The notes beneath the pieces are model-generated. The model was not told the DNA's origin. It was given only the letters and a program-made list of their open reading frames with translations, and searched no databases. Positions 1 through 64,000 of a stretch of DNA of 64,000 bases are shown piece by piece; the stretch's first letter is position 1; the number at the start of each line of letters is the position of its first letter. Location of the stretch: positions 30,713 to 94,712 of IMG/VR virus record IMGVR_UViG_3300047493_000037. The stretch is one strand, 5' to 3'. Origin of the DNA: a virus. Taxonomy: Duplodnaviria > Heunggongvirae > Uroviricota > Caudoviricetes. The position numbers and the translations under genes are program-made.

Positions 1-9774: not shown

Positions 9775-10341
9775 ATGAAAACACAAATTAGAACACTTAA
9801 ACTTAAGCTCAAAGACCTTGCCTCTCAAATTAAAAATCAAAAGAATGTCCGAAAGAAGTCTCATCCTGCTCACGCAGATGTTTACAGTGGCGACTACTCC
9901 CTCTCTTGTTTAAGAGAATCGTATCGTTATCATCATGTTGCTTATTGTCTAGCAAGGGGTCGAACCCTTGAATCAGTAGATAGTGGGGCAGGTTTAAATA
10001 TGGAACGCGTAAATTGGATCCTAAAGTGCATCGAACCAGAGTCTAGAGAGAAGCTTTACGTTGTTGTTAACGAAACCCTATCACCATCTCAGCAAGCCGT
10101 ACAATCAGCACACGCTGTAGCTGAGTTCATGAGAAAGAATCCACACACACTTTGGGCCAACGGATACCTCATCCTATTAAAGGATAGACCTTTATTTGGC
10201 GACAACATGTCTAGTAGATGGCATATGCCAGGAATAGAACGTGCAGAATTCATTGAACCAGATCTTAGCAACAAGATTACGGCTTACGCATGTTTTGGGC
10301 ACGGCGTAGAGAATCTCATGAAAAATCACAAATTGGTATAA
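9775..10341 (+). CDS. PTH2-like (peptidyl-tRNA hydrolase fold) protein with an N-terminal phage domain
   Basis: The C-terminal half KLYVVVNETLSPSQQAVQSAHAVAEF...LILL...FIEPDL...ITA matches phage PTH2-like proteins. AGGAG RBS. Confidence 0.6.
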   Translation: MKTQIRTLKLKLKDLASQIKNQKNVRKKSHPAHADVYSGDYSLSCLRESYRYHHVAYCLARGRTLESVDSGAGLNMERVNWILKCIEPESREKLYVVVNETLSPSQQAVQSAHAVAEFMRKNPHTLWANGYLILLKDRPLFGDNMSSRWHMPGIERAEFIEPDLSNKITAYACFGHGVENLMKNHKLV

Positions 10342-10348
10342 TATCAAC

Positions 10349-10502
10349 GTGTAGCATCTCGGATAGACGAGAAAACCAGTGGGAATGATCTAAATAAATA
10401 CGCTGAACAGACCGAGGCCATACTAGTTGGGCCGTATAACAGTATCGGGGCAGGCGGAGACACAACTCCAAGATCAGTGAGACTCGAAATCTCACCTACA
10501 CA
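10349..10502 (+). ncRNA. About 154 nt tRNA-shaped ncRNA with a large insertion in place of the anticodon arm
   Basis: Starts 7 nt after TATAAT (10337-10342). GTGTAG/CTACAC end pairing, TCTC-GGATAGAC-GAGA D-like arm, TGATCT/AGATCA helix, and GTGAGA-CTCGAAA-TCTCAC T-like arm. Confidence 0.55.
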
Positions 10503-10518
10503 TATTTAAAGGATTAAC

Positions 10519-10659
10519 ATGAAGAGCAGTGAACGATTAGTTTATCTTGTCATCATAGCAGTAGGTCTACTATGGATGTCATCTCAATTTAGTCGATTCA
10601 CTGCTCACTATGACTATCTTTTAGCTCAACTAGACTATATTAACTCTCACTGTAAGTAA
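10519..10659 (+). CDS. 46 aa membrane peptide
   Basis: AAGGA RBS; MKSSERLVYLVIIAVGLLWMSS has one hydrophobic helix. Too short for the ORF track. Confidence 0.55.
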   Translation: MKSSERLVYLVIIAVGLLWMSSQFSRFTAHYDYLLAQLDYINSHCK

Positions 10660-10660
10660 T

Positions 10661-10736
10661 GGTCCCATAGCTCAGCGGCCAGAGCGGCAATCTCTAAAAT
10701 TGTGCGTCGTGGGTTCGACTCCCACTGGGACCTCCA
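10661..10736 (+). tRNA. tRNA-Sup(CUA), amber suppressor
   Basis: Canonical 76 nt cloverleaf: GGTCCCA/TGGGACC, GCTC/GAGC, GCAAT-CTCTAAA-ATTGT (anticodon CTA), GTGGG-TTCGACT-CCCAC, U73 and CCA. Confidence 0.9.
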
Positions 10737-10823
10737 CTAATCAATAAAAACCTATAACCCTTACGAGGGCTTTTAAGTTCCGGCCTTCTAATCCTGAATT
10801 TAAAGGTTTTCTCTTTTCCATAC

Positions 10824-10866
10824 TTCGCCCTTCGAAGAAGGGCGAACAGCGCGCTCCCAGCGCGCT
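10824..10866. other. Two adjacent perfect hairpins in a 280 nt intergenic gap
   Basis: TTCGCCCTTC-GAA-GAAGGGCGAA followed by AGCGCGCT-CCC-AGCGCGCT. Confidence 0.6.
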
Positions 10867-11016
10867 TAAGCCAACTAAGTTTTGTTAGGGAAGAATAGAA
10901 TAGATTTGGTTGGTGTGGATATTCTTATGATACCCGCGAGAATGAACCTTTTTAAGTTGATTTTGAAATATATTTTTACCCCGAAAAAGTTTGTATAAAT
11001 AGGGTATAAATAGGGT

Positions 11017-11529
11017 ATGCAAAATAGAGAAGAAATTATCGCCAAAGTTAAACAAGATTATTTCAAGATTGAAGTTGAAGTGCTTGCTGATGGAAAACTT
11101 CCCGCAAAGAAGAATCAAAAAGATGCTGGATTTGATTTGTTTGCAACATCTGATATCACAATTTACCCCGGACAGGTATTAAAGCACCCACTTAACATAA
11201 AGATGAAGCTCCCCAAGAATACTTGGGCTGAGATTACCTCTAAGTCAGGTTTGGGTGCTCAAGGACTTCTGGTTTATGCTGGCGTAATCGATGAAGAGTA
11301 TCGAGGCATTCCGCATGTAGTTATGAGCAACCTATGGGTAGTTCAAGAAGTTGACTCTGATGGATATCCGCTCATGAGAACTCAACCCATCGTGATCAAG
11401 AAGGGTGAGAAATTAGCTCAACTTATCATGAGTCCGTACTCGTCAGAATATTTCATTGAGCAGGTTGAAACTGTAAGTGCGGATACCACTCGCGGATACG
11501 GCGGGTTTGGATCCACTGGGACTACTTAA
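11017..11529 (+). CDS. dut: Trimeric dUTPase
   Basis: All five motifs present: AGFDL, SKSGL, GVIDEEYRG, KLAQL and RGYGGFGSTG. Confidence 0.95.
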   Translation: MQNREEIIAKVKQDYFKIEVEVLADGKLPAKKNQKDAGFDLFATSDITIYPGQVLKHPLNIKMKLPKNTWAEITSKSGLGAQGLLVYAGVIDEEYRGIPHVVMSNLWVVQEVDSDGYPLMRTQPIVIKKGEKLAQLIMSPYSSEYFIEQVETVSADTTRGYGGFGSTGTT

Positions 11530-11915
11530 TGTTGGAAGTAAAAGAAGATTTACAGGTTATATTTAAGGGTGTTATTAAGAATATATGCGTTACGTCTCAA
11601 CCTCAATCGACTTATTCTTTTGGTGCTTTTCAACCGACCACAATAGTACCACCAACTAGTTATAGCATTAGTTTTGACTTACTAAGAAATACTAGTCCTA
11701 GTGAACTTTCCCACAACATGTTTGATGACGTAACAGATACAGCTAGAATCTTTTGCTATTCATACTTAATAGAGTCAAGTGGCTTATATAAGTGTACAGT
11801 GGACTTTATAGTTACTGACTTAGAAAAGTTTAGTGCAGATATCAAAGATTTTACATGGAAGCATTACTCTAAGGCTTTCAACAATCAGTTAGATAATGTC
11901 TTAGAAGAAGAATAA
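11529..11915 (+). CDS. Hypothetical protein
   Basis: TAATG coupling to dut. Confidence 0.7.
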   Translation: MLEVKEDLQVIFKGVIKNICVTSQPQSTYSFGAFQPTTIVPPTSYSISFDLLRNTSPSELSHNMFDDVTDTARIFCYSYLIESSGLYKCTVDFIVTDLEKFSADIKDFTWKHYSKAFNNQLDNVLEEE

Positions 11916-11948
11916 CTAAGTATAATGCTCTCGTAACGGGAGTAAACC

Positions 11949-12686
11949 TTGGATAATATATTTCAAACTAATGTACGCGTCAATAACTTAGACGCTCTAT
12001 CTCCAGACGCCATCTGGCCTAAAAACACTGAAGTATGCATCACTCGCATTCCAATTAGGAAGCGCGATGGCTTTGACCCTGAAAAGTTTAAAGAGTTTGC
12101 AGCTAAGTTGAAGAGTCACATGGTTCCGAATGGCATAGTGTTTCTTATCTGTTATGCTCCAATTGAGGCCAAATGGCGCCCATTTGAAGTAGCAAAGATG
12201 ATGGCCGATGTAGGATTCACTCACATTGATAATATCGTCATAAAGAAGACCTGGTTCCCAGGCAAACGCTCTGAAACAAATCTAGTTAATTCCCATGAGT
12301 ATGTGTTACATTTCTGCAATGGAGATGTTTGGAAACTAGATCGCCTCCCAATAAGACAGTATATGGAAATAGACAGCGAAATTTCTTGCCCGGGGAACAC
12401 TTGGGAGATAGAAACTGGCTCTCTAGATGAGGCTTATCCTGTAGATTTAGCAGAACTTCTAATTCGCATGACAGATTGTCTTCCAGGATCAATTGTGTTC
12501 GACCCCTACTGTGGAGGAACTGGATCACTTAAGGCTGCACTTAAGTTAGGTCATAGTTTCTTTGGATTCGAGAATGATCCTAAGCAGATTAAGAAGTATG
12601 AGAAGGTTGTAAAAGAATACAACAAGGAGATGGATAATGCAGTCAGAAATAGCCCAAGCAGTAAACGATCTGATAAAAAGCGGTGA
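11949..12686 (+). CDS. Beta-class N4/N6 DNA methyltransferase-like protein with a degenerate catalytic motif
   Basis: SAM-binding VFDPYCGGTGSLKAALKLGHSFFGFEND and YPVDLAELLI. The expected (D/S)PPY position reads ITRIPI. Confidence 0.7.
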   Translation: MDNIFQTNVRVNNLDALSPDAIWPKNTEVCITRIPIRKRDGFDPEKFKEFAAKLKSHMVPNGIVFLICYAPIEAKWRPFEVAKMMADVGFTHIDNIVIKKTWFPGKRSETNLVNSHEYVLHFCNGDVWKLDRLPIRQYMEIDSEISCPGNTWEIETGSLDEAYPVDLAELLIRMTDCLPGSIVFDPYCGGTGSLKAALKLGHSFFGFENDPKQIKKYEKVVKEYNKEMDNAVRNSPSSKRSDKKR

Positions 12687-13224
12687 GCCAGACATCGAGA
12701 AGCTCCTGCTTGCAGGTCCCACCCTCACTGTGGAGGATATTTATCCACACTTTAAGCATCTGTTTAGTCCTATAGCTCTTCTTACGATGAATAATAAAGG
12801 TCGAGACCTACTGTATCAGTATAATAGGCCAATTGGTCAAACAACTATGTTAGTTGATCTTTTAGCGAAATTAGGATTAAAACAACCTAGTGCTTTGGTC
12901 ACAGCTGGACATCCAAGGATAGAACACGTTCGTGATATTGATATTGTGATGTTTTTTGGTAGCAGAGCAGAAAAATCTAAGTTAGATAAGGCTATAGAAA
13001 AAGTTATTCTAACTATAAATGATGTAGCTAGCAAAGGTTTTACTAAGGTTTCGTTGCTTCAACTTGGACTTCTTAAGTTAACAACACATCCAAACATGGA
13101 ACAACAGTTTATTGTTTTGTCTTATGTTTCTATGACAAAAGCCGGCGAAGAATATGTTAAGCAGTACCATAATGGTATGACCTTCCCAGAAGGCGGAGTT
13201 CCTGCAAGAGTGGAGTATCAATGA
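12637..13224 (+). CDS. Hypothetical protein
   Basis: 195 aa ORF with an ATGA overlap into groEL. Confidence 0.7.
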   Translation: MQSEIAQAVNDLIKSGEPDIEKLLLAGPTLTVEDIYPHFKHLFSPIALLTMNNKGRDLLYQYNRPIGQTTMLVDLLAKLGLKQPSALVTAGHPRIEHVRDIDIVMFFGSRAEKSKLDKAIEKVILTINDVASKGFTKVSLLQLGLLKLTTHPNMEQQFIVLSYVSMTKAGEEYVKQYHNGMTFPEGGVPARVEYQ

Positions 13225-14942
13225 TTTACGAAAAAAGCAAAGCAAAGAGTATTACAGCAGATAGAGCTAAGATTAGAAAGATTGTTAGCGATACTATCAC
13301 TGAAATGGCCGATATTGTTGGAGCAACTCTTGGACCAGGTGGAAGACCTGTTATTCTGGAACGCGATGGTTTGTCCCCTCTTGTAACTAAAGATGGTGTC
13401 ACTGTCGCTAAGACATTAGGAATGGCAAATGCTGAAGCGAACATCATTATTGAAAGTGCAAAAGAGATTTGCCTTAGGACTGCCAAACAAGCCGGCGATG
13501 GCACGACTACAGCTATTGTTCTTGCTAGCGCAATTACTAAAAATGGGCTCAAGTTCTTAGATAGTAATCCTAAATACAACCCACAGCGTATGGTTAGTGA
13601 ACTTAATGATCTATACTCTAGCGTTATTGTTCCATTTTTGAAAGACAATGCAAGGCCGGTAAAGGAACGTCATGAACTTATTAACGTTGCTACTATTAGT
13701 GCTAATGGAGATTCAACTATCGCAGCTGCCGCTGTTGATGCAGTTATTGCCGCAGGTGAAGATGGGCAGGTTCTCATCGAAGAAGCAGATGACTCAGGAA
13801 TCAGAGTCGAAACAATAGATGGTTGTATCGTTACTAGCGGTCTTAAGGATATTGGATCTATTGGACTAGCTTTTATTAATGATCGTTCATCTCAGCAAGC
13901 TAAGATGGACAACGGGCTGGTATTCCTATATGACGGCACAATGAACGACCTTAAAGTTCCTGCTGCAATGCAAGGTGCCGTTGAAGGTAGTGCATTATAT
14001 GGAAAACCTATCGTTGTTTTTGCTCATGGGTTTTCAGATATTGTGCTAGATAAGTTTGCTAAAAATTCCAAAGGCGGATACATGGTTGTTCCTGTCAAGA
14101 CCCCTCTTGGCGGTGTGGCAAATTCACGTTCTATGTTTTTGTATGATATGGCAGCATACTCTGGCGCACAGGTTATTGATCCAGGTAATCTAGACAATTT
14201 TGTGACAGACGACGAACTAGAAGAAGCCTTTGGATCTTTTACAAATGCTAAGATCAATATGTTTGAAACATTTATTACAAGTGAAGTAGATCATGAAAAG
14301 ATTGAGGCTCGTATTGCAGAACTTAAATCTGTCATGCTTGTAGCCCCTAGTGATCGTGAACGCATGTTTGCTAAAGCAGCAATTAGCAAACTCACTGGTG
14401 GTGTATCTACTATCTGGGTAGGTGGTGGATCAGAACTTGAAGCACGTGAAAAGAAGGCCCGTGTTGAGGATGCGGTAGAAGCAGTTCGTTCTGCAATTGC
14501 CGAAGGCATTATTCCTGGCGGTTGTGGTGTTCATTTGGTTCTCTCAGATTTAATCACCCGCCATCCAAAACATGTTAAGTCTTGGGATATCATGATTAAG
14601 GCTTTGTTAGCACCTTTTGAGATGTTGTTATCTAATTGTGGTGAAGACTTTACTGATATTTGGAATGCAATTGAGCCTCATGTGATCAACACAGACAAGC
14701 CACCTAAGTTTATATTTGACGCTGAAGCACATCAGATTGTAAATGCCGAAGATGCAGGTATTATTGAACCTGCAAAGGTTTGCCGTGTAAGTTTGGGTAA
14801 TGCACTATCAGTTGCATCATTGCTTATTACCTTAGGTGGTATCGTTGTGGTTCCACGAGATTTTGGTCTTGAGAACCAGTTAGCACTTAGCAAGCAAGCT
14901 TTCCAGGACATGATGGCTGGTGGTGGCGTAGGACAAGAATAA
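13221..14942 (+). CDS. groEL: GroEL-like chaperonin
   Basis: TLGPGG, VTKDGVTVAK, AGDGTTTA, GIIPGGG and GIIEP. Confidence 0.95.
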   Translation: MIYEKSKAKSITADRAKIRKIVSDTITEMADIVGATLGPGGRPVILERDGLSPLVTKDGVTVAKTLGMANAEANIIIESAKEICLRTAKQAGDGTTTAIVLASAITKNGLKFLDSNPKYNPQRMVSELNDLYSSVIVPFLKDNARPVKERHELINVATISANGDSTIAAAAVDAVIAAGEDGQVLIEEADDSGIRVETIDGCIVTSGLKDIGSIGLAFINDRSSQQAKMDNGLVFLYDGTMNDLKVPAAMQGAVEGSALYGKPIVVFAHGFSDIVLDKFAKNSKGGYMVVPVKTPLGGVANSRSMFLYDMAAYSGAQVIDPGNLDNFVTDDELEEAFGSFTNAKINMFETFITSEVDHEKIEARIAELKSVMLVAPSDRERMFAKAAISKLTGGVSTIWVGGGSELEAREKKARVEDAVEAVRSAIAEGIIPGGCGVHLVLSDLITRHPKHVKSWDIMIKALLAPFEMLLSNCGEDFTDIWNAIEPHVINTDKPPKFIFDAEAHQIVNAEDAGIIEPAKVCRVSLGNALSVASLLITLGGIVVVPRDFGLENQLALSKQAFQDMMAGGGVGQE

Positions 14943-15400
14943 TGACAACTAAACAAATACTAATTATAGGTGCTATAGCATTAACTGTAGCTTTCGCGTT
15001 TGGTAGATGGAGTGCGCCAGAGAAGGTGAAAACTATTACTCAAACTGTTGAGAAAAAAACAGATGATAAGGTTGTTGCTGTCGATGATCATAAACTTACT
15101 ACTATCACTGAAACAGATAAACCTGATGGAACTAAGGTAAAGACAACTGTTATAGCAGATACTAGAGATACTAGCGTTCATGATAAGAGTACAGATCAAG
15201 TTGAAAAGACACAATCTAAGGAAGTTGATAAAAGTACTAGTAAGATTACAATATCAATGCTAGCAGGCACCAACGTTACTAGTCCTAGTTCACTTACTTA
15301 TGGTGCTTCTATAACTAAACCAATTTTAGGTCCAATCACTGTTGGCGTATTTGGTTTTCAAAATGGTACAGTTGGTGCCAGTATTGGTCTGACTTTTTAA
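14942..15400 (+). CDS. Membrane-anchored or exported hypothetical protein
   Basis: N-terminal hydrophobic helix and beta-rich C-terminus. Confidence 0.65.
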   Translation: MTTKQILIIGAIALTVAFAFGRWSAPEKVKTITQTVEKKTDDKVVAVDDHKLTTITETDKPDGTKVKTTVIADTRDTSVHDKSTDQVEKTQSKEVDKSTSKITISMLAGTNVTSPSSLTYGASITKPILGPITVGVFGFQNGTVGASIGLTF

Positions 15401-15401
15401 T

Positions 15402-15752
15402 ATGCCAAAATTTCGTTTTAAGTGTTCTACTTGTGGTGAAGAAAAGGTGCAACATGCTTCACTACAGCAAGTTCAAATTCCATGTCCCCAGTGCTCTTCG
15501 TCAACCATGGACCGCCAATTTCCTGGTAGTGGTTCACAGGCTGTCCGTGAAGTTGTAGATTCATACACGAACACTAGAACAGCTTCAGATGAGAAAGCAC
15601 AAAATCTTGCTCGTAAGACTGAATACTTCTGGGAAGTAGAAGTTCCAAGGTTGATACAAACCTATAGTATTCAAACCTGCTTGGAAGAAAAATGGCTAGT
15701 GTATAATGATCAGGGAGAACTGGTCATTAATAAACCACCTAGCAAACGATGA
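15402..15752 (+). CDS. FmdB-like zinc-ribbon protein
   Basis: MPKFRFKCSTCG...CPQC. Confidence 0.6.
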   Translation: MPKFRFKCSTCGEEKVQHASLQQVQIPCPQCSSSTMDRQFPGSGSQAVREVVDSYTNTRTASDEKAQNLARKTEYFWEVEVPRLIQTYSIQTCLEEKWLVYNDQGELVINKPPSKR

Positions 15753-17479
15753 AGATACAATCCGTTAAAATTGTTAATATTCTCAGTATAGAAGAGGCAT
15801 TTGTTGAGTTTGATGACTCAGGTTTAATACTTGTCCAGGGATGGAACTATGATGTTGGAAGAGCGAATGGAGCAGGAAAGACAGCTATATTCAACGCGAT
15901 TACGTTTGCTCTTTACAATAAGCTTCCTAGAAAAATTACTGCAACAGAGATTCTACGTAGAGGATCTAAAGCGGGATACGTTGAATTGTGCGTCCAAGTT
16001 GGTACGGATCAATTCGTGGTTAAAAGATCCCGTCCAACAGGCGTGCTCTTCTCTAAGGGGGCAGAAACTCTCACAATCTCCCAAGAGGGTTGGGAACGGA
16101 TTTTAGGTCTCAATTACGACCAATTTGTCATCTCTATGTATGCTTCCCAAGGAGCATCGACACGCTTTTTATCAATTAATGATTCTGATAAGAAGCAATT
16201 CTTACTTCAACTCCTAAATCTTGAAGAGTTTGCAGATTGTAAAACATTAGCCGACAAGAAGGTTAATTTGTTTCAAGCTGATTTAGCTTCTAATGAATCT
16301 AAGATTGACGCCTTAAATTCTAAGATTAGTGCTTATAGTGAATCATTAGTAGATGAAGAGTCAATAAGCAATATGATTCGTTTAGGGAACGAAAGTTTGT
16401 CTACATGGGCATCTGCTATGGCCCCTTTTATTGCAGTGCCTAAACCAGATCTTAGTAAATATCAGAAGTTGGAAGAGGATCTCTCTGTTAAGAAGGATGA
16501 GTTTATAAGGACTCGTGCAAGAAGGGAAATGCTTCATGAGCAGTATCGTAAAATTCAGAGCAAATCAAAACCCATACACATTGAAACAGAATGCTCGCAA
16601 TGTGGACATGAACTTGATACAACTGCTAAAAAAGCTCAACATGATAAATTATTGGATCGTTGTAAGGTCGAACTTCTCGAAGTTAAATCCCAAATAGACG
16701 CTTGCGACAGTGTTCTCTTCAAAGAGAATATAATTGCAGATCTTCAGATAAAACTTTTAAATAAGAAGAAAGAAGAATCTAAGGAATATGAAAAGGCCAA
16801 AGATGCCTTAAAGGATTTTCAGTCTAAGGTCGACTTAAAACAACAAGAGTTAAAACAACTAAATTTAAAACTTCAAAATAACTCTGTATTGCAGAGTAAG
16901 ATCAAAGACCTAAGCAGCTCATGTGAAGAATTTGCTAATAATAGGGCCATCATATTACGCAATATTGAGCTTTATAAGACAGTTTCTGCTATGTATTCAC
17001 CCACCGGTGCCCAGGCTTATATCCTTGATTCTGTTATAGAATCATTTAATGAGCGCATAGTGGAATATGTAAATCTTTTGTGGTCAAATCTGACCTACGA
17101 ACTTAGATCCTATAAAGAAAACGTTAAAGGCGATGTAACGGCAAAGTTTTCTGAACTTCTAGTTATGGATGGAAAACCAATATCTATTGGTAGTTTGTCT
17201 GGTGGAGAGTTTAGAGCATTGTCTCTATGTGTTGATTTTGCATTAGTAGATGTGATGGAGCGCCAGTTTGGTATATCGATGTCCCCGGTCATCCTAGATG
17301 AACCATTTGATGGTTTGGATGGCTCGGGTCGAGAGTTAATCGTGGAACTGTTAGAAACACTTGCTGAAAGACGTCAAGTAGTTATAGTAGATCATAGTTC
17401 AGAGATCAAGTCTATGTTTTCTAAGGTTATTACTGTGGAAAAGCGCGGCGGCATCTCTAAAATCAGCTTAGAATCCTGA
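15749..17479 (+). CDS. sbcC: SbcC/Rad50 (gp46-like) recombination ATPase
   Basis: Walker A NGAGKT, zinc hook CSQCG, signature LSGGE, Walker B ILDEPFDGLD, and H-loop. Confidence 0.93.
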   Translation: MKIQSVKIVNILSIEEAFVEFDDSGLILVQGWNYDVGRANGAGKTAIFNAITFALYNKLPRKITATEILRRGSKAGYVELCVQVGTDQFVVKRSRPTGVLFSKGAETLTISQEGWERILGLNYDQFVISMYASQGASTRFLSINDSDKKQFLLQLLNLEEFADCKTLADKKVNLFQADLASNESKIDALNSKISAYSESLVDEESISNMIRLGNESLSTWASAMAPFIAVPKPDLSKYQKLEEDLSVKKDEFIRTRARREMLHEQYRKIQSKSKPIHIETECSQCGHELDTTAKKAQHDKLLDRCKVELLEVKSQIDACDSVLFKENIIADLQIKLLNKKKEESKEYEKAKDALKDFQSKVDLKQQELKQLNLKLQNNSVLQSKIKDLSSSCEEFANNRAIILRNIELYKTVSAMYSPTGAQAYILDSVIESFNERIVEYVNLLWSNLTYELRSYKENVKGDVTAKFSELLVMDGKPISIGSLSGGEFRALSLCVDFALVDVMERQFGISMSPVILDEPFDGLDGSGRELIVELLETLAERRQVVIVDHSSEIKSMFSKVITVEKRGGISKISLES

Positions 17480-17492
17480 TAATATAGGTGCT

Positions 17493-18035
17493 ATGCAGGA
17501 TCTTATGGACAAGATTGAACAACTTAGAAAAAGTCTAGCGGCTATGAAGCCTAAAGACCATAATACTATTGTTCCAGCGCTCAGCTTACCTCCTGTTAAA
17601 TCCCTGTCCATCTCCTCTGCTTCTCCTGGAAAACCTGCTAAACTTCCTGGCGTATCTCAACCTTCTGGTAAAGATCCAACTAAGATGGCAGAGCAATTAA
17701 AGAACCCTAGACCTAAAAAGGTCAAAGTTGAAGTTCTCAAGACAGCTTCTAATGGTCAATGGACTTTAGAAAAAGAAGACAGTGAACAGTATAAAAGAGC
17801 TAAAGCTTATAGAAAACCAAGATTAACACCAGAAACTAAACACGTCTCTGACCCTGATCATCAACATTGGATTGTTCATTCGCTTCATGACGTCCCAAAA
17901 AGGGGTACAGCAACCCTTATGCATCATAGTGGGAACATTATGGCAACTTTTAGACATGGTGAGATGAATCCATCAAAGGCCACAGCTTCTTCTAAAGAGA
18001 AAACAGCACCAATGGCTGAAGACAAAATTGCTTAA
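17493..18035 (+). CDS. Hypothetical protein (possible head-internal protein)
   Basis: P/K/S-rich; LRKS and VLKTASNGQW motifs resemble those in the head-region proteins. Confidence 0.6.
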   Translation: MQDLMDKIEQLRKSLAAMKPKDHNTIVPALSLPPVKSLSISSASPGKPAKLPGVSQPSGKDPTKMAEQLKNPRPKKVKVEVLKTASNGQWTLEKEDSEQYKRAKAYRKPRLTPETKHVSDPDHQHWIVHSLHDVPKRGTATLMHHSGNIMATFRHGEMNPSKATASSKEKTAPMAEDKIA

Positions 18036-18050
18036 TTGTATAATCTATAA

Positions 18051-18581
18051 GTGAAGAAAAGACCTCCATACAACCAGAACGCATCCATTCGTGGCGCATT
18101 AAGGCGACAATTTTCAAGGTCGCCAGTTGTCCGCGAAGTGTTAATGAAAGTGCGCCGTGAAATACCCAAGTTCAACAAAGACGGTAGCAGAAGTAAGAAG
18201 GATGCTGTCCAATATTGCTGTAGCCCTTGTGGCCAATGGACAAAGTCCACAGCAGTCGCAGTCGACCACATATCTCCTGTTATTGATGTTCAAGATGGGT
18301 TTGTGGACTGGAATGAGTTTATTAGTAGGTTATTCTGCGACGCCTCCAACCTCCAAGTCATTTGTGATACGTGTCACAACGCCAAGACACAAGGCGAAAG
18401 AATAGCCCGTCTAACCAAGCAATATACAGAAGAACTTAATAATCTAGAAGAACTCTGCAAAGATCCAGCTGATCCTAAGTTTCTTAAAAAGCAGTTATCT
18501 AAATATACCGCTAAAAAGAAGACTCCAGGTTTGCAAAAAATTGTAGAAAGAGCCTTGAGATTGAAACAACAATTGAAATAA
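18051..18581 (+). CDS. HNH-family endonuclease
   Basis: CSPC...VDHISPV...NLQVICDTCHNAKT. Confidence 0.8.
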   Translation: MKKRPPYNQNASIRGALRRQFSRSPVVREVLMKVRREIPKFNKDGSRSKKDAVQYCCSPCGQWTKSTAVAVDHISPVIDVQDGFVDWNEFISRLFCDASNLQVICDTCHNAKTQGERIARLTKQYTEELNNLEELCKDPADPKFLKKQLSKYTAKKKTPGLQKIVERALRLKQQLK

Positions 18582-18590
18582 GGAATATAC

Positions 18591-18881
18591 ATGAGCGATG
18601 TTAAAAAGGTTCTAAGTAAATCTTTCGTTGATAACCATGAAAATGTCACTGAAGATGTGGCCGCTGATCTTATTGTTAAAGCTGAAATGAAGGTTAAGGA
18701 GATTAAGGAAGAGCGTGCGGCTGATGGAAAGCTAGAACAGGCTCGTCAGATTGTTAAGGACCTAAATGGTGCGTATAACAGCGCTATTAAGTACGAACAA
18801 GCAAAGATCGACTTCTTACTTGAGAAGATTGCTGAAATCCAGAGTGGCGACGTAAATCCCAGCTCAGGTGCTAACTCCTGA
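18591..18881 (+). CDS. Coiled-coil hypothetical protein
   Basis: AAGGA RBS; helical composition. Confidence 0.7.
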   Translation: MSDVKKVLSKSFVDNHENVTEDVAADLIVKAEMKVKEIKEERAADGKLEQARQIVKDLNGAYNSAIKYEQAKIDFLLEKIAEIQSGDVNPSSGANS

Positions 18882-18911
18882 TACAATAAAGTCTACTTTT
18901 AAGGAGACTTT

Positions 18912-19760
18912 ATGAGTTTACGCGATTCCTATTTTAATGGCTCTAACGGGCTACAACAGCAAATGGATGCTGCTTTTGCTAATGGTATCGCCTATGTAGG
19001 TGTTGGAGCTAATGATATCTCTACCCTGTCGTTGGGTGATAGAAATGGTTCTAACCTAGGTGCAGGATCTGGCATGCCAGGTTTGTATTTTACCTATGCA
19101 ACTCCATCTGCTAACTATGTTATGTGGATGTTTGTGGCAGGTGAACTTGCTCCCAGTGTTGCTGGTACATTAGTGCAAGTAACACTTTTGAGTGGAGACA
19201 GTTCTACCGCAGTTGCTGCAAAGATTGCAGTGGCGATGAATGCTATCGTAAGTACTCCATTTGCTTGTACTTCAAGCGCATCTGTTGTAACTATGCAGAA
19301 TACGGCTTCCGGCGTTGCTATTCTTCCTGTTTCTGCTGGAACACTTGGCGGTACTGCGGCAGTAGCTCAGGCTCAAGCCGGCATTGCTCCTACTGGTCAA
19401 TATTCTGCCTTGCAGACTGCACTTCAACAGGCTGCAGCAGGTGGTAAGCAGGATTTTAGGTTTGTTGCTCAAGGTACCGGTAATATGAATGCTGCGATTT
19501 TGAGAGCATGCAACGGCAATAATCTTGCTCTTAGGGCTTTCTTTGCAGGCGTTTATCAAGCTCTTGCTCTTCAACAGATCTATGATTATCAAGTACGTCT
19601 TCAACTAGATATTAGTACGAGCGCTGGAACAAACGTTATTTTTAACTTTAGTTTTGGTCGTCGTTTTAAGAGCGCACCAGTTAATCTAGACTCACTCACT
19701 TGTCCTCCACAAGGCAATGGTACTAATTCTTGCGACGATGGTTGGTCTCGCGGGTATTAA
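18912..19760 (+). CDS. Hypothetical protein, probably virion structural
   Basis: AAGGAG RBS, TGATACAAT box upstream, A/G/S-rich, followed by a terminator. Confidence 0.6.
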   Translation: MSLRDSYFNGSNGLQQQMDAAFANGIAYVGVGANDISTLSLGDRNGSNLGAGSGMPGLYFTYATPSANYVMWMFVAGELAPSVAGTLVQVTLLSGDSSTAVAAKIAVAMNAIVSTPFACTSSASVVTMQNTASGVAILPVSAGTLGGTAAVAQAQAGIAPTGQYSALQTALQQAAAGGKQDFRFVAQGTGNMNAAILRACNGNNLALRAFFAGVYQALALQQIYDYQVRLQLDISTSAGTNVIFNFSFGRRFKSAPVNLDSLTCPPQGNGTNSCDDGWSRGY

Positions 19761-19781
19761 CTAAAAGTTTTAAACTTGATT

Positions 19782-19815
19782 AAAAGGGCCGCAGGAAACT
19801 GTGGTCCTTTTTTAT
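19782..19815 (+). terminator. Rho-independent terminator
   Basis: AAAAGGGCCGCAG-GAAA-CTGTGGTCCTTTTTT. Confidence 0.85.
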
Positions 19816-19830
19816 TTGTATAATCCCCGC

Positions 19831-22800
19831 ATGGCAAGATTCAAAGAACCAGCACAACTCCATAATCATAGTAAGTACTCTCTGCTCGACGCAGTTCCTT
19901 CTCCGGAAGAGTGGGTTGGTTGGTGCTTAGAAACTGGCACACCTGCTTTGGCGGTTACTGATCACGGCACAGCTATATCAATGTACGATGCTTTAAAGAC
20001 AAAAGATTTCATTAAAGCATATAATAAAGAGCATGGTACCAACCATGAGTTGGACGCCGTCACTCTAATTCCTGCTGTAGAACTTTATGTTAAGTTAAAT
20101 GCAGAGGACAAGAGTCACTATCATATTACGGCTTGGGCTGCGAGTACTGAGGGTTATCACAACCTGATGAAGCTCTCTTCTATTGCATACAACGATACAG
20201 TTTCTTTCTATGGGTCGGTAAAGGCACGTGTCACGTTCGATCAGATCAAACAATATAAGAAGGGTATTAAATTTGGCACAGGATGTATTGCAGGTCCGAT
20301 TGGTAAAGCCTTCTGGGATAACAATAGAGCGCTTGCAGAAGAGCGATTCCTCATGTATCGCGAAATTTTTGGTGAAGAATTATACATTGAGTTCCATTGT
20401 AACGATGTCACTCATAACTTTAATAAACAAACTGGAGGTTTTGACCCTATCCCAGGCGACGAGTGCTCTTGCGACGGTAATAAGCAAAAACACTACAACC
20501 TCTTTCTCCGGGACATGGTTGATAAATACGGGGGCAAGCCTATTCCCGTAACCGATGCTCACTTTATTGCCCCAGAGGACAAGGTCATTCAAGACTGTCT
20601 GTTGAAGAACGGTAATTCAAATGGTTGGTACTTCTATGAGTCATACCATCAACTTAGAGCAGAGGAAATGTATGGAAAACTCAGGGCACATCTTGGAGAC
20701 TGGTTGGACGAAAACAGGTTTGCCAGTTGGATCGACAACACGTATGAAGTTGCAAATGCTGCAAAAAACATCTACGTTAAATTTGAGTACCATCTTCCAA
20801 GGGTTGCCATCCCAACGCATATTGAAGAAAAAACTAGTGATTATGATCTACAAACTTATGCTTACATGATGGAACTCATCAAGGAGCATGGGCGTTGGAA
20901 GGAAGATCCAATTTATAAGGCCCGCTTTAAGCAAGAAGTTGATGTTATCATGAAGAATGAAAAGCTTAATTTCATACCATACTTCCTAATTTATGAGGAT
21001 ATTGGTAGATTCGCCAGGTCGCAAGGTATCCTGCAAAACATTGCCCGTGGTTCTGCTGGTGGTTCTCTATTGAGCTATTACCTCAAGATCATTCATGTTG
21101 ATCCCATTAAGGCCAATCTACCATTCGAGCGCTTTCTGTCGCATGCCCGTATTCGCGCTGGCTCATTTCCTGATATAGATGCAGACATCGGCGATCGTGC
21201 TCGATCTCTTATCATGGATTATCTTCGCAAGAAGTATGGTGCTGGGTTTGCCCAGATATCTACCTTCCAGAAGATGAAGACAAAGAATGCTATTAAAGAT
21301 GCAATGTTTGCTGTCTATGGGCGTAATCGTAATGACGTAGAAGTGAAATTAATCTGCGACTCTATTCCTGATTCACCTCAAGGAGTGGATGAATATGATT
21401 TTCTGTATGGAGGTACCGATCAAGAGGGTAACTATAATCCAGGACAAGTAGAGCTTAATAAGAATTTGGCCAATTTTTTTGCTACATATCCAGATGTAGA
21501 GAAGATGGTAAAGAAACTTATTGGCACTATTCGTGGTTGGTCTAGACATGCATCAGCATTTGTTATTTCAACTCTAGATCTTTCTGCTGAGCGCGTTCCA
21601 ACTATGGTCATGAAAGATAAAGAGTTGGGCGATATCGTCTGTACTCAATATGATGCTTCAATGGTTGAAAAATGCAACCTAGTTAAGGCAGACATATTGG
21701 GCATTAAAACGTTAACTGCCGTTTCTGATTGTGTTGCACTTGTTAAAGATGAAGTCAATTATCTTGCAGAAGAAGAGGGCATGCCACTTATTTACAGGTT
21801 GCCTGAATCTGAAGCAGTGTACGTTGATTTTTATAATAAGGATACAGATTCGTCTTTTCAGTTCAACACTGAATTAATCAAGGGATACATCCAAGAGTTC
21901 TGCCCTACAAAGCGTACTGATCTAATGGCTATGACCGCCCTTTGTCGTCCTGGAGCGTTAGATGCGCCTCTCTACGATACGACAGCAGCCCAATACTATA
22001 TGGATATTCGCAATGGAAAAAGAGATATAGAGTATCTACACAGCGATTTACAACCCATTCTAGAGTTTAGTAACGGCGTTTTTGTTTATCAAGAAGAGGT
22101 TATGAAGTTTCTAGTTGAAGTTGCTGGTTATTCTTGGGAAGAATCTGACTTGATTCGTGGGGCTATTGCGAAGAAAAAGCATGATGTCATCATGAACACT
22201 TTTGATCGTATTCGCGTTTCTTGCAGAGCTAGAGGATGGACAGATGAGGCTATAGAGACTGTTTGTCAACAGATTCAAGCTTTTGCCAGGTATTCTTTTA
22301 ATAAGTCTCACTCTCATGCATACGGCGAATTAGGATATATCACTATGTATCTCAAGCATTACCACCCATTTGAGTGGTGGGCTAGTGTGTTAAATGTGTA
22401 TATTGACGATGAAGTTAAGGTTAGACAATATATGTCTAAACTTGGACCAATTGTCAGACCGCCTTCTTTAAAGTACCCTACGAATAAGTTTGAAGTTCGT
22501 GAGATCGACGGCGAGAAATTTATTGTTACCCCTCTTTCTGCAATCAAGGGAGTTGGTCCTGCCGTTGTTAAAGAACTTTGCAATAAGGGCCCATTCCCCA
22601 CACTAGAAGACTTTGTTAAGAGAATTGACCACGCGAAGGTTAATTCTGGTGGTATCTCTTACCTTATCAAGGGTAGAGCCGCAGATGACATGATGGATAT
22701 GTCTATTGCAGATTATGGCACTCGCAGAGAGGCATTTATTAACACATATAAAAAGCTTAGAGGCAAAGAGATTAAGTTGCAGCCAGAAGTGTTCCAGTTT

Positions 22801-23265
22801 GATCCCCTTTCCATCTTCTTGATGGAAAAGGAATACAACCAAGCATTTAATAAGAATCTATTATCTGATAAAGCTATAGTAAGTATTATTAAGAATAGAT
22901 GGAATGCTCTCACTGAAACCGGTAGAGCCGGAGTTCCTTTGATGATGGGCGATGTTCCAATTTTATCAACTATTAAAGTCGCAGAAGGTTTAGTTAAAAA
23001 AGACTTTGATAAAGAAGTTGGGATGATTTTGCTTTATGAGTCCTCTGAGTTTACAAAAGGCATTTCTAAGAAGACTGGAAGACCTTGGTCTAAGGTTGCG
23101 GTTTACCTCTCTGATGGGTTTACTACGTTAGAGTGCACTTACTGGGATAAGAAGTCTGCATTAGGTTGGTCTAAGAACAGTATTGTATATGTACGTGGCA
23201 AACTTAAACCTGGTTGGAAAACTCCAGTAAACTTACAAATTGAAGAGATTGAACGTATTGAATAG
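19831..23265 (+). CDS. dnaE: DNA polymerase III alpha subunit
   Basis: PHP motifs LHNHSKYS and TDHG; RGSAGGS; catalytic FPDIDAD; HhH AIKGVG; C-terminal OB fold. The track's GTG at 19801 lies inside a terminator, so the start is moved to ATG 19831. Confidence 0.95.
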   Translation: MARFKEPAQLHNHSKYSLLDAVPSPEEWVGWCLETGTPALAVTDHGTAISMYDALKTKDFIKAYNKEHGTNHELDAVTLIPAVELYVKLNAEDKSHYHITAWAASTEGYHNLMKLSSIAYNDTVSFYGSVKARVTFDQIKQYKKGIKFGTGCIAGPIGKAFWDNNRALAEERFLMYREIFGEELYIEFHCNDVTHNFNKQTGGFDPIPGDECSCDGNKQKHYNLFLRDMVDKYGGKPIPVTDAHFIAPEDKVIQDCLLKNGNSNGWYFYESYHQLRAEEMYGKLRAHLGDWLDENRFASWIDNTYEVANAAKNIYVKFEYHLPRVAIPTHIEEKTSDYDLQTYAYMMELIKEHGRWKEDPIYKARFKQEVDVIMKNEKLNFIPYFLIYEDIGRFARSQGILQNIARGSAGGSLLSYYLKIIHVDPIKANLPFERFLSHARIRAGSFPDIDADIGDRARSLIMDYLRKKYGAGFAQISTFQKMKTKNAIKDAMFAVYGRNRNDVEVKLICDSIPDSPQGVDEYDFLYGGTDQEGNYNPGQVELNKNLANFFATYPDVEKMVKKLIGTIRGWSRHASAFVISTLDLSAERVPTMVMKDKELGDIVCTQYDASMVEKCNLVKADILGIKTLTAVSDCVALVKDEVNYLAEEEGMPLIYRLPESEAVYVDFYNKDTDSSFQFNTELIKGYIQEFCPTKRTDLMAMTALCRPGALDAPLYDTTAAQYYMDIRNGKRDIEYLHSDLQPILEFSNGVFVYQEEVMKFLVEVAGYSWEESDLIRGAIAKKKHDVIMNTFDRIRVSCRARGWTDEAIETVCQQIQAFARYSFNKSHSHAYGELGYITMYLKHYHPFEWWASVLNVYIDDEVKVRQYMSKLGPIVRPPSLKYPTNKFEVREIDGEKFIVTPLSAIKGVGPAVVKELCNKGPFPTLEDFVKRIDHAKVNSGGISYLIKGRAADDMMDMSIADYGTRREAFINTYKKLRGKEIKLQPEVFQFDPLSIFLMEKEYNQAFNKNLLSDKAIVSIIKNRWNALTETGRAGVPLMMGDVPILSTIKVAEGLVKKDFDKEVGMILLYESSEFTKGISKKTGRPWSKVAVYLSDGFTTLECTYWDKKSALGWSKNSIVYVRGKLKPGWKTPVNLQIEEIERIE

Positions 23266-23307
23266 CTCAGAGAAATGAAATAGGTACTATCTTTATAGGA
23301 GAAAACG

Positions 23308-23823
23308 ATGGCAAAATTTGTAGTAGTTAATAAGGCACCAGAAACTCTAGAAAAAGGCGAAATTGTAATCAATCAGCCGGATTTTATGGAGCAAATTGTT
23401 GCTAACATCAAGAAGGCACCAAAGCATAAGCAAACTGCTATCAATCATCTTAGAGAAGTTCTAACCTCTATTGGTCAAAAGTATGATCAAGATATGAACG
23501 TTTTTAAGATTAGGTTATTGAATTACGAAGGTTTGCCTTTTAACGATAATAAGGATCTCTCTGACATAGTTGTAAGGGTGCTTAAAAATGAGTATCCAGT
23601 TCTTTTTGACAAGTATCTTGATCATGAACTTAAAAATAGGCCTGCTAATACAAAGTTGATTTATTATGTTGGCAACTTTACAAGTGCAGCACCTTTTTAT
23701 AATGCTGGATTAGATCTTATAGAAGAAAAAGATATCGAGTCTTATATGACAGGAAAACCTAAGAAGGTAGTTGGTAAGCCAGCTATTACTAAAGAGGAGG
23801 CTGAAGGGAATGGCGTCAGCTAA
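23308..23823 (+). CDS. Hypothetical protein
   Basis: AGGAG RBS. Confidence 0.75.
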   Translation: MAKFVVVNKAPETLEKGEIVINQPDFMEQIVANIKKAPKHKQTAINHLREVLTSIGQKYDQDMNVFKIRLLNYEGLPFNDNKDLSDIVVRVLKNEYPVLFDKYLDHELKNRPANTKLIYYVGNFTSAAPFYNAGLDLIEEKDIESYMTGKPKKVVGKPAITKEEAEGNGVS

Positions 23824-23956
23824 TTACAATGAATGTGCCGACTGTGGAGAAAAAGTTGGTGAAGATAGTTTTTGTGAAGTGTGTGGAGATGACGTCTGCG
23901 AAATGTGCATGGATACCCACTTAGAAGACTATCACGGCTCTAGTGGTGACGATTAA
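23810..23956 (+). CDS. Small Cys-rich zinc-finger protein
   Basis: MASANYNECADC...CEVC...CEMC...H with three CxxC pairs. Confidence 0.55.
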   Translation: MASANYNECADCGEKVGEDSFCEVCGDDVCEMCMDTHLEDYHGSSGDD

Positions 23957-24020
23957 TAAGAAAACGTGGTATAATATATCTACGCCAATGTTGGCCTTTA
24001 ATGTATCTATGGAGAAAAAT

Positions 24021-25058
24021 ATGACAAATACTAAAATTAAGCTCAATCTCGATTCCCTAAAATCCCGCAAAGAATGGAAAAGACATAAAGTGAAAGATGG
24101 TCACAACATCTATCGCATTCTTCCCCCATTTGGCGAATCTTCAAATGGCTATCCTTATCGTAAGTGGCAAATTATCTGGGGCCTAGTTGACCCAGAAAGT
24201 GGCCGTGCTCGCCCATTTGCTTCTTCTATGACATCTGAAAAGCGTTGCCCTGTTACTGAGTATGTTTATCAACTCAAGGATCGCGCTGAAACTATGGCAG
24301 CAGAACTTAAGGCTGCTGGTAACAGTGAAGAAGATGTTCGTGCTCGCCTAAAAGATCTCCAAGATCTTATTGGCAACCTAATTCCTAAAACTGTTTATGT
24401 TTATAATGCAGCTGATAAAGCTGGTGAAGTTGGACTTCTTGAACTTAAGTCTACTGCACATAAGGACATGAAGGAAAAGATGAACCAGTACATCAACGAC
24501 TATAATCAAGATCCTACTTCACTTAACAGTGCAGACGATGATTCTGGTGTTTGGTTTGATATCAGTCGTACAAATCTCACCGGCAAGTTCCGTGACACGA
24601 CCTATAAGGTTGAAAAGCTTCAATCTAAGGTTAAGGCGCCTTCTGGTGGTGTTTCGTTTGTCGATGACCGTTCCCCTCTACCTGACGCAGTGGTCGAAAA
24701 CTATGATAATTTGGCATATGATTTGTCATCTATCTATCAATCAAAGTCGTATGATGAACTCAAGGAAGTGCTTGACGCTAATATGCCAGGTATTATCGAA
24801 ATGGTTCCAGATGCTGATCTTACGATTCAACCATCCCTAGCTAATGACTACCGCGCAACGCATGCTTTAGAAAAAGCAGTTACAAAAACTGCTGCACAAT
24901 CTGCTAAGACCGTTGGCACTTCTAAAGTTGCTCTTAAGTTGAACGATGGTGATGACGCTGAGGAAACTACAACTCGCCCCGTAAAGTCGGCAAGCAAAGC
25001 AGTTTCAACTGCTTCTGATGACTTCATGACCCAAGCGGATGCAATCCTAAACTCCTAA
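24021..25058 (+). CDS. Single-stranded DNA-binding protein, T4 gp32-like
   Basis: GHNIYRILPPF...CPV core, acidic tail, GGAG RBS at 24021, and position upstream of recA. Confidence 0.75.
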   Translation: MTNTKIKLNLDSLKSRKEWKRHKVKDGHNIYRILPPFGESSNGYPYRKWQIIWGLVDPESGRARPFASSMTSEKRCPVTEYVYQLKDRAETMAAELKAAGNSEEDVRARLKDLQDLIGNLIPKTVYVYNAADKAGEVGLLELKSTAHKDMKEKMNQYINDYNQDPTSLNSADDDSGVWFDISRTNLTGKFRDTTYKVEKLQSKVKAPSGGVSFVDDRSPLPDAVVENYDNLAYDLSSIYQSKSYDELKEVLDANMPGIIEMVPDADLTIQPSLANDYRATHALEKAVTKTAAQSAKTVGTSKVALKLNDGDDAEETTTRPVKSASKAVSTASDDFMTQADAILNS

Positions 25059-25066
25059 GGTGATAA

Positions 25067-25513
25067 ATGAGTGATCTTACCGAAAAGGTAGATGTCACTC
25101 GTCTCGCCCACTATGTAAATAAGATCGAGGAGCTGTCGTCTATATCAAAGACGATGGCCCCTCGATTTTTACAAGATTACATTATGGGTCAGGACGTAGC
25201 TGCTCATCTATTAGCAAAAGCAATACAGGCAGATTCTAAGGCCAAGGCAAATCTTGATTATGTGGAATCTATTGCATATCTCGAGAAGGCTCGTGAGTAC
25301 TTAGAAAAGAATAATATCAAAGATACTAGTGAAGCTAGAAAGCAATATGTAAATATTGATGTCGATGTGAAGGCAGCAAAAGATGTAAAGGCCGGAACAG
25401 AAGCATTTGTTACTTTGTTTAAGAGTAAACTTTCGCAACTTAGACAAGCACATGATGACCTAAAAAAGATCGCATATGGCGATCAAAATCTAACCCCATA
25501 TGAAGGAATGTAA
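25067..25513 (+). CDS. Possible UvsY-like recombination mediator
   Basis: Helical 148 aa protein between SSB and RecA. Inferred mainly from size and context. Confidence 0.35.
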   Translation: MSDLTEKVDVTRLAHYVNKIEELSSISKTMAPRFLQDYIMGQDVAAHLLAKAIQADSKAKANLDYVESIAYLEKAREYLEKNNIKDTSEARKQYVNIDVDVKAAKDVKAGTEAFVTLFKSKLSQLRQAHDDLKKIAYGDQNLTPYEGM

Positions 25514-25514
25514 G

Positions 25515-25802
25515 ATGAAATTCACAAGAGCAAGTAAGAAAGATAAGACGTTGGTAACTGTTTCACTTAGTGCATTAGATAACGAAGTTAACTTGTCAGT
25601 AAATGGTCCGGAGATACTTTTTGTAGAATTGATGCAGGGTGATGAATTCATTTTGACAGTGGACAAGGTTAGAACCTTGTTCAGAGTTAATAGAGAAGGC
25701 AAAACTGCAACAACCCATAGCTTTCCAAGGGCTTTGAGATTGCCTACTGTCAGCAGGCCTACTAATGCTGAAGTCGATAACATTGCAGACTTTATTGAGT
25801 AA
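25515..25802 (+). CDS. Hypothetical protein
   Basis: AAGGA RBS before ATG 25515. Confidence 0.6.
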   Translation: MKFTRASKKDKTLVTVSLSALDNEVNLSVNGPEILFVELMQGDEFILTVDKVRTLFRVNREGKTATTHSFPRALRLPTVSRPTNAEVDNIADFIE

Positions 25803-25811
25803 GGAATTATT

Positions 25812-26924
25812 ATGTCAAAGTGGTTAACGAGACTTACAAGTGATTTTGGTACTATTGCAGCAGCTCTTAATACGAATATGGCACCCGTAGTTAAGTCTCG
25901 TTCACCATCTTTGAACTGGGCTACATCTATTGGTGGATTTCAACCTGGCAAGATCTCAGTCCTATATGGACCTGAGAGTGCGGGTAAGAGTCTTCTGGCT
26001 ATGATGGCAATTGCTGATGCGCAAAAACTTGACCCAGACGCAATCTTTATCTGGTTTGATGCCGAGTTTTCCTTCAATCTGTCTTTGTTTGTTAAGATTG
26101 GCGGAGATGCTAATAGGTTAATTGTTCGCAAAAGCAATGACCCTCTTAAGATCTTCGACTATATTGGCGGAGAAATGCTTGAGGCCCTTCAAGAAGGTGC
26201 ACCTATTAAGGGTATTGTTATTGACTCTATCAAGGCAATTCGATATCCTAAAGAAACTAACATGAAGCAGACAACGGACCAGAAGATGGGTGGAACCGGT
26301 GCAAGCTATCTCCCATCTACTCTAAAGCTAGTTGTTCCTGTTATTGCTGAATATAAGTTGCTTACATTCTTTATTCAACAGGTCACTATGGAAATCGATC
26401 CAATGAAGGCATTGCGTAATCCATATGTGATCACTGAGGGGCGTGCTCTTAAGCATGCAGCAGATTTGATGTTAGAGATTGTGAAACTTGACACTAAGAA
26501 TGGCGTTGTAGAGTCTGGTGAAACTATCACTGGAGCTGCACAGCAAACTGGTCACAAGGTTCGTGTTAAGGTTAAGAAGAATCGTTTGGGTGCTCCAGCT
26601 CGTATGGCTCAATTTACCTATCATTATGATCATGGGATCATTGACACTGCTTCGGAAATCTTTGAACTTGGCAAATCTTTAGGCGTCGTGTTCCATCCTA
26701 TTAGTGCAACTACTGGTAAAGAGAATAACATGGTGTGGCAGTTTGGTAATTATGACCCTATTAAGGGCGAAGATAACATGAAAGCTTTTGTAATCTCTTC
26801 TAAGAGAGTGCAAGAAGAGATTATGGAAGCTTGCTACTCTCATAGGGATAGCGAAGTTCAATTAGACGCATCTGGTTTTGTGGTTGAAGATGGAGATGCA
26901 GTTGAACTTAATTTAGGAGATTAA
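25812..26924 (+). CDS. recA: RecA/UvsX recombinase
   Basis: YGPESAGKS, WFDAEFS, IVIDSI, EGRALKHAAD and VKKNR. Confidence 0.93.
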   Translation: MSKWLTRLTSDFGTIAAALNTNMAPVVKSRSPSLNWATSIGGFQPGKISVLYGPESAGKSLLAMMAIADAQKLDPDAIFIWFDAEFSFNLSLFVKIGGDANRLIVRKSNDPLKIFDYIGGEMLEALQEGAPIKGIVIDSIKAIRYPKETNMKQTTDQKMGGTGASYLPSTLKLVVPVIAEYKLLTFFIQQVTMEIDPMKALRNPYVITEGRALKHAADLMLEIVKLDTKNGVVESGETITGAAQQTGHKVRVKVKKNRLGAPARMAQFTYHYDHGIIDTASEIFELGKSLGVVFHPISATTGKENNMVWQFGNYDPIKGEDNMKAFVISSKRVQEEIMEACYSHRDSEVQLDASGFVVEDGDAVELNLGD

Positions 26925-27515
26925 GTGATTTACTTCACATCGGACATACATTTCTGGCATGCAAACGTTATTAAGTATTGTAATAGGCCGTTTGCCAACG
27001 TAGAGGAAATGAATGAGGCGATTATCAAAAATTGGAACGATGTCGTCAAGCCAGAAGATACAGTCTACTGCCTTGGCGACATCAGTTTGTCGTTTAAGCC
27101 AATTGAAATTTATTCCGGCAGACTCAATGGCACTAAGTACCTGGTTCCTGGAAACCATGATTTCTGCCATTCCTACCATAAAAAGGGCGGTCGCAACCCA
27201 GAGACACGTAAGCACTGGATCGAAAGGTATGAAGCGCATGGCTGGAAGGTGTTACCGGAACAAACAACATTAGATATACCTGGTGTTGCCATTGTTAATG
27301 TTTGTCATCATCCATATGTCTTATTAGGACCTGGAGATGATAAGTATGCAAATTGGCGCCCTAATGATGACGGTAGATGGCTCATATGCGGCCATGTTCA
27401 TGAAAAGTGGAAAGTTGTCGACAAGATGATTAACGTAGGTGTTGATCAATGGGGTTTTAAACCAGTTGCTATTACGGAGATAGAGAAGATTATATGCTCA
27501 TCCAATACTACTTAG
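26925..27515 (+). CDS. Calcineurin-like metallophosphoesterase
   Basis: FTSDIHFWH, LGD, GNHD and GHVH. Confidence 0.9.
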   Translation: MIYFTSDIHFWHANVIKYCNRPFANVEEMNEAIIKNWNDVVKPEDTVYCLGDISLSFKPIEIYSGRLNGTKYLVPGNHDFCHSYHKKGGRNPETRKHWIERYEAHGWKVLPEQTTLDIPGVAIVNVCHHPYVLLGPGDDKYANWRPNDDGRWLICGHVHEKWKVVDKMINVGVDQWGFKPVAITEIEKIICSSNTT

Positions 27516-27880
27516 CAGATGGCTCAGAGATTACTTACACAACTTCAATGGATATGCCCACTGTAGATGATGTTAGTAATATTGCTCTTATGTATTCACA
27601 AAAAAGGCAAAATTGTCTTCCAGAGTTTATTTTTATTAGCTCAAGAATTTATGGTGGTTTTATTTCTTCTATTGGCGGATATATGGGTCCAGTTCACGGT
27701 CCAGCGCCACACATTGTAAGCATCCACACATCTGTTGGACTACTCACTGTTAAAATTATGCCGTGGGCAACAGATACCAAACTTTTTCTTATTGGCAATA
27801 TGGATGACTTTGAGCGCTATGATGTAGATAAAATCTTTGAAGATATTGTTTTGAAAGATTGCGAGCGCGAAGGTGGCTAA
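27494..27880 (+). CDS. Hypothetical protein
   Basis: Overlaps both neighbours in an operon. Confidence 0.6.
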   Translation: MLIQYYLADGSEITYTTSMDMPTVDDVSNIALMYSQKRQNCLPEFIFISSRIYGGFISSIGGYMGPVHGPAPHIVSIHTSVGLLTVKIMPWATDTKLFLIGNMDDFERYDVDKIFEDIVLKDCEREGG

Positions 27881-28889
27881 GGTTTTATTTATCGGCGACC
27901 CGCATCTTAAAATTAATCGCTTCGATCTAGCCACTAGTTTCCTAAAGTGGTTAAATCAACTCATTATTGATCAGAAACCCGATCTTGTGGTTAATCTTGG
28001 CGATACATTTGATACTCACGCGGTGTTGCGTTCTGAGATTCTTAATGAGTTTATAAAGCATGTAGACGTTGTTAGGGCTCAAGGAATACCGTATGTTTAC
28101 CTTCTGGGTAACCATGACATGTATAAGCCCAACGATCCTAAATATCATGCATTGTTACCTTTTAAGGGTAAGATAGACAACTTTCATGTCATAGATGAAA
28201 TTCAAGATTTTATGGGAATGACCTTTGTTCCTTATCAGCATAATGGCGCTAACTTTCCTAAGACTACAAAACCTATTGTAGTAGCTCATCAAACTTTTAT
28301 TGGAGCTGATTATGGCCCTATCCGTACTACCGAAGGCGTTGATGCGACAAGCATTAGTGGATGCGAGATTATCATCTCGGGTCACATACATAAGAAATCA
28401 GTGCTCGGATCCGTACTATACGTCGGCTCGCCATTTAGCCAAAGTGCTGCTGATGTTGATCAGGTCAAAGGGATCACCATCTTTGACACCAGTACATATC
28501 ACACCTCATTTAACCAATGTCCCTTGCCGATGTGGAGAAGGTTCACCTTTGTCTTTGACCAGCAGAATAACTTTAGAGACTTGGAGCAGGAGATTACTTC
28601 AAGAGTGGCAGGATCTAGTGATCACTGGGTTATAGAACTAACTGGCCCTAAGGCAGAAGTAGTTGGCTTTCTTGGTTCTAAGGAGTATCTTGCAGCCATT
28701 GATGGAGTAGATGTTAAGGTGAAAACAAAGTTTACTGATAATGAGAGAAAGAAGGTTTCTCTTGAAGCAAGAACGATGGAAACCATTGTATCAGAATATG
28801 TCCTTAAAGTGTATAATGGTTCTGTGAACAAGGAAGAGCTTTCTACGCTTGCTAAAAGCATCTTAAATGAATCTAGACTTAGCAAGTGA
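27873..28889 (+). CDS. sbcD: SbcD/Mre11 (gp47-like) nuclease
   Basis: IGDPH, LGDTFD, GNHD, AHQ and SGHIH; partner sbcC is in the window. Confidence 0.9.
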   Translation: MAKVLFIGDPHLKINRFDLATSFLKWLNQLIIDQKPDLVVNLGDTFDTHAVLRSEILNEFIKHVDVVRAQGIPYVYLLGNHDMYKPNDPKYHALLPFKGKIDNFHVIDEIQDFMGMTFVPYQHNGANFPKTTKPIVVAHQTFIGADYGPIRTTEGVDATSISGCEIIISGHIHKKSVLGSVLYVGSPFSQSAADVDQVKGITIFDTSTYHTSFNQCPLPMWRRFTFVFDQQNNFRDLEQEITSRVAGSSDHWVIELTGPKAEVVGFLGSKEYLAAIDGVDVKVKTKFTDNERKKVSLEARTMETIVSEYVLKVYNGSVNKEELSTLAKSILNESRLSK

Positions 28890-28940
28890 AAGTTGATAAC
28901 CTGATATAATAAGTGTAAGGTGGTTTCACCTAGGAGAAGT

Positions 28941-29390
28941 ATGGATAACGAAAAGTTAATTGAATTCATGGATCAGCAAAGATGGCTGTTGAATAACGGT
29001 CTAGTGCCAGATTCTGTGAAAAATCAATTGTTCTTTTACGGCTCCATTGTCCATCCTGAGGTGCAAGCAGTCGAAGTAAAGATCCATCCTGAGGAGAAGT
29101 GTGTAGACTATAAGGTCTATTTCACGAAGAAAACTCTAAAAAAGATGGAAACTTATCGCAAACTCTCCACCTCTACATCACTGTTTGGCATGTGGAGATT
29201 TAAGCGTTTTCTTACAAAAGAAGGTAGTTTGGATTTTCAAAGTATGCTAGGCTCGTTCGTTAGAGATTTTTGTGGACCAAATTGGTCAACTAAACTCACT
29301 ATAGTGGACTTCGATGTATATGTAGATAACATTGGAGTTGAAGGTGAGCCCGATAAGTCAAGTCAGCCAACTAATAAATTGCCTGACTAA
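28941..29390 (+). CDS. Hypothetical protein
   Basis: AGGAG RBS before ATG 28941; TGATATAAT box upstream. Confidence 0.7.
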   Translation: MDNEKLIEFMDQQRWLLNNGLVPDSVKNQLFFYGSIVHPEVQAVEVKIHPEEKCVDYKVYFTKKTLKKMETYRKLSTSTSLFGMWRFKRFLTKEGSLDFQSMLGSFVRDFCGPNWSTKLTIVDFDVYVDNIGVEGEPDKSSQPTNKLPD

Positions 29391-29766
29391 AGATAAAGAT
29401 AGACAGCAAGATTTGTGGGTGCACTACTTAAGTGGTCACTCTCCATCGACGTTTGCTGCTCACTTAGATAAACTTAATCAAGAGTTTGTGGTCGAATCTT
29501 CTCTGCAGCAAAAACTGTGGGATGTCTTTAGTAACCCTCCATCTGATAAATTTAAAGAACTATTAAACAACTTCAGTGAAGTTGAACAATCCGTAGTCTG
29601 TCTACTAGCTTTAGGTTTAACTGTAACTGAGTTAAGTGGGTATAAAGGTATTAGTGAGATAAGGATTAGACAAGTCATGTCTGTTATTAGAGATAATGAC
29701 TGTTGGGAAGAGTTATATGGCGTTAAAGAAACGACTAACAGAAGAAGAGCGCTACGGACTGAGTGA
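29344..29766 (+). CDS. HTH protein, sigma region 4 / LuxR-like
   Basis: FSEVEQSVVCLLALGLTVTELSGYKGISEIRIRQ resembles the L(S/T)xxE...G...EIA...GIS...VR pattern. GTG start follows GGAG. Confidence 0.55.
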   Translation: MSPISQVSQLINCLTKDKDRQQDLWVHYLSGHSPSTFAAHLDKLNQEFVVESSLQQKLWDVFSNPPSDKFKELLNNFSEVEQSVVCLLALGLTVTELSGYKGISEIRIRQVMSVIRDNDCWEELYGVKETTNRRRALRTE

Positions 29767-30340
29767 AGAAGAGAATAAACTCGCCGAGAAGTATCTTAGA
29801 AAGAATAAGACTGCTGGTGCTTTAAAAGAACTTGAAGCAGCTAAGTTATTTGAACTATATCTTCTAGGTGAATCTCTATCAAAAATCGCTCAGCAGTTTC
29901 CTCAATATAGTTTGGGTCAAATTGCCCTCACTGCTGCACTTCGTGGTTGGGCTCATGATCGCGACAAGATGATGCACACCCTTCAAGATAGGGTTCGTGC
30001 TAAGGTTGTAAAATCAGTTTTAGAGCAAGTTGATTTTTTGACTGCTATGATGTCTGTCACTAATGCAGAGCATCTAGAAGTTATGATCAAGTACTGCCAA
30101 GATCCTATAAATAATCCAAAGCCTGCAATGCGTGTTACTAACATTAAAGAATATAAGGATGTTGCTGAGACTCTATACAAGATCGTTTCAGGTGCTACTC
30201 CTGGAAGCAAGGCCAATAAATCACCTATGTTTGATGCATTGAGTCCACCTCAACAAAAGAAAGAAGAAAAACCTATGGAGCAGGATGCCGCATCAATGCT
30301 CGCGGAGGTTGTAAGCGTAGATGGCGAAGACACCTTCTAA
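29717..30340 (+). CDS. Probable terminase small subunit
   Basis: HTH-like N-terminus, coiled coil, and overlap with the terL start. Confidence 0.5.
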   Translation: MALKKRLTEEERYGLSEEENKLAEKYLRKNKTAGALKELEAAKLFELYLLGESLSKIAQQFPQYSLGQIALTAALRGWAHDRDKMMHTLQDRVRAKVVKSVLEQVDFLTAMMSVTNAEHLEVMIKYCQDPINNPKPAMRVTNIKEYKDVAETLYKIVSGATPGSKANKSPMFDALSPPQQKKEEKPMEQDAASMLAEVVSVDGEDTF

Positions 30341-32261
30341 TTTAACATTTGAGCAGCAGAAGAAGTTGCTTCTTACTCCTTGCAAGACTAGGCAACAGGT
30401 AAAGAACTGGATCAAGTATCACTTGGCTTTGGAGTTGCCTGATGTTACTGTATCGAGGTTCTCAGACACCAATCCTTTAGATGTTATTTGGGAAGTGTAT
30501 CGCATTTGTACTCTCAAGCAAAACCCTGACAATATCCAAGAACTTCTATTCGTCGCTGGCCGTGGTTCTGGTAAGACTCTTGGTATGGCTATTGCAGAAC
30601 TTATGGTTTTGTTGCATGACCATCGTGATGTCGTGCATGTTGGTGCAATTCAAAATCAAGCTGAGCGATGCTATGCTTATCAGAAGGGCTTTCTATATAA
30701 TCGTAGATTAAAGCCCATTGTTACTCCTATGGATGTGCCAGAGGATCAACGCATTCTTGAAAAAGCTAATATGTCTAAGTCACTCTTTAATATTGGTGGT
30801 GAAAAGAAGACTATTGAGGTTATTCCATGCACATTAAAGGCCGTTAACGGTCCTCACGTGCCTCTTGTTGTTATCGATGAGATCGATACTGTGTCTGGTG
30901 AAGGCATTAAGGCATTTAAAGATATCGCTGGCATGTTAGACTCTAAGGGTGGTAAAAAGGCTCTTCGTGTGGGTATTTCTACGCGTAAATCTCGTTATGG
31001 CTTAATGAATCAAAAGCTTGAAGAGATAGAATCTACGCCAGACAAGACGCGCCAAGCCCGTAGATGGACAGCATTTGAGTTCACCGAACGCTGTCCTGAT
31101 AGTAGATCTGGAACCACTGAGTTAGATCTTTATGTTAATCAAGACAAGATGGAAGTTCTCACCGAAGAACAGTATTTAAAGAAAGATAATAATAAGCAAA
31201 AAGAATATGTAATGCATAGAGGATTTGACGGTTGTGTTAAATGCCCACTGTTCTCTGTGTGTTTAACTGATGCTAAAAAGCAGACCTCCAAATCGCCCAT
31301 GTTGAAATCTCTTGATGAGATGATTCAAAAGGTTAGAGCTGAAGGTGCAGATTGGGCTCTAGCTCAGCTCATGAACTTAAAACCTTCTGTTGAAGGTATC
31401 GTTTTTAGGGAGTTTGAAGAAAAAGTTCATGTTAAAACATGGAACGAAATGTGGCAAACATTAGTAGGTAAGCCATTCCCCGGCGAATGTACTCATGATA
31501 TTTTCGTTAAGAAGTGCCACGAGCTAAATATTCCTTGTTACGCTGGCATTGACTGGGGTTTCTCATCACCCAATACAGTAGTCTTTTTCTTTGTTGATTC
31601 TAGAGATAACATATATGTTGTGAAAACTGACGGTATGACATATGTTAGTTCACCAACTTGGATTCACCATATTAAGACTAAGTATCACACCTTGTATAGG
31701 TGCCAACTTTATGTTCCTGATGCTGCTGATCAAGGCTCCATTCAGGAAATGCAGAAGGCGGGTCTACCTGTAGCTAATCAGCCAGATAAAGGACAGATTA
31801 ATACCGGTATTCAAGTTATTAAGAAGTTCTTGAAGATGCCAGGTACAACAGAACCAAAGATTTTCTTAGCCAAAGACCACTGTCTTCCTTTGGTAAGAGA
31901 GTTTAGTCTGTATCACTACAAAGTGGATGCCGCAGGACTGATTACGGATGATCCAGATACTGAGCATGATCACTGGCTAGATGCTTTAAGATATCCAATG
32001 ACATTGCTGTTTGGGAAGTCCCAGATCATCTTAGGGAGCGGTTTGATAGATCAGGGCGCTGGTTTACAGGACACACAGGGCAATTTCCAGAGAATGCCAA
32101 CGCCTACTGAGTACGCGCTAACTCAAGGAATAAGAATGAATGATCAAGAGCCAGATAGATCTAAGTTGGGCAAAATAGGCACAGCAAAAGAGCTAGATGA
32201 AGCAAAAGATGACGATGATGACGGAATTGGTGGCGGTGGTGGCTTCATTTGGAGCGTTTAG
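30321..32261 (+). CDS. terL: Terminase large subunit
   Basis: AGRGSGKT, LVVIDEID, nuclease motifs GIDWG and HDHWLDALRY; upstream of the portal. Confidence 0.93.
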   Translation: MAKTPSNLTFEQQKKLLLTPCKTRQQVKNWIKYHLALELPDVTVSRFSDTNPLDVIWEVYRICTLKQNPDNIQELLFVAGRGSGKTLGMAIAELMVLLHDHRDVVHVGAIQNQAERCYAYQKGFLYNRRLKPIVTPMDVPEDQRILEKANMSKSLFNIGGEKKTIEVIPCTLKAVNGPHVPLVVIDEIDTVSGEGIKAFKDIAGMLDSKGGKKALRVGISTRKSRYGLMNQKLEEIESTPDKTRQARRWTAFEFTERCPDSRSGTTELDLYVNQDKMEVLTEEQYLKKDNNKQKEYVMHRGFDGCVKCPLFSVCLTDAKKQTSKSPMLKSLDEMIQKVRAEGADWALAQLMNLKPSVEGIVFREFEEKVHVKTWNEMWQTLVGKPFPGECTHDIFVKKCHELNIPCYAGIDWGFSSPNTVVFFFVDSRDNIYVVKTDGMTYVSSPTWIHHIKTKYHTLYRCQLYVPDAADQGSIQEMQKAGLPVANQPDKGQINTGIQVIKKFLKMPGTTEPKIFLAKDHCLPLVREFSLYHYKVDAAGLITDDPDTEHDHWLDALRYPMTLLFGKSQIILGSGLIDQGAGLQDTQGNFQRMPTPTEYALTQGIRMNDQEPDRSKLGKIGTAKELDEAKDDDDDGIGGGGGFIWSV

Positions 32262-32295
32262 TGTACTTTAGGTCACTAGAAGGTATAATGATTAA

Positions 32296-34293
32296 ATGGC
32301 ATGGTACGATGATTGGTTGAAAAATAAAGTCCAGGGGCAAATTAATGACCTATTGAAGGCTGATGGTGTTTCACCAGAGACCCCTTCAGGTGGTATTTCT
32401 TCTTTTGCTTCACCAGAGACTCCTGCTAGTGCTAATGCCGATAGGTTGCCAGATGTACCTGAAGAAAACCATGATGCTAGCGGGCAGATTGGTCGCAAGG
32501 CGTACGTCGATGATCCTTATTTTGACCTAATTGGGTCTCAAGTCAATTACAAGTTTAAACTTAGTCGTATCTCAAACAAAACCTTGAAAGAGGTCTCTGT
32601 TAGAGATTGGCTAATTTCGGCTATCATCCAGTGCCGTATTGATACCCTGTTAAGGTTCTCTAGACCTGAACATCGTCGTTTTGAGATGGGTTTTCGCATC
32701 TTAAAGAAAGACACAGAAGCACATTACACTGATGCTGAGAAGGATGAAATTGCAGCAATTGAAGATTTCATCTATCATTGTGGCCGCAAAGAAGGAACCC
32801 CTCAGGACGATAAGAGAAACTTTGGCGAGTTCTTAAAAGTTATTGGGCGTGATGCTTTGACCTTCGGCCACGTTGCTATTGAAAAAGTTAAGACTAGAGC
32901 TGGTGGCTTACACAGGTTCCGTCCTCTTCCGGCTGAGTCAATGTATCTTATTAATAAGGCATTGTCAAAGGAACAGGTAAGTTCTAACGCAATGAAGAGT
33001 TATCAGCTAAATAGACCAAAAAGCGACAATGATCCTAAGGCTGATCAAGTTGTTAATGAAGTTGAAAATGACTTCATCAAATATGTGCAAATCTCGTATG
33101 ATAATAGGCCTCTAGCTACCTTTGGTGATGAGGATTGCATCTGGAAGTTGTTTAATCCACAGAATTTTGCTGATTCAATGGGGTATTGTTACTCACCATT
33201 AGAACTTGCTATTATTAATATCACTAACCACTTAAACGTGGAAAATTACAATGCTAACTTCTTTACTCATGGATATGCTGCACGAGGCGTATTACATTTA
33301 AAGGGTACTGTTACGCAGCAACAACTTGCTAATTTTCGTAGAACCTTTTATAACAGCATCACTGGCCATCAAAATGCTTGGAGAACGCCAATTGTTGCCG
33401 GTTTAGATGAGGTTCAATGGGTGCCGATGTCTGCTAACGCAAAAGAGATGGAGTACTTAAACTATAATAACCATCTTATGCGCATTCTTTGCGCCCAGTT
33501 TCAGATTGACCCAATAGAACTTGGTTTGGACTATTTGATATCTTCTTCTGGAAGAGCTCCTATGCAGCAATCAAGTAATGAATACAAGATCACCTATTCT
33601 CGTGAGCGTGGTCTGGTTCCAGTATTGATGTTCGTCGAAGACATCATTAATGCAGATGTTCTTCCTGCCCTAGATCCTGCTATTGCTGCCAAATATAAGT
33701 TTGTGTTTACCGGCATGACCGAGGAAACACCGCAAACTGAAATCGCTCAAATGCAAGCTGAAATGACTGTTTGGAAGACAATGAACGATCTTCTTAAGCA
33801 GGCTCAGAAGGACAAGATTGAGGAGAAAGCTGCTGATCTTCCTTTGAATCAAGCATTTTGGGCACTTGTTGAGAAAAACTATACTCGTGGTGAGATTCGT
33901 GAAAACTTCTTTGGGGATAAGGGGGCTTCACAGAGACGCGAACTTCAGTATATTCCTGGTGATCCATCATTCTTAAATTGGAATCAGTTTATTGCTACAC
34001 TTGATGCTCAGAAAAAGCAGGCAGAACAGATGGCACAACAGCAAGACGCAGCATCTCAAGAGGCTCAAATGAAGATGGAGCAAGAGAAACAGAAACATGA
34101 ACATGCTGAGGCTGCTCATAGTCGTGATAAAGAAAAGCATAACCTTGAGATGGAGCAAATTAAGGCTAAAGCTGCAAGTGATGCTGTACAACATGGTCTT
34201 AAGGATACTGCTAAGCAGTTTGGGGCTACTAAGCCATCAAATATTGGCGGACAAGCAGTTGCCAATCCTATGAACCATGAAGACAATACCTGA
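32296..34293 (+). CDS. Portal protein
   Basis: YCYSPLE...NFFTHG...GVLHL...WRTPI...KEMEY portal signature; follows terL. Confidence 0.88.
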   Translation: MAWYDDWLKNKVQGQINDLLKADGVSPETPSGGISSFASPETPASANADRLPDVPEENHDASGQIGRKAYVDDPYFDLIGSQVNYKFKLSRISNKTLKEVSVRDWLISAIIQCRIDTLLRFSRPEHRRFEMGFRILKKDTEAHYTDAEKDEIAAIEDFIYHCGRKEGTPQDDKRNFGEFLKVIGRDALTFGHVAIEKVKTRAGGLHRFRPLPAESMYLINKALSKEQVSSNAMKSYQLNRPKSDNDPKADQVVNEVENDFIKYVQISYDNRPLATFGDEDCIWKLFNPQNFADSMGYCYSPLELAIINITNHLNVENYNANFFTHGYAARGVLHLKGTVTQQQLANFRRTFYNSITGHQNAWRTPIVAGLDEVQWVPMSANAKEMEYLNYNNHLMRILCAQFQIDPIELGLDYLISSSGRAPMQQSSNEYKITYSRERGLVPVLMFVEDIINADVLPALDPAIAAKYKFVFTGMTEETPQTEIAQMQAEMTVWKTMNDLLKQAQKDKIEEKAADLPLNQAFWALVEKNYTRGEIRENFFGDKGASQRRELQYIPGDPSFLNWNQFIATLDAQKKQAEQMAQQQDAASQEAQMKMEQEKQKHEHAEAAHSRDKEKHNLEMEQIKAKAASDAVQHGLKDTAKQFGATKPSNIGGQAVANPMNHEDNT

Positions 34294-34444
34294 ACTATAT
34301 CTAAACGTCTCTAATGGAGATGTTGTTACTAAAGAGTGTCGTGAATCTGTCATGATGCTCACTAAGGTGCTTTACGCACTTCATATCATTGATGAAGAAC
34401 AGGCCTTTCAACTGGCTACAAAGTTCCGAATCTTGTTTGTATAA
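34277..34444 (+). CDS. 55 aa hypothetical protein
   Basis: MKTIPELYLNV...KFRILFV fills the gap between portal and kinase. Below the track cutoff. Confidence 0.45.
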   Translation: MKTIPELYLNVSNGDVVTKECRESVMMLTKVLYALHIIDEEQAFQLATKFRILFV

Positions 34445-34451
34445 TAAACGC

Positions 34452-35264
34452 ATGGCATTGATAATCCTTGAAGGTCTTGATAGGGTCGGTAAGACCTCTG
34501 TTGCTCAACTCTTTGAGAGCAAGGGGTACGAACTCATTCATATGTCTGCTCCGCCAAAAGGACAAACAGCAGATTTGTTCTTGGAGGAGATGATGGAGAT
34601 CATTTCTTCAGCTGCTCATAGGGATGTTGTCTTAGACCGTTCTTATTATGGTGAAACTATTTGGTCTAAAGTGTATGGCCGTGAATCTCTTATCGATGAT
34701 CAAGGAATAGAAGTGCTTCAAGAGTTAGAAGCAACCGTGGGCACTGTTCGCATACTAATGCATGATCCAAATAGTGAAGCTCATTGGCAAAGGTGTGTAG
34801 ATAATAAAGAACCTCTTACTAAGGCACAATTTGTCAAGGCTAGATCTTTGTATTCTACGATGGCAGATAAATATGGCTTTGAAAGAAAAACTCTAAAGGA
34901 TTTTCCAGATGCGCTCCAGCCGCTTCCTACTTCCAGTGCCTCAACATCAGACATGGCAAATGTTTCACCTAAGCCTGATGGGCTTGCGAAAACTGCTGAT
35001 ACAGCTAGGGATGAAATCTCTTTAAGTAAAACCAAAGAACAACTTAAATTAGAGCGCGCCAATGTTATTAATGAGGTGCTTGATAAGCGTATCATAAAAG
35101 GTAAAGGCGCCATCTATGATGACGTAGAGCGCAGCGTGCGCAACTTCCTCAATATGGAATTGGGTAAAATTCTTGGGACATCGAATCCATCGCTTACATT
35201 ATCTAATGAAGAGATTGAATTGTTAAAGTTTTTCTGCAAAAGATTAAAAGATAAGGAGTCATAA
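34452..35264 (+). CDS. Thymidylate-kinase-like P-loop dNMP kinase with a C-terminal extension
   Basis: IILEGLDRVGKTS and VVLDRSYYGE. Start moved to ATG 34452. Confidence 0.75.
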   Translation: MALIILEGLDRVGKTSVAQLFESKGYELIHMSAPPKGQTADLFLEEMMEIISSAAHRDVVLDRSYYGETIWSKVYGRESLIDDQGIEVLQELEATVGTVRILMHDPNSEAHWQRCVDNKEPLTKAQFVKARSLYSTMADKYGFERKTLKDFPDALQPLPTSSASTSDMANVSPKPDGLAKTADTARDEISLSKTKEQLKLERANVINEVLDKRIIKGKGAIYDDVERSVRNFLNMELGKILGTSNPSLTLSNEEIELLKFFCKRLKDKES

Positions 35265-35449
35265 TGACTGAGACTAAGTATCAAAAACAAATGCTAAATA
35301 GCCAAATTGATTTGAACAAACTACAACTTGAGAAACAAAAAGCGGAACTTAAAGTGTTTCTCGATAAGCAAAAAGCAGAAATTAGATTACTAGAGTTAGA
35401 TGCAGAAATAAAAGAAGAACAACTCAAACAGATGAAGAGAGAAAGATAA
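35264..35449 (+). CDS. Small coiled-coil protein
   Basis: TAATG coupling; heptad pattern. Confidence 0.6.
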   Translation: MTETKYQKQMLNSQIDLNKLQLEKQKAELKVFLDKQKAEIRLLELDAEIKEEQLKQMKRER

Positions 35450-35450
35450 T

Positions 35451-36095
35451 ATGAAAGGTTTTAGACAGCAGCCACAGGGTAATCGCAAAGAGAAGCTTCG
35501 TGAGCTTGAAGTTGAAGTTAAGAATATGGCCATGGCATCCCGTATTAGCCAAATGATGACTCAGCAACTGATGCAGAACATGAAGGCTATGCATGAAGAT
35601 ATCAGTCGCACGATGGGCATTCTAAGCGAACTTCAATACAAGATCCTGGCAATCCAGAAGGTATCTGGTCTTGATGTTGAACAGATGAATACTGTTGCTA
35701 ACGAGCAACGCCTTGTTGATTTTAATGAAGCCTCTGATAAAGAAGATGCTGAGCAGGGTTTCACTGTTGGTGATGTAGTCAATGAATCTAGCACCATTAT
35801 TCTAACTTCTACCACTGAAGAGAAAGATCGCGGAATCTTCCGTTCACGTCTCAAGTTATCAGAATGTGGAGTTCCGGACTTGATTACTGCCTTTATGGGA
35901 CGTGAAGTTGGAGCAAAAGCTATTTTGCAGTTGAATGGACTTGATCATGAAGTGGAACTTTTGGGCATTAGACAACCTCCAGCAGTGGTCGCCAATTCAA
36001 CTCAGCTCGACTTGGGACCCGAAACGGATGCGTCGCCGCTTGATACTGGTAACGTTTCTCCGCCAACTGCAAGTCCTCAAGTAGGCAATGCATAA
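35451..36095 (+). CDS. Hypothetical protein with a possible FKBP/GreA-like C-terminal fold
   Basis: GVPDLITAFMGREVG...VELLGI resembles the IPGFEEALIGMKxG pattern. Confidence 0.45.
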   Translation: MKGFRQQPQGNRKEKLRELEVEVKNMAMASRISQMMTQQLMQNMKAMHEDISRTMGILSELQYKILAIQKVSGLDVEQMNTVANEQRLVDFNEASDKEDAEQGFTVGDVVNESSTIILTSTTEEKDRGIFRSRLKLSECGVPDLITAFMGREVGAKAILQLNGLDHEVELLGIRQPPAVVANSTQLDLGPETDASPLDTGNVSPPTASPQVGNA

Positions 36096-36508
36096 TGTCA
36101 GACCAAGACGATAAGATGGACTCAAGATGCCCTCGTGCTCTAGAAACCCTCCCAGAGGGTTTCTGTCCACTTGCCGTCATGCGTCTTAGGGCAATCAGAA
36201 CAGCTGGACGAGAACTCACCGAAGAAGAGGAGTCTAAGCTTCCTGGTTGTCCATGGGCAGTTAATCATCAGCTTGCCAATTATTGCTTCTTTAAGTATAT
36301 AAAGGAGTTTGCCGGTGATAAACCACCTTCTGACATAGAAGTTGCTTCATTAAACTGTATGTCTGTTGATGCAGTTAAAAAGACTGAAAAGGTTGCTCTT
36401 ACTAAAATTAGAGACACCGACCAATTCCAGGATCTTAAGGATTCTATGGAAGGCGAGAATGTCGTTTCAGAACATCCGTCGGACGATGATTATAAAATCT
36501 ACAGATAG
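36095..36508 (+). CDS. Cys-containing protein with a sigma-70 region 4-like HTH
   Basis: SDIEVASLNCMSVDAVKKTEKVALTKIR matches the TLxEIAxxLGISxxxVxxIExxALxKLR pattern. Confidence 0.6.
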   Translation: MSDQDDKMDSRCPRALETLPEGFCPLAVMRLRAIRTAGRELTEEEESKLPGCPWAVNHQLANYCFFKYIKEFAGDKPPSDIEVASLNCMSVDAVKKTEKVALTKIRDTDQFQDLKDSMEGENVVSEHPSDDDYKIYR

Positions 36509-36695
36509 TCAAAGATTAGCAACCTACAATCTTTTAGATTTACTCCATAAATTAGGCATTAAGACCAGACCTCTTCTTTATGTAGAGGGTTTTCTTTTAA
36601 AGAGTGTCACTTTTGACATGAAAAACCTCGTTCTGTGGCCTAGCATTAAAAACACCCCATAAATCATAGTCTCTAGCCTGGTATAATTGAGTGGT

Positions 36696-38345
36696 ATGGC
36701 CAAGAAACCACTCGAGATTGATGCTTGCGCAGGGTCCCAGCTCAGGGATACCCAAGGAGAAATGCTCTCCGTTGAGGGAGCTGACATCTCTGAACTCCAA
36801 GCTGGCAAGGGCCGTTGGAACGACAATCACGGTAAGGGGTTTTTCAACTCTGTAGGCCGTATTACTCATGCCAAGAAGATCTTTAAAGAAGAAGACTGCG
36901 AAGATGACCGCCATAGATACTATTGGAACAAGGTCAAGGCGCCCTATGTCTACGTTAAAGGTTACCTGTACGACGACGAAGACCATCCAAACGCAAAGGC
37001 TGCCGCAGCCATCCTTCGTAACGTCCATAAGGCTGATTGTCCACTAAAACTGAAAGCCTCAGTAGAAGGTGGAGTAATTTCACGCGGGATCTCAGACCCA
37101 TCTCTTCTTGCAAGAACGAAGATACACTCTGTTGCACTTACCTTTACTCCTGCGAATGTTGCGACTCTTGTTGAGCCATTAAGTCTAGATAAATCTCAAT
37201 ATGATGAAGCCACTGATATGGTTCTCATCAAATCTGTTATACATCTTGCAGAAACCAACGTACCATCTTTTCGTCATATTGCCAGAGACGCATCTGCTTC
37301 TAAGGTTGTAAGCAACATAGAAAAGATAGCCTCTCTAGTCAAAGACGATAGACAGATTGACATACCTACTAAACAAGCGATAATTGAATATGCCTTAGAG
37401 GCAAAAATTCAAAGCAACATCGTTAAAATTCATGAAGAAGTTGAAAAAAGTTTAAAGAGTAATCTAGCAGGCGCTGCTATGATGGGCGCTGCTGCGCTTT
37501 CTCCATCTGTTGGAGATGCAAGAGCGCCTAAAAGATTACCTGCTCCACATCAAGAACAAGTACAACAAAGTTTAAATAAGATGCCGGAGCAGCATCAAAA
37601 GGCATATCAAGAATATGCAAAGAAGAACCCTCTTCTTGGCGCAATTGGCATGGTTGAATCAAGTGGCGGCAAAAATTATGCCCACAAAGCAATAAACAAC
37701 CCAAAGAGTATACATAACGGTCATGTTGCTGGTGGCATGTTCGGAATGATGCCAAATGCTGCAGAATATGCCTTAAGACATGATCCAAAACTAGCAAGCA
37801 AGTATCCTAAGCTATCCGAAGCTGCAAAAGACATGAAGAACAATCATCATGCGTTCACCGAAATGTTCAATTCTAATCCTGAGGCTGCATATGATTTTGC
37901 AAGCTCACTATTAAGCAGGAATAAGAACAAAACAAAAGACATCAATATGTTAATTCATTCTTGGAACAATGGCCTTAAGGGCACTTGGGAAAAATATAAG
38001 AATGAGGGTCCAGAGTCTATTAAGGATGCTGAATACGTTAAAAACGTTATGAAAGCATACAAAGGACTTACAGATCATAATTCAAAGAAAAATTTAACAA
38101 AAGCTCTCACTGCTGGTTATGGTGGTGCTGGTGCACCTACTTCAAATACAGGGGGTGGAGTACTTCAGTCTGAGTCATTAGATGATGGCAGAGGTAATAA
38201 AGATAAGAGTTTTAAGTATGTTACATGCGATGACTGCGGTAAAGAACAGATATATTCTAAGTATCAAGTTAAATGCAGAGATTGTAATAAGTCGTTCCCG
38301 ATGGAAAAGTTGCATAAACTTTTTTTAGGGGCGATAGCAACGTAA
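36696..38345 (+). CDS. Prohead protease fused to an SLT-like lytic transglycosylase, a capsid-like segment and a zinc ribbon
   Basis: N-terminal RDTQGEML...NDNH...KASVEG...SVALT, in HK97-type protease position between portal and MCP. Middle AIGMVESSGG...AGGMFGMMP...SWNNG. C-terminal CDDC...CRDC. Confidence 0.8.
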   Translation: MAKKPLEIDACAGSQLRDTQGEMLSVEGADISELQAGKGRWNDNHGKGFFNSVGRITHAKKIFKEEDCEDDRHRYYWNKVKAPYVYVKGYLYDDEDHPNAKAAAAILRNVHKADCPLKLKASVEGGVISRGISDPSLLARTKIHSVALTFTPANVATLVEPLSLDKSQYDEATDMVLIKSVIHLAETNVPSFRHIARDASASKVVSNIEKIASLVKDDRQIDIPTKQAIIEYALEAKIQSNIVKIHEEVEKSLKSNLAGAAMMGAAALSPSVGDARAPKRLPAPHQEQVQQSLNKMPEQHQKAYQEYAKKNPLLGAIGMVESSGGKNYAHKAINNPKSIHNGHVAGGMFGMMPNAAEYALRHDPKLASKYPKLSEAAKDMKNNHHAFTEMFNSNPEAAYDFASSLLSRNKNKTKDINMLIHSWNNGLKGTWEKYKNEGPESIKDAEYVKNVMKAYKGLTDHNSKKNLTKALTAGYGGAGAPTSNTGGGVLQSESLDDGRGNKDKSFKYVTCDDCGKEQIYSKYQVKCRDCNKSFPMEKLHKLFLGAIAT

Positions 38346-38437
38346 GGTAGTAAATGGGTATATATGGCGTGTTTAAGTAAAGGGCCATGGTATACTAAGT
38401 AAATCAAGTTTTAACTTTCGAGTTAAGGAGCACGAAA

Positions 38438-38863
38438 ATGGCAAATATCACTTCAATCATGAACAAGGTCGCTCGCAACGCACAAGTGTTGGGGCTAACC
38501 GTTTCAGCACAAACTGCTAACAGTGTAAGTATCGCTGCTGACGGTGGCGCAACTCTAACAGTCGCTTATGCACTCGCTGCGATTCTTCCTCCAATGGGCG
38601 GCGTCGATCCTACTGTTTCGCCTTACCTTGGCATTGGCATCGCTAACCCTGGTCAACTTACTTTGACTTCTACTAACACTGGCGGCGCAGTCGCTGATGT
38701 TATCAACGGACCAATTTCCGCACAAGTTCTATGCATGCTTGCATGGTTCGCAAACGACATCATTCTTGCAGATGCAACTACTCCAGTGTCAACCGCTAAC
38801 GGTTATGCACAGGGTATTGCTCGTCTCCGTGGCGACTCTGACATGATTGGCGTTGGACAGTAA
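38438..38863 (+). CDS. Probable head structural or decoration protein
   Basis: AAGGAG RBS, A/G/T-rich, in the head module. Confidence 0.5.
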   Translation: MANITSIMNKVARNAQVLGLTVSAQTANSVSIAADGGATLTVAYALAAILPPMGGVDPTVSPYLGIGIANPGQLTLTSTNTGGAVADVINGPISAQVLCMLAWFANDIILADATTPVSTANGYAQGIARLRGDSDMIGVGQ

Positions 38864-38893
38864 TCGGGTTTATTAACTTTAGGAGTTAATCGA

Positions 38894-39712
38894 ATGAAAG
38901 ACGAATTAAGAAAGAGTCTTACAGACCTGATCGACGAGACGCTTCTCGAGCTCGAAGAGCTTAAGAAGTCTCGCTTCTCAGCAAGTGAGATCGAAATTAA
39001 GGGTCCTGGCGAAGGTATTGCAGGCAAGCCAACTAATGGCGATCTTCATGCTAAGGCTGAAGATAAGAAAGATGACAAGAAGGACGATGAAGACGAAGAG
39101 GCTGAAAAGGCCGAAGGTCATAATCGTCAAGCTGATCCAGATGGTGGACACCACAAGATGGATAAGGACGAAAGTGGTATGCCAGTTGGCACTACTGCTA
39201 AGGCCGAAGGTCACAATCGTCAAGCTGATCCAGACGGCGGCCATCACAAGATGGACAAGGCTGAAGATAAAGACGATAAAGATGACGACAAGAAGAAGAA
39301 AGACAAAGACGCCAAGGGCGGCGAAGAGCACGAGAAGAAAGAAAAAGAAGCTATTGGCAAACTTGCTAATCTAGCTGGCATGCGCAAATCTGATGAAGAG
39401 ATGCAAGGCCTAATGAAGAGCTTTGTTGAAGAGAGAGTAAGACCTCTTGAAGACAAGCTGTCAACTATCCTTAATCTTGTGAACAAGATCGCAGATCAAC
39501 CAGTTGCCCATAAGGGTGTTACTGGCCGTGCTGTTCCTCTGATGAAGAGTGCTGACGAGCTCGGTGGTGGTGAATCACTTTCTAAGTCTGAAGTAGCTTC
39601 AAAGCTATTTGAGCTTAAGAAGTCAGGAACTAAAGTTGACTCTCTGGATATTACCAGGGCTGAAATGGGACACGATCTCGCAAAGATCGTAGACAAATAT
39701 AAGATTTCGTAA
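38894..39712 (+). CDS. Capsid scaffolding protein
   Basis: Highly charged D/K/E protein immediately before the MCP, with many xxK-S/A sites. Confidence 0.7.
   Translation: MKDELRKSLTDLIDETLLELEELKKSRFSASEIEIKGPGEGIAGKPTNGDLHAKAEDKKDDKKDDEDEEAEKAEGHNRQADPDGGHHKMDKDESGMPVGTTAKAEGHNRQADPDGGHHKMDKAEDKDDKDDDKKKKDKDAKGGEEHEKKEKEAIGKLANLAGMRKSDEEMQGLMKSFVEERVRPLEDKLSTILNLVNKIADQPVAHKGVTGRAVPLMKSADELGGGESLSKSEVASKLFELKKSGTKVDSLDITRAEMGHDLAKIVDKYKIS
39107..39259 (+). repeat. Two copies of KAEGHNRQADPDGGHHKMDK (60 nt, period 93 nt)
   Basis: Copies start at 39107 and 39200 and differ only at synonymous positions. Confidence 0.9.
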
Positions 39713-39730
39713 TCAAAGGAGAGAACGAAG

Positions 39731-41179
39731 ATGAATGACGCAATTAATCAAGTTTTGCAGGGTCTAGACCAAGGCCTCGTAAACGCAGCTGATATTGAAA
39801 ATTTGAATAAGGCGATCACCGCTGGTTACGGTGGAGCTGGTAAGCCTACAGACCTCACCTATGGTGGTGTTTTGCAGGCGGAATCCCTTGAAGCTACTCT
39901 CAAGTCGATTACTTTCGACATGAAGAATCTCAAGTTCTGGCCAGCAGTTAGCGTTGATAAGGCCTATAACTTGTTCGAACAGTACAACCGTTTGATCAGT
40001 TATGGTTCTGATTCGGCACCTTACATCGGTGAAGGTGGCGCTCCTCAGGAAGAAGATAGCACGTACGTACGTGACGGTCAAAAGATCGTGTTCTTCGGTA
40101 CTCGTCGTAGGGTTTCGCACCAGATGACGCTCGTACGTGTTACTGTTGGTGACATTGTCGCTCAGCAGGCAAAAGAAGGAACGATGCATCTTCTCAAGAA
40201 TATCGAACGTGAACTCTATTGGGGTCATGCTCACTTCATGAATGCAACTACCGGTGCAGAAACTGGTTCTGATGCTGATCTTCCAGTTAACTCTATCGCT
40301 ATGAGCGGCTTGCTAAAGCAGCTTCAGAAGGGTGACACGGATGCACAGATGCAAGCCGGTGACTTCCTCGGATATGGCGATTCTAGCTCGATCGTGACCG
40401 ATCTTGCTGGTCAGGTTATGGCTCAGGACGACATTGAACGTCTTGCCGTTATTGCCTTGGAAAACTTCGGTGCTCCAGATCAGTTGCATATCGAACCAGC
40501 TGCTCTATCAGCCTTCGTTAAGCAGTTCTATCCTCAGTTCCGTTCGGCTCCAGGTCTTGCTAACCAAACGGTTGGCTATGACGTGTCTAAGGTCCAAACG
40601 ACTGCAGGCGCTATCGATCTAAAGCCAAACTTGTTCTTGCGTCCACGTGCAGGCGTTCGCGCTCTTGCAGTGAACAACCAAGCCCCAGCAGCTTCCTTCA
40701 CGGCAGCAGCAGCGGGTGCAGCTGGTACTTCTAGCTTCGCAGCTGGAACCTATCAGGTCAAGGTAACAGCAGTGAATGATGCCGGCGAATCTTCTCCAGT
40801 GTCTTCTGCAGCTGTAACCCTCACGCAGGGCCAGAATATGGCAGTGACTCTTGGCGGAACCATCCCAAGCGGTGTTAAGTATTGGAAACTTTACATCTCC
40901 GCTCCAGGTGGTGCAGTTGGTACTGAAAAGTTCGCAGGTAACTGGGCTAACCAGGGTGCAGGCGTTTACACCAGCTCTAACGTGCAGCTCCCAGGCCTTG
41001 GTGAAGCATTCTTGCTCGACATGAGTGCTGAGTGCATGCGCTTCAAGCAACTTGCTCCTCTAAGCAAGATTAACTTCGCTATCGTGACGACTGCTCTTGA
41101 GTTCGCGATCGTGATGTACGGAGCGTTGTTCGTGTATACTCCTCGCTTCAACTGCTTGTTCCGTAATATGGGTAAGTAA
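39731..41179 (+). CDS. Major capsid protein, SPO1/K/A511 (Herelleviridae)-like
   Basis: LNKAITAGYG...GGVLQAESLEATLKSIT N-terminus, Ig/FN3-like insertion TYQVKVTAVNDAGES, biased codon usage, and a strong terminator downstream. Confidence 0.9.
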   Translation: MNDAINQVLQGLDQGLVNAADIENLNKAITAGYGGAGKPTDLTYGGVLQAESLEATLKSITFDMKNLKFWPAVSVDKAYNLFEQYNRLISYGSDSAPYIGEGGAPQEEDSTYVRDGQKIVFFGTRRRVSHQMTLVRVTVGDIVAQQAKEGTMHLLKNIERELYWGHAHFMNATTGAETGSDADLPVNSIAMSGLLKQLQKGDTDAQMQAGDFLGYGDSSSIVTDLAGQVMAQDDIERLAVIALENFGAPDQLHIEPAALSAFVKQFYPQFRSAPGLANQTVGYDVSKVQTTAGAIDLKPNLFLRPRAGVRALAVNNQAPAASFTAAAAGAAGTSSFAAGTYQVKVTAVNDAGESSPVSSAAVTLTQGQNMAVTLGGTIPSGVKYWKLYISAPGGAVGTEKFAGNWANQGAGVYTSSNVQLPGLGEAFLLDMSAECMRFKQLAPLSKINFAIVTTALEFAIVMYGALFVYTPRFNCLFRNMGK

Positions 41180-41227
41180 GTAATTAAAGTGTTGGGGCGG
41201 TGCTGGTGACGGCGTCGTCCCGATAGG

Positions 41228-41259
41228 GGCCAAGGTGCTGCAGCGCCTTGGCCTTTTTT
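41228..41259 (+). terminator. Rho-independent terminator after the MCP gene
   Basis: GGCCAAGGTGC-TGCA-GCGCCTTGGCC-TTTTTT. Confidence 0.9.
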
Positions 41260-41282
41260 ATTTCCAGGGTAGAATAACAGAC

Positions 41283-41654
41283 ATGACCAATGAACAGATT
41301 CTTGAACAACAAGTTGAAGCTTTAGAGAAACTACTCAAGTTGAGGGTTGCTATCACTCAAGAACTTGAAGCAAAAATCGCCAAGTTAGAGGCAGAAGCTG
41401 TTAAGACAATGTATCCAGGGTATTCCTACCCAGGATGGTATATGCCGCAGCAAATACAGCCTTGGGTTGGTGGCGGATCTATCACTATAACTAATACTTG
41501 TCCAGATGGTTCATTTCACGAATATGATAATGGATCAATTTGTTGCAAGAAATGTGGTTCTGGACAAATAACTACTACAACTATCGCGAACGGAACTGGT
41601 TCTCTTACTTGCTCAGATAATAATGTAGGTACTTTAATAAACCTTACAAAATAG
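41283..41654 (+). CDS. Hypothetical protein
   Basis: The track start lies in the terminator. ATG 41283 follows GTAGAAT by 7 nt. Confidence 0.65.
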   Translation: MTNEQILEQQVEALEKLLKLRVAITQELEAKIAKLEAEAVKTMYPGYSYPGWYMPQQIQPWVGGGSITITNTCPDGSFHEYDNGSICCKKCGSGQITTTTIANGTGSLTCSDNNVGTLINLTK

Positions 41655-41673
41655 AAATACGTATAATAGCTCT

Positions 41674-42333
41674 ATGAAAAGAGCAATGTATATCTGTTTT
41701 GAGGGTACTGAGGGTGTTGGTAAGACTACTCAGACACAGAAACTTGTTGATTATCTAAGGGCGAAAGGTTATAAAGTTTTGCAAACCAAAGAGCCAGGAA
41801 CAATTCATGCTCCATTAACCTTACACCTTAGAGGTTATATGTTAGATAAGCAGTTTGAGGAGCAGCTCACTGCTCCTGCTCGTGAATTAATTAGTCAGGC
41901 AATTCGTTCTATTCATCTCGAAAAAGTCATTCTCCCTGCTCTATCTGAGTATGATTACATCATTCAAGATAGGGGAGTTCTCTCTGGTTTAGCGTATGGA
42001 ACTGCTTGTGGCAATGACATTCATTATATATCTCAACTCATAGAATATGTCTGTGCCCCAGCCGAAGGCGTTCTTTCTGATCGACTTTATGACAATGTTA
42101 TTTATCTTAAGGGCGATGTCTCTGCTGGCCTAGATAAGGCGCTTAAATCAAAACAAGAATTTGCTGCTGGTGATGCCATGGAAGCTAAAGGTACATCTTT
42201 CTTGCAAAAAACCTCGGCCAACATGGACGAGTATTCTCAGTCTTTTAACACAAGTGTCGTCTCTGTAGATGGCAAAAACATCGAAGAGGTGTTTAATGAC
42301 ATCTTACGAAGTCTCAACATGGGGAACAACTAA
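41674..42333 (+). CDS. tmk: Thymidylate kinase
   Basis: FEGTEGVGKTTQ, TKEPG, IIQDRG and VDGKNIEEV. Confidence 0.9.
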   Translation: MKRAMYICFEGTEGVGKTTQTQKLVDYLRAKGYKVLQTKEPGTIHAPLTLHLRGYMLDKQFEEQLTAPARELISQAIRSIHLEKVILPALSEYDYIIQDRGVLSGLAYGTACGNDIHYISQLIEYVCAPAEGVLSDRLYDNVIYLKGDVSAGLDKALKSKQEFAAGDAMEAKGTSFLQKTSANMDEYSQSFNTSVVSVDGKNIEEVFNDILRSLNMGNN

Positions 42334-43151
42334 TGGCTAAGAAAAAGCAAGCACCTATTAAAAAGGGTCCAAGAGTTCTTATATTCGACATTGAAACTGC
42401 GCCAATTATTGCTCATGTTTGGGGTTTGTGGGAGAACAATGTTGGACTTAACCAGGTTGTCAGCGACTGGCATGTCCTAAGTTGGAGTGCAAAGTGGCTC
42501 GATGATCCTGATACAAAGATCATGTATGACGATCAGCGCAATGAAAAGAACATCAGCAATGATAAACGTTTATTGCAAGGTATTTGGAATTTGTTAAATG
42601 AAGCCGATGTTGTAATCACTCAAAACGGTAAAAGTTTCGATCAAAAGAAGCTCAATGCTAGGTTTGTTATTAATAAGATGCAAAAGCCAAGCACTTTTAA
42701 GCACATTGACACAAAGATTGTTGCTAAAAGACATTTTGCATTCCCAAGCTACAGTCTTGAATATATGTCTAACGTTTTGTGCACAACTTATAAGAAATTG
42801 AAGCATAAGAAGTACCCAGGACATGAATTGTGGACTGAGTGCTTAAAGGGTAATCTCGATGCATGGAAAGAGATGGAGACATATAACAAGCATGACGTAC
42901 TTACTCTTCAGGAAGTTTATCATGCCCTTATTCCTTGGGACAGTTCTGTGAACTTTAATTTGTATCACGATGAACTTCACAATGAGTGTAAGTGTGGAAG
43001 CACAACCTTTAATAAGAATGGTTTTTACTACACTAATGTTGGTAAGTTTCAGAAGTACAAGTGCAAGACTTGTGGAGCGGAAACTCGTGATCGTCAAAAT
43101 CTTTTCTCTAAGGAGAAGAGAGACTCTTTGCAAACCAACACTGTTGGATAA
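42333..43151 (+). CDS. DEDD / RNase H-fold 3'-5' exonuclease with a C-terminal zinc ribbon
   Basis: IFDIET, NGKSFD, HIDT, YNKHDV and CKCG...CKTC. Confidence 0.85.
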   Translation: MAKKKQAPIKKGPRVLIFDIETAPIIAHVWGLWENNVGLNQVVSDWHVLSWSAKWLDDPDTKIMYDDQRNEKNISNDKRLLQGIWNLLNEADVVITQNGKSFDQKKLNARFVINKMQKPSTFKHIDTKIVAKRHFAFPSYSLEYMSNVLCTTYKKLKHKKYPGHELWTECLKGNLDAWKEMETYNKHDVLTLQEVYHALIPWDSSVNFNLYHDELHNECKCGSTTFNKNGFYYTNVGKFQKYKCKTCGAETRDRQNLFSKEKRDSLQTNTVG

Positions 43152-43160
43152 AGGGAATAT

Positions 43161-43730
43161 ATGCAGTTCAAGGAGATTGAGTTTAAGTACGATGCATCCG
43201 ATATGGAGATGAAAAAGTTCGTTGAACTCATGGAGACTTTTCCTATCAAGAAAAAGATGATGGTGAGTTCTTATGATGATTACTTCGTAGACAATACGGG
43301 TAACTTTATTAGATATAGACACCATGATGGTAGGGGAGAACTTACGATTAAAAGAAAGACTTCAGATAAGAACAATAACGAGCGAGTTGAAGTTAATGTT
43401 TCTACTGCTGGTGATAACCTTAATACGGTAACCGCCTTTGTCGATCTCCTTGGATATAAGCATAACTTTGGCATATATAAGACTTGTAAGATATACTGGA
43501 TCGATAAGGTTGTGATGGTATATTACGTTGTATATGACAAAGAGTTAAAAGAACTTAGGCGCTTTATTGAGATTGAGGCTGATGAGGACCTTAATTGGAA
43601 CTCGGAGCAAGAGGCTTGGGACGAGATAGCTAAATATGAGAAGCTGTTAGAGCCACTTGGTCTTACACCTAAGAATAGACTAAAAAAGAGCTTATTTGAG
43701 ATATTTAGGAAGAGTGATGCTACTCGTTAA
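43161..43730 (+). CDS. CYTH-domain (class IV adenylyl cyclase / triphosphatase) protein
   Basis: EIEFKY ExExK motif, FIRYR, LTIK and FIEIE. Confidence 0.85.
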   Translation: MQFKEIEFKYDASDMEMKKFVELMETFPIKKKMMVSSYDDYFVDNTGNFIRYRHHDGRGELTIKRKTSDKNNNERVEVNVSTAGDNLNTVTAFVDLLGYKHNFGIYKTCKIYWIDKVVMVYYVVYDKELKELRRFIEIEADEDLNWNSEQEAWDEIAKYEKLLEPLGLTPKNRLKKSLFEIFRKSDATR

Positions 43731-43851
43731 ACCGATAGCGCATGACTCTACTATAGCCTTTACGCGCCTGTTGCACAAACTGGGCATCTGGAATAAGCTT
43801 TCATATGAAACTATTGATAATTGGCGTAAAGCTATAACAGGTGCTTACTAG
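43717..43851 (+). CDS. Possible 44 aa protein
   Basis: AGGAAG upstream; overlaps the CYTH stop; ends in TAG. Confidence 0.3.
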   Translation: MLLVKPIAHDSTIAFTRLLHKLGIWNKLSYETIDNWRKAITGAY

Positions 43852-43924
43852 TCCCCGAAGCATTAAAAGTCGGGTTTTGGGTCCAACTCGCGGTATAATT
43901 ATCCTATAACTTTTAGGAGATACC

Positions 43925-44290
43925 GTGAAAACAGCAAATGTCGTTTCTGAGAACCTCAGACAAGCCGAAACAGGACTGGCGTGGGTAGAAGTGCTCACTA
44001 ATGCCCAGGGAACACTAAAACTCACTGATGCTCAAACCTTTAGAGTAAGGGCGACAGGTGCAACTACCGTTACAATTGACGGTCTTCTAGCGATGACTAT
44101 GTCCGCTGGTGAGATTGTTATCTTTAACACTGGTCATGGAAGCCCAGACGATACTTCTCCTTATATCACTGTTGTAATTGCTGGTGCAAATGCTTTTGTG
44201 CAAACTGCTGCAGAAGTTAATCGTCAAAGACTACAACCTAACCCATACAATCTACTTAACGAACCTGTTGGAACTGGCGAATCGCCTTAA
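43925..44290 (+). CDS. Probable virion protein
   Basis: GTATAAT box, AGGAG RBS, beta-rich. Confidence 0.55.
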   Translation: MKTANVVSENLRQAETGLAWVEVLTNAQGTLKLTDAQTFRVRATGATTVTIDGLLAMTMSAGEIVIFNTGHGSPDDTSPYITVVIAGANAFVQTAAEVNRQRLQPNPYNLLNEPVGTGESP

Positions 44291-44302
44291 TAGGAGTTTC
44301 CT

Positions 44303-45463
44303 ATGGAGCTTAAAAGCTTTAGGGAAATTCTCCTCAAAAAGGCGAATGGCAATCCCTATTTAGAAACGTTGATCAAGTACGCCAAAGATGAACTCATTGC
44401 AGAAGAGGTTCTTGAGGCCTTAACTAAGATGGCAGAGCCTAGCGCTGCAATGGGTCGTGGTGCAAATCATGCCGTTACTTCATATGCTGCAGGTATGAAA
44501 CCTGTGCATGTGGAACAGATGCGTGATGCTCTCGCTCATCATATTTCTCACTATAAAGGTGCATTAAAAGCACATCACGAGGCTACTGATCCAAGTCAGA
44601 AAGCAAAGATGCGCGGTGTTGCCGATCAACACTTGAATAAGATTGTTCCACTTATGCATCTAGCTGGTAAGGCTAGTAAACACTCTGGCGGAAATCTCAC
44701 CATTGATTATCCTACAACTACTCCGTGGGAAACTAATTACACAACAACCGAGAGACTTCCCAATGGTAAGTTGAAGGAAGGCACAAAGGATTTAGGTCGC
44801 AGACCCTCTCCAAATGCAAACAGGAGTAAGAATCCTAGAGCTGTACCAGATTATAGATATCTGGAAATGCCGCCACATCCAGGTCATGCTTCCACTGAAA
44901 AGATGCCACATAAGGGTGGATATCCATTCGAGGATATTCAACTTGGTACTCCTATGAAGCGTGACGCAGGGCAAGCGTATCTTCCTATTGAGGATATTAA
45001 GAACAAAACTGAGTTTACTCCTCACCCATTTGACGCTCATCCAGTTCATCGTTATGCAGACGCACCACAGCATGAACTTGGTCCAGAGCATCATGAAGCC
45101 ATTAATAATGGTCTTGCATCTTGGTCTAATAGCGATCATCAGAAGCAGTGGCTGGCAGATCAGAAAGCAAAGCATGCTGCTGATCCAGAGGCTTACAAGG
45201 CTAGAGGGACAACTAAACCTGGTCACACATATGAAGGTATTCCTCTTCAAGAGATGGAACACCACAAGGGCGGACAATCAGCTCCAGCTAGTGAGATTGC
45301 TAGCGATGTAGCGCAACCTGACACTGCTTCGCCTAAAGCTGCAGCAGGAAAAGAATCTCCAGAGGATGCTTTTAATAAATTTATGTCCAGTCTATCTCCT
45401 AAACAAAAAGCGGAAATGATGGCAAACCCACAATTCAAGGCCTTGTTTGAAGGGAAGAAGTAA
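44303..45463 (+). CDS. Hypothetical protein (probable internal head protein)
   Basis: AGGAG RBS; H/P/K-rich; N-terminal ELKS and LLKKA motifs. Confidence 0.6.
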   Translation: MELKSFREILLKKANGNPYLETLIKYAKDELIAEEVLEALTKMAEPSAAMGRGANHAVTSYAAGMKPVHVEQMRDALAHHISHYKGALKAHHEATDPSQKAKMRGVADQHLNKIVPLMHLAGKASKHSGGNLTIDYPTTTPWETNYTTTERLPNGKLKEGTKDLGRRPSPNANRSKNPRAVPDYRYLEMPPHPGHASTEKMPHKGGYPFEDIQLGTPMKRDAGQAYLPIEDIKNKTEFTPHPFDAHPVHRYADAPQHELGPEHHEAINNGLASWSNSDHQKQWLADQKAKHAADPEAYKARGTTKPGHTYEGIPLQEMEHHKGGQSAPASEIASDVAQPDTASPKAAAGKESPEDAFNKFMSSLSPKQKAEMMANPQFKALFEGKK

Positions 45464-47028
45464 TGACTAAGATTATTAAGTCTGAAGAACTTGATAGATT
45501 GGAAGCCATCTTACTGAAGGCTCGTAGACGTATGTCTGATGAGGCAAACGAAGATCAAGACGAAGAAGATGTATCGCCAGAAGAAGCTGGAATGAGAGAG
45601 TTTGACCCTGACACAGATGGTGATGACGCCGACAAATGGTTGGAAGAAAACGATACAGAAAATCGAGACAAGGATGACTATGATGAATACGGCCCTGATG
45701 AAGATGAAGAGTCTCACCAGCAAGAGCCTGAGTTGGATCAAGATGAAGTGGCAGATTCTGTTCCAGAAGTGGAAGGATCAAACGGTGCTCCGACTCCAGA
45801 GGTTGAAATCCCTGGAGCAGGAGGAGGAACAGCAGTTGAAGAACAACGTAGTCCAGATCAAGGACAGACTCAAGAAGAACCAGCGCAAGTAAAAGGTGAA
45901 AGTAGATTTCCACAGCCTTCTAGAGAAGACATCGCAGAAATGCGTCAATACACTCGCCCCTGGGAGCAAAGAGCTCGCGATAAGACTCGTTTAGAGGCTG
46001 AACCAGCTAAAAACCCAGTTCTTCATCATGAAGGAAAAATGGTTGAAGCTCGTAATGCTGCGCATAAGCAGTATCAAGATGCTTATGCTAGCATGCAAGC
46101 ATCTCCAGACTACCAAAATGCAGATCCTATCACTCAGATGGAGATGGATAGTAACTTTGAAAGCGACTTCCACAAGAAGAATCCTGATTATTTAGCTAAT
46201 GCTGCTAAACTTCATAGTGAAGCACATAAGAAAGGTCTTGGCGCAAAAGATGTCCACGCAGCGGCTAAAGATGAAGCTATTAGGCACGTTCTTACTGGTG
46301 GTGCTCAAGGCGATACTGGAATGTCAACCGAAGAGGCATTACAGCATGCTGGAGGAACTAAGGGAGAAGAGGGAACTACTGGGTCTATGACTCAAGATCC
46401 ATCTGCCTCTTTTGCTTCTGGCAATAAAGCATTTCTTGATCAATATGCAAAAGACTATGCAAACAAGTCAAAGAAACCTAAAGACGTAAGTGAGATGATG
46501 AATTATGATGAAGGTTCGAAAGCAGATGTTCAGCGCATCCTGGGTGAGCATCCTGCGCTTAAGGATCCTGCTAAGAAAGCTAAGGTCGATGCCTTCTTCG
46601 CGAAATACCATCCTTTGATTGGTATGAATGCCAAGAAGGTTCTTAATAAGCTTGGCTTAGATAGTAAGCGCAGCGATGTTGATTTAGGTATGCTTCATGA
46701 GGCGGGGATGCATGGTTTGATGCAGTCTATCAACGACTATAACCATGATCACCCCAGCAAGGCTTCCTTCTCAACTCATGCGGGCAATAAGATTCGTGGT
46801 TTACAGCAAACTGCTATGCGTGCACAAGATCAAGTTCCACAAGAACTAAGAGTTGGAGCGAAAAAGTTTCAACAAGCACAAGCTAGTCCAGTTTCAAAAC
46901 CAGATATCAAGGGAATGCTAAGCAAACATCCACCTGAAGTTGCTGATAGAATGAAGAGGATAGATGCCTTCAAAGCAAGTGCTGCTCCGAAGACACCTAA
47001 GCCTGAAGGAGGAACAAATGGGCAATAA
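45463..47028 (+). CDS. Acidic protein with a FliA/WhiG-like sigma region 2 and no region 4
   Basis: KYHPLIGMNAKKV...EAGMHGLMQSINDY...KASFSTHAGNKIRG...QDQVPQELR aligns by eye to FliA region 2. Confidence 0.7.
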   Translation: MTKIIKSEELDRLEAILLKARRRMSDEANEDQDEEDVSPEEAGMREFDPDTDGDDADKWLEENDTENRDKDDYDEYGPDEDEESHQQEPELDQDEVADSVPEVEGSNGAPTPEVEIPGAGGGTAVEEQRSPDQGQTQEEPAQVKGESRFPQPSREDIAEMRQYTRPWEQRARDKTRLEAEPAKNPVLHHEGKMVEARNAAHKQYQDAYASMQASPDYQNADPITQMEMDSNFESDFHKKNPDYLANAAKLHSEAHKKGLGAKDVHAAAKDEAIRHVLTGGAQGDTGMSTEEALQHAGGTKGEEGTTGSMTQDPSASFASGNKAFLDQYAKDYANKSKKPKDVSEMMNYDEGSKADVQRILGEHPALKDPAKKAKVDAFFAKYHPLIGMNAKKVLNKLGLDSKRSDVDLGMLHEAGMHGLMQSINDYNHDHPSKASFSTHAGNKIRGLQQTAMRAQDQVPQELRVGAKKFQQAQASPVSKPDIKGMLSKHPPEVADRMKRIDAFKASAAPKTPKPEGGTNGQ

Positions 47029-47968
47029 CGGTAACGATGATAGCGGATATCCATACGGACAGACACCAGATGGACTATATGAGGATCTTCCGGCAGCTGA
47101 TTTTGCAACTGGTCATATCCAAGGCACCGGCATAGTTAGAACTCCTACTGTTGCTCCATGGCCAGCGTGGTCCACAGGGCAAGAACCTGGATTTGAAAGA
47201 TATCTTCCACTTCCAACTCCTGAGACTATGAAGAACGGACCTCTATTTGGTCTGCCTTTAAAGTCATTCTTAACTGGACAAGTTGTTGAAGACAAAACTA
47301 TTGAATCTTATATTACTCAGGCTATCTCTGAGATTGAACACACTCTTAATCTCTTCATTACTCCTGTTACATTTTCAGAGAGGCATGATTACAGCAGAGA
47401 GATGCAGTTTTGGTCTTTTGGTGTCATCAAGCTGTACAACTCTCCTATTCTCAATGTTGAAGAGTATGAACTCACTTTCAACAACGGAATTGGAATTCCA
47501 GGTTCTTTGCCCTTGGTAAGGATACCTTTGGAGTTTATACATGTTCAACCTCAAGATGGCACAATTCAACTTGTTCCAGCTCAAGGTGTAACTATCTCTG
47601 GCTTTATTGTCAGTATTTATTCTGGCTTAGGGTATCATGCTTTCAACTCTCAAGCTATCTCATACTGGCCTGGAGCTGTGTTTGTGAAATATAGGGCTGG
47701 ATTTGAGCGTCATAAGGTTCCAGCCTTGCTAGTTGCGCTTATTGAAAACTTAGCCGCATATAAGTTTTTGTCTGCTCTAGGTCCAGTATTATTTCCGTAT
47801 AACTCTACTAGCGTAGGAATAGACGGAACTTCTCAAAGTGTTTCAACTCCTGGTCCACTATTTTTACAAAACAGGCTTAAAGATCTTCAGCAGATGATAG
47901 CAACAGAGATGGATGCTGCAAAAGGATACTATCAAAAACGTTTCTTAGTTGACGCGATAGGTTATTAA
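47018..47968 (+). CDS. Head-tail adaptor / neck protein
   Basis: IESYITQAISEIE...VKYRAGF...VPALL adaptor-like pattern. ATG 47018 follows GGAGG. Confidence 0.65.
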   Translation: MGNNGNDDSGYPYGQTPDGLYEDLPAADFATGHIQGTGIVRTPTVAPWPAWSTGQEPGFERYLPLPTPETMKNGPLFGLPLKSFLTGQVVEDKTIESYITQAISEIEHTLNLFITPVTFSERHDYSREMQFWSFGVIKLYNSPILNVEEYELTFNNGIGIPGSLPLVRIPLEFIHVQPQDGTIQLVPAQGVTISGFIVSIYSGLGYHAFNSQAISYWPGAVFVKYRAGFERHKVPALLVALIENLAAYKFLSALGPVLFPYNSTSVGIDGTSQSVSTPGPLFLQNRLKDLQQMIATEMDAAKGYYQKRFLVDAIGY

Positions 47969-47970
47969 AA

Positions 47971-49152
47971 ATGAGTAAGTTAATAGAAGTCACATCAGAC
48001 GGTAAACAAGAAGTAGTCCAGGGTAAGGAACCTTTAAAAAAGGAACCCAAGAGGAAGAGACTTAAGGACCGTTGGAACGATTTGAAGAAGGCACTTGATA
48101 ATAAGAAGTCCATCATGGATCTTGAGGAAGCTCAGGAAGATGATGAGCAGCCTTCTGATCAACAACCTCAGGAACAACCTGAGGGGGAACCTGTTGCAGC
48201 TGAAATCCCAGGAGAAAATGAGTCGCAAGATGCAGAGGGCGGCTCCCCAGATACAAATCTACCAGACCAAGAGGGAGAGCCAGATGGTGAAGAAGAAGAC
48301 GCATCTGATTCAGAATCAGTCGGAGTTGATCCAATGGCAATGGGAAATGATGCAACAGATGGCGAAGAAGATAAGCAAGAGGAAAATATTGATCCAGAAG
48401 AGTTGGCGGAAGCATTAAGGCAGGAAGGATATACCGAGCAAGAAGTTGCTTATATCGTTCATGGTCATCATTCCCCAGAGATTGATGAAACCAAACAAGC
48501 TAAAGCTGATGCTACTGCTGCTATGTCTCAAGTTGATGTGGATGCAGCAACAAAGCACTCTGAAATGGAGCGCGAACTTGCTCAAAAGAAGGCAGAGCAA
48601 GAACATCAGCATAAGGAGATGCTTGCTGCGCACGACCTTGAACATAAGAAGAGAATGTCTGATGTAGAGTATGATGGCGCAAAAGCATCTGCCCCAGATC
48701 CTACTGTTGATAAAAACCATCGTCAGCGTATGCTTGACTTAGAGTATGAACAAGCAAAGAGTCAAGCGCCAGATTCTGAGTACGAAAAGAATCATCGTAA
48801 GCGCATGATGGATATTGAATACGATAGTGCTAAGGCTCAGATGCCTAATGGTGAAGCTGATCAAGAGCACAATAAAAAATTAGCAGAGTTAGAAGTTGAG
48901 GCAAAGAAACTTGAACTTGAAGCTAAAAAGAAGCAAATTGAACTTGAGATAGAGTTTAAAGAGAAAGAACATGAGTTAAAACTTAAGCAGATGGAAATGC
49001 AGCTCAAGGAACAGGCTAAGCAGAAATCTCAAATTTCTGGAGAAAAGCATAAACATAAACTTGCAGAAGCAAAGAAGCCACCTGCGAAGAAACCACTAAA
49101 GAAGTCAGAAGACGAGGACGATTATGAGCAAGACGGACAAGACGCTGAATAA
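47971..49152 (+). CDS. Acidic coiled-coil protein with 25 aa repeats
   Basis: Three to four H-x-x-RM-x-D-x-EY-x-x-AK repeats; LKKA and LKKS motifs. Confidence 0.65.
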   Translation: MSKLIEVTSDGKQEVVQGKEPLKKEPKRKRLKDRWNDLKKALDNKKSIMDLEEAQEDDEQPSDQQPQEQPEGEPVAAEIPGENESQDAEGGSPDTNLPDQEGEPDGEEEDASDSESVGVDPMAMGNDATDGEEDKQEENIDPEELAEALRQEGYTEQEVAYIVHGHHSPEIDETKQAKADATAAMSQVDVDAATKHSEMERELAQKKAEQEHQHKEMLAAHDLEHKKRMSDVEYDGAKASAPDPTVDKNHRQRMLDLEYEQAKSQAPDSEYEKNHRKRMMDIEYDSAKAQMPNGEADQEHNKKLAELEVEAKKLELEAKKKQIELEIEFKEKEHELKLKQMEMQLKEQAKQKSQISGEKHKHKLAEAKKPPAKKPLKKSEDEDDYEQDGQDAE

Positions 49153-50116
49153 GTGTAACGAACTTATCGACAGATTGAACGAGCTAAAGAAGGCGCTTGA
49201 CAATGTTCAAGTGCAATCTAATAGGAAACCAGTAAACGCTCTAGGCGCTGGGTGGTCGCAAGACCCTAGCACAGGAACCTTTCATCACAGTGATCTTGGC
49301 ATGATCAGCACAACTAAACATCCTGATGGATACTATCAAGTTAATCATGGTGGGCGTTCTATCGGTCGCGCGGCTTCTCCCGGTGATGCAGGAATGAAGA
49401 TCAAGAATTATGTGAAAAACTTGCAACCAGGTGATACTGGGATGCACAACGTAGATTCTATGGCTCTTAAGGATGAAGATGGTGTTGGTAAGAGTGATTA
49501 CGGTAAATTTAAAGGCGGCAGTCAGTATGATGCCACTGCTAATTTAAAGCGTAAAGCAAACAATGTTGGAGATGTCGCTGGTGAAGGTAAGAACACAAAT
49601 GTTAAAGCATTTAGTACTAAACCTGGACAATTAAGCGCAAAACAGCAAGCAGCTAAAACTCCTTACAAAGGTGCAGCTGGTCCGGTGAAAAAATGGACAC
49701 CAGAGCAGATTGCTGCTGAGAACGAGGCACGTAAGTTAAAAAAGAATGCAGACGGTCCATGGGTCACTCACGCGTCTGTCCCTAACGCTGATGAAGAAGT
49801 TAAGAATCTTCAAAAAACTAATCCAGTCAATAAAGCAGAAGACATCATGTCTACTCAGCTAGCAAATATGATGGCTGGTAGGGCAATGCTTGGCATTAAA
49901 CCTCCAGCGCAGCCTACAGATCAAGAGATGTTTGGTCATCTAATTCCAACTGAAGAGCAGATTGAAAAAGCTGAACAAGGTTGGAATAATAGGTTAAATT
50001 GGTTAGAAGAAGCTATTAAGCCGATTTCTTCTAGGTTTAATTCGCCAGAAGAGGAAGCTCAATATTGGGCTTCTATTAAAGTCGCCGATAGAGACGATGG
50101 AAAATCAGGTTATTAA
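49124..50116 (+). CDS. Hypothetical protein (probable internal head protein)
   Basis: ELKKA, VGKS, VNKA and IEKA motifs. Confidence 0.6.
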   Translation: MSKTDKTLNKCNELIDRLNELKKALDNVQVQSNRKPVNALGAGWSQDPSTGTFHHSDLGMISTTKHPDGYYQVNHGGRSIGRAASPGDAGMKIKNYVKNLQPGDTGMHNVDSMALKDEDGVGKSDYGKFKGGSQYDATANLKRKANNVGDVAGEGKNTNVKAFSTKPGQLSAKQQAAKTPYKGAAGPVKKWTPEQIAAENEARKLKKNADGPWVTHASVPNADEEVKNLQKTNPVNKAEDIMSTQLANMMAGRAMLGIKPPAQPTDQEMFGHLIPTEEQIEKAEQGWNNRLNWLEEAIKPISSRFNSPEEEAQYWASIKVADRDDGKSGY

Positions 50117-51333
50117 TGCTTTCAGATAATGTAAGAAGTCGTCTAAGAAAAATTTTTGGCATCACCATGGATGAACAGGCTGCAGCTAAGGAATTAGCTG
50201 ATGCTGTTGATGCCGGAGGCGGTGGAGGTGGATCTTCAGTTTGGGGAGGAATCACTGGAACATTATCTAGTCAAGCAGATCTACAGAATGCCTTAAATGC
50301 TAAGCAGAATGCATCGTCGAAGGGCACAGCAAATGGGTATGCTAGTTTAGACTCGAATAGTTTAGTGCCTTTTACTCAAATTCCTGGTTTATCTGTCTCT
50401 GTGTCTCAGCAGGTCTACGTTGCTGTGGGTGGAAACGATACCACTGGTAATGGCACTTCTAACAATCCCTTTGCTACTATAACTCACGCCTTATCTACAA
50501 TCACTGATGCGGGAGTTCCTGAGAATGGCTCTAATAAGCGTTATGCAATTATGGTTGCTGCGGGCGCCTATGATGAACCTCAGATATTGTTAAAGCCATG
50601 GGTTTATGTGGTTGGTTCTCAGTTTGAAGCTACATACATCAGAGTAAATGGTGGTGCTGGTAGTGTGCAACTTGATTCTGTTGCTTTTACAGCACAAGCT
50701 AGTGCAAGATTTGGTCTCATAAATTGCTATCTTGGTCATGGAACAAGTTTAAATTTAGATTTATACTCGGTTGGACCTAACACCGGCACTCCATCCGCGC
50801 TAATCACTCTTCAGAGTGTGTTTGTTGCAGGTTCAACTAATTTGACCGGTCGTGCTCCAAATATCGACTACTTAGAAATGTATGATGTCTATTTTGACGG
50901 TGGATTCTCTATGGATGGTCTAGAGTTTGGTCCTGCTCAGGGGCTAACTTTTGCAAATGGTGCAACATTTACCTGTAACCATGCCAATATCAATGGACAG
51001 ATTAATAACTCACTTTTTCAGGGAGCGGTAAGTGTATCAAACTCTGTAAGTAATACTTGTGAGATAGATTTTAGTGCATGTGGCATAAGTTCAACTCTTA
51101 CTACGTCCGGCTCTAATGTTCTAATAAAGACAGACTCCGTTTCTATGCCTGTTGCTGCTAATCAAACGATTGGCATTGGTACAACTTTTGCTTACACAAG
51201 TGACACATCGCACTCTGGATATACTCCAAAGACTCCAGCGAATTGGTCTGGGCCAGCACCCACAACTGTGCAGCAAGCTATTGATCGTATGGCTGCCGTT
51301 GTTAGCACAAATGGAAGCGTTCCTATTCCTTAA
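50116..51333 (+). CDS. Tail fibre-associated protein
   Basis: WGGITGTLSSQADLQNALNAK and KGTANGYASLD linkers; beta-helix-like middle. Confidence 0.65.
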   Translation: MLSDNVRSRLRKIFGITMDEQAAAKELADAVDAGGGGGGSSVWGGITGTLSSQADLQNALNAKQNASSKGTANGYASLDSNSLVPFTQIPGLSVSVSQQVYVAVGGNDTTGNGTSNNPFATITHALSTITDAGVPENGSNKRYAIMVAAGAYDEPQILLKPWVYVVGSQFEATYIRVNGGAGSVQLDSVAFTAQASARFGLINCYLGHGTSLNLDLYSVGPNTGTPSALITLQSVFVAGSTNLTGRAPNIDYLEMYDVYFDGGFSMDGLEFGPAQGLTFANGATFTCNHANINGQINNSLFQGAVSVSNSVSNTCEIDFSACGISSTLTTSGSNVLIKTDSVSMPVAANQTIGIGTTFAYTSDTSHSGYTPKTPANWSGPAPTTVQQAIDRMAAVVSTNGSVPIP

Positions 51334-51392
51334 CGTGTTATAATGACAGGTAAGAGCCCTAAATGGTTAGGGTGCTTGGTTAGGTTGGAACA

Positions 51393-52004
51393 ATGTTAGA
51401 GAAACGCTTTGCCGCGGTACCTCCGCAGGCCTTTACGGCGAATGGGACCCTATTTGGTCTTGTTACGTTGGCAGATACCTCAATGTTCAAGGTAAAACAA
51501 CACGTTGTGTTGGATGCCACATCCTTATCAACCACTCTAGAAGTTAAAGAAGTTGTATCAAATACTCAACTTTATGTGGGACCTATAAAAGGTTCAATTA
51601 CATCGAGAACAGACATATCTGCTTATACCGTTGCAGCTGGCGCCTTTATTTACGCCAACGAACAAAATCGTCCAAACATTGATTACTCTGAAATCTGGCG
51701 TGCAGTTTACGATGAAGAACCTACTATTGCGCTACGCACGATGCTTGTTGATGAACAGGGCGATAGAATTGGTCCAAGCAACCCATTAGACGTAAATGCC
51801 ACTGTAGATGTCACTGTAAACTCAGTACAACTTTTTTCATTGCCATATGACTCTATTGCCGCAACCTATCCTACTCCAACTCAAGAAATTTACTCTACTT
51901 ACATTGGCGGTTTAAGTGGAACTTTGGTGCAAACTGCCACAGTGAACTATACTGACTCTACAAAAAACTTTATATTAAACGTAGTGAGGACGCCTTTGAG
52001 CTAA
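51393..52004 (+). CDS. Virion structural protein (putative)
   Basis: Fibre-cluster context; TGTTATAAT box upstream. Confidence 0.55.
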   Translation: MLEKRFAAVPPQAFTANGTLFGLVTLADTSMFKVKQHVVLDATSLSTTLEVKEVVSNTQLYVGPIKGSITSRTDISAYTVAAGAFIYANEQNRPNIDYSEIWRAVYDEEPTIALRTMLVDEQGDRIGPSNPLDVNATVDVTVNSVQLFSLPYDSIAATYPTPTQEIYSTYIGGLSGTLVQTATVNYTDSTKNFILNVVRTPLS

Positions 52005-52005
52005 C

Positions 52006-52323
52006 ATGGCATTTAGGTTTAATATTTTTACAGGGACACTAGATATTGTTGGCTCTAGCTCATCTGGTGGCGTCAATGGCATTGCTCCTACTGCGATAAA
52101 TCACATCGCAACGTGGGTAGATACCACTGCATCAACTATTCAAAATAGTTTAGCATTGGTTCAACCTGGGGGCGCGATAGAGGCACAAGGATATATTTCT
52201 CAGAGAACCGTTTCTGGGGTTGTCACTGTTAACACTGGAGAAAGTTGGATTGCACCAAGTCTCACGATTGCTCCTGGTGGGCTAATAGTTTTAAACCCTG
52301 ATGCAGAATTAATCATCATTTAA
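52006..52323 (+). CDS. Small fibre-associated protein
   Basis: MAFRFNIFTGTLD N-terminus; context. Confidence 0.55.
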   Translation: MAFRFNIFTGTLDIVGSSSSGGVNGIAPTAINHIATWVDTTASTIQNSLALVQPGGAIEAQGYISQRTVSGVVTVNTGESWIAPSLTIAPGGLIVLNPDAELIII

Positions 52324-52332
52324 GGATAGTAT

Positions 52333-55300
52333 ATGGCAGCTGGATCATTATTACAAATTTATCCGTTTAGCGCGAAACCCTCACCTCCTCCTGTGGGCTC
52401 TTTCCTCTTCTATATGAAGACGGACGACACCCTGTATTTGCAGGATTCTAGTGGGGTTGAATATGCTTTTGGATCTACTGCGTTTATTTCTGAGCTGGTT
52501 GGTGATGTCACTGGCATGGGTCCAGGTGTAACTACAACTACTGTTGCGTTTGTAGGTGGAGAATCCGCTGCCGATGTTGCTTCTGCCGCAAGAGCATTCT
52601 TAGCAGCTACTAGCAGTGATACGCCTAATACTATAGTGACGCGTGACGGTAGTGGTAACTTTAGTGCTAATATTATTACTGCTTCACTTAATGGTAATGC
52701 AGCTACTGCTACTTCTGCAGGTTCTGCTACTACCGCAGTGAGTTTCACTGGCCCGTTACTTGGTGATGTCACTGGAACTCAAGATGCTACGGTTGTTTCT
52801 TATGTTGATAGTTATACCGCAGCACAGGTTGGTATTTCGGTAGCGATGACACAAGCAGCAACTGCCTTAAACACTGCTTCAACTCTTGTTAAAAGAGATG
52901 CTAGCGGTAATTTTAGCGCCAATGTCATTAGTGCTTCATTGGTTGGAAATGTTACTGGCAATGTTACTGGGAATCTCACTGGCAACGTTACTGGCAACGT
53001 TAGCGGTAGTTCTTCAACGTTCACTGGCCCGTTACTTGGTGATGTCACTGGAACTCAGGGCGCAACATTTATTGACCCAACCGTTGTATCTAGTAAGGTT
53101 CTTACCGGACTTGCGACGGGCGCTAATGTGCCTATTGCTGCTACAGATTCTATCTTGGTAGCTTTTGAAAAAGTACAAGCTCAAATTTCTGCTATTGAGA
53201 ACTCTGATGTTACCGCTGTTACTGCAAGTAGCCCACTAACTAGCTCTGGCGGAGCAACTCCAAATATTAGTTTCATAAATCAATCTGCTAACGCGTTTCT
53301 TGCTGGTCCTTTAACTGGCATGCCTGCCGCACCTACATTTAGAGTAATCAATACAAGTGATTTACCAAGTTTGTCTGCAATTTATGTGCCTCAATCTGAG
53401 GTTGGTGTGGCCAACGGTGTTGCTTCGTTGGATTCAAATGCGTTGGTGCCTCTCTCTGAGATGCAGCCATCGTTGATTGCTCCCTTTTACACGGAGTACC
53501 ACGTCAATCCTGGATACACTGGTGCTACCTCTACTGGTTCATATAATCAACCATATACTACTATTCAGGCAGCAGTAAATGCTGCTCAGTCTTATGGTTC
53601 TGCCAACTCTGCTGTGATATTGCATGGTACAGGTACTACAGAGAATGTAGTTATTAATAACTATTCTTTCAACTTATTAATCTGTTATGTTAACTCTACT
53701 GCCGTAGACAACCAATTGTTCCTATTGAACGGTAACATTACAATTAGTGGGTTAAGTACCAGAATTAGACTCAAGGACTTCAAGATTCAATATCCTGGTG
53801 GAAGTCAGCCAGACTTAATTGATAGCTCTTCTGGAAGAAACTATTTTAGCAATGTTGGTTTTGAGGGCGGCGGTGGTATTCAATACACTGGTTCTTGGGC
53901 TCGTTGGCATGAGTATACAGACTGCACTATAAGTGGGACAATGAACATTGCAGGAAGTCCATCTTCCGGTTCACAGATTAGTTTGTGGCGTACTCGTGGT
54001 GGAGCAAACTATGTTCTTAATAGTTCTAATGTCACATTAGCTTTATATGATAATTTTTCTGTAGGAAACGTTACTCAAACGGCGGGTAGTTTGATTATTG
54101 ATGGCGGCCGCGGTTTTACTGCTGGATCAACTATCTCTTCTACAACGAACAACGGTTCCGATTTGCTAGAGATTCTCAATGTTTCTCTTCAAACTAGCGG
54201 AAGCAGTTTTGCTCAGATTAATAAGACAGGAACTTGTCCTTATATTCTTTCTAATGTCTTTAGAAATGAAGTCGGCGATATTTTAACGGGTACGCGCCTT
54301 GTACAAGGTGCCTCTGCTGCGGATGAAAAGTATGTTCCAACAACTCCAGCAAACTGGCCTTCTCCTCCTACGTCTGTGCTTCAAGCGCTGGACGATTTAG
54401 CCGCTAGTATATCTGGAATTAGTGGTTCTGCGATAACCTCTTTAACTGGCGATGGGACTGCTACTGGTCCAGGTGGAGCAGTATTTACTCTAGCTACAGT
54501 AAACTCAAATGTTGGCACGTTTGGTTCTTCTACGTCCATCCCTGTCTTTACAGTTAATGCAAAAGGATTAATCACTGCTGCCAGTGGCGTAGACGTCGTT
54601 GCGCCAGCTGGTACGCTTACTGGTAGCACACTTGCTAGCAATGTCTTAAGTTCTTCTTTAACTTCAGTAGGAACTCTAACTAATTTAAATGTGGCGGGCA
54701 ATGTAGGCATTGGAACCACGAGTCCTAGGTACTCAATAGATTTACAAGACCTCTCTACTGCTACTAGCGGCACTGTTTACGGCATGAAGAGTCTACTCAC
54801 CGCGCAACCTACTTCGGCTAGTGCTGCTCAATTCAAGGGCGTAGGTGGATCCGCAATCACGCCTAATGCTGGAACTCAAAATGTGTACCTTCTTCAGGGT
54901 GTTTCTGGAATGGCAAATCACAACGCTATGGGCATAGTGACATATGCTACTGGTGTGGATTGTGAAGTTTATTGTGCTCAGTCGGGAACAATCCAAAATG
55001 CTTTCGGATCTTATCATCAGGTAGCTATTAGCAACGGCGGAACAATCCAGAACGGGTATGGCAGTTACATCGCGGCGCCATATAACACTGGCGGTGGCGG
55101 AACATGGGATAATTATTACGGATTATACGTAGGAAATCCAAGTAATGTAGCAAGTGGCGTAAACTATGCAATCTACTCTCAGGGCGGTACTAACTATTTT
55201 GGCGGATTGATTCAAGCAGTTGGAGGATTGACCGGAACAGTAAATTACACCCCTTCCACCCCTTCAAATTGGCTAACTGTTCCTACTTCAGTTTCTCAAG

Positions 55301-57249
55301 CGTTGGACGATATTGCGGCAACGCATTCGCTTGCTCCGTTTATTGGAGATGCTGGAACTGGCGGCACACAAGGACTAGTTCCAGCTCCTGGCGCTGGTAC
55401 AAAAGCTGCTGGAGATTTTCTTTCTGCTGCTGGAACTTGGTCTTATGTCGATCAATCAAAACCAATCTACGCTCCTTTTACGTTGGTTGGTGCTACACAG
55501 TGGATAGGCGCAGTTAATGCGAAATTTGAAAATCTTACAACCTACACCGGTATCGATGGTCACAAGCAGTATGCTGCCGTGGTTGCTGGTGGTGGGACTG
55601 GAACGTTATTTATCTGGGATATTACCAATCCAACTATCCCAGTTCTATGTTCGTTCGTAACTCTTGCAGGTGCATATAATATATCTGTCGCCCAAATTTC
55701 TGGCGCTATTTACGCATTTGTTCCGTCTTCCGGTGGATCGAGTCTTTACATCGTTAACATAACCAACCCATATTCGCTTTCTACAACCTCTAGCATTTTG
55801 ATTTCTGGAAGTCCGGGATCACTATATGATGCTGTTTATGCTAACGGATATGTATACATAGCTACACAAAATAAGGGTTTGACAGTTGTCGATGTCGGCG
55901 GCGGTTTGGCAGGTGGAACGCTTAGTACGCCAATTCAGTCTTATCAGGAAGGCGGCACGACTAATAAGTCTGCTGGTGTGGCAGTAGTTGGAAACTTTGT
56001 TTACACTACCAATTATCAAACGACCTTCCCAGCTACGGTTCGCTATCTAAAAACATGGGAACTTGCCGCTGGCGGTGGAACTTTAGCAGTTCCATTCTTA
56101 GCAAACACTTATACTATTCCTGGCGGTCCTACACCTACATCTACTAAACCTTCTGGCATTGCTGTCAGTTCTTCTGGTAACACAGCATTTGTCACTGATG
56201 GTGGTCAGAGTGTTATCGACATCATTGACGTTACTTCGCCCACGTCTCCCAATTATCTAACGTACATTACACCATCATATACTCTTGTAACCAATACGTT
56301 GGAAGAGGTCGTCGTGTCTCCTCTAATTAATGGGAACTACATCTACGTGCCTTCTGGCGCAAATGCTACAAATGGTGGATGCATCGACCTGTTTGACATT
56401 ACTATTCCTTCTGCTCCAGTAAAGGTTAAATCGGTTTACACTGGGGTACCGAATGCTGTTTTCGGGGGTTTAGCTTTAAACAACGGATACATTTTCTGTG
56501 CAGATTATGGAGTTTCTGGAGGCTATAGTGCACTTGACGTATTCACCCAAGCCTTCCTTAGTCCAACCTTTGGGTTGCCTGTTACGTCTAATATACAAGT
56601 TGAGCAATTGAGTCCAAATACAGCTTTGATAAGTAATGGCAGTCAACAGCTCGCGAGCAGTATAACTACAGCAACCGAGTTAAGTTACGTTCATGGCGTT
56701 ACTTCTTCTATTCAGGCTCAAATTAACGCCATCATGGGATCAGGTATCACTTCTCTGAATGGCGATGTCGTTGCAACTGGTCCAGGTGCAGCTACAGCAA
56801 CAATTCAACCAAATGTTGTCACTAATTCTAAACTTGCTGAGATGGCTGCAAATACAATAAAAGGCAACAACACTGGAGTGCTTGCGAACGCAATAGATTT
56901 GAGTGAAACTCAAGTTGCTGCAATGTTGTCTTCATTCTTTGATGCTTCTGGCTCAGCAAGTACTGTTCAAACTAACCTAAGTAACTACATAGATCCTACA
57001 TCTTTGCAGTTTGGCTGGAGTTATCAGAATCCACATTATTACACTCAACTTACTTATACTGGAAGTAATGTAACTGGTATCACTTACTGGGATTCTCCTT
57101 CTATGATAACCCAAATCTTTACTAAGGGTATAACTTATACTGGCGGGCTTGTTACTCAGGTTGTGCTAACAAGAATATCTGACAGTGCAACCTTAACAAA
57201 GACGATAACATACAGTGGCTCAGAAGTGTCCACTGTAACTAGGAGTTAA
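52333..57249 (+). CDS. Long tail fibre / receptor-binding protein with LVIVD-repeat propeller
   Basis: 1638 aa; LTGNVTGNV and LxGDVTG repeats; LFIWDITNP, LYIVNITNP and IIDVTSP LVIVD-like repeats. Confidence 0.75.
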   Translation: MAAGSLLQIYPFSAKPSPPPVGSFLFYMKTDDTLYLQDSSGVEYAFGSTAFISELVGDVTGMGPGVTTTTVAFVGGESAADVASAARAFLAATSSDTPNTIVTRDGSGNFSANIITASLNGNAATATSAGSATTAVSFTGPLLGDVTGTQDATVVSYVDSYTAAQVGISVAMTQAATALNTASTLVKRDASGNFSANVISASLVGNVTGNVTGNLTGNVTGNVSGSSSTFTGPLLGDVTGTQGATFIDPTVVSSKVLTGLATGANVPIAATDSILVAFEKVQAQISAIENSDVTAVTASSPLTSSGGATPNISFINQSANAFLAGPLTGMPAAPTFRVINTSDLPSLSAIYVPQSEVGVANGVASLDSNALVPLSEMQPSLIAPFYTEYHVNPGYTGATSTGSYNQPYTTIQAAVNAAQSYGSANSAVILHGTGTTENVVINNYSFNLLICYVNSTAVDNQLFLLNGNITISGLSTRIRLKDFKIQYPGGSQPDLIDSSSGRNYFSNVGFEGGGGIQYTGSWARWHEYTDCTISGTMNIAGSPSSGSQISLWRTRGGANYVLNSSNVTLALYDNFSVGNVTQTAGSLIIDGGRGFTAGSTISSTTNNGSDLLEILNVSLQTSGSSFAQINKTGTCPYILSNVFRNEVGDILTGTRLVQGASAADEKYVPTTPANWPSPPTSVLQALDDLAASISGISGSAITSLTGDGTATGPGGAVFTLATVNSNVGTFGSSTSIPVFTVNAKGLITAASGVDVVAPAGTLTGSTLASNVLSSSLTSVGTLTNLNVAGNVGIGTTSPRYSIDLQDLSTATSGTVYGMKSLLTAQPTSASAAQFKGVGGSAITPNAGTQNVYLLQGVSGMANHNAMGIVTYATGVDCEVYCAQSGTIQNAFGSYHQVAISNGGTIQNGYGSYIAAPYNTGGGGTWDNYYGLYVGNPSNVASGVNYAIYSQGGTNYFGGLIQAVGGLTGTVNYTPSTPSNWLTVPTSVSQALDDIAATHSLAPFIGDAGTGGTQGLVPAPGAGTKAAGDFLSAAGTWSYVDQSKPIYAPFTLVGATQWIGAVNAKFENLTTYTGIDGHKQYAAVVAGGGTGTLFIWDITNPTIPVLCSFVTLAGAYNISVAQISGAIYAFVPSSGGSSLYIVNITNPYSLSTTSSILISGSPGSLYDAVYANGYVYIATQNKGLTVVDVGGGLAGGTLSTPIQSYQEGGTTNKSAGVAVVGNFVYTTNYQTTFPATVRYLKTWELAAGGGTLAVPFLANTYTIPGGPTPTSTKPSGIAVSSSGNTAFVTDGGQSVIDIIDVTSPTSPNYLTYITPSYTLVTNTLEEVVVSPLINGNYIYVPSGANATNGGCIDLFDITIPSAPVKVKSVYTGVPNAVFGGLALNNGYIFCADYGVSGGYSALDVFTQAFLSPTFGLPVTSNIQVEQLSPNTALISNGSQQLASSITTATELSYVHGVTSSIQAQINAIMGSGITSLNGDVVATGPGAATATIQPNVVTNSKLAEMAANTIKGNNTGVLANAIDLSETQVAAMLSSFFDASGSASTVQTNLSNYIDPTSLQFGWSYQNPHYYTQLTYTGSNVTGITYWDSPSMITQIFTKGITYTGGLVTQVVLTRISDSATLTKTITYSGSEVSTVTRS
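52744..53057 (+). repeat. Exact 38 nt direct repeat within the fibre gene
   Basis: TTCACTGGCCCGTTACTTGGTGATGTCACTGGAACTCA at 52744-52781 and 53020-53057. Confidence 0.9.
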
Positions 57250-57251
57250 AT

Positions 57252-57560
57252 ATGGCAACTTTTGATCCTACTAACTTACCGTCTCAGCCTAATCCAATGT
57301 TACAGTCTAATGGTGGATATGCTCAAGTTGTAATTACCGCGACCGGAAGCGTATCTATGGAGCCTGGTGACTGGGTTGTGTTAAATCCCGCATTAGGTTT
57401 TTTGGACCCAGTAAGAAAAAATTTGTTTCAGGTTAGTAATGTTTTAGCTGCTAACTCTATTGAGATTTTGTATTCTCAAGATGGCGGTTTCACTTATCAA
57501 TCAGTCAACTTATCCTCTTCGTGGATAGTGTATGTTTTTCGCTTGCAACCAGGGAGTTAA
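57252..57560 (+). CDS. Small virion or fibre-associated protein
   Basis: AGGAG RBS; context. Confidence 0.55.
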   Translation: MATFDPTNLPSQPNPMLQSNGGYAQVVITATGSVSMEPGDWVVLNPALGFLDPVRKNLFQVSNVLAANSIEILYSQDGGFTYQSVNLSSSWIVYVFRLQPGS

Positions 57561-57563
57561 TCA

Positions 57564-59804
57564 ATGAGAACTTATTTAGCCGGCCTTCAAAATTCAACCC
57601 AGACTTCTTATGCCAACAACGGTAAGACAACTATTTTGGGAAGAGCTGCACAGAAAACTATTAACTCTCAATCTGTTATTGGGCCACCTCTTACACAGTT
57701 CATTGACGTAGAAACTCTTTGCGGCTTTGTTCCTACATATTGTTACTTTAATCCAACTACAAATCACCTATTTGCACTTGGACCTGCATCTTCTACGCCA
57801 ATTGTAGCTTTATTTAACTTTAATAATCTTACTGGTGTTTATTCTTATGTCGGCAAGGTTTTAATGTCGTTGCCCAATGCTGCGGCAACTACTTACACCT
57901 TTCGTGGTTTTACTGTTTATGAAAGCGCCGGAACAATATATCCTATTATTAGTGCCACAGGCAGCGTAGTTATTAATGGTGGAACCTATGTTGGTTGGGG
58001 GCTTACTACTTCAGATTTTACAGTTGGTGGAACCACTTTATGGTCTGCTAATACATCTAGTCAAAAGGCAGTTTATTTCTTACAGGATCCAGCTGGTCTG
58101 GGTTCTGCAAACATCGCGACGACTAGCTGGGGTTGCTCACTTCCACAGTTTTCTTCAAGTTCTGGAGTGAATACTAAGGTTTGGCAATGGAATGGCACAC
58201 TTGCTCTTCCTCAGCTTTTCTCTTGGGATCTTTCTCTAACGCCAACTGTTGCTGGAACTGTAACTAATGGTATTTCTGCCCAAACAATGCTTTATGCTGG
58301 TACGTCTCCATCAGCTTTTTTCACTATGGGCACTTCTAGTAACGGATATGCTAATGGTGATATGGTTGTGCTGATGAACGGTAGCGGTAGCGTACCTACT
58401 GCTTTTAATGCTTGGACTGCAGGAACTGCCCAGGTGGCTGCAACCAACGTTTATTTTATTCGTGATTTGCAGCTAGTTTCTAGCAATTATTACTTCAATT
58501 TAGCAACAACTTCAGGTGGGGCTGCGGTAACGCCAACATCTTCTACTTCTAGTTTTACTATGATAAGAGCTTTTGGAGCTAATTCTTCATTGTTTAGCTT
58601 AAAAACTGGTGTGTTGTCGACAGCTTTCAGCTTAGGAACAATTATTCAGGCGGACTCAGTTGGCTATGCTAAACCAGTTTCTGCTCCTGCAAATACTGCG
58701 CTAAATGGGCAAGATTGCTTATACATGCACACATCTGCTGGTCTCTACATGGGAAAAATTTCAGATCTAACTTCGTTAGGCACCACATGGGCTAGTATGA
58801 CATTTACTGGTGTTAACATTACGGGCACAGGTATTGATATTGTTGCGCCTTCTGCAACCTTAGGTTGCTACTCTGGGCAGAATAATGCTTTCGATGTCGA
58901 TCGTTTTGTCTATGTTACAAACACGGCCACATATGTTATGAAGCCTTATCAGTCTTCTAATATTAGTTCAGTGTTTGGTGGTGTCACCGATACATACTAT
59001 GAAACCTTAAACCCTGTCACTGTACAAATGGGAGCTACTGCGTTAACGGGCGTAGAATCAGCTGGTGGTTGGTTATTTGCTTGTTCAAGTGGTGTTGGTC
59101 AGCGTGGTATTGTCTTTGCAGACATGTACTCAGACGCCCTTTTTGGTAACTCCGTCGTTATCAGTCCTGTTTTGTCTGTGCAGGCATCAAGCATGTTTGA
59201 GTATATTGCTACAGTTGAACAACTTTTCAACTATACTGACTCTATGAATTTTTGGATTCGTAGCGCGTCTACATCTACAGATGCTAGTTTTTCTTCTGCA
59301 AGTGCGCCTTCTGGCTATGGTCCAACATCAAATGGTTGGACTCTAATCAGTACGGCAACTAACTTAGCTTCTACAACAATTGGTCCATATTTTCAGTTTG
59401 CAATTACTTACGATATTTTAACATTAGATGCGAACACACCAGCTCAGTTGAATGACCTGGTTTATACCATCATCGGTCCTAATGATATCTCTGATTATTG
59501 GGCAGGATCTAACAATAACACTACGCAGAATGGTGTAAGTCCAGCTTATACGGCGTTCTTGTTACAGCAAGCATACGCTAGCAGTGTTCCAACTCTCTAC
59601 TTCCGCGCGTACGATGAAAATGGAAATTTGGTAGCATCAGCTAACACCGCGTCTAATCCTACGTCGTTTCAGTACACTACAAACAATGGTTTAACCTGGA
59701 ATGCTCTTGGAACTATACCAAACACGATAGATACCACTGAGGTGAGATACATCTGGGCAACTCCTCCTGGTGTTCCTGTGTTTACCAGCATAAGAGAGTC
59801 ATAA
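57564..59804 (+). CDS. Virion structural protein (beta-rich, fibre/baseplate)
   Basis: 746 aa T/S/G-rich protein in the fibre cluster. Confidence 0.6.
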   Translation: MRTYLAGLQNSTQTSYANNGKTTILGRAAQKTINSQSVIGPPLTQFIDVETLCGFVPTYCYFNPTTNHLFALGPASSTPIVALFNFNNLTGVYSYVGKVLMSLPNAAATTYTFRGFTVYESAGTIYPIISATGSVVINGGTYVGWGLTTSDFTVGGTTLWSANTSSQKAVYFLQDPAGLGSANIATTSWGCSLPQFSSSSGVNTKVWQWNGTLALPQLFSWDLSLTPTVAGTVTNGISAQTMLYAGTSPSAFFTMGTSSNGYANGDMVVLMNGSGSVPTAFNAWTAGTAQVAATNVYFIRDLQLVSSNYYFNLATTSGGAAVTPTSSTSSFTMIRAFGANSSLFSLKTGVLSTAFSLGTIIQADSVGYAKPVSAPANTALNGQDCLYMHTSAGLYMGKISDLTSLGTTWASMTFTGVNITGTGIDIVAPSATLGCYSGQNNAFDVDRFVYVTNTATYVMKPYQSSNISSVFGGVTDTYYETLNPVTVQMGATALTGVESAGGWLFACSSGVGQRGIVFADMYSDALFGNSVVISPVLSVQASSMFEYIATVEQLFNYTDSMNFWIRSASTSTDASFSSASAPSGYGPTSNGWTLISTATNLASTTIGPYFQFAITYDILTLDANTPAQLNDLVYTIIGPNDISDYWAGSNNNTTQNGVSPAYTAFLLQQAYASSVPTLYFRAYDENGNLVASANTASNPTSFQYTTNNGLTWNALGTIPNTIDTTEVRYIWATPPGVPVFTSIRES

Positions 59805-59805
59805 T

Positions 59806-60798
59806 ATGAGTTATAGTCAAAACTTCTTTGGAAAATTTACTCAGCTTTTGCCAATAACCTCTATCGCAAACACAACTGCTCCAGTGTTTTCGGGGGTTTC
59901 TTCCGCTGTTGGCAATAATGATGGTTCTGTAACTGTTAACTGGTCACTTGCCACTGGAAGCGCAGCTACACCTATAAGGTATAAGGTGTATATAGCAGCT
60001 GGAGCCAGTGTGAGTCCTTCTTCTTTATTTGTTGCTGGTAATATTGCAGAAGAAGCACCTTCTACATGGACAAAAGCTAATGTTTTTCAACTAGGAGATC
60101 AGGCAACTTATCTAGTTAATGGTCAAACTTACACTGTTGGCGTGAGAGCTTTTAGCTCACAGAATATTACTGAAACAAATACAGCAACTGTAAATGTTAC
60201 TGCAATTGCTTCTGGAAATCTAGCTACAGTGCTTCAAACCATTGCTACAAGCTTAGGGGTTGTTGAGACTAATTTGTCGACGACAGCAACTAATATTGCT
60301 ACCACAGAGACGTTGCTAGCGGGAGATATTTCTACTTTTAATACTTACTTGGGAACTTTTTCTTCTAATTTAACCACGCTTGCTAGCGCAAATGCTACAT
60401 ATGCTAGCAACAATACTAGCTTTTCTAATTATTTAACCGCATTAAATACTTATTTAACTACGTTTGCCAGTGACTTATCAACGCTTTCAACAAACTTATC
60501 TACGATGTCGTCTTTGAATAGTAGTATAGCGACATCTGCTAGTAGCTTAAGCACTTCCGCATCTGGTTTGGCTTCTTCGGCTACCAGTATAGCGTCTACT
60601 GAATCATTGTTAGCAACAGATGTATCTACTTTTAGTAGTGACTTGACCACGTTCGCCAGTGACTTGACCACGTTCTCTAGCTATTTGACAACCATGGGAA
60701 CAGATATCAGTAACCTATCTACGGCAACGACTGGCGTCACTGCGGCAGCGGCAAGCATTGCAACGTCTGCTTCATTGATAGCAGCAACTATATTGTAA
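59806..60798 (+). CDS. FN3-like domain plus T/S-rich heptad stalk (fibre or whisker-like)
   Basis: TVNWSLATG...YKVY...YTVGVRA FN3 pattern, then TFASDL-type heptads. Confidence 0.6.
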   Translation: MSYSQNFFGKFTQLLPITSIANTTAPVFSGVSSAVGNNDGSVTVNWSLATGSAATPIRYKVYIAAGASVSPSSLFVAGNIAEEAPSTWTKANVFQLGDQATYLVNGQTYTVGVRAFSSQNITETNTATVNVTAIASGNLATVLQTIATSLGVVETNLSTTATNIATTETLLAGDISTFNTYLGTFSSNLTTLASANATYASNNTSFSNYLTALNTYLTTFASDLSTLSTNLSTMSSLNSSIATSASSLSTSASGLASSATSIASTESLLATDVSTFSSDLTTFASDLTTFSSYLTTMGTDISNLSTATTGVTAAAASIATSASLIAATIL

Positions 60799-60844
60799 GG
60801 GATTTATAAGGTAGAGATGTGGAGTTGCGTTTATTTGATGAGTA

Positions 60845-60878
60845 GTGGGGAAAAAACCTTATTGGCTTTATTCCCCAC
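60845..60878. terminator. Hairpin between convergent genes
   Basis: GTGGGGAA...TTCCCCAC 8 bp stem with an 18 nt loop. Confidence 0.45.
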
Positions 60879-60904
60879 ACATGCTTAAGATAATTTACGA
60901 GTAA

Positions 60905-61282
60905 TTATTCAGTGATGAGTTCGTCCAGAACGATAAGTTCTTGAGCTGTTAGAGATGCCTTATCACCAAGCTCCCCTAACTTAAGTTTTCCAACTTCAAT
61001 TTCAGTGAGTAAGAGTGCATTAAGTTCAGCTACAAATGCATCTTTGTTTTCTCCAGACAGCCTTACAGAGTTATTATCATCTATTAGCAATGAACCGTCT
61101 TCTTTCTTTTCGCCAAAGCGCTTTAGTGCCTCACTGCGAACTTCTTCATATTTGGTAAGTTCATCGGTGACAACCTTGATGATGCCCCTTAGCTTAAAAG
61201 CGGTTCTCAAAGGAATTTCCTGAGATGCCAGCTTTCTAATAATTGCTTGGTATTGTGGATCTACGAGTTTACTTAGCTTCAT
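60905..61282 (-). CDS. Hypothetical helical protein (DUF1617-like)
   Basis: AGGAG RBS and GTATAAC box; resemblance by eye only. Confidence 0.6.
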   Translation of the reverse strand: MKLSKLVDPQYQAIIRKLASQEIPLRTAFKLRGIIKVVTDELTKYEEVRSEALKRFGEKKEDGSLLIDDNNSVRLSGENKDAFVAELNALLLTEIEVGKLKLGELGDKASLTAQELIVLDELITE

Positions 61283-61320
61283 ACATTATCTCCTGATATA
61301 GTTATACTAGGAAAAATATT

Positions 61321-61641
61321 ATGGACTTGCAAAAAATTGAAAACGACGGTGAATCACTTGTTTCGACTCTAAATGCAGATGGAATTCCTATTCCCCTAAT
61401 AAGAGATCCAGTTTCCAAGGTTGGTTCAGTCCCTCTATCTTTAGTTGTTCTTTCCACCTTACTAGTTGTCGTTGGCATTATAAGCAAGTGGGCAGGAAAA
61501 CTAGGTGGAATTGACATGAATATGGCTATGCAATTCTTTTATGCCAGTTGCTCCCTATACGTAGGTCATACCTTGGTTGCTAAACCAGTGACTCCAACAG
61601 TTCATCCGAATGCCCCTGTTGATAATCCAGATAATAATTGA
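61321..61641 (+). CDS. Holin-like membrane protein
   Basis: Two hydrophobic helices and small size. Confidence 0.45.
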   Translation: MDLQKIENDGESLVSTLNADGIPIPLIRDPVSKVGSVPLSLVVLSTLLVVVGIISKWAGKLGGIDMNMAMQFFYASCSLYVGHTLVAKPVTPTVHPNAPVDNPDNN

Positions 61642-61797
61642 ATGCCCATCCAAGGGTACATATTTTGATTAAAAATGCATCCCGGGACATCTAAACACCC
61701 TTAGAATCATGATCTATTGATCCATATTGATTCCCGTTTAACCACTCTAATGGATACTCTATGATATTATAGTGATAGGCTGGTAGCCTTGGGGAAC

Positions 61798-62205
61798 ATG
61801 ATGTCAGATACTAAGAAGATCGACTATATACAGGAAAAGGTTGACTCAATGTCGACCGCCGTCGCCAGCATTGATAAAGAAATTGCCTTACAGAAGGCTG
61901 CCTTTGACACACACACCGAGCAAGACGAAAAAATGTATGGCGAGCTCAAGCGCATGAACGATATTCTTCAAGACAACACGGCATCGCTCAAAGAGCACAT
62001 GCAGCAAACCATGCTGTTAAAAAATATGGTTCTAAAGATGGATGAGCGTCTGTCTCCAATGGAAGTTGAATATATACAGAAAGCCGCAGTGAAAAGCTGG
62101 GTTCTTGCAAAGATAAAGTTTTTAGGGAAACTCGGTCTTGCCTTGGCAACTATTGATGCAGTGTGGATGTATTTGAAACCTGTCCTGGAAAGCTTGCTTA
62201 AGTGA
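61798..62205 (+). CDS. Coiled-coil protein with a C-terminal membrane segment (lysis accessory-like)
   Basis: Heptads followed by FLGKLGLALATIDAVWMYL. Confidence 0.5.
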   Translation: MMSDTKKIDYIQEKVDSMSTAVASIDKEIALQKAAFDTHTEQDEKMYGELKRMNDILQDNTASLKEHMQQTMLLKNMVLKMDERLSPMEVEYIQKAAVKSWVLAKIKFLGKLGLALATIDAVWMYLKPVLESLLK

Positions 62206-62277
62206 GTATAACTGATATTATGATAACGTTGGCCATGAGAATAATCTCATGCCCGTAACTTCTTAAGGAGAAGGATT

Positions 62278-62679
62278 ATGGCTACACAAAATGAACTACA
62301 GGGTGGTAATACCACTTCCCCAAATCGTGCCCCAGCGGCAAAGGTTATTGCTGGCGCGCTAGCAAACAACCGCGTTGCTCAGGCTCTTATTGCTGCGCTC
62401 GGCTCTGATAGCGTGTTCGCTATCGTTGCTACCAGCACTTCAACTACTGTGAACTTCACTGCTCTTCAGGTTGGCGACATTCTAGTGCATGTTCCTGCTA
62501 CCGCAGGTAACACGTCTTTCGAGACGGTCACTGCCGCTGGAACTAAGCCTTCTGCTGCTGTTGTTGGCGACCTCTACGTCGGTCTTCGCATCGTTAACCT
62601 CGATGCTAACAACCCAATCGTTCCAGCTGGTGGTCAGCTCACTGGCAGAACCACTGGTGACGGCGGTCTTGAGTTCTAA
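62278..62679 (+). CDS. Probable virion protein
   Basis: AAGGAG RBS, A/T/G-rich, highly expressed codon style. Confidence 0.55.
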   Translation: MATQNELQGGNTTSPNRAPAAKVIAGALANNRVAQALIAALGSDSVFAIVATSTSTTVNFTALQVGDILVHVPATAGNTSFETVTAAGTKPSAAVVGDLYVGLRIVNLDANNPIVPAGGQLTGRTTGDGGLEF

Positions 62680-62682
62680 GTT

Positions 62683-63105
62683 TTAGTTTGAATTAATATC
62701 TGAGCTCACCTTGTTGCAAAACTCGGTGAGCTCTTTTATTTTCTGGCTCACAAATTCTTTATCATTGAGTTTGCGATTTCTGCCGGATGGATGTGGCATC
62801 TCGTAGAAGGCGACTCCAAGCAGTGTCAAAGCTTTGGCCGCCGTTTTTCCCAATGCAACTATCTTCGTTGGATAAAGACCATTAATATCTGAAGCAAGTC
62901 TCTCTAGGCTTGTTTCGATCTCTTCTTGAGTGAGCGGACGATTCTCTGCTGTCTTCTGATTCATAACATTAATATGAACCTTGGTTCCCTCGATATCCTT
63001 AATCCACTCAGTGAGAATTTTACTAGATTTGGTAGAGCCATGGAACGCTACGTCGCACGTAGACGCATTTGAAGGATTAGAACCTACGAATAGTATTGTG
63101 CTCAT
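62683..63105 (-). CDS. Minimal uracil-DNA glycosylase-superfamily protein
   Basis: ILFVGSNPS, IVALGKTAAKAL and MPHPSGRN. Confidence 0.75.
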   Translation of the reverse strand: MSTILFVGSNPSNASTCDVAFHGSTKSSKILTEWIKDIEGTKVHINVMNQKTAENRPLTQEEIETSLERLASDINGLYPTKIVALGKTAAKALTLLGVAFYEMPHPSGRNRKLNDKEFVSQKIKELTEFCNKVSSDINSN

Positions 63106-63554
63106 TTGCCCACCGTGTAAGTGATCTCGTGAAAACCGTCTTCCCTCTTCTGAATATCAGTCTTAACATCTGGCATGTCAAGAATCTCTTGAAAGTCTCT
63201 GTACAAATCTCTAGCCACAACCTTGGTAATACCACAGTTAATCATTAGTCGCATACAGAGCTTGCACGGACTCAACGTGCATATCAGCGTGCACCCTTCC
63301 ATGGAGATGCCGTGACGAGCACAGTTAGCAATTAAGTTCTGCTCCGCGTGCAAGATGAACTCGTACTTCAATGGACGAGTATTAGGAAGTGCAGTATCGC
63401 TTGCGCCTCTAACAAAGCCGTTAAAGCCTGTGGCGATAATAGCCCCAGAAGTGTCATTCACAAGTACAGCGCCAACTTTTGTCTCTGCATCATGTGAACG
63501 CTTGGAGACGACGTCGGCAACTTCCATGTAGTTTGATACCTTAGAAGGTCTCAC
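63102..63554 (-). CDS. dCMP deaminase (ComEB-like)
   Basis: HAEQNLI, SPCKLC, VGAVLV and TGFNG. Confidence 0.92.
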   Translation of the reverse strand: MRPSKVSNYMEVADVVSKRSHDAETKVGAVLVNDTSGAIIATGFNGFVRGASDTALPNTRPLKYEFILHAEQNLIANCARHGISMEGCTLICTLSPCKLCMRLMINCGITKVVARDLYRDFQEILDMPDVKTDIQKREDGFHEITYTVGK

Positions 63555-63691
63555 AGGATGTCATCCTTGAGCGACCATGGCTTGCTCTGCATCACCTTCC
63601 ATCCATAAGGACTACCAATGTCAGTGACGGTTATTTGGCTTTCGTAAGTTGAATTAGGCTTTTTGAAGTAAACTGTTCTATATGATGGCAT
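63551..63691 (-). CDS. 46 aa hypothetical protein
   Basis: MPSYRTVYF...KDDIL; its TGA overlaps the deaminase GTG start. Confidence 0.4.
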   Translation of the reverse strand: MPSYRTVYFKKPNSTYESQITVTDIGSPYGWKVMQSKPWSLKDDIL

Positions 63692-63714
63692 GAATGACCA
63701 ATCTGGTGAGTTCT

Positions 63715-64000: not shown

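What the first reader, a model, noticed from the sequence alone, without database searches (positions are those of the whole stretch)
10349..10502. Second tRNA-shaped ncRNA (about 154 nt) with a 100 nt, possibly pseudoknotted insert in place of the anticodon arm
Seen: G10349 sits 7 nt after TATAAT. The ends pair (GTGTAG/CTACAC) and stack on a T-like arm (GTGAGA-CTCGAAA-TCTCAC), giving a 12 bp minihelix. There is a D-like arm TCTC-GGATAGAC-GAGA. TGATCT/AGATCA closes an insert containing CCGA/TCGG and ATACT/AGTAT helices, a GGCC bulge complementary to a GGGCC loop, and a GGAG-ACACAA-CTCC hairpin. The layout is tmRNA-like but less than half the usual size, with no G3-U70 pair, no obvious tag ORF and no encoded CCA. 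Inference: an undescribed structured RNA family.
Basis: partly seen in the sequence, partly recalled or inferred. Interest (0 to 1): 0.7.

Follow-up and report, generated by a model that had tools for sequence, protein, structure and literature searches.

The report
New tRNA-shaped phage RNA family
A large uncultured phage and at least nine relatives carry a conserved gene for a 155-base RNA, in no RNA catalogue, that is shaped like a tRNA but has a large folded domain where the anticodon should be and a loop that looks built to pair with a second copy; its function is unknown.

Summary
Window 10349-10502 (+) lies in a 177-nt gap between genes. It starts 6 nt after a conserved TGGTATAAT box, the same spacing this phage uses for leaderless ATGs.

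I found 10 distinct homologues in uncultured phage contigs. On their alignment 96.6% of cells pair and 22 of 41 pairs show compensatory changes. None of 500 shuffles reached this, and shifted-register controls gave at most 4 such pairs.

The fold is a four-way junction with tRNA topology: a terminal helix stacked on a hairpin, a D-arm-like hairpin with an invariant loop, and a 6-bp stem closing a domain of about 80 nt.

Nothing in Rfam 15, ARAGORN or the tmRNA model matches it. It has no G3-U70 pair, no tag ORF and no conserved T-loop, so it is not a tmRNA or a tRNA.

New here:
- The loop of that hairpin holds a centred palindrome that changes between homologues (ACUAGU, UUCUAGAA, CUUAAG, UUCGAA) yet stays palindromic. 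This suggests kissing-loop self-association.
- The RNA occupies a hypervariable slot between a PTH2-fold gene and an amber-suppressor tRNA.

Its function is inferred only. The scan has noted analogous self-pairing tRNA look-alikes on other phage DNA, but not this family.

The parts
10334..10342 (+). Extended -10 promoter TGGTATAAT; overlaps the TAA stop of the upstream gene
   Evidence: GTATAA[T/A/G] is present 4-7 nt upstream of the terminal helix in all 10 homologues, including three where it does not overlap the stop codon. Genome-wide, GTATAAT followed by 6 nt and then ATG recurs at leaderless genes. No -35 element was found.
10349..10354 (+). P1 5' strand (acceptor-like terminal helix); inferred transcription start at G10349
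   Evidence: Pairs with 10496-10501. Five of 7 P1 pairs show compensatory changes.
10357..10372 (+). P2, a D-arm-like hairpin (stem 10357-10361 / 10368-10372) with an invariant loop, preceded by invariant CA (10355-10356)
   Evidence: Invariant in the 10 members. The stem is replaced by GUAC/GUAC around the same loop in the distant relatives L026 and L027. The loop resembles the tmRNA D-loop consensus GGaUUCGAC.
10373..10385 (+). J2/3, a 13-nt conserved single-stranded junction (AAACCRNUGGGAA)
   Evidence: Nearly invariant in the 10 members.
10386..10476 (+). Insert domain closed by P3 (10386-10391 / 10471-10476). Contains a 3-bp helix (10402-10404 / 10453-10455), P4 (10412-10415 / 10445-10448), the P5 hairpin (10416-10419 / 10430-10433) and the P6 hairpin (10456-10459 / 10466-10469)
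   Evidence: Pairs with compensatory changes: P3 4 of 6, P4 3 of 5, P5 2 of 4, P6 4 of 4. G-U pairs occur only when the + strand is read.
10420..10429 (+). L5, a 10-nt loop with the centred palindrome ACUAGU (10422-10427); candidate kissing-loop self-association site
   Evidence: The palindrome changes to UUCUAGAA, CUUAAG or UUCGAA in homologues and stays self-complementary. The self-pair columns are 86.7% complementary with 6 double changes, and no shuffle of 500 reached this.
10477..10495 (+). P7, a T-arm-like hairpin (stem 10477-10481 / 10491-10495) stacked on P1; its loop holds UCGA (10484-10487)
   Evidence: Four of 5 pairs are compensatory. The loop sequence is not conserved (CUCGAAA type or UAU-NGCN-UA type) but always contains a 4-6 nt palindrome. 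That is weak evidence on its own.
10496..10502 (+). P1 3' strand followed by an unpaired A at the discriminator position; no CCA is encoded
   Evidence: The unpaired base is A in 9 of the 10 homologues (C in L075).
10519..10659 (+). Context: 46-aa hydrophobic ORF, an optional module of the same transcription unit
   Evidence: Present after the RNA in 6 of 10 homologues. Absent in 4, where the suppressor tRNA follows directly.
10661..10736 (+). Context: amber-suppressor tRNA(CUA), the conserved downstream partner of the upstream gene
   Evidence: ARAGORN and Rfam. A tRNA(CUA) lies within 900 nt downstream of the PTH2-like gene in 59 of 74 distinct loci.
9775..10341 (+). Context: PTH2-fold protein gene (188 aa) with a basic helical N-terminal extension
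   Evidence: AlphaFold model with pLDDT 92. The best PDB fold matches are all peptidyl-tRNA hydrolase 2 proteins, probability 1.00. No Pfam hit and no PDB hit by sequence.

Best explanation
SHOWN. This is a genuine non-coding RNA gene of about 154 nt that is in no RNA catalogue. I found it only in a clade of large uncultured phages.
- It sits 6 nt downstream of a conserved extended -10 promoter.
- It folds into a four-way junction with tRNA topology. A terminal helix P1 stacks on a 3'-adjacent hairpin P7, giving 11-14 bp in all.
- Two junction bases (CA) lead into a D-arm-like hairpin, P2, with an invariant loop.
- A 6-bp stem, P3, stands where the anticodon stem would be and closes a three-helix domain of about 80 nt.
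- It has no anticodon loop, no tag ORF, no alanine identity pair and no conserved T-loop. It therefore cannot decode or act as a tmRNA.

INFERRED, with my odds.
- It is transcribed from G10349 as the 5' module of a unit made of the RNA, a 46-aa ORF and the tRNA(CUA). It is then released as a stable RNA with paired ends by cleavage in the A/U-rich spacer and by RNase P cutting of the tRNA (about 0.6).
- Copies associate through the palindromic L5 loop, and perhaps L7, as kissing-loop dimers or larger assemblies (about 0.45).
- It acts in trans as a non-decoding tRNA mimic or scaffold that binds a tRNA-recognising protein. Candidates are the adjacent PTH2-fold protein or a host tRNA-targeting factor. 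The role is accessory, possibly counter-defence, because related phages carry unrelated RNAs or nothing in the same slot (about 0.3).

The confidence given below is for the whole chain. That it is a real, new structured RNA family I put at about 0.95.
For: Real RNA:
- Ten distinct homologues, 96.6% of cells paired, 22 of 41 pairs with compensatory changes, no shuffle of 500 as high, slid registers at most 4 (structure-independent alignment).
- G-U pairs occur only on the + strand.
- No reading frame is open in all members.

Not catalogued: no Rfam hit at E <= 10, no ARAGORN call, no tmRNA hit, no match in GenBank phages and none in 185,579 prokaryote genomes.

Own promoter: GTATAA[T/A/G] lies 4-7 nt before P1 in 10 of 10 members. 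The same box-to-start spacing occurs at many leaderless ATGs in this genome.

One transcription unit with the tRNA: I saw no promoter box and no terminator between the RNA and tRNA(CUA). In 4 of 10 members the tRNA follows 6-20 nt after P1.

tRNA likeness: the covariance model of this family weakly picks up real tRNAs and the neighbouring anticodon-less tRNA look-alike.

Self-association: the centred L5 palindromes covary.

Precedent: short phage RNAs assemble through kissing loops (bioRxiv 10.64898/2026.07.01.735769; PMC12286853).

Accessory role: related phages carry at least 9 RNA types without nucleotide similarity, or none, in the same slot.

tRNA-themed neighbourhood: the upstream gene has the PTH2 fold, and its pairing with tRNA(CUA) is conserved (59 of 74 loci).
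Against: - There are no expression data.
- The T-like loop is not conserved and the D-like loop is not a standard D-loop, so a tRNA-like elbow is unproven.
- The stacked P1 plus P7 length varies from 11 to 14 bp instead of being fixed at 12.
- Only about four independent L5 palindrome types exist. One member (L075) keeps only CUAG, and the L7 palindromes are not significant on their own.
- Nothing links the RNA physically to the PTH2-fold protein. That protein occurs in many phages without this RNA.
- The long, nearly invariant single-stranded junctions would also fit a ligand-binding or catalytic RNA.
Confidence: 0.4

Rival explanations
1. It is a cis-acting 5' leader. The structured domain is not released. 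It controls stability, processing or translation of the downstream 46-aa membrane ORF and the maturation or timing of the amber-suppressor tRNA on the same transcript.
For: It is the first element of the unit after the promoter, and I saw no promoter or terminator before tRNA(CUA). The ORF start lies 10-17 nt after P1 and usually has no Shine-Dalgarno sequence. Other end-paired RNAs occupy the same leader position in relatives.
Against: Four of 10 members lack the ORF. Several relatives have the promoter directly before the tRNA with no leader at all. No conserved alternative pairing with the start region was seen, and there is no terminator-like expression platform. About 50 nearly invariant unpaired bases and the covarying palindromic loop are more than a stabilising leader needs.
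Confidence: 0.25
2. It is a small-molecule-binding riboswitch or a new self-cleaving ribozyme at the 5' end of the operon.
For: A multi-helix junction with long, nearly invariant unpaired strands is typical of aptamers and ribozymes. It lies immediately after a promoter.
Against: It matches no known riboswitch or ribozyme class. It has no expression platform. The downstream content varies (ORF or tRNA). The slot is filled by unrelated RNAs in close relatives.
Confidence: 0.08
3. It is a miniature tmRNA or ribosome-rescue RNA. It enters stalled ribosomes through its tRNA-like domain, perhaps working with the neighbouring PTH2-fold hydrolase.
For: The layout is tmRNA-like: paired ends, a T-like arm, and an insert in place of the anticodon arm. 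The D-like loop and its flanks (AUCUCGGAUAGACGAGA) resemble the tmRNA 5' consensus GAucuGGaUUCGACggga. A peptidyl-tRNA-hydrolase-fold gene is adjacent.
Against: The tmRNA model gives no hit on it. The third acceptor pair is G-C in 10 of 10 members, so the alanine identity element is missing. There is no conserved reading frame or aligned stop (and reading). The T-loop is not conserved. The phage has no SmpB. The flanks of the GGAUAGAC loop pair with each other here, whereas the corresponding tmRNA segment pairs with the 3' region.
Confidence: 0.04
4. It is a tRNA gene that is interrupted (intron-containing) or decaying.
For: It has cloverleaf topology and lies next to a real tRNA and another tRNA look-alike.
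Against: No tRNA or group I intron model matches it. Removing the insert leaves no anticodon stem-loop. The insert itself is the best-conserved and most strongly covarying part, which is the opposite of decay.
Confidence: 0.03
5. It is a DNA-level element, such as a protein-binding palindrome or an origin, or else chance structure.
For: It contains palindromes (ACTAGT, TCGA).
Against: Compensatory changes occur in seven separate helices. G-U pairs are tolerated on the + strand only. The palindrome sequence changes between homologues, which a sequence-specific DNA-binding protein would not tolerate.
Confidence: 0.02

Closest known systems
Bacteriophage T4 species 1 and 2 RNAs (rnaC, rnaD)
   Same: These are small stable phage RNAs (139 and 119 nt) encoded beside tRNA genes, and their roles are still unknown (PMC3014915; annotation). 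rnaC also pairs its ends next to a T-arm hairpin and carries a large insert.
   Different: There is no detectable homology: the family model scores 3.6 bits on rnaC. rnaC has a canonical GGGUUCGAAUCCC T-arm and this RNA does not. This RNA has its own promoter at its 5' end, a D-like hairpin and a palindromic loop.
tmRNA (Rfam RF00023 and its variants)
   Same: An acceptor-like helix stacks on a T-like arm, a structured insert replaces the anticodon arm, and the D-loop sequence is similar (GGAU.GAC).
   Different: It is 154 nt against about 360. It has no G3-U70 pair, no tag ORF, no canonical T-loop and no model hit. The phage has no SmpB.
The anticodon-less tRNA look-alike 700 nt upstream in the same island (window 9593-9675; earlier finding e1-5400817)
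   Same: It is a promoter-driven, non-decoding, tRNA-shaped RNA flanking the same PTH2-fold gene. The model of the present family hits it weakly.
   Different: That RNA keeps a full tRNA body with a closed hairpin in place of the anticodon loop, and it is present in most clade members. The present RNA has an insert domain of about 80 nt and is present in only some relatives.
Self-assembling phage-associated RNAs: ROOL, GOLLD, the manA motif and phi29 pRNA
   Same: These are phage or prophage non-coding RNAs, often near tRNA genes, that form homo-oligomers through loop-loop contacts (PMC12286853; bioRxiv 10.64898/2026.07.01.735769). The covarying palindrome in L5 suggests the same principle.
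   Different: There is no sequence or model similarity. The proposed contact is homotypic and palindromic, as in the HIV-1 dimerisation loop (from my own knowledge), not heterotypic. Assembly is untested here.
Bacterial Y RNAs (YrlA)
   Same: The ends pair into a stem and there is a tRNA-like module (PMC4201824).
   Different: There is no Rfam hit and no Ro/TROVE gene in the phage. It lacks the canonical T-arm and D-arm sequences that make YrlA a tRNA mimic.

Membership tests
tmRNA (RF00023) | Match to the covariance model at or above the gathering score | tested here: not met
   No hit on 10349-10502 even at E <= 10. Over the whole phage genome the model hits only tRNA T-arms. The E. coli positive control scored 295.8 bits.
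tmRNA (RF00023) | G3-U70 wobble pair (alanine identity) | tested here: not met
   The third pair from the inferred 5' end (alignment columns 5 and 166) is G-C in 10 of 10 members.
tmRNA (RF00023) | Internal tag reading frame with a conserved stop | tested here: not met
   Every frame carries stops or shifts in several members. No aligned resume codon or stop is seen in the alignment.
tmRNA (RF00023) | Canonical T-loop (GGUUCGAnUCC) in the tRNA-like domain | tested here: not met
   The L7 loops are CUCGAAA-type in 6 members, a CUCGAG variant in 1, and UAU-NGCN-UA-type in 3.
tRNA (RF00005) | Detection by the tRNA covariance model or ARAGORN | tested here: not met
   Only the neighbouring tRNA(CUA) is found.
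tRNA (RF00005) | Four-way cloverleaf junction with the acceptor and T stems stacked | tested here: met
   P1, P2, P3 and P7 are arranged as acceptor, D, anticodon and T stems. There are 2 nt between P1 and P2 and none between P7 and P1. This is secondary structure only.
tRNA (RF00005) | Seven-nucleotide anticodon loop | tested here: not met
   P3 closes a domain of about 80 nt, not a loop.
Bacterial Y RNA / YrlA | Rfam match and a linked Ro (TROVE) gene | tested here: not met
   No Rfam hit. No TROVE domain in the phage genome, while controls were positive.
T4 rnaC-type stable RNAs of phage tRNA regions | Sequence or structure homology to rnaC or rnaD | tested here: not met
   The family model scores 3.6 bits on rnaC and nothing on rnaD.
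T4 rnaC-type stable RNAs of phage tRNA regions | Non-decoding small RNA with paired ends, co-located with a tRNA gene and probably co-transcribed with it | tested here: inconclusive
   Position and the lack of an intervening promoter or terminator fit this. No transcript data were available.
Homo-oligomeric phage RNAs (ROOL, GOLLD, manA, pRNA) | Rfam match to one of these families | tested here: not met
Homo-oligomeric phage RNAs (ROOL, GOLLD, manA, pRNA) | Intermolecular loop-loop pairing | not testable with these tools
   Only indirect evidence: the L5 palindrome covaries (86.7% self-complementary, no shuffle of 500 as high). It needs native gels, SEC or cryo-EM.
Riboswitch or cis-regulatory leader | Expression platform: a terminator, or sequestration of the ribosome-binding site, coupled to the aptamer | tested here: not met
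   No terminator-like site follows the element. The start region lies outside the fold, and 4 of 10 members have a tRNA instead of an ORF downstream.

The most novel reading that the evidence does not exclude
The RNA is one cassette of a fast-evolving RNA slot wedged between a PTH2-fold gene and an amber-suppressor tRNA. Each cassette has its own promoter. Copies join through covarying palindromic kissing loops into dimers or larger RNA-only assemblies. These assemblies display tRNA-like ends and act as decoys or scaffolds against host factors that target tRNA or translation. That would be an RNA-based counter-defence locus of a kind not yet described.
Probability: 0.15. Interest if true: 0.85.

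Novelty: new variant of a known kind. Interest (0 to 1): 0.6.

Why it matters
Small, stable, non-decoding RNAs in phage tRNA regions have been known since T4 RNAs C and D, and their roles are still unknown (PMC3014915). This family gives a well-defined case with strong covariation. It has a clear promoter, a tRNA-topology core and a testable self-association loop.

It also has an informative neighbourhood: a PTH2-fold protein and an amber-suppressor tRNA that travel together in 59 of 74 distinct loci found here, spanning 28-69% protein identity to the window's copy. Close relatives swap in unrelated RNAs at the same spot, which points to an accessory and possibly arms-race role.

Recent work shows that short phage RNAs can build large assemblies through kissing loops. 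A 155-nt RNA with a covarying palindromic loop is a cheap and direct target for native gels and cryo-EM. Its partners could be found by pull-down.

Tried and rejected
- **Rfam 15.** Nothing on the element at gathering score or at E <= 10.
- **ARAGORN.** Only tRNA(CUA) was found.
- **tmRNA model on the whole genome.** Only tRNA T-arms were hit.
- **blastn against GenBank phages.** Only the suppressor tRNA matches.
- **DNA pattern scans.** Two IMG/VR patterns gave no members beyond those also reached through the neighbouring gene; apart from contigs already in hand, their hits were chance matches. A scan of 185,579 prokaryote genomes found nothing.
- **Model search of loci.** About 190 loci around PTH2-like genes were searched. 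Full members occur only where the PTH2-like protein is at least about 54% identical to the window's. L026 and L027 are distant relatives at E = 0.001-0.05.
- **Second copy in the genome.** None.
Rejected.
- **Coding potential on either strand.** Rejected.
- **Loop-loop complementarity within one molecule (L5 with L7, L2 or L6).** None was seen by eye.
- **Partner genes in the phage.** TROVE, SmpB, RtcB and the CCA-adding enzyme are all absent.
- **Upstream protein.** No Pfam hit and no PDB hit by sequence. PHROGs gave only weak partial hits, E about 1e-5, one to a family labelled 'hydrolase'. Only the fold search shows PTH2.
- **Homology to T4 rnaC and rnaD.** Rejected.
- **Papers.** Searches found no description of this RNA or of the pairing of a PTH2-fold gene with a suppressor tRNA.

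Full report
**What is there.** Window 10349-10502 (+) lies in a 177-nt gap. Upstream is a 188-aa gene ending at 10341. Downstream is a 46-aa hydrophobic ORF (10519-10659), followed 2 nt later by an amber-suppressor tRNA(CUA) at 10661-10736. The window belongs to a 176.8-kb IMG/VR phage record.

The single sequence folds only modestly better than shuffles (z = -2.07), so the case rests on comparison with homologues.

**Homologues.** The upstream protein has many relatives in metagenomes. I fetched loci through this protein and through DNA patterns of the conserved 5' part. This gave 10 distinct copies of the element:
- the window;
- six IMG/VR contigs;
- one JGI metagenome contig;
- two ENA contigs.

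All sit directly downstream of the same gene. I found no copy in GenBank phages or in 185,579 prokaryote genomes, and no second copy in this phage.

**Structure.** A MAFFT alignment folded with RNAalifold gave 42 pairs, 22 of them with compensatory changes. On the model-based alignment of all 10 members:
- 96.6% of cells pair;
- 22 of 41 pairs and 42 cells show double changes;
- no shuffle of 500 reached this;
- slid registers gave at most 4 such pairs.

Compensatory changes occur in P1 (5 of 7 pairs), the closing helix P3 (4 of 6), P4 (3 of 5), P5 (2 of 4), P6 (4 of 4) and P7 (4 of 5). P2 is invariant within the family. In two distant relatives (L026 and L027, model E = 0.001 and 0.05) its stem is GUAC/GUAC around the same loop.

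G-U pairs occur only when the + strand is read, and no reading frame is open in all members. The constraint therefore acts on an RNA made from the + strand.

The result is a four-way junction with tRNA topology:
- P1 is stacked on P7.
- Two bases (CA) lead into P2.
- A conserved 13-nt junction follows.
- P3 closes a domain of about 80 nt made of a short helix, P4-P5 and P6.

Its GGCC 'pseudoknot' is simply the P5 stem.

**Promoter and transcription unit.** GTATAA[T/A/G] lies 4-7 nt before P1 in all 10 members. This includes three where the box does not overlap the upstream stop codon. In this genome the same box followed by 6 nt and then ATG recurs at many leaderless genes. G10349 is therefore the likely transcription start.

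I saw no promoter box or terminator between the RNA and the tRNA. In 4 of 10 members the small ORF is missing and the tRNA follows 6-20 nt after P1. I infer one unit (RNA, optional ORF, tRNA) from which the end-paired RNA is released.

**What it is not.**
- *Any Rfam family.* None reaches E <= 10.
- *tmRNA.* The model hits only tRNA T-arms in the phage, while the E. coli control scores 296 bits. The third acceptor pair is G-C in 10 of 10 members, there is no conserved frame or stop, and the T-like loop is not conserved.
- *A Y RNA system or a rescue system.* The phage encodes no SmpB, Ro/TROVE protein, RtcB or CCA-adding enzyme.

One real resemblance to tmRNA remains. AUCUCGGAUAGACGAGA resembles the tmRNA 5' consensus GAucuGGaUUCGACggga. 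Here, however, the flanks pair with each other.

The family model weakly picks up true tRNAs and the neighbouring anticodon-less tRNA look-alike. That fits a tRNA-like core without membership.

**A covarying palindromic loop (new here).** The 10-12-nt loop of P5 holds a centred palindrome: ACUAGU in five members, UUCUAGAA in one, CUUAAG in two, UUCGAA in one, and only CUAG in one.
- The changes are symmetric double substitutions.
- Counted as self-pairs, the three column pairs are 86.7% complementary with 6 double changes. No shuffle of 500 reached this, even though two members are offset by one column.
- Composition-preserving shuffles give 0.03-0.15 per loop type.
- Such a palindrome cannot fold on itself inside a 10-nt loop, so pairing between two copies is the simplest reading.
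- The P7 loop always holds a 4-6-nt palindrome too (UCGA, CUCGAG, UGCA, AGCU, UAGCUA), but that is weak on its own.

Kissing-loop assemblies of phage-associated RNAs, including ones under 200 nt, have been solved recently (PMC12286853; bioRxiv 10.64898/2026.07.01.735769).

**Neighbourhood.** The upstream protein has no Pfam hit and no PDB hit by sequence. Its model (pLDDT 92) matches only peptidyl-tRNA hydrolase 2 structures at the top (probability 1.00). In 59 of 74 distinct loci, at 28-69% identity, this gene is followed within 900 nt by a tRNA(CUA).

The gap between gene and tRNA ranges from 11 to 844 nt. In the window's clade it holds, after the same promoter box, at least nine kinds of end-paired RNA without nucleotide similarity, or none at all. 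The present family is thus an accessory cassette in a variable slot.

**Explanation and odds.**
- That this is a real, uncatalogued structured RNA family: about 0.95.
- A released, trans-acting, non-decoding tRNA mimic or scaffold that self-associates through L5 and binds a tRNA-recognising protein: 0.4 as a whole, with the steps marked as inferred.
- A cis-acting leader of the ORF and tRNA transcript: 0.25.
- A riboswitch or ribozyme: 0.08.
- A mini-tmRNA: 0.04.
- An interrupted or decaying tRNA: 0.03.
- A DNA element or chance: 0.02.

**Comparison with what is known.** The closest in kind are T4 RNAs C and D. These are small stable RNAs beside tRNA genes with unknown roles (PMC3014915). rnaC shares the layout of paired ends, a T-arm and an insert, but it is not homologous.

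Earlier notes of this scan describe analogous tRNA look-alikes with self-pairing loops in other phages. They concern different DNA and are not independent evidence. I rate the finding a new variant of a known kind.

Noticed in passing
window 9775-10736; loci L012-L153 and L190-L209: The PTH2-fold gene and an amber-suppressor tRNA(CUA) form a deeply conserved pair. In 59 of 74 distinct loci (28-69% protein identity) the tRNA lies within 900 nt downstream, often only 11-70 nt away. I found no paper describing this pairing.
   Followed up: partly
L016, L018, L022, L023, L028, L030, L084, L191, L192, L193 (just downstream of the PTH2-like gene): The slot between the PTH2-like gene and the tRNA is hypervariable. 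After the same GTATAAT box, relatives carry at least nine kinds of RNA of 30-230 nt closed by a 6-14-bp terminal helix, sometimes two in tandem, with no nucleotide similarity to each other. Many start GUGCRG and end CYGCAC-A like the present family.
   Followed up: partly
L026:3069-3214, L027:1373-1528, L193 (first hairpin after P1): A hairpin with the loop GGAURGAC or GGAGAGAC directly after the terminal helix recurs in RNAs that are otherwise different. This may mark a wider superfamily with a shared core and exchangeable insert domains.
   Followed up: partly
window 10519-10659: The 46-aa hydrophobic ORF ends in a conserved ...SHCK. In most relatives it has no Shine-Dalgarno sequence and sits behind a conserved A/U-rich leader (CAAAUUUAUG). 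In L029 the start codon is AUU. It lies two genes from the endolysin gene (9121-9570), so it may be related to lysis.
   Followed up: no
G000 whole genome: The phage has 28 tRNA genes. Twenty-four of them lie in one minus-strand region (104.6-112.9 kb of the record). The suppressor tRNA(CUA) stands alone, about 63 kb away, in this island.
   Followed up: no
G000 whole genome: GTATAAT-type boxes, often preceded by TG, occur 96 times. Many sit exactly 6 nt before an ATG, which implies widespread leaderless mRNAs.
   Followed up: no
L012, L017, L023, L191: Some relatives carry two tandem tRNA(CUA) genes after the slot.
   Followed up: no
L210:2409-2547 (T4 rnaC): T4 species 1 RNA folds with paired ends next to a canonical T-arm and has a large insert (z = -4.6). 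This is the same general layout as the present RNA, without homology.
   Followed up: partly

What the first reader, a model, noticed from the sequence alone, without database searches (positions are those of the whole stretch)
45463..47028. Sigma region 2 without region 4 inside a probable capsid-internal protein: candidate split or virion-delivered sigma factor
Seen: residues encoded at about 46591-46851 (KYHPLIGMNAKKV..EAGMHGLMQSINDY..KASFSTHAGNKIRGLQQTAMRAQDQVPQELR) match the FliA/sigma28 region 2 pattern (Y.PLV..IA..L..AGM.GL..A...YD....ASF.TYA..RIRG.....R..D..P). The protein ends about 55 aa later with no region 3/4 HTH. It has about 370 aa of acidic, disordered N-terminus, begins with IIKS and LLKA motifs like the head proteins, and sits between the head genes and the neck adaptor. 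Established: T4 gp55 is a sigma reduced essentially to domain 2 that reads a -10-only promoter and needs separate gp33. Inference: this phage packages or late-expresses a sigma2-only factor that is completed in trans by the region-4-like proteins at 29344 and 36095 and reads the GTATAAT boxes.
Basis: partly seen in the sequence, partly recalled or inferred. Interest (0 to 1): 0.8.

Follow-up and report, generated by a model that had tools for sequence, protein, structure and literature searches.

The report
Minimal sigma module in phage head-operon protein
A large uncultured phage from a moss metagenome has a genuine but truncated sigma-factor module (promoter-melting half only) built into a conserved protein of its head/neck operon, which may let the virion carry its own promoter-recognition factor, though packaging is unproven.

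Summary
ORF 45463-47028 (521 aa) carries a true sigma-70-family module at residues ~366-473: regions 2.1-2.4 plus the 3.0 helix. Regions 3.1-4.2 are absent. Direct Pfam and PHROG scans miss it, but profiles do not. The family profile hits FliA/WhiG at E 1e-7. It links at hhalign E 7e-28 to stand-alone 106-162 aa 'mini-sigmas', which hit WhiG/FliA at 3e-18 and pass Pfam Sigma70_r2. The AF2 model superposes on sigma28 (Z 8.2, rmsd 2.0 A over 78 aa).

The N-terminus is not 370 aa of disorder. It is a short helix with an L-x-K|A motif like the capsid protein's maturation site, a 120-aa acidic disordered tract, a confident helical domain and a conserved Gly-rich segment.

A distant phage has a sigma-less orthologue at the same position, so the module is an inserted cassette. 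Six related genomes (five at least 90% complete), this one included, each have only this one sigma-like module.

Best reading: a minimal sigma for host RNA polymerase at the phage's -10-only, often leaderless promoters, made with head proteins and possibly delivered by the virion. Packaging, RNA polymerase binding and completion by sigma-4-like proteins remain untested.

The parts
43893..43899 (+). G-TATAAT -10 box with no -35 element; likely promoter of the operon that contains the finding
   Evidence: position; 25 nt before the 121-aa gene, which has a Shine-Dalgarno sequence. The equivalent box precedes the orthologous gene in L009 and L011.
43925..44290 (+). First gene of the operon, 121 aa, unknown function
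   Evidence: Orthologues of 103-112 aa sit at the same position.
44303..45463 (+). 386-aa His-rich protein. Its N-terminus carries I-L-L-K-K|A, and its stop overlaps the start of the sigma-bearing gene (TAATG)
   Evidence: In a distant relative it is fused with the sigma-bearing protein into one 789-aa product (P0170).
45463..47028 (+). The whole ORF (P0001, 521 aa): a chimeric head-operon protein carrying a minimal sigma cassette
45463..45537 (+). N-terminal helix (residues 1-25) with L17-x-K19-A20-R21, a candidate prohead-protease or targeting motif
   Evidence: L17, K19, A20 and R21 are at least 90% conserved in 45 homologues. Related motifs occur at residues 16-38 of the portal, scaffold-like, capsid, 393-aa and 330-aa proteins. 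SPO1 MCP comparison.
45538..45897 (+). Acidic disordered tract (residues 26-145, net charge -37) with conserved short motifs R-E-F-D-P and A-D-K-W-L-x-E-N-D-P
   Evidence: W59 and L60 are invariant.
45898..46302 (+). Helical domain (residues 146-280; four long helices). No recognisable relative. The first helix packs where sigma region 1.2 sits, in the model only
   Evidence: Nothing informative.
46303..46557 (+). Highly conserved Gly-rich segment (G-G-A-Q..M-S..E-E..Q-H-A-G-G.K-G-E-E-G-T...Q-D-P..F-A) plus the linker to the cassette
   Evidence: Invariant residues listed. The Gly-rich part is retained in the sigma-less orthologue P0401.
46558..46881 (+). Minimal sigma cassette (residues 366-473): regions 2.1-2.4 (46594-46830) and a region 3.0-like helix (46831-46881)
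46882..47025 (+). Basic tail belonging to the carrier protein: helix H-P-P-E-V-A-D-R-M-K-R-I (46927-46962) and conserved P-K-P-E-G-G (46996-47013)
   Evidence: The D-R-L-K-R helix is present in sigma-less P0401. It lies before rather than after the cassette in P0062 and P0395.
47018..47968 (+). Head-tail adaptor-like gene (phrog_772 / SPO1 gp6.3 type). The likely true start is ATG 47018, behind GAAGGAGGA, overlapping the sigma gene's end by 11 nt
   Evidence: In relatives the orthologue starts at the stop of the sigma gene.
36095..36508 (+). 137-aa Cys-rich protein with weak sigma region 4-like C-terminal half. Only a candidate partner, not shown to belong
   Evidence: 9 of 24 family members match PF04545, best E 2e-4. 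No PDB match.

Best explanation
P0001 is a chimera. The carrier is a ~350-aa protein conserved in the head/neck operon of a lineage of ~150-180 kb SPO1-capsid-type myoviruses. It has an N-terminal helix ending in L-x-K|A, an acidic disordered tract, a helical domain, a Gly-rich motif and a basic tail. Inserted into it is a FliA/WhiG-type minimal sigma cassette: regions 2.1-2.4 plus the 3.0 helix, with no 3.1-4.2.

Proposed mechanism:
- The cassette docks on the beta-prime clamp helices of the host RNA polymerase core through region 2.2.
- It melts and reads -10-only promoters through regions 2.3, 2.4 and 3.0. This is the only promoter type visible in this genome: G-TATAAT with no -35, often 6 nt before a start codon.
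- The gene is transcribed and translationally coupled with head and neck genes, and it carries the same kind of N-terminal motif as the capsid protein's maturation site. The protein is therefore probably incorporated into proheads, trimmed, and delivered with the DNA, so that a phage-specific sigma is present from the first minute of the next infection.

Shown: the homology, the architecture, the cassette insertion, the synteny, and that it is the only sigma-like gene in the genome. Inferred: RNA polymerase binding, promoter class, proteolytic processing, packaging and delivery.
For: Sigma homology:
- The cassette is the most conserved part of the protein. Residues in 2.2 (H-E-A-G-M-H-G-L) and 2.3/2.4 (F-x-T-H-A..K-I-R-G-L..T) are invariant.

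Cassette insertion:
- The sigma-less orthologue P0401 lies at the identical syntenic position in L019.
- The cassette lies on either side of the D-R-L-K-R helix in different members.

Stand-alone relatives: mini-sigmas of 106-162 aa exist. The one context examined lies among replication and nucleotide-metabolism genes and has its own G-TATAAT-N6-ATG promoter.

Sole sigma:
- The own genome has no other sigma domain.
- Five related genomes (84-100% complete by CheckV, four at least 90%) each have exactly one match to the mini-sigma profile, always inside the long protein.
- All 23 loci from IMG/VR that are not cut off by a contig end carry the cassette.

Operon and coupling. Conserved synteny.

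N-terminal motif:
- 7 of 18 head-module proteins have L-x-K-[AS] in the first 50 aa, against 12 of 152 elsewhere.
- A stricter 7-residue pattern gives 6 hits, 5 of them N-terminal in head/neck proteins, against 0.7 expected. That pattern was derived post hoc, and P0001 carries a variant of it.
- SPO1 MCP has A-L-N-K23|A at the matching place.

Promoters:
- Early and late regions use the same -10-only boxes, and no separate late motif was seen.
- The leaderless arrangement occurs 20 times against 4.6 +/- 2.2 expected.

From established knowledge (not tested here): sigma70 lacking region 4 still initiates at extended -10 promoters (Kumar et al. 1993, recalled). T4 gp55 works as a domain-2-only sigma (annotation; review PMC7824862).
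Against: - There is no virion proteomics and no cultured relative.
- The same stretch between the capsid and adaptor genes also holds plainly non-structural genes (thymidylate kinase, 3'-5' exonuclease, CYTH). Position alone therefore does not make a virion protein.
- P0001's own motif (A-I-L-L-K-A) fits only the loose L-x-K-[AS] pattern, which 11% of all proteins show by chance.
- Two DNA-reading positions differ from sigma28. The -11A-stacking Tyr (Pa Y76) is an invariant His here. The extended -10 Arg (Pa R97) is variable (alignments, read against PMC12784957).
- G-TATAAT boxes could be served by the host primary sigma. They are not over-represented genome-wide.
- I found no published case of a virion-packaged sigma factor.
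Confidence: 0.4

Rival explanations
1. Same biochemical role: a minimal sigma for host RNA polymerase at -10-only promoters, analogous to T4 gp55 or the SPO1-type late sigmas. It acts only inside the producing cell and is not packaged. The N-terminal carrier would regulate, localise or tether it, for example to replicating or packaging DNA.
For: - The sigma homology is as in the best explanation.
- The one stand-alone mini-sigma context examined is a non-structural region, consistent with a purely intracellular factor.
- Non-structural genes are interspersed in the same stretch.
- The N-terminal motif is short.
Against: - A sigma needed to switch on late genes would not normally be encoded in the middle of a late structural operon, translationally coupled to the adaptor gene.
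- No distinct late promoter motif exists for it to read.
- The carrier protein pre-dates the cassette and is a conserved member of the head/neck operon.
Confidence: 0.3
2. A sigma decoy or competitor. The domain-2 module occupies the beta-prime clamp helices of host RNA polymerase and blocks host sigma factors (host shut-off or redirection) without itself directing initiation.
For: - Region 2.2 is invariant.
- Two DNA-reading positions diverge from sigma28: Tyr to His, and the Arg is lost.
- An earlier, unchecked note says the phage also encodes SutA-like RNA polymerase-binding peptides.
Against: - Regions 2.3, 2.4 and 3.0 are as strictly conserved as 2.2, including an invariant F-x-T-H-A..K-I-R-G-L..T. 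A mere clamp-helix blocker would not need that.
- The phage shows no RNA polymerase of its own in the searches made, so it must keep the host enzyme active.
Confidence: 0.12
3. A split sigma. The domain-2 protein is completed in trans by a separately encoded region 4-like protein (36095-36508 and/or 29332-29766) that binds the beta flap, as T4 gp33 complements gp55.
For: - The 36095 family shows recurrent weak Sigma70_r4 matches (9 of 24 members, best E 2e-4; a weak hit in L009).
- It is a core gene of the same lineage, and many of the same contigs carry both genes.
- There is a T4 precedent (PMC7824862).
Against: - Sigma-4-type helix-turn-helix folds are common in unrelated DNA-binding proteins.
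- P0121 itself has no Pfam or PDB match.
- The 29332 protein has only HTH_74 at E 0.16.
- Co-occurrence is uninformative, because both are core genes.
- The promoters lack a -35 element for a region 4 to read.
Confidence: 0.1
4. A structural or DNA-handling head protein that reuses the sigma-2 fold only as a single-stranded or fork DNA-binding module, with no role at RNA polymerase. Possible roles are genome-end protection, packaging, or ejection priming.
For: - It lies in the head/neck operon and has the N-terminal motif.
- Sigma domain 2 binds non-template single-stranded DNA on its own (PDB 3ugo/3ugp appear among the structural matches).
Against: - The RNA polymerase-binding region 2.2 is invariant.
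- The one stand-alone relative whose context was examined lies in a non-structural region.
- The carrier already exists without the cassette, so the structural role does not need it.
Confidence: 0.08

Closest known systems
FliA / WhiG (group 3 sigma-70-family factors; PDB 6pmi, 9wsm, 6pfj)
   Same: Regions 2.1-2.4 and the 3.0 helix align with 25-31% identity. Profile E is 1e-7, or 3e-18 through the mini-sigma family. Structural Z is 8.2-9.0.
   Different: - Regions 3.1, 3.2 and 4 are absent.
- The module is embedded near the C-terminus of a 521-aa protein of a phage head operon.
- The -11A-stacking Tyr is His and the extended -10 Arg is not kept.
- The loop between regions 2.2 and 2.3 has a 2-aa insertion.
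T4 gp55 (with gp33 and the gp45 clamp)
   Same: The architecture is functionally the same: a phage sigma reduced essentially to domain 2, serving promoters that have only a -10-like element (PMC7824862).
   Different: - There is no detectable sequence relationship (hhalign probability 0.3%).
- gp55 is a free 185-aa protein encoded outside the structural genes.
- No gp33 or clamp-tail equivalents were identified here.
Stand-alone phage 'mini-sigmas' of 106-162 aa found here (alignment A3), and the sigma F/G-like factors of Bacillus Herelleviridae phages
   Same: - It is the same subfamily as the cassette (hhalign E 7e-28).
- Both share the D-P-x-x-K...F-F..Y-x-P-L-I lead-in and the I-P-x-x-x-R..A-K ending.
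- The nearest annotated relatives in cultured phages are the Bacillus phage sigma factors.
   Different: - They are free-standing. The one whose context was examined lies among replication and nucleotide-metabolism genes.
- They keep Tyr in T-Y-A and a basic residue at the sigma28 R97 position.
- The Bacillus phage factors are full length.
Virion-delivered transcription hijackers (N4 vRNAP, phiKZ vRNAP, T4 Alt and the T4 internal proteins with their cleaved capsid-targeting sequence)
   Same: The proposed logic is the same: a factor made late, targeted to the prohead by an N-terminal peptide, trimmed by the prohead protease and injected to act on transcription at time zero. This rests on recalled knowledge, and on PMC12282133 for N4 and phiKZ.
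   Different: - None of these is a sigma factor.
- Packaging of P0001 is not shown.
- The motif here is K|A of the HK97/SPO1 protease type rather than T4's L-x-E.
Pro-sigma E / pro-sigma K of Bacillus (sigma factors activated by removal of an N-terminal pro-sequence)
   Same: It is a sigma module preceded by a removable-looking N-terminal extension. Pro-sigma K (8vjl_B) is among the structural matches at Z 7.3.
   Different: - The extension here is ~365 aa long with its own folded domain.
- The only conserved candidate cleavage site is at residue 19-20.
- The protease would be the phage prohead protease, which is untested.

Membership tests
Sigma-70 family (Pfam Sigma70_r2, PF04542) | Region 2 (2.1-2.4) is recognisable by sequence profile | tested here: met
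   - A direct Pfam scan of P0001 is negative.
- The family profile hits FliA/WhiG at E 1.2e-7.
- hhalign to the mini-sigma family gives E 7e-28. Members of that family pass the PF04542 cut-off (36.8 and 38.8 bits against 24) and hit WhiG at 3e-18.
Sigma-70 family (Pfam Sigma70_r2, PF04542) | Domain-2 fold | tested here: met
   - The AF2 model has pLDDT above 90 over most of 340-455.
- VIA-align gives Z 9.0 (6pfj_A, rmsd 3.0 A over 92 aa) and Z 8.2 (9wsm_F, rmsd 2.0 A over 78 aa, 31% identity).
- All of the top 50 Foldseek PDB rows are sigma factors, although E is only 1e-2 for the whole-protein model.
Complete group 3 sigma factor (FliA/WhiG type) | Region 3 (3.0-3.2, including the sigma finger) | tested here: not met
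   Only a 3.0-like helix is present (residues 457-473). The following D-R-L-K-R helix belongs to the carrier, because the sigma-less orthologue has it.
Complete group 3 sigma factor (FliA/WhiG type) | Region 4 helix-turn-helix that reads the -35 element and binds the beta flap | tested here: not met
   The protein ends 65 aa after region 2.4. There are no PF04545 or PF08281 matches in the protein or anywhere in the genome.
Functional sigma factor | Binds RNA polymerase core (beta-prime clamp helices) and directs promoter-specific initiation | not testable with these tools
   - The region 2.2 residues are invariant in the family, which is suggestive only.
- The one complex prediction gave no verdict (see Tried and rejected).
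- Biochemistry is needed.
T4 gp55 family | Sequence relationship to gp55 | tested here: not met
   hhalign of A2 against T4 gp55 gives probability 0.3%, E 0.2.
Capsid-internal or ejected proteins with a cleaved N-terminal targeting peptide | An N-terminal peptide ending in the prohead-protease site used by the capsid protein | tested here: inconclusive
   - L-L-K19|A20 is conserved in at least 90% of 45 homologues.
- It resembles the capsid N-L-N-K27|A and SPO1 A-L-N-K23|A.
- The motif is enriched in head-module proteins, but it is short, and P0001 fits only the loose form.
Capsid-internal or ejected proteins with a cleaved N-terminal targeting peptide | Presence in purified virions and entry into the host | not testable with these tools
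   There is no cultured relative in the phage collection and no proteomic data.

The most novel reading that the evidence does not exclude
A phage packages a minimal sigma factor in its capsid. The sigma-2/3.0 cassette rides on a conserved head-internal carrier protein, is trimmed by the prohead protease and enters the cell with the DNA. There it captures host core RNA polymerase for the phage's -10-only, leaderless promoters from the first moment of infection. It may even recruit the polymerase to the entering DNA end to help pull the genome in. I know of no published virion-delivered sigma factor, so this may be the first.
Probability: 0.3. Interest if true: 0.85.

Novelty: new variant of a known kind. 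Interest (0 to 1): 0.62.

Why it matters
Known phage strategies fall into two groups. Some phages inject a complete RNA polymerase (N4, phiKZ). Others make a sigma or sigma-like factor after infection (T4 gp55, SPO1 gp28/gp34, phiEco32 gp36).

Here the sole sigma-like gene of a widespread lineage (>250 homologous proteins at E<=0.001 in metagenome collections) is a domain-2-only cassette. It is physically built into a head/neck-operon protein, and the genome uses a single promoter type that is -10-only and often leaderless.

If the protein is packaged, it would be a third strategy: deliver only the specificity subunit. Even if it is not packaged, the finding has value:
- The family and its free-standing 106-162 aa relatives are natural minimal sigmas. 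Unlike gp55, they are clearly alignable with FliA/WhiG, so structure-function rules for what a sigma needs without regions 3.2 and 4 become directly testable.
- The cassette insertion, the sigma-less orthologue and the fusion with the upstream neighbour give a clean evolutionary series.

Tried and rejected
- Direct Pfam and PHROG scans of P0001 and of residues 360-521, 370-470 and 150-370 gave no sigma hit.
- megablast and tblastn of the region and the protein against 50,697 phage records gave no match. The C-terminal domain alone gave only E 0.03 hits to Bacillus phage sigma genes.
- Complex prediction of the cassette (A2) with E. coli beta-prime residues 240-330 scored 0.30 against a mark of 0.32. 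The tool's verdict was 'no answer', so this is evidence neither way.
- hhalign against T4 gp55 showed no relationship.
- BLASTP of P0001 against the 386-aa and 393-aa neighbours showed no significant similarity.
- For the middle domain (146-345), a profile against PDB found nothing. pdb_via_wide gave a best Z of 6.6, all generic long-helix matches. afdb_clusters gave E above 1. Atlas feature scores were at most 0.77, all to unnamed clusters.
- P0121 and P0122 against PDB, as single sequences and as the A4 profile, showed no sigma-4 match.
- The N-terminal extension seen in some homologues (M-P-A-F-I-K-T-P-A-D-E-A-R-W...) is not encoded elsewhere in this genome.
- The look-up of sequencing runs listed no RNA holder. 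The DNA holders are mainly moss metagenomes.
- Attempts to search the rest of the contigs behind L019 and L014 failed: the records are not held, the alignment was too diverse for a pattern scan, and P0401 has no relative in viral contigs. I therefore could not test whether the phage with the sigma-less carrier has a free mini-sigma elsewhere.
- Literature searches found no paper on this lineage, nor on a packaged or region-4-less sigma in a head operon.


Full report
THE OBJECT

ORF 45463..47028 on the + strand encodes a 521-aa protein, P0001. Its start ATG overlaps the stop of the upstream 386-aa gene (TAATG). Its last 11 nt overlap the probable true start of the adaptor gene. That start is ATG 47018, preceded by GAAGGAGGA inside the P0001 reading frame.

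The window belongs to a 176,837-bp IMG/VR virus record that CheckV rates 100% complete. Its reads come mainly from moss metagenomes.

The phage is a myovirus:
- It has a tail sheath and baseplate genes upstream of the window.
- Its major capsid protein is about 32% identical to those of SPO1 and other Herelleviridae.
- Within the window lie terminase, portal, a prohead protease (fused to an SLT-like part), a scaffold-like protein and the capsid gene.
- After the capsid gene come a 139-aa ORF, thymidylate kinase, a 3'-5' exonuclease, a CYTH protein, a 121-aa gene, the 386-aa gene, P0001 and then an SPO1 gp6.3-type adaptor.

IS THE SIGMA LIKENESS REAL? YES

Pfam and PHROGs give nothing for P0001 itself. 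All other tests agree that the likeness is real:
- Single-sequence phmmer against PDB returns only FliA and WhiG, at E 5e-4 to 3e-3.
- P0001 has more than 250 homologues in metagenomes, many on 165-180 kb contigs. One was auto-named a 'specialized sigma subunit' by JGI.
- A profile of 45 homologues hits FliA at E 5e-7. A profile of the C-terminal domain alone hits it at E 1.2e-7.
- Searching 1.84 billion representative proteins with that profile gives three tiers:
  - long proteins of 450-790 aa with the module at the C-terminus;
  - short free-standing proteins of 106-162 aa;
  - ordinary 230-300 aa sigma factors that carry Pfam r2, r3 and r4.
- The short proteins (alignment A3) are the bridge:
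  - they match the P0001 domain at hhalign probability 99.8%, E 7e-28;
  - they match WhiG/FliA at E 3e-18;
  - several pass the Pfam Sigma70_r2 gathering score.
- The AlphaFold2 model is confident over most of 340-455. It superposes on sigma28 and WhiG at Z 8.2-9.0, with rmsd 2.0 A over 78 residues and 31% identity to 9wsm_F. Every one of the 50 best Foldseek rows is a sigma factor.

The alignment covers regions 2.1-2.4 and runs on into the 3.0 helix (I-P-x-E-x-R..A-K-K-F).

Nothing corresponding to regions 3.1, 3.2 or 4 follows. Six-frame scans of the whole genome with Sigma70_r2, r4 and r4_2 find nothing. There is no paralogue of P0001.

WHAT THE REST OF THE PROTEIN IS

The actual layout is:
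- Residues 1-25 form a helix ending in L17-x-K19-A20-R21, which is at least 90% conserved.
- Residues 26-145 are acidic (net charge -37) and disordered. They contain invariant short motifs, including W59-L60 in A-D-K-W-L.
- Residues 146-280 form four long, confidently predicted helices.
- Residues 281-340 are a strikingly conserved Gly-rich segment that is poorly ordered in the model.
- The sigma cassette follows.
- Last comes a basic tail with a D-R-L-K-R helix and a conserved P-K-P-E-G-G ending.

The helical domain has no informative relative. In the full-length model its first helix lies where sigma region 1.2 lies, so the intervening ~190 aa are placed like the sigma70 non-conserved region. 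That is a feature of a model and no more.

THE CASSETTE IS AN INSERTION INTO AN OLDER PROTEIN

A search with the middle domain alone found P0401, a 350-aa protein on a 118.6-kb contig.
- Its gene sits in exactly the same place: capsid, tmk, exonuclease, CYTH-size gene, ~106-aa gene, ~345-aa gene, then P0401, then a 276-aa adaptor.
- It has the N-terminal L-R-K-A, the acidic tract with A-D-K-W-L, the helical domain, the Gly-rich motif and the D-R-L-K-R tail.
- It has no sigma module at all.

Among members that do carry the module, it lies after the Gly-rich segment. It lies either before the D-R-L-K-R helix (P0001, P0083) or after it (P0062, P0395). The sigma part is therefore a discrete cassette of the same kind as the free mini-sigmas, captured by a conserved carrier protein of the head/neck operon.

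In a further relative the upstream 386-aa protein and the carrier are fused into one 789-aa product, with the same synteny (P0170). This argues that the two neighbours work together.

All 23 IMG/VR loci that are not truncated by a contig end carry the cassette. In five related genomes (84-100% complete by CheckV, four at least 90%) the mini-sigma profile finds exactly one match each, always inside the long protein.

The one free mini-sigma context examined is different. It lies among DNA ligase, ThyX, RNR, RNase H and ClpP genes, on the opposite strand, behind its own G-TATAAT-N6-ATG promoter.

PROMOTERS

GTATAAT is not more frequent than chance genome-wide: 43 observed against 41 +/- 7 in shuffles. 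It stands 5-8 nt before an ATG or GTG 20 times, against 4.6 +/- 2.2 expected.

The same boxes precede early-looking minus-strand genes, late structural genes and a tRNA-like gene. I saw no separate late motif.

The operon holding P0001 starts at the box at 43893. The orthologous operons in two relatives start the same way.

IS IT A HEAD-INTERNAL PROTEIN? PLAUSIBLE, NOT SHOWN

In favour:
- It is co-transcribed and translationally coupled with neck and head genes.
- The carrier is conserved at that position.
- It shares an N-terminal motif with head proteins. The capsid protein reads ...I-E-N-L-N-K27|A-I-T-A-G, which lines up with SPO1 MCP ...A-L-N-K23|A. That is the position at which I recall A511-type capsid proteins being cleaved; an unchecked note of this scan says the same.
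- L-x-K-[AS] occurs within the first 50 residues of 7 of 18 head-module proteins, against 12 of 152 others. It is conserved in orthologues.
- A stricter seven-residue pattern, derived post hoc, matches the portal, scaffold-like, capsid, 393-aa and 330-aa proteins. It has one other hit in the proteome, against 0.7 expected.

Against:
- P0001 and the 386-aa protein carry a variant ((A/E)-I-L-L-K-(A/K)) that fits only the loose pattern.
- Non-structural genes sit in the same stretch.
- There are no proteomic data.

MECHANISM

I commit to the following, with steps marked.

Shown:
- The cassette is a FliA/WhiG-type sigma domain 2 plus the 3.0 helix.
- It is the only sigma-like element found in the six related genomes searched, including this one.

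Inferred from family knowledge:
- Region 2.2 binds the beta-prime clamp helices.
- Regions 2.3, 2.4 and 3.0 nucleate melting at, and read, a -10 or extended -10 element.
- All these regions are invariant or nearly so in the family.
- Against Pseudomonas sigma28 (PMC12784957; alignments), the Tyr that stacks on the flipped -11A is an invariant His439. The Arg that reads the extended -10 G-C pair is not kept, while E461 and R463 are. This is compatible with a different promoter specificity, but also with an altered function.
- A sigma without region 4 can work at promoters that need no -35 (recalled: Kumar et al. 1993; T4 gp55, and PMC7824862). That is the only promoter type seen here.

Inferred from context: the protein is made with head proteins, trimmed at K19|A20, packaged and delivered. 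This would explain why early and late genes share one promoter type, and why the sigma gene sits in a late operon.

My odds are:
- about 0.7 that the cassette acts on host RNA polymerase;
- about 0.35-0.4 that it is also delivered by the virion;
- about 0.1 for completion in trans by the 137-aa protein at 36095. Its family has only weak region 4 likeness (9 of 24 members, best E 2e-4), and nothing links the two proteins beyond being core genes.

COMPARISON WITH WHAT IS KNOWN

It is a member of the sigma-70 family by region 2, but it is not a complete group 3 sigma. Functionally it resembles T4 gp55, but it is not related to gp55 in sequence. Its nearest annotated relatives in cultured phages are the sigma F/G-like factors of Bacillus Herelleviridae.

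Minimal phage sigmas are known. A minimal sigma built into a head-operon protein, as the sole sigma of a large lineage, is to my knowledge not described. I therefore rate it a new variant of a known kind.

EARLIER NOTES OF THIS SCAN

The scan has not reported this protein on other DNA. Notes on the same genome about leaderless genes, the G-TATAAT consensus and the 36095 protein were leads that I re-tested.

Noticed in passing
whole genome; e.g. window 32283-32298 (portal), 41661-41676 (tmk), 36681-36697 (protease), 19818-19833 (DNA polymerase): Many genes are leaderless: G-TATAAT, then 5-8 nt, then ATG or GTG with no Shine-Dalgarno sequence (20 cases against 4.6 +/- 2.2 in shuffles). GTATAAT itself is at chance frequency genome-wide. 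Several ORF starts should be moved to the ATG 6 nt after the box. Examples are the DNA polymerase at 19831 rather than GTG 19801, and the dNMP-kinase-like gene at 34452.
   Followed up: partly
L019:9001-10053 (protein P0401): This is a sigma-less orthologue of the carrier protein, at the same syntenic position in a distant relative on a 118.6-kb contig. It shows that the sigma module is an inserted cassette.
   Followed up: yes
L018:3839-6208 (protein P0170): In one relative the 386-aa upstream protein and the sigma-bearing protein are a single 789-aa ORF. An L-N-K-G motif sits near the junction, which may be a polyprotein-like cleavage point.
   Followed up: partly
L014:4772-5128 and alignment A3: There is a family of free-standing 106-162 aa sigma domain-2-only proteins with Pro-rich and acidic tails. 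The one context examined lies among replication and nucleotide-metabolism genes, behind a leaderless G-TATAAT-N6-ATG promoter. Unlike T4 gp55, these natural minimal sigmas align clearly with FliA/WhiG.
   Followed up: partly
window 32296-34293 (portal), 38894-39712 (scaffold-like), 39731-41179 (capsid), 47971-49152, 49124-50116: These proteins share an N-terminal pattern at residues 16-41: hydrophobic, E/N, x, L, x, K, A/S. It resembles the SPO1/A511 capsid maturation site. This suggests that the portal, the scaffold-like protein and two proteins downstream of the adaptor are also processed or targeted.
   Followed up: partly
window 46964-47968: The mechanical ORF start at 46964 is probably wrong. 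ATG 47018, behind GAAGGAGGA, matches the orthologues, whose adaptor gene begins at the stop of the sigma gene.
   Followed up: yes
window 47971-49152: This 393-aa protein is very acidic (net charge -45), with a coiled-coil-like Lys/Glu repeat region and the N-terminal L-K-K-A motif. No family match was found. It may be another internal or neck protein.
   Followed up: no
window 13221-14942 and 19801-23265: The phage encodes a GroEL-type chaperonin (phrog_5725) and an 1154-aa DNA polymerase (phrog_405) with a separate exonuclease subunit at 42333-43151.
   Followed up: no
window 29332-29766: This small ORF just before the likely small-terminase gene ends in an HTH-like stretch (..L-G-L-T-V-T-E-L-S-G-Y-K-G-I-S-E-I-R-I-R-Q-V..). 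Only a weak HTH_74 hit (E 0.16) was found. It overlaps neighbouring ORFs and its start is uncertain.
   Followed up: partly
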